Shown here: positions 1 through 59,517 of the stretch, in pieces
Layout: each line of letters begins with the position of its first letter
How positions within the stretch are numbered: the first letter of the stretch is position 1
Source: an uncultured Clostridia bacterium
GTDB lineage: Bacteria > Bacillota > Clostridia > TANB77 > CAG-508
DNA: 59,517 bases
NCBI GenBank assembly: GCA_949927455.1
Contig: CATLEX010000002.1
Coordinates: 1-59,517, forward strand
Reading direction: 5' to 3'
Position numbers and translations under genes: made by a program
The notes under the pieces: model-generated
What the model was told of the DNA's origin: nothing
Database searches by the model: none
The model's input: only the letters and a program-made list of their open reading frames with translations

Positions 1-1
1 A

Positions 2-223
2 GTAAATGAAATTTTAGAGCCAAGGGAAGTAGAGGTGAAAACAAGATATTCGTCAAAGTTATCAAAGGCAAGAATTTGGCAAGATGGTAAATATATGAAA
101 GTTGTTTTTGAAGAACCACAAAGAGCTATTACACCTGGGCAATCTGCTGTTTTTTATCAAGGTGATATTGTGATAGGAGGTGGAAAATTCACAAAAAATT
201 CACAAAAAGACAATATTGTGTAA
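2..223 (+). CDS. mnmA: tRNA 2-thiouridylase MnmA, C-terminal end (5' part lies outside the window)
   Basis: Frame is open from the window edge. The tail [27 protein letters not shown] matches the conserved MnmA/TrmU C-terminus. Confidence 0.6.
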
Positions 224-299
224 ATGAATTTGTGATATATAATAAAAAATATGGAAATTTTGTCGAATATAAATTTCCAAAATTGAAGGAGGATAAAAT

Positions 300-746
300 A
301 TGATAGCGATTGGGTGTGATCATGGAGGATACAAATTAAAAGAAGAAATTAAAAAATATTTAGAAGAGCAAGGAATTGAATATAAAGATTTTGGGACGTA
401 TTCAGAAGAGAGAACAGATTATCCATTATATGGAGAACAAGTAGCAAGAGCAGTTCAAAATAAAGATTGTGAAAAAGGGATTTTGATTTGTGGTACTGGA
501 TTTGGTATGAGTATTTTTGCTAATAAATTTAGGGGAATTCGTTGTGCTTCTTGTTGGAATGAAGAAGTTGCTAAGCTTTTAAAAGCGCATAATAATGCCA
601 ATATTATTTCTTTACCAGGGAGATTTATTAATATATCTCAAGCAGTGGTTATTTTAAGAGCTTGGCTTGGTACTGAATTTATGGGAGGTAGACATACAGA
701 TAGATTACAAATGATAGAGGATATTGAAGACAAAAATATGAAATAA
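300..746 (+). CDS. rpiB: Ribose-5-phosphate isomerase B (RpiB/LacA/LacB family)
   Basis: MIAIGCDHGGYKLKEEI... and ILICGTGFGMSIFANK motifs typical of RpiB. AGGAGG RBS upstream. Confidence 0.85.
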   Translation: MIAIGCDHGGYKLKEEIKKYLEEQGIEYKDFGTYSEERTDYPLYGEQVARAVQNKDCEKGILICGTGFGMSIFANKFRGIRCASCWNEEVAKLLKAHNNANIISLPGRFINISQAVVILRAWLGTEFMGGRHTDRLQMIEDIEDKNMK

Positions 747-793
747 ATTATTTACAAAAATTAAGTATACATGAGAAAGGAAAGGTTGTTAAA

Positions 794-1930
794 ATGTGGG
801 GAGATATAGCAATCGCTTTTATGATAGCATTTATGACATCTTTTATGATGACACCTCAAACAATTCGTTTGGCGAAGAAGTTGGGAGCGGTGGATTATCC
901 AGAGGATGAAAGACGCATTAATCAAATTACAATGCCAAGACTAGGTGGTTTAGCTGTAATTGCTGGTTTTATTATATCGATTGTATATTTACTAATTGTG
1001 ATGACAATGGAGGGAAATATTAATTTATCAAAAGACGACTATCATGCAAAATTGCTTGGATTTGCAATGGGTGGATTAATCATAGGAATGGTTTGTTTTT
1101 ATGATGATATAAAAGGGACAAAAGCAGTAATTAAATTGATGGCACAGATTGTGGCAGCAATTATTGTAGTCAAATCTGGAATTATTATTGATTCAATTGA
1201 TATTCCGTTTATCAAAATTGATAGTGATAGTGAATTGTTTTATGAAATTTTAACAGTTTGTTGGATTATAGGAATTACTAATGCACTGAATTTGATTGAT
1301 GGATTGGATGGCTTATCAACAGGTATTTCAATTATTTCTTGTGTATCACTTTTGATGATTTTTTCACTCAATGGTTCACCAATTATTTCTATTATTTTGA
1401 TTACAGCATTATGCGGTTCATTGGTTGGCTTTTTGCCATATAATTTTAATCCAGCCAAAACTTTTATTGGTGATACTGGTTCAAATTTTTTGGGATATTG
1501 TTTGTCGATTATTTCCATTTTGGGAATTGCTAAAACCTATACAGCAATTGTAATTGTAGCACCACTCATTGTACTAGCTTTGCCTTTGGTTGATACAGTT
1601 TTTGCTATTTTTAGAAGGTTAATTCATGGCAAATCTTTAAAAGCAATTATTGAGCCTGATGCAGGACATTTACATCATAAAATGTTGCAAAAAGGATTTA
1701 CGCAAAAACAAGCAGTTTTGATTTTGTATGGATTGAGCGCAACTTTTGGTATGTTTGCGATTATTTTGATGGAAAGTGGCATTTGGAAAGCATTATCATT
1801 TGCACTGATTATCATTGTGATTATTGCAATGGGATATAAAGAATTTTTTAAACAACGTTTGCTTAGTGATAATGAAGAACCAGAACAACAGATTGATGGA
1901 CAGATAAATATAGAAGACAGGAATATTTAG
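794..1930 (+). CDS. Glycosyltransferase family 4, undecaprenyl-phosphate GlcNAc-1-phosphate transferase (WecA/TagO/MraY-like)
   Basis: Polytopic membrane protein with NALNLIDGLDGL and FIGDTGSNFLGY motifs of the MraY/WecA family. Confidence 0.8.
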   Translation: MWGDIAIAFMIAFMTSFMMTPQTIRLAKKLGAVDYPEDERRINQITMPRLGGLAVIAGFIISIVYLLIVMTMEGNINLSKDDYHAKLLGFAMGGLIIGMVCFYDDIKGTKAVIKLMAQIVAAIIVVKSGIIIDSIDIPFIKIDSDSELFYEILTVCWIIGITNALNLIDGLDGLSTGISIISCVSLLMIFSLNGSPIISIILITALCGSLVGFLPYNFNPAKTFIGDTGSNFLGYCLSIISILGIAKTYTAIVIVAPLIVLALPLVDTVFAIFRRLIHGKSLKAIIEPDAGHLHHKMLQKGFTQKQAVLILYGLSATFGMFAIILMESGIWKALSFALIIIVIIAMGYKEFFKQRLLSDNEEPEQQIDGQINIEDRNI

Positions 1931-1933
1931 GAT

Positions 1934-3568
1934 ATGAATAAAATAAAAAATTTATTATCAAAATTATCACAAGACTTAAAAGATTTGATGAGAAAATTTC
2001 CAGTTACAATGTCAATTATTATATTTTTGACATTGTTGTTTACAGTGATAATTGACCAGAATTTTTCAAGAAATACAAGAGAAATTTTAGAAAAAATAGA
2101 AATGTTTTGTATGATTTGGGCAGTAGGAACATTTTTTACAGAGATTTTTTTTGCGAAAAGAACCAATCAAATGATAAGCTACATTTTGACTGCAATAGTC
2201 AGTCTTGTTTTTGTGCGATTAACTTATATGACATTATCGCCAGATATAGCGATTATATGGGAGAAAATTTTAGCAACTTATATTCCCGTTTTAATTTTAA
2301 TTAGTATTTATAAAATTATTAAAAATAATGATTTAACATTGGAGAAATACTTTATTTGTGTATTTAGAGATTTGTTGAATATGAGCATTATTTATGTAAT
2401 TTTGAATATAGGTTTTGTGTTAATTGTAGAAATTTTTAATTTGTTGATATTAGATGGCAGAGCAAATATGGGAATTATAAGAACTTTGACGCTACTTTAT
2501 GGTTTGTTTTATGTGCCTTCGATTTTATATTCAGTTAGTAGCATTAATAAAAAGGAAATGAATGCTTTTATCAAAGGTTTGGTAAATTATGTTCTATTGC
2601 CATTAGTTATTATTGCAATGGCGATTATTTATTTGTATATTGCTAAAATTTTGATTTTAAGAGATATGCCCAAAAACGTTATCTTTAGAATATTAGCTGG
2701 AATTTTTATAATTGGCTTTCCAGTTTGGAATATGGCGAGTTGCTATGGAGAAGGAAAAAGATGGATTGGAAAAATAACAAAAATATTACCAGTTTTATAT
2801 GTTCCATTTATTTTTTTAGAAATGTATGCCATTGGGGTTAGAATTCAAGAATTTGGTGTGACGCCACTACGTTACGTGTCATGTATTTTTATTGTATTTC
2901 AAATGATTTGTTTGGGACTTACTTTTTATAAAAATAAAGAGAAATTAAGTTTTGTATTAGTTAGTATGGCAGTTCTTGTTTTTGTTGCAATATTAACACC
3001 ATTTGGATATGAAAATATTTCTAATTTAAGTCAGAAGAAAATAATTGAGAAATGGTTGCCAGAAAATACTGAGTTTGCAGTTTTAAATGAAATCGAAAAA
3101 GCGAAGGTAAAAAGTGCCTATCGTTATTTGGAACAAGAAGTAAATGGAGATAAATATATACCAGAATATTTGTCAGAAGAATTAATAAAAGAAATAAATT
3201 CTTTTTATAAAGAAGGAAAAAATGATTATGCGAGATATCAATATTTTTCCCGTCGTAAAGATTTGAATTTAGATATTAGTGATTATAGAAAAATTAGCAA
3301 AATGGAAACAAATAAGACATTATATGGTAAAACTACTGTTCTTGAAATAAATGAGAAAAATCTAGATTTTAGTGATTTTCTAAATCAAGTTATACAAAAA
3401 CATAAAGAAAGCAAACTGGAGGCTGAAAACTATTTTGATGAGAATAATTTGATAAATCTAAATGAAACAGAAGATTTTTATATGGAATATATCAGTTTAA
3501 GATATGAAGATGAAGGAGAAATAGAAACTTTTAGTATAGAAGGATATTTATTAGAAAAATACAAATAA
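1934..3568 (+). CDS. Polytopic membrane protein of unknown function with a soluble C-terminal domain
   Basis: 544-aa ORF 3 nt after the preceding gene. Many hydrophobic helices followed by a charged C-terminal region. Confidence 0.6.
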   Translation: MNKIKNLLSKLSQDLKDLMRKFPVTMSIIIFLTLLFTVIIDQNFSRNTREILEKIEMFCMIWAVGTFFTEIFFAKRTNQMISYILTAIVSLVFVRLTYMTLSPDIAIIWEKILATYIPVLILISIYKIIKNNDLTLEKYFICVFRDLLNMSIIYVILNIGFVLIVEIFNLLILDGRANMGIIRTLTLLYGLFYVPSILYSVSSINKKEMNAFIKGLVNYVLLPLVIIAMAIIYLYIAKILILRDMPKNVIFRILAGIFIIGFPVWNMASCYGEGKRWIGKITKILPVLYVPFIFLEMYAIGVRIQEFGVTPLRYVSCIFIVFQMICLGLTFYKNKEKLSFVLVSMAVLVFVAILTPFGYENISNLSQKKIIEKWLPENTEFAVLNEIEKAKVKSAYRYLEQEVNGDKYIPEYLSEELIKEINSFYKEGKNDYARYQYFSRRKDLNLDISDYRKISKMETNKTLYGKTTVLEINEKNLDFSDFLNQVIQKHKESKLEAENYFDENNLINLNETEDFYMEYISLRYEDEGEIETFSIEGYLLEKYK

Positions 3569-3610
3569 AAAATATGGAGGTGATAGAATCTGAACTTAGA
3601 AGAAAATGAA

Positions 3611-4027
3611 ATGGGAAAAAAATTAACACAAGCATCTTCTAATAAAGCTAAAATAGTCATTTATGTAATTATTAGAACAGCTTTAGTTCTTCTTATTTGC
3701 TTGGCAGGAGTGCGAGGAATTCATGGCTTAAAAGAATGGTTTAGCAGTTTAAGGGGAATATTAATATTCTGTGTGTTATTTATGTTGGGTCTTGTTTGGA
3801 GTTTGTATCCATTAATTCATTTACGTGATTTTTTGATTTTTTATGAAAATGGAATTTGTATTAATGGCAAAAAATATTTTTTTACAGAAATTGGTAAAGT
3901 TGGATTTTGTGATTATCAAACAGGCATTATAACACATCAAATGATGCAAACTGATTTGCGAAATTTTGATGTAACTTATGTGGAAAGACCAAAACGAGCT
4001 TATAATGAAGCATATTTTAATCAATAA
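3611..4027 (+). CDS. Hypothetical small membrane protein
   Basis: 138-aa ORF with two predicted TM helices. No recognisable family. Confidence 0.45.
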   Translation: MGKKLTQASSNKAKIVIYVIIRTALVLLICLAGVRGIHGLKEWFSSLRGILIFCVLFMLGLVWSLYPLIHLRDFLIFYENGICINGKKYFFTEIGKVGFCDYQTGIITHQMMQTDLRNFDVTYVERPKRAYNEAYFNQ

Positions 4028-4039
4028 AAGGGGGAAGAA

Positions 4040-4633
4040 ATGGAAAGTAAGTATATTGTAATAGGAGTAGTTGCTTTAGTGGTTTTATTTGTTATTTTTT
4101 ACATAAAAGCAACGATTGATGAAAAAAAGGGTGAGAATAGTGAAGAAAAGCAAAAAGTAAAAGATATTATTAAGAAAGTAGTTCCAGACCCAGAAGCATA
4201 TACAGCGGCTTATGCTATATGGGAAAAAATTGATATTGGTGGTGGCGGAAGGACAATTACAACAACAACGCATTATTGGTATTATGCAGTTGGATTTAAA
4301 ACTGGTTCATTGTATGTTGTACCGTTATCCTTTGATGGAGGAGACATGAGCTATGGAGAGGCAATGAGCTTTACAAAAGAAAATGTTGGAATGGTAAATG
4401 CAAAAGAAGGTGATAGTTGGATGACACTTTATGATTTAGAAAAAAATGAAATGGTTAATATTATTGTAGGACCTAGTAATACAAAAGATGACAAATATCA
4501 TCCTGTTAATATTCAACAAAAGGAGGAATACCAATCGTTTTGTGAATTTGTAAAAGATTTTATGAAAGAAGTAAATGATTATCATCAAGTTACTGTTACA
4601 GGAAAAGTTGGTAAGCCATTACCAAAGAAATAA
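4040..4633 (+). CDS. Hypothetical membrane-anchored protein
   Basis: 197-aa ORF, GGGGGAAG RBS, single N-terminal TM helix. Confidence 0.5.
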   Translation: MESKYIVIGVVALVVLFVIFYIKATIDEKKGENSEEKQKVKDIIKKVVPDPEAYTAAYAIWEKIDIGGGGRTITTTTHYWYYAVGFKTGSLYVVPLSFDGGDMSYGEAMSFTKENVGMVNAKEGDSWMTLYDLEKNEMVNIIVGPSNTKDDKYHPVNIQQKEEYQSFCEFVKDFMKEVNDYHQVTVTGKVGKPLPKK

Positions 4634-4641
4634 TGTTCAAT

Positions 4642-4695
4642 AAAAGCCTAGTTTTGAAAAATAAAATTTTATTTCAATGTAGGCTTTTTATTTTG
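4642..4695 (+). terminator. Rho-independent terminator candidate
   Basis: AAAAGCCTA ... TAGGCTTTT stem followed by a T-run. Confidence 0.4.
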
Positions 4696-4726
4696 AATTC
4701 CTATTCTAATTTTTTTGAATTTTTTA

Positions 4727-4755
4727 TTGTAATTTTTTTAAATTCGTTATATAAT
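4727..4755 (+). promoter_or_regulatory. Sigma-A-like promoter candidate for gatCAB
   Basis: TTGTAA, 17 nt spacer, TATAAT. Confidence 0.35.
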
Positions 4756-4790
4756 GCAAAAATAAGAAAAACTGTGAGGAGGAAAAGAAA

Positions 4791-5081
4791 ATGGCAGATA
4801 TTTCCAAAGAAGAGATTGTTCATATTGCAAAACTTGCAATGCTTAATTTGACAGAGAAAGAAATTGAAGGCTATACGAAAGATATGCAAGATATTTTAGC
4901 TTATGCTGAAATGATTAATCAGTTAGATACATCAGATACAGATGAAACTATTGCTGCAATAGAGCAAAAAAATGTATTTAGAAAAGATGAAATGATAGAA
5001 TTTAAAAATAGAGATATTTTATTGCAAAATGCGCCAAGTCAAGAGGAGGGAATGTTCCAAATTCCAAAAGTGATTAATTAA
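4791..5081 (+). CDS. gatC: Asp/Glu-tRNA amidotransferase subunit C
   Basis: 96 aa starting MADISKEEIVHIAKLAMLNLTEKE..., first gene of the gatCAB order. Confidence 0.9.
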   Translation: MADISKEEIVHIAKLAMLNLTEKEIEGYTKDMQDILAYAEMINQLDTSDTDETIAAIEQKNVFRKDEMIEFKNRDILLQNAPSQEEGMFQIPKVIN

Positions 5082-5097
5082 GAGAGGAGATTCTTAG

Positions 5098-6567
5098 ATG
5101 GAACTTTATGAATTAACTGTTCATGAATTAGTGGATAAATTAGAAAAAAATGAAATAACGTCTGAGGAAATTGTAAAGAGTTATTTTAATCGAATAAAAG
5201 AAAAGGATAGTTTGGTTAAAGCTTATATTACAACTTTAGAAGAACAAGCTATGCAACAGGCAAAAGAAGTTGATACAAAAAGAAAAGCTGGCGAAAAATT
5301 GGGAAAGTTTGCAGGAATTCCAATTGGTATAAAAGATAATATGTGCCTTACAGGAACCAAAACGACGTGTGCGTCAAAGATGTTAGAAAATTTTGTTGCG
5401 CCATATGATGCATCTGTTATTGAGAAATTAAAGCAGGAAAATATGATTTATCTTGGAAAATTAAATATGGATGAGTTTGCAATGGGAAGTTCAACAGAAA
5501 ATTCAAGTTTTTTTAATACTCATAATCCTTGGGATTTATCAAGAGTGCCAGGAGGCTCTTCAGGTGGAAGTGCAGCAGCAGTAAGTGCTAATATGGCTCC
5601 TTGGACTTTAGGGAGTGATACAGGAGGTTCGATTCGTCAACCAGCAAGTTTGTGTGGTGTGGTTGGTTTAAAGCCAACGTATGGACTGGTTTCAAGATTT
5701 GGTTTGATTGCTTATGCGTCTTCACTTGACCAAATTGGTCCGATTACAAAAGATGTTACAGATAGTGCGATATTACTAAATTTAATTGCTGGTCATGATG
5801 CAAAAGATACAACTTCAATAGATATGCCAAAGAAAGACTATACGAGTAGTCTTATAAATGATGTCAAAGGCATGAAAATAGGTGTTCCAAGAGAATATCT
5901 GGGAGAGGGAACAAGTACAGAAGTAAAAGAAGCTATATTTCGAGTGATAAAAAAGTATCAAGAGCTTGGAGCAACTGTGGAGGAATGTTCATTTGATCTT
6001 GGTAAATATGCATCTGCTGCATATTATATGATAGCTTGTGCAGAAGCCAGTTCTAATTTGGGAAGATTTGACGGAATTCGTTATGGATATAGAAGTGAGA
6101 AATTTAGCAATTTGAAAGATATTTATAAAAATTCAAGAAGTGAAGGTTTTGGTGCAGAAGTTAAAAGAAGAATTATTTTGGGAACATATGTATTAAGCTC
6201 TGGCTATTATGATGCGTATTACAAAAAAGCCCAAAAAGTGAGAACATTGATTAAAAATGCTTATGGTGAGTTATTTGAAAAGTATGATTTGCTACTAACG
6301 CCGACTTCTCCAACAACAGCGTTTAAAATAGGAGAAAAAACGGCAAGTCCTTTAGAAATGTATATGGCGGATATTTGTACAGTTCCAGTCAATATTGGAG
6401 GTTTGCCAGGAATGAGTGTACCATGTGAATTAGATTCAAAAGGATTACCGATTAGTTTTCAATTGATTGCCAAACCATTTGCAGAAGAAATGATTTTTCG
6501 TGCTGCCTACACATATGAGCAAAATACAAATTTTAGAGAGAAAAATCAGCCAACATTTAAAGGGTAA
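5098..6567 (+). CDS. gatA: Asp/Glu-tRNA amidotransferase subunit A
   Basis: Amidase signature [11 protein letters not shown] and gatCAB context. Confidence 0.95.
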
Positions 6568-6584
6568 AAGGAAAGGAGAATAAT

Positions 6585-8027
6585 ATGTCAAAAGAAGATT
6601 ATGAAATGGTGATTGGTTTAGAAGTGCATTGTGAGCTTTCGACCAAAACAAAAATATTTTGTAGTTGTCAAAACGAGTTTGGTGGTGAGCCGAATACACA
6701 TTGTTGTCCAATTTGCATGGCAATGCCAGGAACGTTGCCTGTTTTGAATGAAAAAGTCGTGGAATATGCCGTTAAAGCTGGACTTGCGACCAATTGTATG
6801 ATTTCTCAAAATAGCAAAAATGATCGAAAAAATTATTTTTATCCAGATTTGCCAAAAGCCTACCAAATTTCTCAATATGATATGCCATTATGTCAAAATG
6901 GGTATGTAACAATTGAAACAGAAGAAGGCGAAAAAAAGATACGTTTATTGCGTATTCACATAGAGGAAGATGCTGGAAAGTTAAACCATGATGATTATGG
7001 AAGGGGTACTTTTGTGGATTTGAATCGAGCTGGTGTTCCGCTAATTGAATGCGTTTCTGAGCCAGATTTGCGAAGTCCACAGGAGGCAGAAGCTTATCTT
7101 CGAAAATTGAAATCTATTTTTGAATATATTGGAATTTCAGATTGCAAAATGCAAGAAGGTTCTCTTCGTGCAGATGTGAATGTTTCTGTTCGCAAAAAGG
7201 GCTCAAAGGAATTTGGAACAAGAACAGAATGTAAAAATATGAATTCTTTTAGAAGCATTATTCGTGAGATTGAGTATGAAGCAAATCGTCAAATTGAGGT
7301 GCTTGAAAATGGAGGAGTTGTAGAACAAGCAACACTTCGTTGGGATGATATTTCGGGCAGAACGTTCTCTATGAGAGATAAAGAAGATGCAGAAGATTAT
7401 CGTTATTTTCCAGATCCAGATTTGGTGGCGATTAAATTGTCTGACGAATATATTGAAAATATTAAAAATGCTTTGCCAGAATTGCCAGAAATACGCAAAA
7501 AGAGATATTTGGAAGAATATCAATTAATTCCAAAAGCAGCGAATTTTGTAACGAGTTCAAAATATTATTCTGATATGTTTGAAGAAGCAATTGAGGTTTG
7601 TAAAAATCCGAAAACGGCAAGCAATTTAATGATGTCTGAAATGGCAAGAATTTTAAATGAGAGAGAAGAAGAACCAGAAGATATTTCGTTTACTGGAAAA
7701 GAATTGGGCGAATTGGTAGAATTGATTGATAAAGGCACCATTAGTTCAAGTATTGCCAAAAAGGTTTTAGAGGAATTGTTTGTCGATCCAAATGCTAAGC
7801 CAAGTGAAATTATTGAGAAAAATGGTTGGGTTCAAATTTCAGATGAAGGAGCAATGAAGGAAGTTGTAAATAAAATTTTGCTAGCTAATCCACAATCAAT
7901 TGCAGATTTCAAAGCAGGAAAGGATAGAGCTTTGGGATTTTTAGTTGGGCAAGCTATGAAGGAAACAAAAGGAAAAGCAAATCCACAGTTGCTAAATAAA
8001 TTGTTTTTAGAGGAATTAAAGAAGTAA
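6585..8027 (+). CDS. gatB: Asp/Glu-tRNA amidotransferase subunit B
   Basis: VIGLEVHCEL...YFYPDLPKAYQISQ motifs and a C-terminal YqeY-like tail. Confidence 0.95.
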   Translation: MSKEDYEMVIGLEVHCELSTKTKIFCSCQNEFGGEPNTHCCPICMAMPGTLPVLNEKVVEYAVKAGLATNCMISQNSKNDRKNYFYPDLPKAYQISQYDMPLCQNGYVTIETEEGEKKIRLLRIHIEEDAGKLNHDDYGRGTFVDLNRAGVPLIECVSEPDLRSPQEAEAYLRKLKSIFEYIGISDCKMQEGSLRADVNVSVRKKGSKEFGTRTECKNMNSFRSIIREIEYEANRQIEVLENGGVVEQATLRWDDISGRTFSMRDKEDAEDYRYFPDPDLVAIKLSDEYIENIKNALPELPEIRKKRYLEEYQLIPKAANFVTSSKYYSDMFEEAIEVCKNPKTASNLMMSEMARILNEREEEPEDISFTGKELGELVELIDKGTISSSIAKKVLEELFVDPNAKPSEIIEKNGWVQISDEGAMKEVVNKILLANPQSIADFKAGKDRALGFLVGQAMKETKGKANPQLLNKLFLEELKK

Positions 8028-8101
8028 AAATATAATTTCTACTAGTGAGGTTTGCTATAGGCAAAACCGAACGGAGTTAAGAATTAACGGAAGATAGAGT
8101 T

Positions 8102-8137
8102 GGCTGGAAAGTCACGAAAACCAGCCATTGGTTTTCG
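8102..8137 (+). repeat. Palindromic element with two mutually exclusive hairpins (GGCTGG/CCAGCC and CGAAAACCA/TGGTTTTCG)
   Basis: Read directly. A shorter relative, GCTGGAAAAAACCAGCC, lies at 45657..45673. Confidence 0.5.
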
Positions 8138-8152
8138 TACGAGGAAGGGATT

Positions 8153-8183
8153 AAAAGGGAAGGGCGAGTAGCCTTTCCCTTTT
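8153..8183. terminator. Bidirectional terminator between gatB and the convergent minus-strand ORF
   Basis: AAAAGGGAAGGG-loop-CCTTTCCCTTTT hairpin with A/T runs on both sides. Confidence 0.7.
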
Positions 8184-8185
8184 AA

Positions 8186-8437
8186 CTAGCTATTCTCTTT
8201 TTTCCATTTTCCAATCACTAATGCAAAAGCCACAGGGAACAAACCTACCATAAGTCCAGTTCGATAGATAATAATACTTGCTCGATAAAGATTAATCGAT
8301 ATGTAATAGGTATTGTAAAAAGAAAGTAGAAATAATCCAGTTAGACAAATAATAATAGATATGAGAAAACATTTCTCAATCAAGTGAATGGATTTCGGCT
8401 CGAAATATGGTTTATATTTATCAATAAAATGTTGCAT
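8186..8437 (-). CDS. Hypothetical small membrane protein
   Basis: 83-aa ORF, GGAGG RBS, two hydrophobic helices. Confidence 0.5.
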   Translation of the reverse strand: MQHFIDKYKPYFEPKSIHLIEKCFLISIIICLTGLFLLSFYNTYYISINLYRASIIIYRTGLMVGLFPVAFALVIGKWKKENS

Positions 8438-8533
8438 AGAAAACCTCCTAAAATTCTTTATTTTTAATCATGTTAAATTAATCGTAACATTTTAAAAGGC
8501 AAATTGCAAATGAAATTATTGGTAAAAGAGTGT

Positions 8534-8567
8534 ATAAAAAAATAATCGTCTTTATCAGGCGATTATT
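8534..8567 (-). terminator. rpsT terminator
   Basis: On the minus strand: AATAATCG-loop-CGATTATT followed by a T-run. It overlaps the stop codon. Confidence 0.6.
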
Positions 8568-8826
8568 TTACAGTATTTAATTTTTTTGCTAAAGCAGATT
8601 TTTTTCTAGATGCTGTATTTTTTTTGATTACACCTTTTGAGCAAGCTTGGTCAATTTTTTTAACAGCTAATTTAAAATTTTCTTCTGCTTTTGATTTATC
8701 TCCAGCTTCAATTGCTTCTAAAAAGTTTCTAGTAGTAGTTCTTGTAGCTGATTTTATCATTTTATTTCTACGTGTTTTTGTTTCAATTACTCTAGTTCTT
8801 TTAATAGCAGATTTAATATTTGGCAT
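8563..8826 (-). CDS. rpsT: 30S ribosomal protein S20
   Basis: MPNIKSAIKRTRVIETKTRRNK... The start was moved to the ATG preceded by GGGAGGTG. Confidence 0.9.
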   Translation of the reverse strand: MPNIKSAIKRTRVIETKTRRNKMIKSATRTTTRNFLEAIEAGDKSKAEENFKLAVKKIDQACSKGVIKKNTASRKKSALAKKLNTVK

Positions 8827-8930
8827 TTTTGCACCTCCCATAATTTGACATTATAAATTTACTTCACTTATTTTAACACAAATATTTTTAAAATGCAAGT
8901 ATTTTTTTGAAAAAACTTTTTAAAAATAAA

Positions 8931-8959
8931 TTGACACAGACAAGAATTTATGATAATAT
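8931..8959 (+). promoter_or_regulatory. Sigma-A promoter of the ileS leader
   Basis: TTGACA, 17 nt spacer, TAATAT with an upstream TG (extended -10). Confidence 0.55.
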
Positions 8960-8965
8960 AACAAA

Positions 8966-9257
8966 AATGATAAAAACAAAGAAAAGGACACGATGTATAA
9001 TAGTAAAACTTTTAGAGAGCCAAAAGTAAGCTGAAATTTTGGTAAGAAAATAAATTATGCATTATCACCTTAGAGTTGATTTGCTGAAATAGCTATGGAT
9101 TGATGCTATATCAATCTAAGTTTGTAGTAAGCTAATCCGTAAATCTTGCGTTAAAAGAAAATAAAGAGAGAATTTTTTACTAGAAAATTTCTAATTTAGG
9201 TGGTACCGCGGAAATAAAAGCATTTCGTCCTATGTTTTAGGGTGAAATGCTTTTTTA
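8966..9257 (+). promoter_or_regulatory. T-box riboswitch leader (Ile) with terminator
   Basis: AGAGAG/GCTGAAA stem-I elements. T-box sequence AATTTAGGTGGTACCGCG at 9193..9210. Terminator AGCATTTC...GAAATGCT plus T-run at 9217..9257. Candidate ATC specifier at 9064..9066 (low confidence). Confidence 0.8.
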
Positions 9258-9286
9258 ATGCAAGAAAATTAAAAGGAGGAATAAAA

Positions 9287-12061
9287 ATGAGTGAAGAAAA
9301 AGTAGATTATGGAAAAACACTGAATTTGCCAAAAACAGATTTTCCAATGAGAGGAAATTTGCCAGAAAATGAACCAAAAATCGCAAAAAAAGTGTTTGAA
9401 AACGATTTGTATGAAAAAATGTTAGAAAAAAATAAGGGGAAAACGCCGTTTATACTACATGACGGACCTCCTTATGCGAATGGCGAAATTCATCTTGGTC
9501 ACGCATTGAATAAAGTGCTAAAAGATACAATTGTTCGTTACAAGAATTTGCAAGGCTTTGATACACCATATATTCCTGGTTTTGATACACATGGAATGCC
9601 AACTGAAAAAAAGGCAATTGAAAAATTAGGTTTAAATCGTGACGAAATTCCAGTTTCGCAGTTTAGGGATACTTGCAAGCAATTTACAATGGAATATAAA
9701 GATAAGCAAATCGAAGGTTTTAAAAGATTAGGCGTTTTAGGGGATTGGAAAAATCCATACATCACTTATCAGCCACAAATGGAAGCCAAGCAAATTGGCG
9801 TTTTTGGTGATATGTTTAAAAAAGGCTACATTTATAAAGGACTAAAACCAGTATATTGGTGCACAGATTGCGAGACAGCTTTGGCAGAAGCAGAAATTGA
9901 ATATAAAGATGTAGATTCCATGACAGCTTATGTGAAATTCCCAGTCAAAGAGGCAAAAGGAAAATTTGATGAAAAAGATACTTTTATTGTTATTTGGACA
10001 ACAACTCCATGGACACTTCCAGGAAATATGGGAATTACAGTAGGTGCAGATTTTAAATATAGTATTATAGATATCGGAAAAGAGAAAGTAATAATTGCAA
10101 GTGAATTAGTTGAAAAAGTTATGACAATTGCTGGTATTGAAAATTATAAAACAGTTCAAGAATTGGAAGGCAAAGAATTAGAAGGTGTGGTTTGTAAACA
10201 TCCGTTTTTTGACAGAGATTCTAGAGTTGTTTTAGGTTCTGATGATACGATTTTAGTCGAACTAGAAACGGGTACAGGTGCTGTTCATACAGCTCCTGGA
10301 TATGGTAAAGAAGATTATTTATGCGGTTTGAAAAATGGATTGGAAATTGTTGTTTGTGTAGACGGAAAAGGTCATCAAACCAATGATGCTGGACAATTTG
10401 CTGGACAATTTTATGCCAAATCCGATAAAACGATTATCAATTGGTTAGAAGAAAATAATTTATTGCTTGCTAGCCAAAAAGTAAACCACTCTTATCCACA
10501 TTGCTGGAGATGTAAAAAGCCAGTTATATTTAGAGCAACTAAGCAATGGTTTGCTTCTGTGGATGGTTTTCGTAAAGAAACATTAGAAGCAATCAAAAAT
10601 GTGAAATGGTATCCTGCTTGGGGCGAAGAAAGAATTACAAAAATGGTAGAAGAAAGAAATGATTGGTGTATTTCTCGCCAGCGTACTTGGGGGGTTCCAA
10701 TTCCAGTATTTTATTGCAAATCTTGCGAAAAAGAATATGTAACACCTGAATCGTTAGAAAAAGTTCAAAAGGTATTTGCAGAAAAAGGCTCAAACGCATG
10801 GTTCGATATGGATGTAAAAGAATTGATGCCAGAAAATGCCAAATGTGAATGTGGCTGTACAGAATTTGTGAAAGAAACAGATATTATGGACGTGTGGTTT
10901 GATTCTGGTTCAACACATGAATCTGTTTTGGCAGAACGTGGACTTCCAGAAGCGAATTTGTATTTAGAAGGAAGTGATCAATATCGTGGTTGGTTTCAAT
11001 CTTCAATTTTGACTTCGATTGCCACAAAAGGAAAAGCACCATACAAAGAAGTTTTAACACATGGTTATACAGTTGATGAAAAAGGCAGAAAAATGTCGAA
11101 GTCTTTAGGAAATGGAATTGAGCCAAAAGATGTGATTAGTCAATCAGGAGCTGATGTTTTAAGACTTTGGGTTTTGGCATCTGATTATAAATCTGATATT
11201 AGTGTATCAAAAGATATTATTAAGCAAGTTACAGAAGTTTATCGTAAAATTAGAAATACAGCAAGATATATTTTAGGAAATATTTTTGATTTTGATGTTA
11301 ACAATCCAGTTCCTTATGAAGATTTAATGGAAATTGATAAATGGGCACTTACCAAATTAAATCGCTTGATTAAAGATTGTACAAAAGCTTATGATACGTA
11401 TGATTTTCACATTGCATATCGTGCTTTAAACCAATTTTGCGTAGTAGATATGAGTTCGTTCTATTTGGATATTATTAAAAATAGGTTATACACATATCGT
11501 GCAAATTCTGTGGGAAGAAGAGCAGCACAAACGACAATGTATGAAATTTTGTCTGGTTTGGTTCGTGTTTTGGCTCCAATGACATGTTTTACAGCAGAAG
11601 AAATTTGGCAATATATGCCTCATAGAAAAGGAGAAAACCTAGAGAGTGTTATGCTTGATTTTTATCCAAAAGTGAATGCGAAATTTGAAAATCAAGCATT
11701 GGAATTAAAGTGGGAAAGATTAATCAAAGTAAAAGAGGCAGTTGCTAAAAAGTTAGAAATAGCAAGAGCTGAGAAAAAAATTGGTTTATCTTTGGAGGCA
11801 AAAGTGATTTTGTATGCAGAAGCAGAAGAACATGATTTTATCAAAAATAATTTGGAAATATTGAAAGAAATTTGTATGGTATCTAGTCTAGAAATTAGCG
11901 AAAATAGAAGAAATCAGGATGAGGAAGTTGGTATTGGTGTGGAAGTGAAAAAAGCAGATGGCGAAAAATGCGAGCGTTGTTGGCAATATTCAACAACTGT
12001 TGGAGAAGATAGTGATTATCCAACCTTGTGTCATGACTGCAAAGAAGTAATGAAATCATAA
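9287..12061 (+). CDS. ileS: Isoleucyl-tRNA synthetase
   Basis: HIGH-type motif PYANGEIHLGH, KMSKS, and a C-terminal zinc finger CERCW...CHDC. Start set at MSEEK after AGGAGG. Confidence 0.95.
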   Translation: MSEEKVDYGKTLNLPKTDFPMRGNLPENEPKIAKKVFENDLYEKMLEKNKGKTPFILHDGPPYANGEIHLGHALNKVLKDTIVRYKNLQGFDTPYIPGFDTHGMPTEKKAIEKLGLNRDEIPVSQFRDTCKQFTMEYKDKQIEGFKRLGVLGDWKNPYITYQPQMEAKQIGVFGDMFKKGYIYKGLKPVYWCTDCETALAEAEIEYKDVDSMTAYVKFPVKEAKGKFDEKDTFIVIWTTTPWTLPGNMGITVGADFKYSIIDIGKEKVIIASELVEKVMTIAGIENYKTVQELEGKELEGVVCKHPFFDRDSRVVLGSDDTILVELETGTGAVHTAPGYGKEDYLCGLKNGLEIVVCVDGKGHQTNDAGQFAGQFYAKSDKTIINWLEENNLLLASQKVNHSYPHCWRCKKPVIFRATKQWFASVDGFRKETLEAIKNVKWYPAWGEERITKMVEERNDWCISRQRTWGVPIPVFYCKSCEKEYVTPESLEKVQKVFAEKGSNAWFDMDVKELMPENAKCECGCTEFVKETDIMDVWFDSGSTHESVLAERGLPEANLYLEGSDQYRGWFQSSILTSIATKGKAPYKEVLTHGYTVDEKGRKMSKSLGNGIEPKDVISQSGADVLRLWVLASDYKSDISVSKDIIKQVTEVYRKIRNTARYILGNIFDFDVNNPVPYEDLMEIDKWALTKLNRLIKDCTKAYDTYDFHIAYRALNQFCVVDMSSFYLDIIKNRLYTYRANSVGRRAAQTTMYEILSGLVRVLAPMTCFTAEEIWQYMPHRKGENLESVMLDFYPKVNAKFENQALELKWERLIKVKEAVAKKLEIARAEKKIGLSLEAKVILYAEAEEHDFIKNNLEILKEICMVSSLEISENRRNQDEEVGIGVEVKKADGEKCERCWQYSTTVGEDSDYPTLCHDCKEVMKS

Positions 12062-12073
12062 GGAGATTTGAGA

Positions 12074-12580
12074 ATGATGAATAAAAATCGCCACATATTG
12101 CATAGAATTTTATTTTATTGTATTTTTGTTTTTTATGTAATTATGTCACTTGCAATATTATTTCGAACATCTCATTTGACAAGAACTGTAAATCTTATCC
12201 CATTTCGTACTATTAGTAGTTTCTTGTCAAGAAATATTTTTCATATTTTTGTTTTTAGCAATTTGTTTGGGAATATCCTTTTGTTTGTGCCACTTGGGAT
12301 TTATAGTATGATTTTTATGCGAGAGAAAAGTAAGAAAAAAGCAACTTTTGTAGTATTTTTAACAAGTTTTGCAGTTGAAATTGTACAATATACGTTTAAA
12401 AAAGGTATTGGTGACATAGATGATATTATCTTAAATGTTTTGGGAGGTTATATTGGAGCTGTTTTTTATCAAAAGTGGTTGGTAAAGCTTGAAAATGAAA
12501 AAAAGATTAATCTTTTGATTGGAGCAATTGCTTTTATGGTTGCAATGATTAGTTTATTGGCAATGATTTTTTATTATTAA
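12074..12580 (+). CDS. VanZ-like family membrane protein
   Basis: VNLIPF, NILLFVPLG and DIDDIILNVLGG motifs typical of VanZ-like proteins. Confidence 0.65.
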   Translation: MMNKNRHILHRILFYCIFVFYVIMSLAILFRTSHLTRTVNLIPFRTISSFLSRNIFHIFVFSNLFGNILLFVPLGIYSMIFMREKSKKKATFVVFLTSFAVEIVQYTFKKGIGDIDDIILNVLGGYIGAVFYQKWLVKLENEKKINLLIGAIAFMVAMISLLAMIFYY

Positions 12581-12735
12581 ATAAGTAAGGGATATTTTTG
12601 AAATATTCCTTATTTTTTTGTAGTTTGGAAAATTTATTTTAATATCATCAGGATTTTTTGCTTAAAATGTAACCAAATTAAAAAATAGCAATATATAAAT
12701 AAGAAGGGGAAATTCTTAATATTTCCTTAAATAAT

Positions 12736-12764
12736 TTGCAAAAAAATGTAAAATGTGATATAAT
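12736..12764 (+). promoter_or_regulatory. Sigma-A-like promoter of the glycosyltransferase cluster
   Basis: TTGCAA, 17 nt spacer, TATAAT. Confidence 0.4.
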
Positions 12765-12831
12765 TCATACTTGTGAACATAAATATATAATTTTTTGGCA
12801 GAAAAGAGGGAATTAAAGGAGAAACAGTTAA

Positions 12832-13932
12832 ATGAGAAGCAAGGAGATATCGGTCATTGTACCAGTATATAATGCAGAGTTACATATTGAGGGGACAATT
12901 AAATCATTGCAAAATCAGACATTTAGAGATATAGAAATTATTTTAGTAAATGATGGTTCAAAAGATAACTCGAAGAAAATATGTGAAGATTATGCAACAA
13001 GAGATGAGCGAATTTTAGTTGTGAATAAAGAAAATGGAGGATTAGCAGATGCCAGAAATGCAGGAATGAAAGTTGCAAATGGAAAATATATAATGTTTTT
13101 GGATGCAGATGATTTGTTTGAAGTAGATTCTTGTGAAAATATGTATCTTGCCATTGAAAAGAGCAGGGCAGATTATGTAATTGGAAATTATCAGATGATG
13201 GAAGAAAATGGAACAAAATGGAAAAATCCAGCATTTGATGTGAAGACTTATCAAGAGTTTATTTTAGACAGGCATGATTATCAAAAGTCATTTTTTGTGA
13301 TGAATTCGACTGCATGGAATAAAATTTATAATGCACAATTTTTAAAAGAAAATGATATTACTTTTAAAGTGCCATCACCTTCAGAGGATGATTATTTTAC
13401 ATCACTTTGTTATATGAAGGCGAAGTTTGGATTTTATACACCAAAAGTCATGTATTTATATAGAAATACGCCAAATTCATTGTCAAAAGATTGTTCTTTG
13501 TCTTATTTTAAAGGAATTAATAATGCATATCAAAGAATTTTTGAAAGTTATCAAGAAAATCATGAATTAAATTATTATCGTTATGTGTATGCTAAGAAAA
13601 ATGCTTATTTATTATGTCAATTAATTGATTCAGAACAAATTACAATAGAGGAAAAAATAGAGTGTTTGAAAAAATTGGAATGGTATTTTGATTTGCGAAG
13701 TGAATTAGAAATCAATACAGTTCATGAATCATTAGAAAAAATTATGCGTTTGATTGAAGAGAAAGAGTATACTAATATAGCATTAGAAATGGAGCGTTTG
13801 AAAGAGTATAGAAAAGGGCTTCCTGAGCAAGTGAAGAAAAGGATGTCTTTTCCAACTAAGGAAAATTATGCTCAAATGGAAAAAAATAATGAGCAATTTA
13901 GAATACAAGGAGAAGAAGTATGTTTCAATTAA
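12832..13932 (+). CDS. Glycosyltransferase family 2
   Basis: SVIVPVYNAE...ILVNDGSKDNS...FLDADD motifs. Confidence 0.85.
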   Translation: MRSKEISVIVPVYNAELHIEGTIKSLQNQTFRDIEIILVNDGSKDNSKKICEDYATRDERILVVNKENGGLADARNAGMKVANGKYIMFLDADDLFEVDSCENMYLAIEKSRADYVIGNYQMMEENGTKWKNPAFDVKTYQEFILDRHDYQKSFFVMNSTAWNKIYNAQFLKENDITFKVPSPSEDDYFTSLCYMKAKFGFYTPKVMYLYRNTPNSLSKDCSLSYFKGINNAYQRIFESYQENHELNYYRYVYAKKNAYLLCQLIDSEQITIEEKIECLKKLEWYFDLRSELEINTVHESLEKIMRLIEEKEYTNIALEMERLKEYRKGLPEQVKKRMSFPTKENYAQMEKNNEQFRIQGEEVCFN

Positions 13933-14765
13933 AATATAGTAAAAGATATCAAAATCAAATTTACACTAACTATGAAATAACATTTCCAGAAGAAGATTAT
14001 TATGCAGTAGATGGCAATTTGTTTTGTGTAGCAGATGGCGTGACGCGAGATTTGATTGGAGGGGAAATTAAACCGTATCCTAAGACGAAAGAGGAAGCGA
14101 AGTATATTGCTGAGCATTATCCAAATCCAAGTGGAGCATTTGAAGCTTCTAAAATAATTGCTAATCAATTTGTGAAATATGCAAAAGGCGGAAATGCAAG
14201 CAAAGAAATGGTAAAAAAAGGAATTCAAAAAGCAAATGAAAAGGTATGGAAGATTAATGAAAATCGAGAAATTGATTATGTTGGAGAAGATTTGTATTGT
14301 TGTGAAGCAGTTGGAGGTGTGATAACAGACGAGTATTTGTACGCATTTGGAATTGGTGATTGCTATATTAAAGTTTTTGATGAAAATCAAAATGAGTTGT
14401 ACTCAACAGAAAATGATCATTTGTGGATGGAGAAATTTGAGGAAGAATATTTGAAAAAAGGAAAATATGATTGGTTTGATCCGAGATCAAGATTGTTAAT
14501 TCGAGGTGCTTTACGTAATAATTTTTTGGTGACTTATCAAGGTAAGCGTGTTGGTTATGGGGCACTAACAGGAGAAGACAGAGCAATGGATTTTGTGAAG
14601 ATTGATAAAGTACCTTTGAAAAAGGTGAAATATATTGTTGCTTATTCAGATGGTTGTATGCCATATTTTGAAAATCAGAAAGAAGTGAAAAAGACATTGG
14701 AAAATCCAGATAGAATAAAAGAAAACGGAAGTGAAAGAACATTGATTATTTATGAAAGGGAGTAG
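13920..14765 (+). CDS. Hypothetical protein, weakly PP2C/SpoIIE-phosphatase-like
   Basis: Overlaps the preceding gene by 13 nt. FCVADGVTRD and VAYSDGC resemble PP2C metal-binding motifs. The function call is tentative. Confidence 0.35.
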   Translation: MFQLKYSKRYQNQIYTNYEITFPEEDYYAVDGNLFCVADGVTRDLIGGEIKPYPKTKEEAKYIAEHYPNPSGAFEASKIIANQFVKYAKGGNASKEMVKKGIQKANEKVWKINENREIDYVGEDLYCCEAVGGVITDEYLYAFGIGDCYIKVFDENQNELYSTENDHLWMEKFEEEYLKKGKYDWFDPRSRLLIRGALRNNFLVTYQGKRVGYGALTGEDRAMDFVKIDKVPLKKVKYIVAYSDGCMPYFENQKEVKKTLENPDRIKENGSERTLIIYERE

Positions 14766-15090
14766 GAAAGAGTGGAAAAAGTAGTATTATTTGATGCACT
14801 AACATATGGGAGTATAGTAATGCCACAAACGATGTATTTGAATGAAACCAGAGACAAGAAAAGAAATGGTGTTCTTTTAGCAGTAAGATAGGAAATTATA
14901 ATTACAAGATAGAAGCAAGTTTTGAATCGCTAAAATTTCAAAAGTCTATTAAATTTTTGAAAGATTTAAGTCAAATAGAAAGTGCAATAAATGAATTAAT
15001 GAGTGAAGTAAATTATAGTTATAATAATAAATTTGCTAAAATAGAATATCAGAAAATAATAGATATAATAAAAATTAGGGTGGAGGAAGT

Positions 15091-15876
15091 ATGATACCGA
15101 AAAAAATACATTATATATGGCTAGGTGGAAGACCGAAAGATAAGTTAGCAGAGATTTGTTTATTAACTTGGAAAGACAAAATGCCAGAATATGAAATGAT
15201 TGAATGGAACGAAAGTAATTTAGATTTGGATGAGATTGCAAAAGAGAGTGAGTATTTTGCAGAATGTAGGAAGCGTAAATTGTATGCTTTTATGGCAGAT
15301 TATTTGAGAATTAAAATTTTGTATGAGCAAGGTGGAATTTATATAGATACAGATGTACAGGCAATTCAGTCGTTAAATCCATTGATGGACAGAGATTTGT
15401 TGCTCGGATATGAAGAATGTACAATTGATAAAGTAAATAAACAAATTGGTACAGGGTTTTTAGCAGCACAAAAAGGAAACAGCTTTATTGGAAAAATATT
15501 TGATTTTTATAAAAATAAGATTATGAAAACAGATTTGTTTGTAATACCTGTTATTATGACTAAAATTTATAAAGAATTAACAGAAAATGAAAAAGCTAAG
15601 ATAGAAATTTTGCCGAAAGAATATTTTTCACCATATGATTCTGGCGGTGGAAAAGGATTTTCGCAAAAACTTATTACGAAAAATACATATACAATTCATT
15701 GGTTTTCTTATAGTTGGGGGAATTTCAAAAATAGAGAATGGGTACAAGTAAAACATATTGGAGATCCAATTAAAAGAAAAATTAAGATGTTAAAAAATAG
15801 AATTGATTTTTGGAAAGAAACACAAACAGTTAAAAAAAATAGAAAAGCAGAATGTAAAAAAATCTACTTAAAGTAG
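15091..15876 (+). CDS. Glycosyltransferase with DXD sugar-binding motif (Gly_transf_sug-like)
   Basis: IPKKIHYIWLGG and ADYLRIKILYEQGGIYIDTDV motifs. Confidence 0.75.
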   Translation: MIPKKIHYIWLGGRPKDKLAEICLLTWKDKMPEYEMIEWNESNLDLDEIAKESEYFAECRKRKLYAFMADYLRIKILYEQGGIYIDTDVQAIQSLNPLMDRDLLLGYEECTIDKVNKQIGTGFLAAQKGNSFIGKIFDFYKNKIMKTDLFVIPVIMTKIYKELTENEKAKIEILPKEYFSPYDSGGGKGFSQKLITKNTYTIHWFSYSWGNFKNREWVQVKHIGDPIKRKIKMLKNRIDFWKETQTVKKNRKAECKKIYLK

Positions 15877-15906
15877 TTAATCTGCTTCAAGTAGATTTTT
15901 CAATTT

Positions 15907-16392
15907 TTAATCTTTACAATTTTCCCAATTCATGCCATAATTACTTTTGCTTAAATTGTGTTTTATAATATTTTCGTTTTTTTGTTCAAGTGCTTTATCT
16001 ACATTATTCATATAAAATCTTTTTTGTGCTAATTTTTCTTGAACACCATTTAAAGCTTCTCCAAATCTTTGGAAGTGAACCACTTCTCTTTCACGCAAAT
16101 AACGTAAGACATTGACAACATCTGGATCGTCTTTGCATAAATCAATTAATTTTTCATAAGTGGCACGAGCTTTTTGTTCAGCAGCTAAATCTTCTGTTAA
16201 ATCAGCCACAGGGTCACCTTTAACAGCAAGCACAGCAGCAGAAAAAGGAAATCCGCTAGCTGCCTGTGGATACACACCTAAACCGTGGTCGGTGTAATAA
16301 GCAGACAAGCCACCTTTTTCAATTTCTTCAATTGATGCGCCATCTGTTAACTGATGAACTAAAGTTCCAACCATTTCCAAGTGGGCTAATTC
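15907..16392 (-). CDS. cotJC: cotJC (manganese-catalase-family spore coat protein), 3' segment of a split gene
   Basis: Encodes (E)LAHLEMVGTLVHQL...KGDPVADLTEDLAAEQKARATYEKL...LRYLREREVVHFQRF, the C-terminal two thirds of CotJC. It has no start codon or RBS of its own at the family's N-terminus. Confidence 0.85.
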   Translation of the reverse strand, partial: ELAHLEMVGTLVHQLTDGASIEEIEKGGLSAYYTDHGLGVYPQAASGFPFSAAVLAVKGDPVADLTEDLAAEQKARATYEKLIDLCKDDPDVVNVLRYLREREVVHFQRFGEALNGVQEKLAQKRFYMNNVDKALEQKNENIIKHNLSKSNYGMNWENCKD

Positions 16393-16445
16393 GTTTGCTC
16401 CACAAAAGTTATCAACAGAAAAATTAAATTCTAATAAAGATAACT

Positions 16446-18017
16446 TTAATAGACTTTTGGATAAATATTTAGCTCAAAATTTTTGGGATCGGAAATTTTT
16501 TTGATTGCTTTTTCTGTTTTTAAATAAGTAACTTTTTCAATTACTTTTTTCAATAACTCATTTTGATCTTTTGCATTATTTAGAGAGTAATATATTTCTA
16601 CAACACTTTGAATATTGGAAACAATATTTTTTTGATTTGCTAAAATTTTTTTTGTTTTTTGACTTTCTTTTGTCAAGTCTTCAATTGTCAATTGTATTTG
16701 ATGTTGTTCCATTTCTAGTTGATTTTTTCTATCTAGAAATTCTTGTTTCGTATATAAACCGTCTTCTAAAAATTCATGAATTTTGGATTGTTTTTCTTTA
16801 ATAATCAGTAACTTTTTTTCTTCTGCTTGAATTTGATTAGTTATTTTAGATAAATGTAAATGATATTTTTCAAATAGAATATTTTTATTATGATTAATTT
16901 TATAATCTTTTAGCCATTTTTTTAATCCATCTAACAATACTTCTTCTACAATTTCAAATTTAGAACTAATATTATTGCATTCTGGATTAATACAAATAAG
17001 TGTTGCTGCTAATCCCATTTTTTGATAAGGTCTTCGTTGCATTTTGTAGCCACATTTTTTACAATAAATCAAACTTCTTAAAGAATTTTGCTGAATTGTA
17101 TTACTAGGTAGTGGAATATGATTAAGATTTATTATTTCTTGAGCTTTATCCCATAATTTTTTAGGAATAATAGGGGAGTGTAGTCCATCAATTAATAAAT
17201 AATCTTTATTTCTTGGACGAGATTTATAGATAATTCCATTTTCAATTCTTTTTACAGTTTTTCTAGCATTCCATCTAATTTTTCCAATATAAACAGGATT
17301 ATGTAGAATACTTTTAATAGAATTAACAGTCCATTTTTTGCCTTTTCTGGTAGAAATATTTCTGCAATTTAATTCTTTTGCAATTTGATTCATAGAATAA
17401 TTATTTTCTACATATAAGTCAAAAATTAACTTAACAACACGACTTTCAGTAGAGTTTTTTACTAAAGTGTAGCCTTTGTCATTTTTTAGTTTTTCTCTGT
17501 TATACCCATAAGGTGGAATATTTCCAACATATTTTCCTTCTTTCACAGAACTAACTCTTCCACGTTGTAGTCTTCGATTAATAACTTTATATTCTCTTCT
17601 CGACATAAACAAGCCAAATTCAAAATATTCTTCATCACATTCGTCATTTGGATGATAAGTTTTCATAGGAGTGATGATTAATGTATTGGAGTATTGAAAA
17701 GCTTCTGATACAATCCCTTGGTCTTTTGTATTACCTCTAGCCAATCTTTCTACTTCAATGACCAATACAGCTTGCCATTTTCCAGCTTCAACATCTTTTA
17801 AAAGTCTTTGCATTTCTGGTCTTGCTTCGATACTTTCTCCACTTCTGACTTCTTCGTATGTCTCACCAATTTTAATATGATGTTTATAGGCGTATTCTAT
17901 TAGCATCTTTTTATGGCGTTTTAAAGTTTCTCCTTCGCCTCTTGCCTCAGCTTCTTTGTCAGCTCTAGATTTTCTCAAATATAAAGCTGCACATAATCCA
18001 TTTAATTCACTTTCCAA
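16446..18017 (-). CDS. Large serine recombinase (resolvase catalytic domain, recombinase domain, zinc ribbon, coiled coil)
   Basis: N-terminal YLRKSRADKE catalytic-serine region, VLVIEVERLARG, a central recombinase domain, CKKCGYKM...C zinc ribbon and a long coiled-coil tail. TTG start with AGGAGA RBS. Confidence 0.9.
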   Translation of the reverse strand: MESELNGLCAALYLRKSRADKEAEARGEGETLKRHKKMLIEYAYKHHIKIGETYEEVRSGESIEARPEMQRLLKDVEAGKWQAVLVIEVERLARGNTKDQGIVSEAFQYSNTLIITPMKTYHPNDECDEEYFEFGLFMSRREYKVINRRLQRGRVSSVKEGKYVGNIPPYGYNREKLKNDKGYTLVKNSTESRVVKLIFDLYVENNYSMNQIAKELNCRNISTRKGKKWTVNSIKSILHNPVYIGKIRWNARKTVKRIENGIIYKSRPRNKDYLLIDGLHSPIIPKKLWDKAQEIINLNHIPLPSNTIQQNSLRSLIYCKKCGYKMQRRPYQKMGLAATLICINPECNNISSKFEIVEEVLLDGLKKWLKDYKINHNKNILFEKYHLHLSKITNQIQAEEKKLLIIKEKQSKIHEFLEDGLYTKQEFLDRKNQLEMEQHQIQLTIEDLTKESQKTKKILANQKNIVSNIQSVVEIYYSLNNAKDQNELLKKVIEKVTYLKTEKAIKKISDPKNFELNIYPKVY

Positions 18018-18055
18018 AATTTCTCCTTTCTCAATAATATTTTTAGAGTTTAGTA

Positions 18056-18196
18056 TTATTGTAAAGTTTTTTCTTGACTTTTTAATAAAATTGCACTAAT
18101 TTCATTTTTTGTACTTTCTACTTCTTCTTTTGATAAAAAAAAGTCATCATAGATATTAATGATGGCTGCTCCAGAATAAAGTTGTTTTATTTTCAT
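18056..18196 (-). CDS. Small ORF (46 aa) just upstream of the recombinase gene and co-oriented with it
   Basis: ATG preceded by AGGAGGTG. Translates as MKIKQLYSGAAIINIYDDFFLSKEEVESTKNEISAILLKSQEKTLQ. Ends 38 nt before the recombinase start. Below the ORF-track size cutoff. Confidence 0.45.
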   Translation of the reverse strand: MKIKQLYSGAAIINIYDDFFLSKEEVESTKNEISAILLKSQEKTLQ

Positions 18197-18363
18197 ATAG
18201 CACCTCCTAAAAATTGATTTAATTCATTGTATTCAAGAGGATGAGAACTATTCTTTTGATTGGTAATTCTTTACGTATTTATTATAGATTTTCAATGTTT
18301 AAAAAACTTGATAGTTCATATAAAATAAAGAAATTGATTTTTTGGGAGAATTTGTTAAAAATA

Positions 18364-18392
18364 TTGACTTTAAGTCAAAAATGAGGTACAAT
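18364..18392 (+). promoter_or_regulatory. Sigma-A promoter of the V-ATPase operon, with a palindrome over the -35
   Basis: TTGACT, 17 nt spacer, TACAAT. TTGACTT-A-AGTCAA is a perfect palindrome. Confidence 0.5.
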
Positions 18393-18491
18393 TAATTATA
18401 TAAATGCTTTAAAATAGTGAGGTTCACCTTTTAATGCAAACAAAAGTTCTATTTTATAGTATCGATTCTATCATTTGAAAGGAGGAAAGAG

Positions 18492-18806
18492 ATGGAATTT
18501 GAAAGCATTAAGAGAATTATGGAGACAGAAAAAGAAGCTGAGCGTAAAAGGGAAGTTGCAAAACAAAAGGCAAAAGAAATTTTAGAACACGCTCATAATT
18601 CAAAAGAAAGTAATCGTGTTTATTTTAAAGGGCAATTAGAGAGGAAAACGGAAGATTTGCGAAAGGAAAAAAATGAAGAAAACAAAAAAGAGAAAGTAAA
18701 AATTCAAGCACAAACAAATGAAAAATTGAGAAAATTACAGGCAACCTTACATGGAAATTTATCAGAAGCTGTTGATAAAATATTTAGTGAAGTGATAAAG
18801 ATTTGA
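18492..18806 (+). CDS. V-type ATPase small coiled-coil stalk subunit (G/H-like, NtpF-like)
   Basis: 104-aa Lys/Glu-rich helical protein in the first position of the operon. Confidence 0.5.
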   Translation: MEFESIKRIMETEKEAERKREVAKQKAKEILEHAHNSKESNRVYFKGQLERKTEDLRKEKNEENKKEKVKIQAQTNEKLRKLQATLHGNLSEAVDKIFSEVIKI

Positions 18807-18849
18807 GATAAAATCAAAAAATATTTACAGAAAGGGATGATAAAAGGAA

Positions 18850-21239
<2,390 letters not shown>

Positions 21240-21307
21240 AGGTTTAAAATATATTGATTCTTTTTTGAGGGTAAATATAGAAAAGATTAAAAGAAAGGAG
21301 AGTTGGC

Positions 21308-21871
21308 GTGGAAGAGGAAGTGATTTTGAATAAAATTATTGAAGATGCTGAAAAAGAGGCAAATTTGATAATTGCTGAAGCAGAAAAGCAAGCCAAAGAA
21401 ATCGAAGAAGAAAATCGAAATAGAGCGATTAAACAAAGCCAAGAGCAATTTGAAGTGATAAAAGCGCAAATTCAAAGAGATGCAATAGCAGAACTGGAAA
21501 AGGCAGAGTTTGAATCGAGAAGTAGCATATTGGCTGAAAAACAAAAAATTATAGAAATTGTGAAGGAAAAGGTAAAGCAGAAAATTAAAGATTTGTCAGA
21601 AGATGAATATGTAAAAATTATCGATGAGAAAATAAAGCAATATAAAGAGGAAAAACAAGTCAGCATTTTGTTGCCAGAAAAGTGTTATGAAGAAATTAAG
21701 AAAATAGCTACTGGTTATCACATGAATGTGTTAGAAAAGACAGATGAATTTGAAGCAGGTGTGATTGTGAAATGTGGCGATATTGAATATAATTATGATT
21801 TTGAAGAAAATATGAGATTTATGAATGAAGAAATAGAAAAGAAGATTGATACGATTTTATTCAAAGTTTAA
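21308..21871 (+). CDS. ntpE: V-type ATPase subunit E
   Basis: GTG start. Coiled-coil N-terminus plus a globular C-terminus. Operon position fits. Confidence 0.7.
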   Translation: MEEEVILNKIIEDAEKEANLIIAEAEKQAKEIEEENRNRAIKQSQEQFEVIKAQIQRDAIAELEKAEFESRSSILAEKQKIIEIVKEKVKQKIKDLSEDEYVKIIDEKIKQYKEEKQVSILLPEKCYEEIKKIATGYHMNVLEKTDEFEAGVIVKCGDIEYNYDFEENMRFMNEEIEKKIDTILFKV

Positions 21872-21893
21872 AATTGCGAGATTGGAGGTACGT

Positions 21894-22857
21894 ATGGAGA
21901 TATATCCGTATGCAGTAGCAAAAATAAAGGTAAGAGAAAATCGATTATTGAGCAACGACCATTTGAAGCAATTGGCTGAAGAAAGTATGGAAAGAATTGT
22001 GGCAGATTTGATGGAAAGAGAATATCCATTTGATATGGTTGAGAGGTATGAAGATTATGAAATTGTTTTGAAAAAAGCGGAAGAAGACATGTATAAATTG
22101 ATTAAAGAAATTATTGAAGAAAATAATATTGCTGAAATTTTCCTAAGTAAAAATGATTTTTATAATATGAAATTGATTTTAAAATCTAAAGCACAAGGAA
22201 AAGAATATCAAGATAAATTGTTGAATAGTGGAACTGTTTCAAAAGAAGAAATTTCTTTTATTATGGAAAATGAAGAATATGATCGATTAAGTAGAAATAG
22301 AAGACAAGCGATTTTGGATGCACGGAGAGGCTTATCAAAAAACAAAAATGCCATTTATTATTGATAGTATTTTGGATAAGGAATGTTTTGTGCATATGAA
22401 AAAATTGGCAGTGCAGTTGAAAAATGATTTTATCTTAAAGTATATTGAAAAATTAATAGATATTACTAATATCAAAACATTTTTTAGAGTGAGAAAGATT
22501 TACAAAGATCCTTACATATTTGAAGTTTCTTATATGGAAGGTGGAAAAATTACATTAAATAATTTTATGGAAAATTTAGACGAAGAGGATCAAAATTTGA
22601 AATATAAATTTATTGGATTTTCTGATACAATTGCACAGGCAATTGACCATTATGAGAATTTGGATCAATTTTGTGATGATTATATTATGAATTACATGAA
22701 AGATGCCAAATTGAAAGCACTTACAATTGAGCCAATATTAGCATATATTTATGCGAAAAAAACGGAATTTAAAAATATTAGAATTATTTTTTCAGGAAAG
22801 TTAAATCAGGTTACTCCTGAAAAAATAAAAGAAAGGCTAAGGGAAAGTTATGTATAA
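21894..22857 (+). CDS. ntpC: V-type ATPase subunit C (d); needs a +1 frame change at CGG 22323..22325
   Basis: YPYAVAKIKVRENRLL N-terminus in frame A and ...IIDSILDKECF...PILAYIYAKKTEFKNIRII in frame A+1. The two track ORFs (21846..22364 and 22318..22857) join as ...AILDA-GEAYQK... Confidence 0.7.
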
Positions 22858-23176
22858 AATAGCTGTGGTAGGAGATAAAGAATCGATATTTGGATTTTCT
22901 GCAATCGGAATGGATGTGTATCCTGCTTATGAAGAAGAGGATGTGAAAGAAATCATACCCAAATTGAAAAAAGAAAATTATGCTATTATTTATATAACAG
23001 AAAATGTAAGTATCAAAGCTCAGAAGTATTTGACCAAATTAAAGACTAATAAAATTCCAGCAATTGTGACCATACCAAGTAATACAGGAAATATGAATTA
23101 TGGAGAAACTAGGATTAAAGAAATGGTACAAAAAGCAGTTGGAATTGAAATTAATTTTAAAGAAAGTAATTCTTAA
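22850..23176 (+). CDS. ntpG: V-type ATPase subunit F
   Basis: MYKIAVVGDKESIFGFSAIGMDVYP, typical of subunit F. Confidence 0.8.
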   Translation: MYKIAVVGDKESIFGFSAIGMDVYPAYEEEDVKEIIPKLKKENYAIIYITENVSIKAQKYLTKLKTNKIPAIVTIPSNTGNMNYGETRIKEMVQKAVGIEINFKESNS

Positions 23177-23186
23177 AAAGAAGGGG

Positions 23187-24968
23187 ATGAAAAGATTGAA
23201 ACAAGGGATTATAACAAAAGTATCAGGACCTTTGGTGATTGCAAAAGGAATGGAAGAAGCCAATATGTTTGATGTAGTAAAGGTATCTGATAAAAACTTA
23301 ATTGGTGAAATCATTGGAATGAATGGAGATAGTGCTTCTATTCAAGTATATGAAGAAACATCTGGTGTTGGGCCTGGTGAAAAAATTGTGCAAACTGGTA
23401 TGCCACTTAGTGTTGAATTGGGTCCAGGAATGCTAACCTCAATTTATGATGGAATTCAAAGACCATTAGATAAAATTTATCAAAAAACAGGCAAAAATAT
23501 TGAAAGAGGTGTTGAAGTAAATAGTATTGATAAAGAAAGAAAATGGACTTTTGTGCCAAAGAAAAATGTAGGTGATACGGTAGAAGAAGGAGAAATTATA
23601 GGAATTGTACAAGAAACAAAAGTGATTGAGTGCAGAATTATGGTTCCAACAGGAATTCATGGAGTGATTAAAGAAATTAAGTCAGGTGATTATACAGTTG
23701 TTGACCCAATATGTATTGTAGAAGATCAAAAAGGAAAAAGACATGAAATTCAAATGATGCAAAAATGGCCAGTTAGAAAACCAAGAAAAGTAGCTAAAAA
23801 ATTAAATCCAGACGATATGTTAATTACTGGGCAAAGAATTATTGATACCTTTTTCCCAATTGCAAAAGGTGGAACGTGTAGTATTCCAGGTGCTTTTGGT
23901 AGTGGGAAAACAGTTATTCAACATCAATTAGCAAAATGGGCGGATGCTGATATTATTATTTATGTTGGTTGTGGAGAACGTGGCAACGAAATGACAGAAG
24001 TTTTAACAGAATTTCCAAATTTGATTGATCCACGTACTAAAGATTCGCTTATGAACCGTACTGTTTTGATTGCGAATACTTCAGATATGCCAGTTGCAGC
24101 AAGAGAAGCATCAATTTATACAGGAATTACAATTGCAGAATATTATCGTGATATGGGATATAATGTAGCGTTAATGGCAGACTCTACTTCAAGATGGGCA
24201 GAAGCTTTACGAGAAATGAGTGGAAGATTGGAAGAGATGCCTGGAGAAGAAGGATATCCTGCTTATTTAGGTTCTAGAATTGCAGAATTTTATGAAAGAG
24301 CTGGAAAAGTAGAGTGTTTAGGCGGAGAGGGCAGAATTGGAACATTAACCGTCATTGGAGCTGTATCTCCAGCAGGTGGTGATATTTCAGAACCAGTTAG
24401 CCAAAGCTCTCTAAGAATTGTTAAAGTTTTTTGGGGATTAGATGCAAGTTTAGCTGCTAAAAGACATTTTCCATCTATTAACTGGTTAACGAGTTATTCA
24501 TTATATAAAGAACAAGCTGAAAAATGGGAAAGAGAAAATATTAGTGAAGAATTTGTTACTTTGAAAAATGAAGCTATGGCAATTTTACAAGAAGAAGCAA
24601 AATTACAAGAAATTGTGCAATTAGTTGGTGTAGATGCAGTTTCTAGCAAAGACCGTGTAACATTAGAGGTTGCTAGAATTTTAAGAGAAGATTATTTGGC
24701 ACAAGATGCATTTGATGAGGTAGACGCTTTTGCTTCTAGTCATAAACAAGAAAGAATTTTGAAAATGATTTTTAAGTTTTATGATCGAATGAGTAGAGCA
24801 ATTGAAGCAGGAATTGATGTAGAAGAATATTCAAAATTACCGTATATAGCGAGAATTGGTAAAGCTAAATTTATTGAAGAAGCAAAAGTAGATAGTGAAT
24901 TTGATGCGATTGAAAAAGCAATGGATAGTGAAACTGACGAAATTATGGAAAAAGGAGGTCTAGCTTAA
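23187..24968 (+). CDS. ntpA: V-type ATPase catalytic subunit A
   Basis: Walker A GAFGSGKT and ADSTSRWAEALREMSGRLEEMPGEEGYPAYL. The start could be ATG 23187 or TTG 23196. Confidence 0.95.
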   Translation: MKRLKQGIITKVSGPLVIAKGMEEANMFDVVKVSDKNLIGEIIGMNGDSASIQVYEETSGVGPGEKIVQTGMPLSVELGPGMLTSIYDGIQRPLDKIYQKTGKNIERGVEVNSIDKERKWTFVPKKNVGDTVEEGEIIGIVQETKVIECRIMVPTGIHGVIKEIKSGDYTVVDPICIVEDQKGKRHEIQMMQKWPVRKPRKVAKKLNPDDMLITGQRIIDTFFPIAKGGTCSIPGAFGSGKTVIQHQLAKWADADIIIYVGCGERGNEMTEVLTEFPNLIDPRTKDSLMNRTVLIANTSDMPVAAREASIYTGITIAEYYRDMGYNVALMADSTSRWAEALREMSGRLEEMPGEEGYPAYLGSRIAEFYERAGKVECLGGEGRIGTLTVIGAVSPAGGDISEPVSQSSLRIVKVFWGLDASLAAKRHFPSINWLTSYSLYKEQAEKWERENISEEFVTLKNEAMAILQEEAKLQEIVQLVGVDAVSSKDRVTLEVARILREDYLAQDAFDEVDAFASSHKQERILKMIFKFYDRMSRAIEAGIDVEEYSKLPYIARIGKAKFIEEAKVDSEFDAIEKAMDSETDEIMEKGGLA

Positions 24969-26339
24969 ATGATAAAAGAATATAAAACAATAAAAGAAAC
25001 AGCAGGACCCTTGATGTTGGTTGAAAAAGTAGAAGGTGTAAAATACGATGAAATTGGAGAAATCAAACTTCAAAACGGAGAAACAAGATTATGCAAAGTT
25101 TTGGAAGTAACTGAAGATGCTGCATTGGTTCAATTATTTGAAAGTAGTAGTGGAATTAATTTAAAAGAATCAAAAGTTCGATTTTTAGGAAAAGGTTTGG
25201 AATTTAGCGTTTCTAAAAATATTTTAGGAAGAGTTTTTAATGGAATGGGAAAAGCAATTGATGGTATGCCAAATGTAATTGCGAATAAAAAAGTAGACAT
25301 TAATGGAAAACCAATTAATCCAGCAGCTAGAATTTTTCCATCTGAATTTATCCAAACAGGTGTGTCTTCTATTGATGGATTGAATACTTTAGTTATTGGA
25401 CAGAAACTGCCAATTTTTTCTGGTTCTGGACTTCCTCATGCGGAATTGGCTGTACAAATTGCAAAGCAAGCTAAAGTACTAAAAGAGGATACAAAATTTG
25501 CGGTTGTTTTTGCAGCGATTGGAATTTCATTTGAAGATGCTGAATATTTTACCAAAAGTTTAAGAGAAACAGGAGCGATTAGTCGTTCTGTTATGTTTAT
25601 CAATTTGGCAAATGACCCAGCAGTAGAACGTATTTCAACACCTCGTATGGCACTAACAGCAGCAGAATATTTGGCCTATGAGGAAAATATGCAAGTATTG
25701 GTGATTATGACTGATATGACCAATTATGCAGAAGCACTTCGTGAAGTTTCAGCAGCAAGAAAAGAAATTCCTGGAAGAAGAGCGTATCCTGGTTATTTGT
25801 ATACAGATTTATCAACGATTTATGAGCGTGCTGGTAAGATTAAAGGAAAAGAAGGTTCTGTGACTATGATTCCAATTTTAACAATGCCAGAAGACGACAA
25901 AACACATCCTGTACCAGACTTAACAGGTTATATTACAGAAGGGCAAATTGTTTTAAGTAGGGATTTAAATAAACGTGGAATGATGCCGCCAGTAGATGTT
26001 TTGCTTTCTTTATCGCGTTTGAAAAATGAAGGAATTGGAAAAGGTAAAACAAGAGAGGACCATTCTGGTGTTTTAAATCAGTTGTTTGCATCATATGCAC
26101 GTGGAAAAGATGCCAAAGAATTAATGGCAATTTTGGGAGAAAGTGCACTTTCAGAATTGGATCGAATTTATGCAAAATTTGCAGATGATTTTGAAAAGGA
26201 ATTTATTGCACAAGGTTTCGAGACAAATCGTAGTATTGAGGAAACGTTAAATATCGGTTGGAAATTGCTTTCTACTTTACCAAAACAAGAATTAAAGCGT
26301 ATTAAAGATGTGTATATTGAAAAGTATTTTCAAAACTAG
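24969..26339 (+). CDS. ntpB: V-type ATPase subunit B
   Basis: [35 protein letters not shown]. Stop and start abut ntpA. Confidence 0.95.
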
Positions 26340-26364
26340 AATTTGAAGAAGGGAAGAGATAATT

Positions 26365-26997
26365 ATGGCAGTTTTAAATGTAAATTTAACGCGTATAGAA
26401 AGTATCAATATGAAAAAATCTTTAAAAACAGCGCAAAAAGGGCATAAACTTTTAAAAGATAAACTAGATGAATTGATTAAAAAGATATTAGAACTTGTGA
26501 AAAAAAATCAAGAACTTCGTAAACAAACAGATGAAATGCTAAAAAGTACGTATCAGAATTTTAGACTAGCCAAAGCAGTTATTGGAGAAAGTTATATGGA
26601 GGAAGCACTAATTATTCCAAGAAAATCTGTTTCAGTTGAAATTGGTGAGACAAGTGTAATGAGTGTAAAAATTCCGAAGTTTTATTTTCAAGAAAAAGAA
26701 TGTGAAATAGAAAATAAAGCATTGTATGGTTTTGCGTATACGACATCTGAGTTAGATCGAGCAATTGAGAGTTTTGCAGAAGTTTCAGAAAAATTATTAG
26801 AACTTGCACAAAATGAAAAAGCAATTGAATTAATATCTGCGGAAATTGAGAAAACAAGAAGACGCGTTAATGCCATTGAAAATGTTACGATTCCAAATTA
26901 TAAAGATACAATTAAATATATTGGCTTAAAATTATCAGAAGATGAAAGAGCTTCGACTTCTAGACTTATGAAGATTAAAGAGATGCTTATAAAATAA
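26365..26997 (+). CDS. ntpD: V-type ATPase subunit D
   Basis: Long helical central-stalk protein with GHKLLKDKLDEL and RRRVNAIENVTIP motifs. Confidence 0.9.
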   Translation: MAVLNVNLTRIESINMKKSLKTAQKGHKLLKDKLDELIKKILELVKKNQELRKQTDEMLKSTYQNFRLAKAVIGESYMEEALIIPRKSVSVEIGETSVMSVKIPKFYFQEKECEIENKALYGFAYTTSELDRAIESFAEVSEKLLELAQNEKAIELISAEIEKTRRRVNAIENVTIPNYKDTIKYIGLKLSEDERASTSRLMKIKEMLIK

Positions 26998-27009
26998 AAA
27001 TTTGATAAA

Positions 27010-27043
27010 AAATGAGGTAGATATTAAATACCTTATTTTTTTG
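27010..27043 (+). terminator. V-ATPase operon terminator
   Basis: AAATGAGGTA-loop-TACCTTATTT followed by a T-run. Confidence 0.55.
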
Positions 27044-27079
27044 TTTTTGTTACAATTTGTATAATAAATAATTTATAAA

Positions 27080-27295
27080 TTACAACTTAGTAGGTGCGTA
27101 TTCTTCTGTTCCAATATCATTCAAAATAGCTTTTGAATTTTGATCAGGCATTCCAAAACGTTGTGATAAATATCTTAAAGAAGCACCCAGCTCTCCATCT
27201 GGTCCGCCATACTGACTTACAATAACTTTTGCCAATTCTACATTTCTATTTTTGATGTTAATTGGATATTGTAAATTTCTACTATAATTCCACAT
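27080..27295 (-). CDS. cotJC: cotJC, 5' segment of the split gene (genuine coding ends near 27101; 6 foreign codons and a stop follow)
   Basis: MWNYSRNLQYPINIKNRNVELAKVIVSQYGGPDGELGASLRYLSQRF...LNDIGTEE is the CotJC/Mn-catalase N-terminus. The ATG overlaps the cotJB stop. Confidence 0.85.
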   Translation of the reverse strand: MWNYSRNLQYPINIKNRNVELAKVIVSQYGGPDGELGASLRYLSQRFGMPDQNSKAILNDIGTEEYAPTKL

Positions 27296-27561
27296 TACCT
27301 GTTAAACCCCCTTTGCCATGGCCATAAATTTTGAGCCCATTCCCAGCTCTCCATAACTGTTTCCACAGTTAGAGGACCATACATTTTTTCAAATTCTTTT
27401 GTTACTTCTTCTAATTTTTTGACATAATCATTGTGTAAACCAAGTGCTTTTTTATCATTTGGATGAGTGTCCAAATATAAAGTCAAGTCATTCACATAAA
27501 ATTTATATTCCATAATTTTTCTTAGTAATTTTTCTCGATTGTCATTTTGAAGATTTTCCAT
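27295..27561 (-). CDS. cotJB: Spore coat protein CotJB
   Basis: FYVNDLTLYLDTHPNDKKAL...YGPLT...WPWQ motifs of CotJB. Confidence 0.85.
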   Translation of the reverse strand: MENLQNDNREKLLRKIMEYKFYVNDLTLYLDTHPNDKKALGLHNDYVKKLEEVTKEFEKMYGPLTVETVMESWEWAQNLWPWQRGFNR

Positions 27562-27773
27562 TATAGCTTAAATCCTCCTTTTCCATAATTCTTTAAAAAT
27601 TCGATTTCTCGCATAGAATCACCAGGAGAATAGGGACTAAATAACTCAGGAAAAATAGTACCTTTTTTTAATGCTTCTTCAGGAGAAAAAGTTTTTCTTA
27701 ATGTTTGATTCATCACATATGCGTGCCCAAACATTGCATTTTTTGGAAAAAATCCTTGATTGTTTTCTATCAT
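27561..27773 (-). CDS. cotJA: Spore coat-associated protein CotJA
   Basis: FGHAYVMNQTLRKTFSPEEALKKGTIFPELFSPY motif. Start moved to the ATG after AGGAGGG. Confidence 0.75.
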   Translation of the reverse strand: MIENNQGFFPKNAMFGHAYVMNQTLRKTFSPEEALKKGTIFPELFSPYSPGDSMREIEFLKNYGKGGFKL

Positions 27774-27916
27774 GTTTATCCCTCCTAGTAATACATTATG
27801 TAAATTCAAACAAAGTTGTGAATCGTTTTTAATTTATCCAAAAATAAAACGGTAAAAGTCTGATTTATCAAGGCTTTTATGCTTTTTAAAAAAGACAGGA
27901 TTTACAGAGGAAAGTA

Positions 27917-27945
27917 TTGACAAAAATCCCTTTTTGTAGTATAAT
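27917..27945 (+). promoter_or_regulatory. Sigma-A promoter of the surface-protein operon
   Basis: TTGACA, 17 nt spacer, TATAAT (both hexamers consensus). Confidence 0.55.
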
Positions 27946-28012
27946 AAAATTACCTGTATAGTTGGCTATTAGCTAATGTATAGGAAAAATATAATAAAAG
28001 GAGAGTTAAATT

Positions 28013-31000
28013 ATGAAGTTAAAAAAATTACTTGCTATTTTTTTACTTACAACACTTTTATTGGCACAATTTAGTTGGGTTAGCCTAAGTAATATTGTAT
28101 ATGCTACAGAAAGTGGAATGGAAACTAATTTCCATTATGCTCAACTTGGGACAGAAGCTAAAAAAATATACCAAGCAATGTATAAAATGTACATAGATGG
28201 TATATTTAAAACAGGAACACAAGGTTATGACCTTGTACAAAATGGTATTTTTACAGAAGAAGAAATCAGAGAATATGAAAAAGGGAATAACACATTGACT
28301 TCAGCGATGGATGCTGCAAGATATGCTTTTTATGCAGATTATCCTGGAATTTTCTATGTTAATTTCCAAAAAGTTAGTATCAGAATAACAAAAGGTGCAA
28401 GTGGTGAATACCATGCTTACATCGGTTCTGGAAGATTTGCTAATTATTACACAGATGGTTTTACGAGTACACAACAAGTAGAACAAGCGATTGCAGAATT
28501 TGATAATGTTGTTAATGAAATTGCTGCAAAAGCTGAAAATGTAAAAGTAGAAGCAAATCAAAATAAAACGGTAGAACAAGTTAAATTAGTTCATAATGAA
28601 ATTATTAATCATACAGGTTATAGATTAGAGAGTGATTGTAAGGAAGGAAATGAAGGATTTATTTCGACACCTTATGGAGCGCTTGTAGAAAAAGAGGCAG
28701 TATGTGAAGGATATGCAAGAGCATTCAAAACAATTTTAGATAAAGTTGGAATGAATAATATTCTTGTACAAGGAACTCATCAAAGTGAAGGTTCAGCAGC
28801 AGTTCCTCATATGTGGAACTATGTTGAAATTGAAAAATCGACAGTAGCTAGAACAGGAGAAAAAGTTTGGTATGCAGTAGACTGTACACTAGATGATCCA
28901 TTTTTAAGAAACCCACATATTGATACAACCCAACCAGAATATAATCCAGGAGACGATATCACAGAAGGATTTGAAAACACAAGATATTGTTTAGTGGGAA
29001 CAGAAACCATGAACAAAGAACATGTTGTCTTAGAATCAGTTGAAGCAGCAGGATTTTATACATTTAAATATCCAGAATTATATTCAGAAGATTATGGAAT
29101 TGATAATGTAACAAATGTTAATGGATTGTTAGTAAAATTCAAACAGGAAGGAACTGAAACAGAAGAATACAAAGCAGGAGATTTTTATATCAGTTATAAC
29201 AATAAGGGATATGCAGAAGCAGTAAAAGAAGGAAAATATATCTTGATGAAATATCATGAATATAGACCAGGAGATGATATATGGATTGAAGGCAAGTGGG
29301 GTTATATGAATCCAGAATTATATGCACCAGGAGCCTTTCAAGATTATGGAGATCATATTTATATTATCGTTCCAAATGGAGAATATGTTGAATTTGCTGT
29401 AACGACATTAGCACCAAGTGAAGGGCTAGCAGGTTATACGTATCAAGGTGATGAATCTGACTTTGTAGCACAATCAGGAAAATTATACAATCCAAATGGA
29501 ATTTATAAAAGTAAGCCATACATTAAAAAACAAACACCAGCACCAACAGCAACACTTTCAGTTGGACCTACTTATCATGTAGATGTTACTTATGATGATG
29601 ATTTAGTGTTAGCAGAAGGAGCAACAGAAGTAGGTTATACATTAGATTCAACAGGACCAACAGGTGCAGATGAGGCAGAAATAACAAATTTTGTTTTTGA
29701 TGGAAAAAATAGAGTAACATTTGATTTAAAATTCAGTAAAATGTGGGCTGACGATGGAGCAACGTACCATATTTATTTAACAGGTCTAGTTGGAAAAAAT
29801 AGTGGAAAAGCACCAATGGAAATAAGCTATGGAGCAATTAATACAATAGCATGTTCATTTAGTATGAATAAAGCAAAAAATTGGGAAGTATTTGGTAGAC
29901 CAACTCTTCTTGAAAATGAAGACCTTTCAATGAATGGTTGGCAAACAAGTGACGGAGAAGACGTTTCTGATAAATTAAAAAGTAGAATTGCTTTAGTAAC
30001 AACAAGAACTACAAAAACTGAAAGAGAAACAATGAATGATTTAATGGAAAACGAATTAGGCAGTCAAGAATTAGTAACAAGTGAAACCTATAATATTTCG
30101 TTAAATGTATGTAAAAAATATGTTGTAAAAACTGGTCATAGACTAAGAATATCTTTAGGATTTCCAGAAGGATATGGTCCAGAAGATGCAGGTGTTACTT
30201 TTAAAGCATATCACTTTAAAAGAGATAATGCTGGCAATGTAACAGGTGTTGAAGAAATTCCTTGTGTTGTAACACCATATGGATTAATTATAACTTGTGA
30301 TTCATTCAGTCCATTTGCGATTGCAGTTGTTGAAAATGACGGAACTGTACCACAAAATAAGGCAATTGTAGTATCAGCTACAGAAGGTGGTAATATTGAA
30401 GGAGCAAATCGTGAAGAAGGAAATATTGTTACTCTTACAGAAGGTGCATCTAGAACTCTTAATGTAAGACCAGATGCAGGTTATGAGATTGAAACAATTA
30501 CGGTTTGTGGAAAACAAATTGATGTTAGCAATAAAGAGACAATGGATGTTACTGTAAATTATAGTGATATAAATTCAGAAAACTGTATTGTTGAAGCAAC
30601 ATTTGTTGCAAAATCAGTTGTGCAAGAAGAAGAAGCTAGAGGAGAAACAGTTGCTGTTCCAGTTGCTGTTCCAGCAGAAATAACAATGCAAGATACAGCT
30701 TCAGTAAAAGTAGGAGAAACATTAACAATTCAACCAACTGTAACTGAAAATGCAGAAGTTCAAACATATCAATGGTATAAAAATGATGTTAAATTAGATG
30801 GAAAAACAGACAAAGTATTAGAAATAGAAAATGCTCAAGAAGCAGATAGTGGAAATTATGTATTAGAGGTTACAACAACAGTTGGAACAACAAGTGAAAA
30901 AGCTACAAGTAAATCTTGTACAGTTACAGTTGCAAGTGAAATTCTACCAACAACTCCAAGTTTTGCTACCTCAATTGAAAAATTGACAAACCAACCAGTA

Positions 31001-31765
31001 TATCCAGGAGACGAGATTGAAGTAGCTGTTAGAGTTCATGATTTAACAGCAATAGATAAAGGATTGATTACATTAGGTGGCAAATTAGATTATGACAAAA
31101 ATGTTTTAGAAAAAATCAGTATTGAAAATCAAAATGGTTGGGATATTGCAATGAATGAAGATAATTTGAAATTTGTAACAGATAACAATCATTATGTAAC
31201 AGGAAATAGCGATGTTTTCAAAATAAAATTCAAAGTAAAAGAAACTATTGACCAAGATACAAAAACAGTTATTACTGTAAGAGATATTGTAGCAAGTAAT
31301 GGTGATATAGAAGTTCCATCAAATGATACAAATCTAGAAATTAATATTACAAAAAAATTAGAAGGAATTACTTCTGATGTATATGAAATAGGAGAGAATA
31401 TTATTTCAAGAATTGCACCAGGTACAACTTTTAGTAAATTTAAAACAAATGTGCAAACACAACAAGATTTAATTCTTATGGATAAAACTGGAAATGTACT
31501 TGGAAATGATGCTGTGCTTGCAACAGGAATGACATTGAAAGTAGGAGATAAATTACAATTCACATTAGTTGTAACAGGAGATATTGATGGAAATGGTGAA
31601 TTAGGAATTACAGATCTTGCTAAATTAAAATTACATTATATTGAACAAGAATTGTTGACAGGAATTGCTTTGAAATCTGCTGATGTAGACGGAAATGGCG
31701 AAATCACAATCACAGATTTAGCACAACTTAAGTTAGCATTAATTGGTTTGATGGAAATAAAATAA
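28013..31765 (+). CDS. Secreted 1250-aa multidomain protein: signal peptide, transglutaminase-like Cys-protease core, Ig-like modules, cohesin-like module, C-terminal dockerin
   Basis: Signal peptide MKLKKLLAIFLL...VYA. Core CEGYARAF...PHMWNYVEI...AVDCTLDD (Cys 28703, His 28808, Asp 28880). Ig-like QWYKNDVKLDG...DSGNYVLEV. Cohesin-like block near 31000..31350. Dockerin duplicate GDIDGNGELGITDLAKLK / ADVDGNGEITITDLAQLK near 31571..31750. Confidence 0.8.
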   Translation: MKLKKLLAIFLLTTLLLAQFSWVSLSNIVYATESGMETNFHYAQLGTEAKKIYQAMYKMYIDGIFKTGTQGYDLVQNGIFTEEEIREYEKGNNTLTSAMDAARYAFYADYPGIFYVNFQKVSIRITKGASGEYHAYIGSGRFANYYTDGFTSTQQVEQAIAEFDNVVNEIAAKAENVKVEANQNKTVEQVKLVHNEIINHTGYRLESDCKEGNEGFISTPYGALVEKEAVCEGYARAFKTILDKVGMNNILVQGTHQSEGSAAVPHMWNYVEIEKSTVARTGEKVWYAVDCTLDDPFLRNPHIDTTQPEYNPGDDITEGFENTRYCLVGTETMNKEHVVLESVEAAGFYTFKYPELYSEDYGIDNVTNVNGLLVKFKQEGTETEEYKAGDFYISYNNKGYAEAVKEGKYILMKYHEYRPGDDIWIEGKWGYMNPELYAPGAFQDYGDHIYIIVPNGEYVEFAVTTLAPSEGLAGYTYQGDESDFVAQSGKLYNPNGIYKSKPYIKKQTPAPTATLSVGPTYHVDVTYDDDLVLAEGATEVGYTLDSTGPTGADEAEITNFVFDGKNRVTFDLKFSKMWADDGATYHIYLTGLVGKNSGKAPMEISYGAINTIACSFSMNKAKNWEVFGRPTLLENEDLSMNGWQTSDGEDVSDKLKSRIALVTTRTTKTERETMNDLMENELGSQELVTSETYNISLNVCKKYVVKTGHRLRISLGFPEGYGPEDAGVTFKAYHFKRDNAGNVTGVEEIPCVVTPYGLIITCDSFSPFAIAVVENDGTVPQNKAIVVSATEGGNIEGANREEGNIVTLTEGASRTLNVRPDAGYEIETITVCGKQIDVSNKETMDVTVNYSDINSENCIVEATFVAKSVVQEEEARGETVAVPVAVPAEITMQDTASVKVGETLTIQPTVTENAEVQTYQWYKNDVKLDGKTDKVLEIENAQEADSGNYVLEVTTTVGTTSEKATSKSCTVTVASEILPTTPSFATSIEKLTNQPVYPGDEIEVAVRVHDLTAIDKGLITLGGKLDYDKNVLEKISIENQNGWDIAMNEDNLKFVTDNNHYVTGNSDVFKIKFKVKETIDQDTKTVITVRDIVASNGDIEVPSNDTNLEINITKKLEGITSDVYEIGENIISRIAPGTTFSKFKTNVQTQQDLILMDKTGNVLGNDAVLATGMTLKVGDKLQFTLVVTGDIDGNGELGITDLAKLKLHYIEQELLTGIALKSADVDGNGEITITDLAQLKLALIGLMEIK

Positions 31766-31781
31766 AATCAAAGGAGAAACT

Positions 31782-32585
31782 ATGAAGAAGATAGTAAAAA
31801 TAGCATTCATTTTATATAGTATCATATGTGTTGCATCTTGCGTGTATGCAGCTTCATGTAATATGAGTTTACAAACTGCAAAAAATGAATTTGATAAAGC
31901 TGAGGAATTTGTTGTAGATGTTAATATTTCTAATATTCAAGCTGAAAAGGGAATTATTGCATTAGGAGCAACCCTTGAATATGATAAAGATAGTTTATCA
32001 TTAGTAGGTATGTCAGGACAAAATAGTTGGGCAAATCCTTCTTATAATGAAGCAAATGGAAAACTAGTTACTGATAGAGGAAGTTTGACTTCTAGTGATG
32101 AAACAGTTTTTAAGATTACGTTTAAAGTGAAGGAAAATAGCAAATCAAATACAACAATTACATTAAAAGACATTGCTGCTTCAAATGGAATAGAAGAAAT
32201 TAAAGTGTCTAACCTTACGAAAACAATCAATATAAAATTAGCAACAACAGAGCCAAATCCAAAGCCAGAAAATACAACAAATACAACTAATAATGGTAAT
32301 ACAAATACAAGTAATAACAATGGTGGTGGCAATAGTAATAACAATACGAGCCAAAATTCAAATACGAATAATGGAAATGGTGGTTCAGGAACTAACAATT
32401 CAGGATCAAGTTCAAATCAGAATAAAAATATAGTGGCAAATACACAAAAAGATTCAACTAAAAAAGGAATTTTGCCAAAGACAGGAGCTACAACAAATGT
32501 TATATTAATCGTACTAGGTGGAGCACTTGTTTTAGTTGCAGTATTGTATGTTAGAATGAAATTGCTAGATGAGAAAATGAAATAA
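31782..32585 (+). CDS. Cell-wall-anchored cohesin-domain protein (LPXTG sortase substrate)
   Basis: Signal peptide, cohesin-like domain (EFVVDVNISNIQAEKGIIALGATLEYDKDSL...), Asn/Thr/Gly/Ser-rich linker, LPKTG (32472..32486), then a hydrophobic helix and a basic tail. Confidence 0.8.
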   Translation: MKKIVKIAFILYSIICVASCVYAASCNMSLQTAKNEFDKAEEFVVDVNISNIQAEKGIIALGATLEYDKDSLSLVGMSGQNSWANPSYNEANGKLVTDRGSLTSSDETVFKITFKVKENSKSNTTITLKDIAASNGIEEIKVSNLTKTINIKLATTEPNPKPENTTNTTNNGNTNTSNNNGGGNSNNNTSQNSNTNNGNGGSGTNNSGSSSNQNKNIVANTQKDSTKKGILPKTGATTNVILIVLGGALVLVAVLYVRMKLLDEKMK

Positions 32586-32603
32586 AATTTTGTGATTATA
32601 TTG

Positions 32604-32643
32604 AAACTAGAAATTGGCTTAAAGCTGATTTCTAGTTTTTTAT
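32604..32643 (+). terminator. Terminator after the anchor gene
   Basis: AAACTAGAAAT-loop-ATTTCTAGTTT followed by a T-run. Confidence 0.7.
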
Positions 32644-32660
32644 TCAATATTTAGAAAAAA

Positions 32661-32720
32661 ATCTAAATAGATATTGACAATGTTTGCAGAAAATGTTATA
32701 ATCTATTTAGAAATATTTCT
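32661..32720 (+). promoter_or_regulatory. Consensus promoter flanked and followed by palindromic operator candidates (sdpR-like autoregulation)
   Basis: TTGACA 32674..32679, 17 nt spacer, TATAAT 32697..32702. The inverted repeat TCTAAATAGAT/ATCTATTTAGA brackets the promoter. TTTAGAAATATTTCTAAA palindrome lies just downstream. Confidence 0.55.
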
Positions 32721-32737
32721 AAACACCAAAAATGAAT

Positions 32738-32777
32738 TAAGATAGCTGCTCGAGTGGAGCGAGTTATGGATATCTTA
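32738..32777 (+). repeat. Hairpin element with conserved ends TAAGATAG...GATATCTTA (copy 1)
   Basis: Shares AATTAAGATAG and GATATCTTAT ends with 43288..43329. The interiors differ. Confidence 0.45.
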
Positions 32778-32822
32778 TACGAAATTATAGTACAAATTTT
32801 ATAACACGAAAGGAGTGATATA

Positions 32823-33101
32823 ATGGGAATGTCAGAAACATTAAAAGCAATTTCAGATCCTGTCAGAAGAGACATTTTAGAAATGCTTAAAATAGAAAAA
32901 AAATCAGCTGGAGAAATTGCTGAAAGATTTAATTTAACAAATGCTACTGTCTCGTATCATTTGTCACAACTAAAAAAAGCTGATTTGATAAGTGAAAATA
33001 AGTACAAAAATTTTATTTTTTATGAACTCAATACATCTGTGTTTGAAGATGTATTGACTTGGATTTATGGATTAGGAGGTACAAAAAATGAAAAAGATTG
33101 A
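32823..33101 (+). CDS. ArsR-family transcriptional regulator (SdpR-like)
   Basis: ISDPVRRDILEMLK...SAGEIAERFNLTNATVSYHLSQLKKADLI winged-helix signature. Confidence 0.8.
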   Translation: MGMSETLKAISDPVRRDILEMLKIEKKSAGEIAERFNLTNATVSYHLSQLKKADLISENKYKNFIFYELNTSVFEDVLTWIYGLGGTKNEKD

Positions 33102-33714
33102 TTGGAAAATATTAAGTTTAACGGTTATAGTTTGTTTGTTGCCAATTTTATTTGGGACAGTTTTTTATCAAAAAATGCCAGAAATAATACCAATTCATTT
33201 TAATATAAATAATGAAGTAGATCGTTATTCATCAAAGAATTTTGCATTATTTGCTATTCCAGTTTTAATGACAATCTTGCAAATATTTTGTTGTGTGATT
33301 TGTGATTGGAGGGGAAGCCAAGAAAATAGTAAACCTAAATTTGTTGCTATTGTGAAATGGATTGTCCCAGTTTTAAGTGTTGTTGTTTCAGTAATAACGA
33401 TTAGCGTAGCTTTAGGAAATGAAGTTGATGTGAGAAAATGGATTATGTTAGTAATAGGAATTTTGTGGGTGCTGATAGGAAATTACTTACCCAAAATGAG
33501 TTACGAACAAATGAAAGGAATGATACATCCAGTACCAAAGAGCGAAAGTAGCTATAAAATAGTGGTGAGAATGTTGGGGTATACATTTGTGATTTTTGGA
33601 TTTATTTTGTTAATCACAATATTGGCAAAACCAATAATTTCTTTTATAGCAATTTTGATCATGGTAATTGTTTTATTGATAGAAACCATTTTGATTTCCA
33701 CTAATCATAAATAA
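33088..33714 (+). CDS. SdpI/YhfL-family membrane protein
   Basis: Overlaps the regulator by 14 nt. Polytopic, with the GNYLPKM motif of the SdpI family. Confidence 0.65.
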   Translation: MKKIDWKILSLTVIVCLLPILFGTVFYQKMPEIIPIHFNINNEVDRYSSKNFALFAIPVLMTILQIFCCVICDWRGSQENSKPKFVAIVKWIVPVLSVVVSVITISVALGNEVDVRKWIMLVIGILWVLIGNYLPKMSYEQMKGMIHPVPKSESSYKIVVRMLGYTFVIFGFILLITILAKPIISFIAILIMVIVLLIETILISTNHK

Positions 33715-33720
33715 TAAAGA

Positions 33721-33756
33721 ATAGCTAAAATGAGAAATTATTTTAGCTATTTTTTA
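33721..33756 (+). terminator. Terminator
   Basis: Perfect 10-bp stem ATAGCTAAAA/TTTTAGCTAT followed by a T-run. Confidence 0.75.
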
Positions 33757-33785
33757 TTGACAAATACCCATAGGGGGTATATAAT
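33757..33785 (+). promoter_or_regulatory. Consensus promoter with an embedded CsoR operator
   Basis: TTGACA, 17 nt spacer, TATAAT. The spacer holds ATACCCATAGGGGGTAT (33764..33780), which matches the GC-rich CsoR box (TACCC-N-GGGGTA). Confidence 0.7.
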
Positions 33786-33802
33786 TTACTAGAGGTAATA
33801 AA

Positions 33803-34117
33803 ATGAAATGTAATAAATGTGATAGAATGGGTAGTAATCAAAGAAGATTAACATATAGGAGTGAAGAAATCAAAAAGAATTTGAGTAAAAGATTAAATAT
33901 TATAGAAGGTCAAATTAAAGGAATTAATCAGATGATAGCAGAAGACCGTTATTGTGATGATGTTTTAATTCAAATTATAGCAGCAAGTCAAGCATTAAAA
34001 AGTTTAGGAAATCAGATCTTAGAAACTCATTTGAAAACCTGTGTGAAACAAGATGTGCAAGATGGAAAAATAGATATATTAGATGATGTAATGAAAATTA
34101 TAAAAAAATTACAATAG
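33803..34117 (+). CDS. csoR: Copper-sensing repressor CsoR family
   Basis: RLNIIEGQIKGINQMIAEDRYCDDVLIQIIAASQALKSLG...HLKTCV, with the Cys/His/Cys ligand pattern. Confidence 0.85.
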   Translation: MKCNKCDRMGSNQRRLTYRSEEIKKNLSKRLNIIEGQIKGINQMIAEDRYCDDVLIQIIAASQALKSLGNQILETHLKTCVKQDVQDGKIDILDDVMKIIKKLQ

Positions 34118-34128
34118 AAAGGAGTTTT

Positions 34129-36658
34129 ATGAAGAAAGTCAAATTTGATATTCAAGGTATGACTTGCAGCAGTTGTCAAACGCATGTGGAAAAAGCAGTT
34201 AAAAAGCTAAGTGGAGTGCAAAGTGTTAATGTTAATTTAATTGGAAATAATATGGTTGCTCAATATGATGAGAATTGTTTAGATAATGAAGCTATTATAA
34301 AAGCTGTTGTTGACGCTGGTTACGGAGCAATTATGAGTGATGTTTCTGAACAAATGAAAAAAGCAAAAATTCCAAGCGAAGATGAAAATATAAAAGCAAT
34401 GAAGCAAAGGCTAATTTTGTCTATTGTTTTTTGGATACCACTTATGTATATTGCCATGTATCATATGTTTTATGAATGGTTTGGTTTGCCAATTCCGCAA
34501 GTTATAAATCGTATGTTTCATGGTGCAGAAAATGCACTTGCTTTTGGATTTACGCAGTTTTTATTGGTTTTACCAATTATGTATCTGAACCGAAATTATT
34601 TTATTATAGGGTTTAAACGACTGTTTAAAAAAAGTCCTAATATGGATTCTCTAATTGCAATTGGTAGTACTGCTGCTATTGTCTATGGAATTTATGCCAT
34701 TTTTCAAATTGGTTATGGATTGGGGCATGAAAAAATAGATATAGTTCAGAAATTTTCCATGGATTTGTATTTTGAATCAGCTGGAACAATCTTAACTTTG
34801 ATTACAGTTGGAAAATATTTAGAAACAAAGTCCAAAGGGAAGACAAGTGATGCTATTCGTAAATTAATTGATTTGGCACCAAAAACGGCAATTGTTTTAA
34901 GAGAAGGAAAAGAAGTTCAGGTTGAAGTAGAAGAAATTGCAATTGGTGATATTGTGATTATAAAACCTGGTGGTGGCATTCCAGTAGATGGAACGATTGT
35001 AGAAGGAAACACTTGGATTGACCAATCTAGTATTACAGGTGAGAGTATTCCTGTGGAGAAATCAGTTGGTGATGCAGTTGTTTCAGGAACTATGAATAAA
35101 AATGGATTTTTCAAAATGAAAGTGACAAAAGTTGGGAAAGATACGACACTTGCACAAATTATTAAATTAGTAGAAGAGGCTGGAAATTCGAAAGCGCCAA
35201 TTGCAAGAATTGCAGATAAAGTAAGTGGTGTATTTGTACCAGTTGTGATTATGATTGCTGTGCTTGCTTGTATTTTTTGGATTTTGCAAGGGCAAAGTTT
35301 TGAATTTGCGCTAAGTATAGGAATTGCGGTTTTGGTAATCTCATGTCCATGTGCTTTAGGGCTTGCGACACCTGTTGCGATTATGGTTGGGACTGGAAAA
35401 GCAGCAGAAAATGGAATTTTGGTAAAATCGGCAGAAAGTCTAGAAAATTTGCATTTGGTAGATACAGTTGTGCTTGACAAAACAGGAACAATTACTAGAC
35501 GGAAAGCCAAAAGTTGTAGGAATGGTTAGTCAGATAAAAGAAAGAAAATTATTGCAAATTGTAGCAAGTTTAGAACAGAATTCGGAACATCCATTGGCAC
35601 AAGCAGTGCTTGAAAAAGCTAAGTTAGAAAACATTGAATTATTAAAAGTTGTAGATTTTTCGAATATACTTGGGAGAGGTGTTCAGGGGAAGATTGAAGG
35701 CGAAGAGTATTTTGCTGGAAACACCTCTTTTATGAAGGAAAATAAGATTGATATAAAAGAAATAAGTAGAAAACTTCATGAGGAGCGAACAGTAATTTTT
35801 GTTGGAAATAAAGAAGAAATACTTGGCGCCATTGAAATTTCAGATGAAGTAAAGAGTGATAGTTTGGTAGCAATTCAGACTCTGCAGAAAAAAAAGATAG
35901 AAATAGTTATGCTGACTGGTGATAATCAGTTAGTAGCAAATGCAATTGGAAAAGAACTTGGAATTAATCAAGTAATTTCCGAAGTTTTACCACAGGATAA
36001 GGAAAAAGAAGTGGAAAAATTGCAGAAGAATGGTAAGAAAGTGGCATTTGTAGGAGATGGTATTAATGATAGTCCTGCTCTTGTGAGAGCTGATGTGGGG
36101 CTTGCGATAGGTAACGGAACAGATATTGCAATTGAAAGTGCTGATTGTGTTTTGATGAAAAATAGCTTGCTAGATGTAGTAATTGCAATTGATTTGAGTA
36201 AAGCTGTGATACGTAATATAAAAATGAATTTGTTTTGGGCGTTTTTTTATAATGTGATTGGAATTCCGATTGCGGCAGGTGTATTTTATTTGAATTTTGG
36301 ATGGAAGTTAAATCCAATGCTTGGGGCAGCTGCAATGAGCTTAAGCTCTGTTTGTGTTGTAATAAATGCGCTTAGATTACGAAAATTCAAAAGTAAAAAA
36401 ATAGGGATAGATGCACACATCAATCCAAAATATGAAATAAAAAAGGAGGAAAGCATAATGAAAAAAACAATTTTGATTGAAGGAATGCAATGTAATCATT
36501 GCAAAATGAGTGTGGAAAAGGCACTAGGTAGCATAGAAGGTGTAACAAAAGTGGAAGTAAGCTTGGAGAATAAAAATGCGATCATTGAGAGTACGAAAGA
36601 AATTCAAGACAGCGAAATTAAGAAAGTGATTGAAGAAGCAGGGTTTGAGGTGAAGTAA
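34129..36658 (+). CDS. copA: Copper-translocating P1B-type ATPase CopA with N- and C-terminal HMA domains; needs a +1 frame change at CGG 35500..35502
   Basis: GMTCSSC, TGES, CPC and DKTGTIT in frame A. GKPKVVG..., MLTGDN, GDGINDSPAL and the second HMA domain (GMQCNHC) in frame A+1. Confidence 0.85.
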
Positions 36659-36747
36659 AAGGCAGTATTTTATACTGTCTTTTTTGTTCTAGAAAAAATT
36701 TGCTATAAAGAGAAAATTATGTTATAATTTTCAAAAAAGGAGAAATC

Positions 36748-37432
36748 ATGCAAAATCAATTTTCAAGAACAGAAGATTTAATTGGAAAAGAGAACTTGCA
36801 AAGCCTACATAAAGCAAAAGTTGCTGTTTTTGGGCTTGGTGGAGTTGGTTCATATGTAGTGGAAGGTTTAGCAAGAGCTGGAATTGGCAATTTTGTATTG
36901 GTTGATTATGATACAGTCGATGTTACGAATTTAAACAGACAAATTATTGCAACTACTGGGACGCTTGGATTGCCAAAGGTACAAGTTTCTCAAAAGCGAA
37001 TTTTAGAAATTTATCCAGAAGCAAAAGTGGAAGCATTGCAAAGTTTTTTCTTGCCAGATAGTCCACAAATTTTAGAGGAAACAATGGACTATGTTGTAGA
37101 TTGTGTTGACACAGTGGCTGCAAAAGTAGAATTGGTAGTAAGGGCAAAAAAAATGAATATTCCGATTATTTCATGTATGGGAACTGGCAATAAGTTGGAT
37201 CCAACAAAGTTTGAAGTGGCTGATATTTATAAAACTTCAGTTTGCCCGCTTGCAAAAGTGATGCGAAAAGAGTTGAAAACAAGAAATATTGATAACTTAA
37301 AGGTGGTATATTCAAAAGAGGAGCCAATTAAAACTGGGAAGAAAATTCCACGGAAGTGTTTCTTTTGTGCCATCTGTGGCAGGTTTGATAATAGCTGGAG
37401 AAGTTGTAAAAGATTTAATAAAGCAGGTTTAA
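36748..37432 (+). CDS. tcdA: tRNA threonylcarbamoyladenosine dehydratase (TcdA/CsdL, ThiF-family); needs a +1 frame change at CGG 37351..37353
   Basis: GLGGVGSY...VDYDTVDVTNLNRQ in frame A. After the shift the canonical tail GSVSFVPSVAGLIIAGEVVKDLIKQV ends at TAA 37430..37432. Confidence 0.7.
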
Positions 37433-37437
37433 AGTTA

Positions 37438-38271
37438 ATGGAAAAATATGAAGAAATTGAAAAAAGTTTGATAACGACTTATCGAAATAAGATTTGGACG
37501 AAATTTGTGAAAGGAATAAAGGAGTTTGAAATGATTGCAGATGGCGATAAAATTGCTGTTTGTATTTCTGGTGGAAAAGATTCGATGCTAATGGCGAAGT
37601 GTTTTCAAGAATTAAAGAAACATCGTAGAATGAATTTTGAGCTTGTATTTTTGGTGATGAATCCAGGTTATAATGAAGCAAACCAGCAGAAGATTATTGA
37701 AAATGCAAAAATTTTAAATATTCCAATTACCATATTTGAGACAGATATTTTTAATCGTGTGGTGAATATTGAAGATCATCCTTGTTATTTATGTGCGCGC
37801 ATGCGAAGAGGTTATTTATATGAAAAAGCAAAAGAATTTGGGTGTAATAAAATTGCGTTAGGGCATCATTTTGATGATGTGATTGAAACAACTTTGATGG
37901 GAATGCTGTATGGTGCGCAAATGCAAACTATGATGCCAAAAGTTTGTAGTACATCACATCCAGGAATGGAGCTAATTCGTCCGCTATATTATGTGAAAGA
38001 AGAAAATATTATTCGTTGGGCAAAGCGAAATGGACTGGAGTTTATTCAGTGTGCTTGTCGCTTTACAGAGCATTATACAGCCTGTGAAAATCAAGATGGA
38101 AGTTCAAAGCGAGAGGAAGTAAAGGCACTGATTAAAGAACTTAGGAAAAAATATGAAAATATTGATATTAACATTTTCAGAAGTAGTCAAAATGTCAATT
38201 TGGATACTTTAATTTCCTATCGAAAAGGTGGAAAAACGGTTCATTTTTTAGATGAGTATGGGAGGCAGTAA
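37438..38271 (+). CDS. TtcA-family PP-loop ATPase (tRNA thiolation-type)
   Basis: PP-loop CISGGKDS plus CYLCARMRRGYLY and CACRF cysteine motifs. Has its own ATG 5 nt after the tcdA stop. Confidence 0.7.
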   Translation: MEKYEEIEKSLITTYRNKIWTKFVKGIKEFEMIADGDKIAVCISGGKDSMLMAKCFQELKKHRRMNFELVFLVMNPGYNEANQQKIIENAKILNIPITIFETDIFNRVVNIEDHPCYLCARMRRGYLYEKAKEFGCNKIALGHHFDDVIETTLMGMLYGAQMQTMMPKVCSTSHPGMELIRPLYYVKEENIIRWAKRNGLEFIQCACRFTEHYTACENQDGSSKREEVKALIKELRKKYENIDINIFRSSQNVNLDTLISYRKGGKTVHFLDEYGRQ

Positions 38272-38278
38272 TCGTATT

Positions 38279-39176
38279 ATGAGTGAGGAAAACATGAAAT
38301 TTATAACGAGTTTGGAGCCAGCTAAAAATAAAATTATTCAAAAATATCCACAGTTTAAAAATGGTAAGTTTGTTGAAGATATTTCTGGCTGGTGTAATTA
38401 TGCTGTTAAAGTTGATGATGAGTATTTGTTTAGATTTTCTAGAAATCAAGAAAGTTATAGAGTATTGAAAATGGAGTGTCAGATATTAGAATATTTGATA
38501 CAAAATTTACCAAGTACTATACAAGTGCCAAAATATATTTTTAGCGATTTTAAAGATGGACCATTTGTTGGTTATAAGATGATTAGAGGAGAATTTTTGA
38601 GAAAAGATGTTTTTGAAAAGTTGAATAATAAGGCAAAAGAAAGTTTGCTAAAAAATATGAGTATCTTTTTAAATACACTTCATTCAATAGATATTAATAA
38701 ATTTGATTTAGACTATGTTGAGCCAATTTCTAATTATCAAATGAGATATGAAGAGTTTAAAAAGGTATGCTTTCGGCTATTTTACTGAAGAGGAAAAGCA
38801 AGCTACCAGAGATTTATTTGAAAATTATTTCAAAGATGGAAAAATGGTAAATTATAGGCCCACAGTTATTCATGGAGATTTATCAGAGAATCATATTTTA
38901 ATTACAGACAAGGGAATAGGAATTATTGATTTTGGAGATGCAAGAATTTTTGACCCAGTTTTTGATTTTGAATGGGCATATTTGTGTGGTAGAGATTTTT
39001 ATGATAAGTTAGTGGATTTATATCATGTAAATTATGATGAGAATTTTGAGCATAGAATAAACAATTTTTACCTAAAAATTGTTCATTATTATGGAATTGT
39101 ATATGGAGATAAACTAGGGGATAAGGTTTTGGTTAAAAAGGAATTGGAAAGATTAAGAAAATGTTTGTTAGGTTAA
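38279..39176 (+). CDS. Phosphotransferase (APH/choline-kinase) family protein; needs a +1 frame change at CGG 38774..38776
   Basis: Kinase motifs VIHGDLSENHILI and GIIDFGDA are in the downstream frame and the N-lobe is in the upstream frame. Start position is uncertain (38252, 38279 or 38294). Confidence 0.65.
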
Positions 39177-39246
39177 AGTAAGTTGTTCTAATACAACCTT
39201 TAGACGAATACAATTAAGCAAATGTATTTGTTTGGGGGTTATCAGA

Positions 39247-39510
39247 ATGAAGGGAATGTCAATCGAAGAAAGAGCAATTAAGCTTGCTCAATATATAATA
39301 GATACAAAGGACACAGTACGTGGAGCAGCAAAAAAATTCGGAATAAGCAAAAGTACAGTACATAAAGATGTAAGTCAACGTTTACTCAACATTAATTACA
39401 CCTTAGCAATGGATGTCCGAAAAGTGTTGGATGAAAATAAAGCGGAAAGGCATATTCGAGGTGGAATGGCAACAAAGTTAAAATATAGTCATAAGGATAA
39501 TGCTTCATAA
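39247..39510 (+). CDS. spoIIID: Stage III sporulation protein D (mother-cell transcription factor)
   Basis: TVRGAAKKFGISKSTVHKDVSQRL...NKAERHIRGGMATKLKY is the SpoIIID signature. Confidence 0.9.
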   Translation: MKGMSIEERAIKLAQYIIDTKDTVRGAAKKFGISKSTVHKDVSQRLLNINYTLAMDVRKVLDENKAERHIRGGMATKLKYSHKDNAS

Positions 39511-39516
39511 ATTGCG

Positions 39517-39540
39517 GAGCAGACTTTTTTTAGTCTGCTC
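39517..39540 (+). terminator. Terminator candidate after spoIIID
   Basis: GAGCAGACT-TTTTTT-AGTCTGCTC hairpin. Confidence 0.5.
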
Positions 39541-39655
39541 TAAAATATTTTGTATAAAAATCCAATAAAAAGCAAAAATAAATATTGACAAAAGAACGAA
39601 TGTTTGATATTATAAGTGAACATCATAAAACCTATTTAAAGGGGGAAATGGATTG

Positions 39656-41002
39656 ATGGAATATAAGGTTTTAAGAGAAAAATATAAGCGTTTTATTTAT
39701 AAAAATTATCAAATTACGGAAGACAATGAAAATATTTATTTAAAATATGAATTTGAAATAGAAAATTTGGCAAACTTTAATCCAGTTTTAGTGGTAGCTA
39801 AAAAGGATTTTCAAATATATAGTTTGTATACTGATGTAGTAAAAAATATTGTATTTAATTTAGGAATGGTAGAAGCCATTAGCTATTATAAATTGACTTG
39901 CAGTCAAATTTTTGATGTAAAATGTGGAAAATTAAATCAAGAACAGATTGCATGGTACCAAAAATTAATTTATCTAGGACTTGGTGAATTTCGCTATATA
40001 AATGGCATTCAAGAAACACAAGATAATTTTGTGAGAATTATAACAGAAGGTGAAAGGCTAGAACCTAAAAAATTAGATTATCCATTAAATGATTGCGTGG
40101 TGCCTATTGGTGGAGGAAAAGATTCGAATGTTACATTAGAATTATTAAAAGAAACACCATACAAACGATATGGTTTTCGTATAAATTTAGAGAAAGTATC
40201 GCAAAAGTGTGCGGAAATAGCGGGGTTACAAGAATGTGAGATAATGGAAGTTAAGCGTAAAATCGATTCAAACTTGATTGAATTAAATAAAAAAGGGTTT
40301 TTGAATGGGCATACGCCATTTTCAGCTATGGTTGCATTTCTTACTTATTTTACAGCAACAATATTTGGAAAGAAGTATATTGTTTTATCAAATGAAGATA
40401 GTGCAAATGAGTCTAATATTAAAGGAGAAAATATTAATCATCAATATTCTAAAACAATTGAATTTGAAAATGATTTTCGAAAATATGTGAAAAATTATAT
40501 CTGCTCAAATGGACCAGAATATTTTAGTTTTTTGCGTCCTATTAGTGAACTTCAAATTGCAAAATTATTTTCTAAGCAAGAACAATATCATGATGTTTTT
40601 AAGAGTTGCAATGTTGGTAGTAAAAGTAAACCATGGAAATGGTGCTGTAATTGCGCAAAATGCTTGTTTCCTTATATTATTTTAAGTCCATTTTTATATA
40701 AAGAGAAATTAGTTCATATTTTTGGTGAAGATTTATTTGAAAAAGAAGATTTACTAAAAACATTTGTGGAACTTTGTGGATATAGTGAAAACAAACCGTT
40801 TGAATGTGTTGGAACATATGAAGAAGTACGAGTAGCTATTTCAAAAACAATTCAAAACATGAATGAAAAGTTACCATTTTTGTTACAATATTACAAAGAT
40901 AATTTTGAATTGATGGATTATGATTTATTACATTATTATAATGAAAATCATAATTTGCCAAGAGAATTTGACAAAATATTAAGAAAGAAGATTTTTGAAT
41001 AG
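39656..41002 (+). CDS. PP-loop-like (GGGKDS) protein, possibly a MurL-type UDP-MurNAc-L-Ala-L-Glu epimerase
   Basis: VVPIGGGKDSNV ATP-pyrophosphatase-like loop, C-terminal CNVGSKSKPWKWCCNCAKC cluster, and tight linkage (21 nt) to a MurD-like ligase. Family assignment is from memory of the MurD2-MurL pairing. Confidence 0.4.
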   Translation: MEYKVLREKYKRFIYKNYQITEDNENIYLKYEFEIENLANFNPVLVVAKKDFQIYSLYTDVVKNIVFNLGMVEAISYYKLTCSQIFDVKCGKLNQEQIAWYQKLIYLGLGEFRYINGIQETQDNFVRIITEGERLEPKKLDYPLNDCVVPIGGGKDSNVTLELLKETPYKRYGFRINLEKVSQKCAEIAGLQECEIMEVKRKIDSNLIELNKKGFLNGHTPFSAMVAFLTYFTATIFGKKYIVLSNEDSANESNIKGENINHQYSKTIEFENDFRKYVKNYICSNGPEYFSFLRPISELQIAKLFSKQEQYHDVFKSCNVGSKSKPWKWCCNCAKCLFPYIILSPFLYKEKLVHIFGEDLFEKEDLLKTFVELCGYSENKPFECVGTYEEVRVAISKTIQNMNEKLPFLLQYYKDNFELMDYDLLHYYNENHNLPREFDKILRKKIFE

Positions 41003-41023
41003 ACAAGTAAAGAGGAGTTTTCA

Positions 41024-42403
41024 ATGTTAAATAAATTATTGGAATTTTTGAAAGAGAAAAGCATATTAATTTTGGGAGCTGGATTGGAAGGAAAGTCAAC
41101 TTATGATTTTTTACGAAGAAATTTTCCAGAAAAAAAATTGTTTATGGCAGATAAAAGTACAGATTTGTTAGAAAAATATGCAGAATTTATAGAAGATATA
41201 AATTTAGAATTAAGTATGGGCAAAAATTATTTAAATGGCATAGAAAAGTATGATTTGATTGTAAAAACTCCAGGTATTTCTTTTAAAAATATTGATATTT
41301 CGAAATTTGAGAATAAAATTACTAGTCAATTGCAACTACTATTAGAATTTGTAGACGTATTTACAATAGGAATTACTGGAACAAAAGGAAAAAGTACAAC
41401 AAGTAGTTTAATGAATAAGGTTTTAAAAGACCAAGGAAAAGATGCTTTTTTGCTTGGAAATATTGGAGAGCCAATATTTGATAATATTGAAAAATTAAAA
41501 AAAGATAGTATTGTTGTTTTGGAACTTTCTTCACATGCTTTGCAATATGTGAAAAACTCACCTAATATAGCTGTTTTGTTGAACTTATATCCAGAACATC
41601 TTGATTTTTATGTTTCTTTTGAAGAATATGTTAATGCCAAATTTAATGTAGCAAAGTTCCAAAAGGAAGAGGATTTTTTCATTTATAATGCTGACAATTT
41701 TATGATTCAAAAACATCCTGTTAGAAAAACAGACTATGCTGTTACATTGCAGGAAACTTCAGATATGAAAAATGTAGTATATAGGAAAGAAAACGGCATA
41801 TATTGTAAAGATAAATATGTTATGGATTTGGATACTACGCTAAGACTAAAAGGAATGCATAATATGAATAATATTATGTTTGTATTTGCGGTATGTGACA
41901 TTATGAATTTGAATTTTGAAAAGGCAATTGAAACAATTAAAAATTTTGAAGCATTGGAACATAGAATGGAGTTTGTTGGAGAAGTAAATTTAGTAGAATA
42001 TTATAATGATTCAATTGCAACAATACCAGAAGCAACAATCAATACAGTAAAAGCATTACAAAAAGTTAATACAATTATTGTAGGTGGAAAAGATAGAGGA
42101 GTAAGTCAAAATGAATTGGAAGAATTTTTGAAAAATTCTGACGTAGAAAACATTATTTGTTTGCCGAAAACAGGTGAGTTTATTTATCATGCTTTGAAAA
42201 ATGTAGCCAATAAAAGAGTATTTATGGTAGAAAATTTGCAAGAAGCTGTTAAAATTGCAAAACAGGTAACACAGAAAAATACAATTTGTGTTTTATCACC
42301 AGCTGCTTCAAGTTATGGATATTTCAAGAATTTTCAAGAAAGAGGAAAACAATTTAAAAAACTTGTTTTAGAAGACATAAAAAGGGACGAAATAATTATT
42401 TGA
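41024..42403 (+). CDS. murD: UDP-N-acetylmuramoyl-L-alanine--glutamate ligase (MurD family, possibly MurD2-type)
   Basis: N-terminal Rossmann ILILGAGLEGKS, Mur ligase P-loop GITGTKGKSTT, NIGEP, and C-terminal domain motifs. It lies outside any dcw context. Confidence 0.75.
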   Translation: MLNKLLEFLKEKSILILGAGLEGKSTYDFLRRNFPEKKLFMADKSTDLLEKYAEFIEDINLELSMGKNYLNGIEKYDLIVKTPGISFKNIDISKFENKITSQLQLLLEFVDVFTIGITGTKGKSTTSSLMNKVLKDQGKDAFLLGNIGEPIFDNIEKLKKDSIVVLELSSHALQYVKNSPNIAVLLNLYPEHLDFYVSFEEYVNAKFNVAKFQKEEDFFIYNADNFMIQKHPVRKTDYAVTLQETSDMKNVVYRKENGIYCKDKYVMDLDTTLRLKGMHNMNNIMFVFAVCDIMNLNFEKAIETIKNFEALEHRMEFVGEVNLVEYYNDSIATIPEATINTVKALQKVNTIIVGGKDRGVSQNELEEFLKNSDVENIICLPKTGEFIYHALKNVANKRVFMVENLQEAVKIAKQVTQKNTICVLSPAASSYGYFKNFQERGKQFKKLVLEDIKRDEIII

Positions 42404-42500
42404 CATAAGTAAAAAGGAATAGAGTATTGATAAAATCAATAAAAACTTCTAACAAAAAAACAAAAAAATGTAAAAATTTTCAAAAAATTCAAATTTTATG

Positions 42501-42529
42501 TAGACAAACAAAAAAAAGTGTGCTATAAT
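42501..42529 (+). promoter_or_regulatory. Promoter candidate with an extended -10
   Basis: TAGACA, 17 nt spacer, (TGC)TATAAT. Confidence 0.45.
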
Positions 42530-42605
42530 ATAGTTAAGAATGAAAATTAAAATCGAAAAATAGCATATATGAAATACGTTAGATGAAATTAAGGAGGAAT
42601 TTAAA

Positions 42606-43286
42606 TTGAATACAAATTATTTAGAAAACAACCACTTAGTGTTGGTTGGAAAGGTTGCGAGCGAAAAAAGATACAGCCACGAAATTTATGGAGAGAAATT
42701 TTACATATTTAATTTAGAAGTTGTAAGATTGAGTTCAACAGTTGATATTATTCCAATAACTGTATCAGAGAGATTGCTTACAAGTATTAATTTAGAGTTA
42801 GGAACAATGCTTAGGGTGGAAGGACAATTTAGATCTTATAATAATTACGAAAATGAGAAAAATAAATTAATACTAACAGTTTTTGCCAAAGAAATTAAGG
42901 CAGTAGATTTAGAACAGAGTAAAGACGAGGTATCAAATGAAGTCAAATTAGTAGGATATATTTGTAAAAAACCGATTTACAGACAAACACCATTTGGAAG
43001 AGAAATTGCAGATATTTTATTGGCTGTAAATAGAGCTTATAATAAATCAGATTATATTCCATGTATTGCATGGGGACGTAACGCAAGATTTTGTGAAAAT
43101 ATGGAAGTAGGAACAGAAGTGAGTTTAACAGGTAGAGTGCAAAGTAGAATTTATGAGAAAAAACATGAAGATGGAACAGTAGAAGAAAGAGTTGCTTATG
43201 AGGTTTCTATTGCAAGTTTAGAAATTGTGAATAAAGAAGAAGCAGAAGTAAATGAAATGAATGGAACAACAGAAGAAGTTGTTTAA
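42606..43286 (+). CDS. Tandem OB-fold single-stranded-DNA-binding-like protein
   Basis: TTG start after AAGGAGG. Two SSB-like OB repeats (LVLVGKV...RVEGQFRSYN and VKLVGYIC...LTGRVQSRIYEKK) and an acidic tail. Confidence 0.55.
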   Translation: MNTNYLENNHLVLVGKVASEKRYSHEIYGEKFYIFNLEVVRLSSTVDIIPITVSERLLTSINLELGTMLRVEGQFRSYNNYENEKNKLILTVFAKEIKAVDLEQSKDEVSNEVKLVGYICKKPIYRQTPFGREIADILLAVNRAYNKSDYIPCIAWGRNARFCENMEVGTEVSLTGRVQSRIYEKKHEDGTVEERVAYEVSIASLEIVNKEEAEVNEMNGTTEEVV

Positions 43287-43287
43287 T

Positions 43288-43329
43288 TAAGATAGATGTT
43301 TAAGTCTTTGCCGATTTACAGATATCTTA
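43288..43329 (+). repeat. Hairpin element TAAGATAG...GATATCTTA (copy 2)
   Basis: Same conserved termini as 32738..32777. Begins 1 nt after the stop codon. Confidence 0.45.
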
Positions 43330-43397
43330 TGCAAGGAAGTGGAACGTAGTTGCATACTTTTGAATAATATAGTTATATATACCTTTATATATAGATT

Positions 43398-43445
43398 AAA
43401 ACGCCTAAGTGCGAAGAAAAGACTTCGTATTTGGGCGTTTTTGTT
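43398..43445. terminator. Bidirectional terminator between convergent genes
   Basis: AAAACGCC...CGAAG-loop-CTTCG...GGCGTTTT composite stem. Confidence 0.65.
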
Positions 43446-43449
43446 TCTG

Positions 43450-44766
43450 TTAATATAGTTCATTAAATTTAATATCTGAGTTTGGATATTCTTCTGGTTT
43501 TAATCCAACACGTGATTTCATATAAGACAAAATGATAAGTAAAATAATAGTAAATAAAATGCCTAAAATAAATGTGGATAAAGCACTAGAAATATTGTTT
43601 GTTAAGAAAGATACTAAAAATGCGACAAAAGTACGTGTTAAACTTTCTAAAAAAAGGTTGGCAGAGGTAATTTGCGTTCGCAAAGTGCTTGTTGCAAAAC
43701 TGCCTAAGTATTGCTTAATGAGTGTGTAATAAGGGGCTGGAATAACATAATTTATTGCAAATAAAGTAAGTACTAAAAAATACAATAAAAAAGGTGGCAA
43801 ACCTGTTAAAATGGCAGTAAGTCCTGTCAATATAACAGATAGGCAGTAAGTTGCACTTAAGAAACCTAAAGTATGGTTTCCATGTGCTTTATGGATTTTT
43901 GTTGCAGAAGTTGAGAAAAATCCAGAGAGTAATCCATAAAGTGCAAAAATAATTCCAAAATATTCATTTGGCACATTTAATTCTGTTAAAACACTACGAC
44001 GAAGAGTGTCTATCATAACAATAAAGCTAACAAATATGGCATTAAATAAAATTAAAGCTCGTAATCGTTTTGATTTTAAAATAAAACGAAAGGCTTGTTT
44101 TAAATCTTTTATGTAATTTTTTAATTCAGCAGAAAAAGAAGACTTTGCTTGAGATGTATGAGGTTGCGTTGGTGTTTGTATTTCTGTGAATTTGTAAGAC
44201 AAAATAATGGCAATAAAAGTAAAAATTAAGCTAAGAATCAATGGTATATAAGGATTTGCCACAAACAGAAAACCTGAAATTGCTGCTGTTATTGCGTTTA
44301 AATAGTAATATAAAGAAGAGCCTTTTCCGTCAATTTTAGAAAATATGGTTCGTTTATTTTCTGAATTCTCAATTGAATCATATAGTAGATTAGGTTCGGC
44401 GAGTGATTTGGTTGTAAAGGCAATGGCACAAATAAAATTAGCGATAATGTATTCTGTAACAGAAGTTAACCCCATTACAAGTAATACAAAAGTAAATAAA
44501 AATAAATTACCAATGATTAAACTATTTTTTTTACCAATTTTTTGAACCAAAATGGTACATGGAATTTGTGAAATAATTTTGAATAATGGATAGAATGCTT
44601 CTGCAAAAATGTATTGAGATGTTGAGAAGCTTTTTGTTTGTGTTAAAAACAAAAATACGATTGCATAATAGAAAAGCAAATCCCAAGAAACCATTTTATA
44701 AAATTGGTATAATTTTTGGTTCTTTTTTTGTGCTTTTAATATTTCTTTTTCATTTGAATTCTCCAT
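43450..44766 (-). CDS. MFS transporter
   Basis: 438 aa with about 12 hydrophobic helices and a central basic loop. Confidence 0.75.
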   Translation of the reverse strand: MENSNEKEILKAQKKNQKLYQFYKMVSWDLLFYYAIVFLFLTQTKSFSTSQYIFAEAFYPLFKIISQIPCTILVQKIGKKNSLIIGNLFLFTFVLLVMGLTSVTEYIIANFICAIAFTTKSLAEPNLLYDSIENSENKRTIFSKIDGKGSSLYYYLNAITAAISGFLFVANPYIPLILSLIFTFIAIILSYKFTEIQTPTQPHTSQAKSSFSAELKNYIKDLKQAFRFILKSKRLRALILFNAIFVSFIVMIDTLRRSVLTELNVPNEYFGIIFALYGLLSGFFSTSATKIHKAHGNHTLGFLSATYCLSVILTGLTAILTGLPPFLLYFLVLTLFAINYVIPAPYYTLIKQYLGSFATSTLRTQITSANLFLESLTRTFVAFLVSFLTNNISSALSTFILGILFTIILLIILSYMKSRVGLKPEEYPNSDIKFNELY

Positions 44767-44877
44767 TTTAACCTCCCAATTATTTTTTAATTATAACAAT
44801 AAAAAATTTTTTTGTAAAGGAGGAATATACAAATGTTAAAAATAAAAATACAAATCATAAAAAAAATAGAAAATCTA

Positions 44878-44906
44878 TTGACAAATCTTGGAAATAGCTG
44901 TATAAT
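44878..44906 (+). promoter_or_regulatory. Consensus sigma-A promoter of the S10 operon
   Basis: TTGACA, 17 nt spacer, TATAAT. Confidence 0.65.
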
Positions 44907-45204
44907 ACTACTTAGCGTGTAGATTTGCGATGAAGCAAGATGTGGCTACGTAAGTAAGTTGTATTACTTATCGGAGGGAACTCTTGCAGAGTATGTCATG
45001 GCTTAGACCAGGCGATAAGTTTGATTAAACGTTATTTTTTAGAAAGTAAAATTGCTTTCTGCAAACTTATCCAAGGAATTTTACGTAAAAAGCAGTAAAA
45101 GACTTGGATTTTAAGAGGTATAAAATGAAACACCTGGTAACGTTAATAACTTGCCGTTAATCGTATCTTATGAAAAGCGTGAAAAATAAAAAGGAGGTAA
45201 AAAA
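44907..45204 (+). promoter_or_regulatory. Long (~300 nt) structured 5' leader of rpsJ
   Basis: Nested stems such as GATAAGTTTG...CAAACTTATC, AGAAAG...CTTTCT and CCAAG...CTTGG. Locally GC-richer than the flanks. Confidence 0.4.
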
Positions 45205-45531
45205 ATGGCAACATCAAACACAGTAGGAAGTGACAAAATTAGAATTAGATTAAAAGCTTATGATTATGTTGTTTTAGATCAGTCTGCTGAAAAGATAGTA
45301 GAAACTGCTAAGAGAACAGGAGCTAAAGTTTCAGGTCCTATTCCACTTCCAACAGAGAAAGAAATTATCACAATTTTGCGTTCTCCACATAAGCATAAAG
45401 ATTCTAGAGAGCAATTTGAAATGAGAACACATAAAAGAGTGATAGATATTCTTTACCCAACGCAAAAAACTGTTGATAACTTGACGAAATTAGAGTTACC
45501 AGCAGGTGTTGATATCGAAATTAAGTTTTAA
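45205..45531 (+). CDS. rpsJ: 30S ribosomal protein S10
   Basis: IRIRLKAYD...GPIPLPT signature. Confidence 0.95.
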
Positions 45532-45656
45532 CTTATTTTAACTTAATTGAAAGTGAAACGAAATGCTAGTGAAGTTATAATCCTTAGAAAAGCTACTACA
45601 GCTTTCTGAAATTATACAAATGCTGTAGCGAAGCTGCAAACATTAAAAATGACCAT

Positions 45657-45673
45657 GCTGGAAAAAACCAGCC
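45657..45673 (+). repeat. GCTGGAAAAAACCAGCC hairpin, short relative of the element at 8102..8137
   Basis: Read directly. Lies in the 162-nt rpsJ-rplC spacer. Confidence 0.4.
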
Positions 45674-45693
45674 AATAGTTAGGAGGAAAGAAA

Positions 45694-46329
45694 ATGAAAA
45701 AAGCAATAATAGGAAAAAAAGTTGGTATGACTCAAATATTTGATGAAAATGGTTCTGTCATTCCAGTAACAGTAATTGAATGTGGACCATGTTCAGTTGT
45801 TCAAATTAAAACTGTTGAAACAGATGGATATGATGCTGTTCAATTAGGTTTTGGAGAAGTAAAAGAAATTAAGGTTAATAAACCAAGTAAAGGACATTTT
45901 TCAAAAGCAAGTGTGAAACCAACAAAGCACCTAAGAGAATTTAGATTAGATGATGTTTCTACTCTAAAAGTAGGGGATGAAATTAAAGTGGATACTTTTG
46001 AAGCTGGTGAAACAGTAGACATTCAAGGTATTACAAAAGGAAAAGGGTTCCAAGGTGTAATTAAACGTCATGGACAATCAAGAGGACCAATGGGACATGG
46101 TTCTATGTATCATAGAAGACCAGGTTCAATGGGACCAACATCAACACCAGGTAGAGTTTTCAAAGGAAAAAAATTACCAGGACATATGGGTGTTGATACT
46201 GTTACCATTCAAAATCTTGCTATTATAAGAGTAGATTTAGATAAAAATGCTATTTTAGTAAAGGGAAGTGTTCCTGGAAACAAAGGTAGCATATTAAAAA
46301 TAAATGATAGTGTAAAGAGAAGTAAATAG
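45694..46329 (+). CDS. rplC: 50S ribosomal protein L3
   Basis: [14 protein letters not shown]...[13 protein letters not shown] motifs. Confidence 0.95.
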
Positions 46330-46349
46330 AAAGGAAGGAGGAAAACAAA

Positions 46350-46973
46350 ATGCCTAAAGTAGAAGTATATAACGTAGAAGGTAAAAAGGTTAGTGATTTA
46401 GAGTTAAAAGAAGAAGTATTTGGGATTGAACCAAATGAAGCTGTTGTACACAGTGTTCTAGTAAATTATTTAGCTAATCAAAGACAAGGTACGCAAAGTA
46501 CAAAAACAAGAAGCGAAGTTAGAGGCGGTGGTAAAAAACCATGGAGACAAAAAGGTACTGGTCGTGCAAGACAAGGTTCTATTCGTGCGCCACAATGGAT
46601 TAAAGGTGGTATTGCATTAGGACCAAAACCACGTTCTTATAAATATAGAGTCAATAAAAAAGAAAAAAGATTGGCGATTAAATCTATTTTAAGTTCAAAA
46701 GTTTTAGAAAATAATTTAGTAGTTGTTGATAAATTTGATTTTAAAGAAATTAAAACAAAACAAATGGCAACTGCTATGAAAAATTTAAAGGTAGAAGAAA
46801 AAGCGTTAATTATGTTACCAACTGGAGATGAAAAAGTTCAGAAATCAGCTAGAAATTTAGAAGGTGTGAGAACAAGTTCAGTGGCTACGATTAATGTGTT
46901 TGATTTATTAAAATATAAAAAATTAGTGTTAACAGTAGATAGTGTGAAGAAATTAGAGGAGGTGTATGCTTAA
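46350..46973 (+). CDS. rplD: 50S ribosomal protein L4
   Basis: RGGGKKPWRQKGTGRARQGSIRAPQW motif. Confidence 0.95.
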   Translation: MPKVEVYNVEGKKVSDLELKEEVFGIEPNEAVVHSVLVNYLANQRQGTQSTKTRSEVRGGGKKPWRQKGTGRARQGSIRAPQWIKGGIALGPKPRSYKYRVNKKEKRLAIKSILSSKVLENNLVVVDKFDFKEIKTKQMATAMKNLKVEEKALIMLPTGDEKVQKSARNLEGVRTSSVATINVFDLLKYKKLVLTVDSVKKLEEVYA

Positions 46974-47318
46974 ATGGTAGCAGAAGATATTGTTATAAAG
47001 CCAATTATTACGGAAAAAAGTAATATGGATATGCAAGAAGGAAAGTACACTTTCAAAGTTGCTAAAAAAGCAACAAAAGTTGAAATTAGAAATGCAGTTG
47101 AAAAATTGTTTGATGTAAAAGTATTAAATGTGAATACAATGACTGTAAAAGGAAAAGCAAAAAGAGTTGGTGTTCATAGAGGCATGACTTCTGATTGGAA
47201 AAAAGCAATTGTAACAATTGACACAGCAGCAGGAGATATTAAGTATCTTGGCAAAGGTGGAAAAGAAGTGAAGGTTTCTAAGAAATATAAAGACTCAATT
47301 GATGCATTTAATGCTTGA
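46974..47318 (+). CDS. rplW: 50S ribosomal protein L23
   Basis: [10 protein letters not shown]...[22 protein letters not shown] motif. Confidence 0.9.
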
Positions 47319-47378
47319 TTTTAAAAGAATATCTAGAATAAACTAGGAAAATAAATTAAATAAAAGGAGATAAGAAAA

Positions 47379-48206
47379 ATGGGAATTAAACATTATAGAC
47401 CATATACACCATCAAGAAGAAATATGACGACTTCAACATTTGAAGAAGTAACAAAAAAAACACCTGAGAAATCTTTACTTGCAAAAAAGAAAAAAAATGC
47501 TGGTAGAAATTCTTATGGTAGAATTACAGTAAGACATCAAGGTGGTGGAAACAGACAAAAGTATAGAATTATTGATTTTAAGAGAAGAAAAGATGATATG
47601 ATTGCTACTGTAATTGGTATCGAATATGATCCAAACAGAAGTGCCAATATTGCATTAATCCAATATGAAGATGGAACGAAAAGTTATATTTTAGCACCAG
47701 AAAAATTAACAGATGGTGATAAAGTTGTTTCTGGTGAAAATGTTGATATTAAGCCAGGTAATAGTATGCCAATTTCAAGTATTCCAGTTGGTACGATGAT
47801 CCATAATATTGAATTAAATCCAGGGCAAGGTGGAAAGTTAGTTCGTTCTGCTGGGCAAGAAGCACAACTTATGGCGAAAGAAGGAGCATATGCGCATGTT
47901 AGACTTCCATCAGGAGAAATGAGATTAATTAGTGTGAAATGTAGAGCAACTATTGGAACAATTGGAAATAGCGATCATGAAAATATTAAATTAGGTAAAG
48001 CTGGTAGAAAAAGACATATGGGAATTAGACCAACAGTTAGAGGTTCTGTTATGAACCCAAATGATCACCCTCATGGTGGTGGTGAAGGTAGAGCGCCAGT
48101 TGGTAGACCAGGACCATTAACTCCTTGGGGTAAACCAGCTATGGGATACAAGACAAGAAATAAAAAGAAACAATCAAACAAATTTATCGTTAAGAGAAGA
48201 AAATAG
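47379..48206 (+). CDS. rplB: 50S ribosomal protein L2
   Basis: [16 protein letters not shown]...[12 protein letters not shown] motifs. Confidence 0.95.
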
Positions 48207-48224
48207 GAAAGGAGAGAAATTTTT

Positions 48225-48500
48225 ATGTCAAGAAGTAGTAAAAAGAAACCATTTGTAGCACCTGAATTAATTAAGAGAGTAGAAAATATGAATGAATCAG
48301 GTAAAAAAGAAGTATTAAAGACATGGTCAAGAGCTTCTACCATTTATCCACAAATGATCGGTCATACAATTGCTGTTCATGATGGAAGAAAACATGTTCC
48401 TATTTATATTTCTGAAGAAATGGTTGGACATAAATTAGGAGAATTTGCTCCAACAAGAACATTTAAGGGACACGCAGGAGATAAGAAAACGAAAAAATAA
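48225..48500 (+). CDS. rpsS: 30S ribosomal protein S19
   Basis: [19 protein letters not shown] motif. Confidence 0.95.
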
Positions 48501-48534
48501 TAGATTCTAAATTTTAAAAGAGGAGGTATAAACC

Positions 48535-48909
48535 GTGGAAGAAAAGGCAATGGAGAACGAAGTAGATAGCATAGAAGCAAAAGCTATTTTAAAATATGCT
48601 AGAATTTCAAGTAGAAAAGTAAAAATTGTTGCTGATTTAATTAGGGGTAAAAATGTAGATGAAGCATTATCAACTTTAAAGTTTGCTCCTAAAGCTTCAA
48701 GTGAAATACTTGAGAAATTGCTAAAATCAGCAATTGCAAATGCTGAAAATAATCACTTTATGGATAGACAAAAATTATATGTTGCAGAAATCTATGCTAA
48801 CCAAGGTCCAACGTTAAAGAGAATAAGACCTGCGGCAAAAGGTTCTGCTGTAAGAATTAGAAAGAGAACGAGTCATATAACAATCGTTTTAAGAGAAATG
48901 AGTAAATAA
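48535..48909 (+). CDS. rplV: 50S ribosomal protein L22
   Basis: GTG start after [26 protein letters not shown] motif. Confidence 0.9.
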
Positions 48910-48927
48910 AGAAAGGAGTTACAAAAC

Positions 48928-49590
48928 ATGGGACAAAAAGTTCATCCAAATGGAATAAGAGTTGGTGTAATTAGAGATTGGAACTCAAAATGGTATGCTG
49001 ATTCAAAAAATTACAGTGACTACTTAGTTGAGGATTATAAAATCCGTAAATATATAAAGAAAAAATTATATGTTAGCGGAATTTCAAAAATGGAAATTGA
49101 AAGAACTGCAAAATGTGTAAAAATTAATGTTTACACAGCAAAACCAGGTCTAGTAATAGGAAAAGGTGGAAATCTTTCAGAAGCATTAAAAAATGAGTTA
49201 GAAAAAATGATTAATAAACAAGTTAATCTAAATATTGTAGAGGTAAAAAATATTGATACTGATGCGCAATTGGTTGCAGAAAATATAGCAGGTCAATTGG
49301 AGAGAAGAATTTCATTCAGAAGAGCGATGAAACAATGTATGCAAAAATCTATGAAAGCAGGTGCTTTAGGTATTAAAACTGCGGTATCTGGTAGATTAGG
49401 TGGAGCAGATATGGCTAGAACTGAATTTTACAAAGATGGAACCATTCCATTACAAACATTAAGAGCTGACATTGATTATGGATTTGCTGAAGCTGATACA
49501 ACTTATGGAAAAATAGGTGTAAAAGTTTGGATTTATAAGGGTGAAATCCTTCCAGCTAAAAAAGAAGCGAAAGAAGGAGGTAGAGACTAA
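48928..49590 (+). CDS. rpsC: 30S ribosomal protein S3
   Basis: [13 protein letters not shown]... with KH and S3-C domains. Confidence 0.95.
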
Positions 49591-50024
49591 TGCCATTAAT
49601 GCCTAAAAAAACAAAGTTTAGAAAAATGCAAAAAGGTAGAAATAGAGGAGTTGCAACAAGAGGAAATGTTGTAAATGAAGGTGAATTTGGACTTCAAGCA
49701 ACAACTGCTGGTTGGATTACTTCAAACCAAATTGAAGCTGCCAGAATTGCTATGACACGTTATATCAAAAGAGGTGGTAAAGTTTGGATTAAAGTATTTC
49801 CAGATAAGCCAATTACAAGCAAACCAATTGGAACTCGTATGGGTAAAGGTAAAGGTGCTCCTGAATATTGGGTAGCAGTTGTAAAACCAGGAAGAGTTAT
49901 GTTTGAACTAGCTGGTATTTCAGAAGAGATTGCAAGAGAAGCATTGAGACTTGCAGGACATAAACTACCTGTAAAAACAAAATTTGTAAAAAGAGAAGTA
50001 GGCGGTGATTTAGATGAAGAATAA
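49590..50024 (+). CDS. rplP: 50S ribosomal protein L16
   Basis: [14 protein letters not shown]...[19 protein letters not shown] motifs. Confidence 0.95.
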
Positions 50025-50211
50025 GAAATTAAATGAAATGTCTTCACCTGAGCTAGAAAAAGAACTAAGTGAGTTAAAATCAGAACTATTTAAATTAAGA
50101 TTTAGTTTAGCAACAAATGGATTAGATAATCCGATGAGAATTCGAGAAGTTCGACGCGAAATTGCCAGAGTAAAGACAATTTTAAGACAAAAAGAGTTAA
50201 AGAACAATTAA
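50014..50211 (+). CDS. rpmC: 50S ribosomal protein L29
   Basis: [36 protein letters not shown] motif. Confidence 0.9.
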
Positions 50212-50240
50212 ATAATATTTAAGAAAGGAGACATATCCTA

Positions 50241-50513
50241 ATGGAAAAACAGGAAGAAAGAAATCTTCGTAAAACAATGATAGGTACAGTTGTTTCTGAT
50301 AAAATGGATAAAACGATTGTAGTGGCTGTTGAAGACAATGTTACACATTCAATTTATAAGAAAACTGTAAAGAAAACATATAAATTAAAAGCTCATGATG
50401 AAAATAATGAGTGCAAGGTAGGAGATAGAGTTGAAGTTATGGAAACAAGACCTTTATCAAAAGATAAAAGATGGAGACTTGTGGAAATAGTAGAAAAAGC
50501 TGTTATTAAGTAA
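50241..50513 (+). CDS. rpsQ: 30S ribosomal protein S17
   Basis: [14 protein letters not shown]...[18 protein letters not shown] motifs. Confidence 0.9.
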
Positions 50514-50661
50514 GCTCTTATAAAACAAGCGAATGTAATGAGTTGCTTTATTAGAGATTACTTATGCAATGGAGTGAGTGTAACGAGCAAAGTTGTAAAC
50601 ATTGAAAAAACTACTATGTGATTAAAATTTGTAGAGAAAATAAAAGAAGGAGGAACTTTAA

Positions 50662-51030
50662 ATGGTACAACAACAGACTAAATTAAAAGTAGCTGATAAT
50701 ACTGGTGCAAAAGAAATTATGTGTATCAGATGTTTGGGTGGTTCATATAGAAGATATGCTGAAATAGGTGATATTATAGTTGCTTCTGTAAAATCTGCTA
50801 CACCAGGTGGCGTTGTTAAAAAGGGAGAAGTTGTAAAAGCTGTCGTTGTTAGAACGAAAAAGGGAGCTAGACGTGCTGATGGTTCTTATGTAAAATTTGA
50901 TGAAAATGCTGCTGTTATTATTCGTGATGATGGAACTCCAAAAGGAACACGTATTTTTGGTCCAGTAGCAAGAGAGTTAAGAGATAAAAATTATTTAAAG
51001 ATATTATCTTTGGCTCCAGAAGTTCTTTAA
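50662..51030 (+). CDS. rplN: 50S ribosomal protein L14
   Basis: [22 protein letters not shown] motif. Confidence 0.95.
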
Positions 51031-51133
51031 GCTCTTAGTTAAGGTTAGAGATTAAAGATGCAAAAATTTTGTTAAAATTTTTTGTATTAATGATAACATT
51101 TCAAAAATCTAAAAAGAATTAGAGGTGAATAAA

Positions 51134-51442
51134 TTGAGAATAAAAAAAGGTGATAATGTTAAAATTTTGTCAGGAAATGACAAAGATGCTACTGGTGAAG
51201 TTTTAGAAGTAATTCCGAAAAAAAATAAAATTATTGTAAAAGGTGTCAATGTTAGAAAAAAACATGTAAAACCAAGAAGACAAGGTGAAGAAGGTGGAAT
51301 TATTTCAGCTGAATGTCCAATTGATAGTAGTAAAGCAAATGTTATTTGTCCAAAATGTGGAAAAGTAACAAGAATTGGGTATGGAGAAGAAAAAGGTGAA
51401 AAAATACGTGTTTGTAAGAAATGCGGAGCGAGAATAAAATAA
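51134..51442 (+). CDS. rplX: 50S ribosomal protein L24 (Cys4 variant)
   Basis: (M)RIKKGDNVKILSGNDKD KOW motif. Start is TTG 51134 or GTG 51125. The C-terminus carries CPKCG...CKKCG. Confidence 0.9.
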   Translation: MRIKKGDNVKILSGNDKDATGEVLEVIPKKNKIIVKGVNVRKKHVKPRRQGEEGGIISAECPIDSSKANVICPKCGKVTRIGYGEEKGEKIRVCKKCGARIK

Positions 51443-51470
51443 TTAGTTGGAAAGGAGGAATTTTAAGACA

Positions 51471-59517: not shown

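Follow-up and report, generated by a model that had tools for sequence, protein, structure and literature searches.

A 10.7 kb element interrupts the spore-coat gene cotJC in an uncultured gut Clostridium, and we consider it probable (roughly 70%) that this is a skin-like element, descended from cotJC-targeting phages, whose developmental excision rebuilds the gene. The window, which is the whole stretch of 59,517 nt that was analyzed, carries a cotJA-cotJB-cotJC′ operon on its minus strand, in which cotJC breaks off after codon 65. Its two fragments are separated by an insert of 10,711 bp (16390..27100) whose only contents are a large serine recombinase (LSR) of 523 aa, a candidate directionality factor of 46 aa and a complete V-ATPase operon of nine genes (Table 1). 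Both this anatomy and the comparative data support the view that the sequence represents a skin-like intervening element.

Table 1. Coordinates of the split gene, the attachment sites and the contents of the element within the window.
Feature	Coordinates	Strand	Remarks
cotJA	27561..27773	-	70 aa, ATG at 27773; Pfam CotJA E = 4.4e-14
cotJB	27295..27561	-	88 aa; Pfam CotJB E = 2.1e-27
cotJC 5′ fragment	27101..27295	-	codons 1-65, ends ...LNDIGTEE
attL	27075..27125	-	cotJC half-site ...GATATTGGAACAGAAGAA + element half-site TACGCACCTACTAAGTTGTAA; core GAAT 27103..27100
V-type ATPase operon (cargo)	18492..26997	+	from Pfam matches and gene calls on sister contigs
V-ATPase subunit D	26365-26997	+	
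V-ATPase subunit B	24969-26339	+	
V-ATPase subunit A	about 23196-24968	+	
V-ATPase subunit F	22850-23176	+	
V-ATPase subunit C	21894-22364 and 22318-22857	+	two ORFs, ntpC frameshift
V-ATPase subunit E	21308-21871	+	
V-ATPase subunit K	20748-21239	+	
V-ATPase subunit I	18850-20745	+	
V-ATPase subunit G/H-like	18492-18806	+	
Divergent intergenic region, orf46 / V-ATPase operon	18197..18491		sigmaE-like match on minus strand
orf46, candidate recombination directionality factor	18056..18196	-	46 aa; 39 nt upstream of LSR gene, same strand
LSR gene	16446..18017	-	523 aa, TTG start, catalytic motif YLRKSR (Ser17)
attR	16365..16415	-	element half-site TTGATAACTTTTGTGGAGCAAACGAA + cotJC half-site TTAGCCCACTTGGAAATGG; core GAAT 16392..16389
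cotJC 3′ fragment	15907..16389	-	codons 66-225 + stop; begins LAHLEMVG... / LAHLEMVGTLVHQL...

Reconstruction of the split gene

The break in cotJC falls at the codons of the Mn-binding ExxH motif (DIGTEE|LAHLEM). The 5′ fragment runs on into six element-derived codons (YAPTKL) and a stop at 27080, and the GAA at 16392..16390, directly before the 3′ part, repeats codon 65, with which the 5′ part ends. The fragments are co-oriented, and joining them gives an in-frame ORF of 678 nt (225 aa plus stop) whose product matches Pfam Mn_catalase over residues 1-203 (E = 4.6e-50). Only once the pieces are joined is a Mn_catalase domain predicted in full length, including the metal-binding ExxH motif, and the TEELAH motif of the joined protein straddles the junction in both the Pfam and the PDB alignments; in the alignment to PDB 6j42, DIAIEEFSHLEMVG of joined CotJC is paired with DIGTEELAHLEMVG. 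The joined gene aligns without a gap to the uninterrupted 678-nt cotJC of relatives, with 82-84% nucleotide and at most 93% amino acid identity; taken separately, the 5′ fragment is 92% identical in amino acids to codons 1-65 of an uninterrupted ortholog, and the 3′ fragment 93% identical to uninterrupted orthologs. The sequence-only reading had placed the two fragments at 27295..27101 and 16392..15907 on the same strand, and all of these coordinates hold, while its estimate of about 226 aa for an in-frame Mn-catalase/CotJC protein becomes 225 aa when measured. That reading had also proposed that the joined protein be aligned across the junction and compared with relatives, which has now given the concordant results above, and had named an intact cotJC elsewhere as evidence to the contrary; the window holds no second cotJC paralog. 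Upstream of cotJA there is a -10-like motif, CATAATGT, and the mechanically called ORF of cotJA reaches further, to a TTG at 27809.

Recombinase, attachment sites and related elements

The LSR gene was described in the sequence-only reading as encoding 523 aa and lying 53 nt inside the junction near the 3′ segment, and its stop codon is indeed found at that distance from the attR-side junction, inside the insert. The gene is intact, with two synonymous and no nonsynonymous SNPs within the species. Its product matches Pfam Resolvase (E = 2.7e-14) and Recombinase (E = 1.6e-25) as well as the PHROG 95 integrase (E = 2e-96). The match to Zn_ribbon_recom is weak (E = 7e-4, below the gathering cut-off); the zinc-ribbon cysteines C319, C322, C342 and C347 are invariant across 26 LSR homologs, as are Y13, R15 and S17, which align to the YLRRSR of SprA. 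SprA/YokA (9dxh) is the best homolog of solved structure (E = 1e-54, residues 13-516, about 32% identity), and the N-terminal motif is common to both proteins (YLRRSRQD...GEDTL in SprA, YLRKSRADKE...GETL in the window LSR), in agreement with the sequence-only reading, which had linked this N-terminus to the SprA group. With its predicted resolvase catalytic domain, Recombinase domain, zinc ribbon and C-terminal coiled-coil region, the LSR fits the SprA-like clade.

The core common to attL and attR is the short sequence GAAT, with the dyad centre at GA and imperfect inverted repeats on either side. In the family to which the LSR belongs, attP is a near-perfect palindrome with a GA centre, TTGACAACATCATGGTAC-AGAAGAATGT-GTACCATGATGTTGTCAA. 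The best dyad of the window's reconstructed attP falls on this GA as well, and 12 of its 24 positions are complementary, compared to a null mean of 6.6. The arms of this attP are less palindromic than the family consensus, and an identical N6 change in spacing is found in both; this suggests that the arms have co-evolved with the LSR and have not simply decayed. Excision would create the attB junction ...GGAACAGAAGAATTAGCCCAC... (predicted attB GATATTGGAACAGAAGAATTAGCCCACTTGG) and, on the excised circle, the attP junction ...GGAGCAAACGAATACGCACC... (predicted attP TTTTGTGGAGCAAACGAATACGCACCTACTAAG).

A scan of genome contigs with the LSR as the single query gave no matches, and relatives (43-54% identity) were found by an alignment-based scan of genome contigs. 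In 73 of the 80 genomes having such relatives, cotJC fragments are present at the LSR locus and, with three exceptions, the split falls at the same codon. An intact attP of the family type also occurs directly after the LSR stop codon in temperate phages, namely Paenibacillus phage phiIBB_Pl23, the gut 'Bacteriophage sp.' MT835739 and IMG/VR phage genomes of roughly 45 kb, whose LSRs are 44-49% identical to that of the window; in some prophages an end is joined to a cotJC fragment, again at the same codon. Judging from these sequences, the LSR family, whose carriers range in size from complete phages to minimal elements of 3 kb, is dedicated to a single codon position of cotJC across many gut Clostridia. 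Sister elements also occur in cultured organisms, among them Caproiciproducens galactitolivorans BS-1, Intestinibacillus massiliensis, Anaerovorax odorimutans DSM 5092, Bianquea renquensis NSJ-32 and Anaeromonas frigoriresistens.

A small ORF upstream of the recombinase gene

The position of a small ORF upstream of an LSR gene is that in which directionality factors such as GirX are located. In the window it is occupied by orf46, an intact ORF belonging to a family of roughly 45 aa, members of which precede the LSR gene in 39 related elements; using a profile built without the window, orf46 ranked first among 1133 six-frame segments (E = 4e-4). Given its position and size, orf46 is most likely the directionality factor. 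We found no homology to SprB or other known directionality factors in the PDB, including SprA-SprB fusion chains, or in PHROGs, and a single-sequence structure model consisting of two helices was uninformative. According to the promoter consensus sequences known from B. subtilis and C. difficile, a sigmaE-like match, GAATAG-N14-AATACAAT, lies on the minus strand, with about 18 nt between it and the orf46 RBS downstream, and may be a promoter. Among the relatives, 25 of 39 have a CATA-type -10 at the fixed position -25, against a background of 6.5%; the -10 match in the window is weaker than these CATA motifs. A sigma-70 and terminator scan of the window, in which the DNA is AT-rich, was uninformative, and no Rfam matches were found in the window.

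The V-ATPase cargo

Within the insert we detected neither phage structural, lysis or replication genes nor transfer genes. The V-ATPase operon was absent from all 160 of the related loci examined, and among relatives neither cotJ nor the V-ATPase operon had conserved neighbors. The sequence-only reading had mentioned neither this operon nor the fact that the LSR is part of a large family dedicated to cotJC, which includes real phages. An apparent synteny (IleRS...V-ATPase...HTH-P-type-ATPase) with another locus, L108, proved false, as the flanking genes are 29-36% identical compared to 86% for VatB. Frameshifts affect two further genes of the window, ntpC and that of a P-type ATPase. Our literature search found no paper joining a V-type ATPase, a serine recombinase and sporulation.

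Developmental excision and its alternatives

In the mechanism that we favor, cotJC would harbor a 10.7-kb non-phage integrative element derived from temperate phages that target this gene. The SprA-like LSR would bind attL and attR and, aided by a small protein (orf46 most likely) as directionality factor, exchange strands at the central GA within GAAT. This would release a 10,711-bp circle carrying the LSR, orf46 and the V-ATPase operon, after which cotJA-cotJB would be followed by an intact cotJC of 225 aa, restored in frame. If skin, SPbeta, gin and skinCd are a guide, the directionality factor would probably be made in the mother cell only, from a sigmaE/sigmaK-type promoter, and mother-cell expression of cotJ is known from B. 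subtilis. If so, it follows that the forespore chromosome, which represents the germ line, would keep the element and its cargo.

Estimates of selection lend indirect support to this mechanism. The dN/dS ratio is 0.05-0.10 for the 5′ fragment and 0.04-0.09 for the 3′ fragment, with dS of 0.7-1.6 and no stops or indels in either half, and the low values hold even between two interrupted lineages. Strong purifying selection on both halves implies that the gene must be rebuilt, and its action between interrupted lineages would require regular reconstitution where CotJC matters. We also searched for the products of excision. None of the roughly 15 billion proteins in the collection searched was an exact match to the reconstituted 225-aa CotJC, and there were no attB or attP junctions of this species in assemblies. 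One JGI metagenome scan, using a degenerate pattern for attB, attP, attL and attR, returned only the uninterrupted cotJC of unrelated taxa, with neither an attP circle nor an empty site of this species; the species seems to be missing from the scanned collection.

Alternatively, the element may be a phage remnant or ordinary mobile element, excising in order to transfer itself or in response to stress rather than as part of mother-cell development, with cotJC being simply a highly conserved landing site and the carriers mostly lacking CotJC. Close relatives of the LSR serve as integrases in real temperate phages that share its attP, and according to work cited in PMC12122855, the spores of cotJC mutants show no gross defect. 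However, phage, replication and transfer genes are all absent from the element, it was present in every same-species contig read while no empty site was seen, and both the selection between interrupted lineages and the retention of a CATA-type -10 upstream of the small ORF are more readily explained by developmental excision; we therefore regard the mobile-element explanation as unlikely. It is less probable still that the insertion is dead, in which case the LSR would no longer excise, cotJC would be a permanent pseudogene and its fragments would be relics. While the reduced symmetry of the attP arms and the frameshifts in ntpC and the P-type ATPase would be compatible with decay, the dN/dS of 0.04-0.10 in both fragments, the intact state of the LSR and orf46, and the matching change in the two attP arms argue against it. 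Finally, the window derives from metagenome-type data, and a chimera of assembly or binning could have fused a V-ATPase contig to a cotJ contig, but this can be practically excluded because both junctions agree in independent same-species assemblies from ENA, NCBI (MAGs) and Logan, made from different samples and with different pipelines: the structure was the same in every contig inspected that spans either junction (17 contigs, 99.5-100% identity where aligned), and identical LSR and CotJB sequences were found on 21 and 23 contigs, respectively. Sequencing runs in which the species occurs include ERR3199673, ERR3199640 and SRR30000192, and one of the MAGs is GCA_948632495.1.

If developmental excision does rebuild the gene, cotJC joins the few sporulation genes known to be interrupted by a well-defined, site-specific element. 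The element is also no isolated case, since a whole LSR family is directed to one codon position, and the breadth of this family in gut Clostridia suggests that developmental DNA rearrangement is likely common in uncultured gut spore formers. It would account for the annotation of cotJC as a pseudogene, or as two small genes, by pipelines run on these genomes, and the natural LSR/attP/attB triplets, with their candidate directionality factors, are possible genome-engineering tools. The cargo indicates that large cellular operons can ride on such elements, and they could be stably inherited because excision would be confined to a terminal cell. A further idea, which we consider rather improbable, is that the element is a fixed developmental cassette, with the host V-ATPase operon residing on DNA that is deleted from the mother-cell chromosome when cotJC is rebuilt; this would mean programmed somatic elimination or copy uncoupling of an ion pump, and a physiological role in late sporulation beyond coat-gene restoration.

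Comparison with known intervening elements

The arrangement had been likened, from the sequence, to sigK-skin and spsM-SPbeta, and the anatomy, att architecture, small ORF and selection are all in keeping with this. In skin (B. subtilis SpoIVCA; C. difficile CD1231 and CD1234), an LSR element likewise splits a mother-cell sporulation gene, with the recombinase gene at the element edge and an ORF that is rebuilt by excision, as would be the case here. In C. difficile, cell specificity is conferred by the small mother-cell-specific directionality factor CD1234 (PMC5025042). The cotJC element differs from skin in that its target is a coat gene rather than a sigma factor, so that no regulatory cascade depends on cotJC, and in that its cargo is a V-ATPase operon rather than phage remnants. 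The integrase of PhiS63, the sigK-intervening phage of C. perfringens, is 36% identical to the window LSR.

SPbeta in spsM, which uses SprA and SprB, follows the same logic of an LSR plus a small factor to rebuild a spore-envelope gene (PMC4191935, PMC5499854). Its SprA is the closest of the solved homologs, with the N-terminus YLRxSRxD...GExTL in both enzymes, although SPbeta is an active 134-kb phage while the cotJC element has no phage genes, and similarity between orf46 and SprB/YotN of SPbeta was not detectable. The gin element in gerE of B. cereus is a non-phage element with GirC and the 42-aa GirX, a directionality factor under mother-cell control that has no known motif (PMC5595907); it resembles the cotJC element in its tiny directionality factor (42 aa for GirX, 46 aa for the candidate orf46), but carries three recombinases instead of one and differs in target gene and cargo. 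Excision of gin was shown experimentally, whereas for the cotJC element it is predicted from sequence. The temperate phages described above have the same palindromic attP as the window's family, yet they are full-size phage genomes, while the window element consists of a recombination module and a cellular operon only.

Interruption of cotJC itself was noted earlier by Abe et al. (2013), as cited in bioRxiv 10.1101/2021.11.22.469490, and was mentioned for Laceyella sacchari by Galperin et al. (2022; bioRxiv 10.1101/2022.02.25.481979). These brief mentions concern phage- or transposon-related skin-like insertions in the same target gene, and no paper that we found on cotJC interruptions reports a common site at codon 65, the att architecture, a candidate directionality-factor family or a V-ATPase cargo. 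Thus, cotJC was already known as an integration target, and what is new here is the comparative result.

A split cotJC gene with fragments that join in frame

The cotJA and cotJB genes and the first 65 codons of cotJC are co-oriented on the minus strand of the window, and about 10.7 kb separates this cotJC fragment from the remainder of the gene on the same strand. Joining the two fragments gives a 678-nt ORF of 225 codons, whose product matches Pfam Mn_catalase over residues 1-203 (E = 4.6e-50) and aligns across the junction with the solved Mn catalase 6j42 (PDB; DIAIEEFSHLEMVG in 6j42, DIGTEELAHLEMVG in the window). Uninterrupted 225-aa CotJC orthologs, 93%, 89% and 86% identical to the joined protein, come from unbroken cotJABC operons that have neither a recombinase nor an ATPase gene close by, and the joined DNA aligns with them base for base, without a gap. 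The sequence-only reading had proposed two same-strand pieces that are in frame when joined, split by a skin-like sporulation intervening element, and had named misalignment across the junction as refuting and uninterrupted relatives as a check; both comparisons bear it out, and its interpretation is supported overall.

Coordinates of features in the window
Feature	Position	Strand	Remarks
cotJC 3′ fragment, codons 66-225	16389..15907	minus	starts LAHLEMVG...; stop at 15907
Insert	16390..27100		10,711 bp
attR	16365-16415
Large serine recombinase (LSR), 523 aa	18017..16446	minus	gene end 53 nt from junction
orf46, 46 aa	18196..18056	minus, as LSR	39 nt upstream of LSR
V-type ATPase operon, complete	18492..26997	opposite to LSR	subunits G/H-like, I, K, E, C, F, A, B, D
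ntpC (C subunit)	21894-22857		frameshift near 22321-22327
attL	27075-27125
cotJC 5′ fragment, codons 1-65	27295..27101	minus	ends ...LNDIGTEE, then six unrelated codons and a stop
1250-aa protein and cohesin-domain protein	28013-32585		beside cotJA
Heavy-metal P-type ATPase	34129-36658		two overlapping ORFs

For both fragments dN/dS was 0.04-0.10 at dS 0.7-1.6, and neither contained stops or indels, in comparisons with the uninterrupted orthologs and with relative L041, in which another element splits cotJC. As a gene that is never reassembled would not keep such selection, the split cotJC appears to be still in use, and these ratios provide the strongest indirect argument for precise excision.

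An assembly artefact was ruled out, as the same structure occurs in every inspected same-species contig spanning either junction, in independent ENA, NCBI-MAG and Logan assemblies. Identical LSR was found on 21 contigs and identical CotJB on 23, and 17 aligned same-species contigs were 99.5-100% identical. Because the interruption is present in every contig read with identical CotJB and the exact reconstituted CotJC was not found in the protein collection, the element seems to have reached fixation in the population sampled. The assemblies contained no excision product, as would be expected of an excision confined to terminal mother cells. In some strains (L003 7727-12090, and L007; sample SRR30000192) the 3′ fragment is split again after about residue 75, leaving cotJC in three pieces; this second insertion encodes a small resolvase and, side by side, two large serine recombinases of 507 and 519 aa.

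A recombinase family dedicated to cotJC

The LSR combines a Resolvase with a Recombinase domain; four of its cysteines are invariant, and its catalytic motif reads YLRKSR. Its gene lies on the 3′-fragment side, where it had been placed from sequence. Its best relative of solved structure is SprA/YokA of SPbeta (E = 1e-54, residues 13-516), which shares the N-terminal motif in the form YLRRSRQD...GEDTL; this confirms the sequence-only reading, which had assigned this N-terminal variant to the SprA group. The closest database relatives are only 51-56% identical.

The main new result is a recombinase family dedicated to cotJC. An alignment-based scan with one genome per species gave 80 loci with 43-54% identity to the LSR, in uncultured Clostridia, in cultured species (Caproiciproducens galactitolivorans, Intestinibacillus massiliensis, Anaerovorax odorimutans, Bianquea renquensis and Anaeromonas frigoriresistens) and in MAGs assigned to Tissierella and Thermoanaerobacterales. 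A cotJC fragment was present at 73 of the 80, mostly directly beside the recombinase gene, and in all but three (L028, L044, L060) the break falls at the same codon, the N fragment ending at residue 65 and the C fragment beginning at 66. Elements with both ends present span 3.3-11.1 kb (most 3.7-6 kb) and carry assorted, small cargo. The LSR lies beside the 3′ fragment in 26 loci and beside the 5′ fragment in 47 (L014-L093). Whichever way the element faces, its att site comes directly after the stop codon of the recombinase; since attP always occupies this position, the asymmetric core has opposite orientations relative to the LSR gene in the two groups.

L030 and L041, which are closely related to the window organism (78-91% identity between CotJ proteins), carry elements in the opposite orientation to that of the window, with LSRs only 51% identical, which points to element turnover at this site. 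Further breaks occur in the 3′ part of cotJC, near C-fragment residues 35-39 (L016, L022, L033, L036, L044, L062), near residue 71 (L032, L042, L069, L088) and also in L091, often with extra recombinase genes close by. Recombinases thus seem to use at least three insertion hot spots within cotJC.

Attachment sites

Rebuilt from the element-side halves, the family attP is a near-perfect palindrome, TTGACAACATCATGGTAC-AGAAGAATGT-GTACCATGATGTTGTCAA, centered on the GA of GAAGAAT. The attB is the cotJC sequence GATATTGGTACAGAAGAATTAGCxCAC, encoding D-I-G-T-E-E-L-A-H, the ExxH metal-ligand motif of Mn catalases. A distal TGATA-like motif adjoins GGxAC in attB and lies 5 bp further out in attP, an offset reportedly also found in the LSR recognition model of Rutherford and colleagues from 2013. 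The attL and attR of the window have only GAAT in common, and its reconstructed attP, TTGATAAC-TTTTGT-GGAGC-AAACGAATAC-GCACC-TACTAA-GTTGTAA, keeps the family architecture, with the best dyad centered on the same GA (12 of 24 positions complementary, versus a null mean of 6.6). On both arms 6 nt, rather than the 5 nt of the family, separate the distal TTGAYAAC and proximal GGxxC motifs, which looks like co-evolution with the divergent enzyme rather than decay.

A candidate directionality factor

The orf46 product belongs to a family of roughly 45-aa proteins (consensus M..EEYK...T.IRI.DD.I...E....I...IISL.IK) that 39 related elements encode at a distance of 30-180 nt ahead of their LSR genes; with a profile built without the window, it ranks first among 1133 six-frame segments (E = 4e-4). 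In size and in having no known motifs it resembles GirX (42 aa), which acts as directionality factor for the gerE element (PMC5595907). As no similarity to SprB or any other known directionality factor was detectable, its assignment as a candidate directionality factor is based on position.

About 25 nt before the start codon of the small ORFs lies a CATA-type -10 element (CATACAyAT, CATAAATT or AATATACAT), kept in each of three sequence-divergent subgroups; the strict motif occurs in 25 of the 39 relatives, versus 6.5% background, and its equivalent upstream of orf46 is GAATAG-N14-AATACAAT. These motifs resemble sigmaE/sigmaK -10 elements as described for B. subtilis and C. difficile. C. difficile restricts skin excision to the mother cell by placing the factor CD1234 under sigmaE/SpoIIID control (PMC5025042), and by analogy the directionality factor of the cotJC elements would most likely be under mother-cell control. 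In the majority subgroup (L023-L052) a terminator-like hairpin, CTCAAGACAAG...CTTGGGTATTTTTTT, directly precedes the CATAAATT motif; this stretch lies about 60-30 nt ahead of the small ORF, which therefore appears insulated from upstream transcription.

Origin of the elements and of the V-ATPase cargo

The 10,711-bp insert consists of the LSR gene, orf46 and the V-ATPase operon, and phage structural, lysis, replication and transfer genes are absent from it. Palindromic attP sites of the cotJC type immediately follow the integrase genes of Paenibacillus larvae phage phiIBB_Pl23 (LSR 44% identical; L095, about 3575-3650) and of a 46-kb human-gut phage contig (47%), and a large IMG/VR group of phage genomes, each roughly 45 kb and with LSRs 46-49% identical, has the intact palindrome at this position. 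Several contigs that represent prophage ends run into cotJC at the very codon where the small elements sit. These elements are therefore reduced forms descended from temperate phages that integrate into cotJC, and cotJC is the predicted integration site of phiIBB_Pl23 and many roughly 45-kb gut phages (L094, about 4550-4620; L113-L190). A reduced temperate phage has likewise been proposed as the origin of skin.

The V-ATPase genes are absent from all 80 genomic and all 80 viral loci. Because the nearest VatB relatives (93% and 86% identity) lie in ordinary chromosomal neighborhoods without cotJ or recombinase, the operon is a cellular, lineage-typical one that ended up inside an excisable segment. 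Flanking genes showed no conservation among relatives, and one apparent synteny was spurious. Every same-species contig has a frameshift that divides ntpC into two overlapping ORFs covering positions 1-156 and 158-339 of the Pfam AC39 profile, whereas relatives L108 (324 aa) and L106 have an unbroken ntpC. Among SNPs that vary within the species in the A- and B-subunit genes, 23 are synonymous and 5 nonsynonymous, so the pump may still be under selection. As excision would occur only in a terminal cell, the cargo would be inherited like any chromosomal gene, without having to be linked functionally to sporulation; that its removal plays a physiological role is improbable.

Other features of the window

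The P-type ATPase, the second frameshifted transporter gene within the same 59 kb, is split into ORFs with HMA and E1-E2 domains (466 aa) and Hydrolase and HMA domains (396 aa). The 1250-aa protein has weak Ig-like and dockerin-domain matches (precomputed on sister contigs) and, together with the cohesin-domain protein, suggests a cellulosome-like surface system in this 30% GC Clostridium-like genome. Nearly all genes of at least 150 aa are on the plus strand, with strongly positive GC skew, except the cotJ/LSR/orf46 block and one MFS transporter gene. Rfam detected no RNA family in the whole window at the gathering threshold, including no T-box upstream of ileS (9242).

Comparison with known intervening elements

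Established intervening elements interrupt sigK (skin), spsM (SPbeta), spoVFB (vfbin), spoVR (vrin), gerE (gin) and yabG (yin) (PMC4191935, PMC5595907, PMC5025042, PMC10747680). A citing preprint (bioRxiv 10.1101/2021.11.22.469490) credits Abe et al. (2013) with describing cotJC as a frequent phage/transposon integration target, and the cotJC of Laceyella sacchari was reported to be split by a skin-like element (bioRxiv 10.1101/2022.02.25.481979). The mechanism class is thus well known and the target has been noted before. In our literature search, no publication described the codon-65 site common to these elements, the palindromic attP, the family of small ORFs or a V-ATPase cargo; what is new here is the breadth of the family and a cellular operon as cargo, both of which are directly testable.
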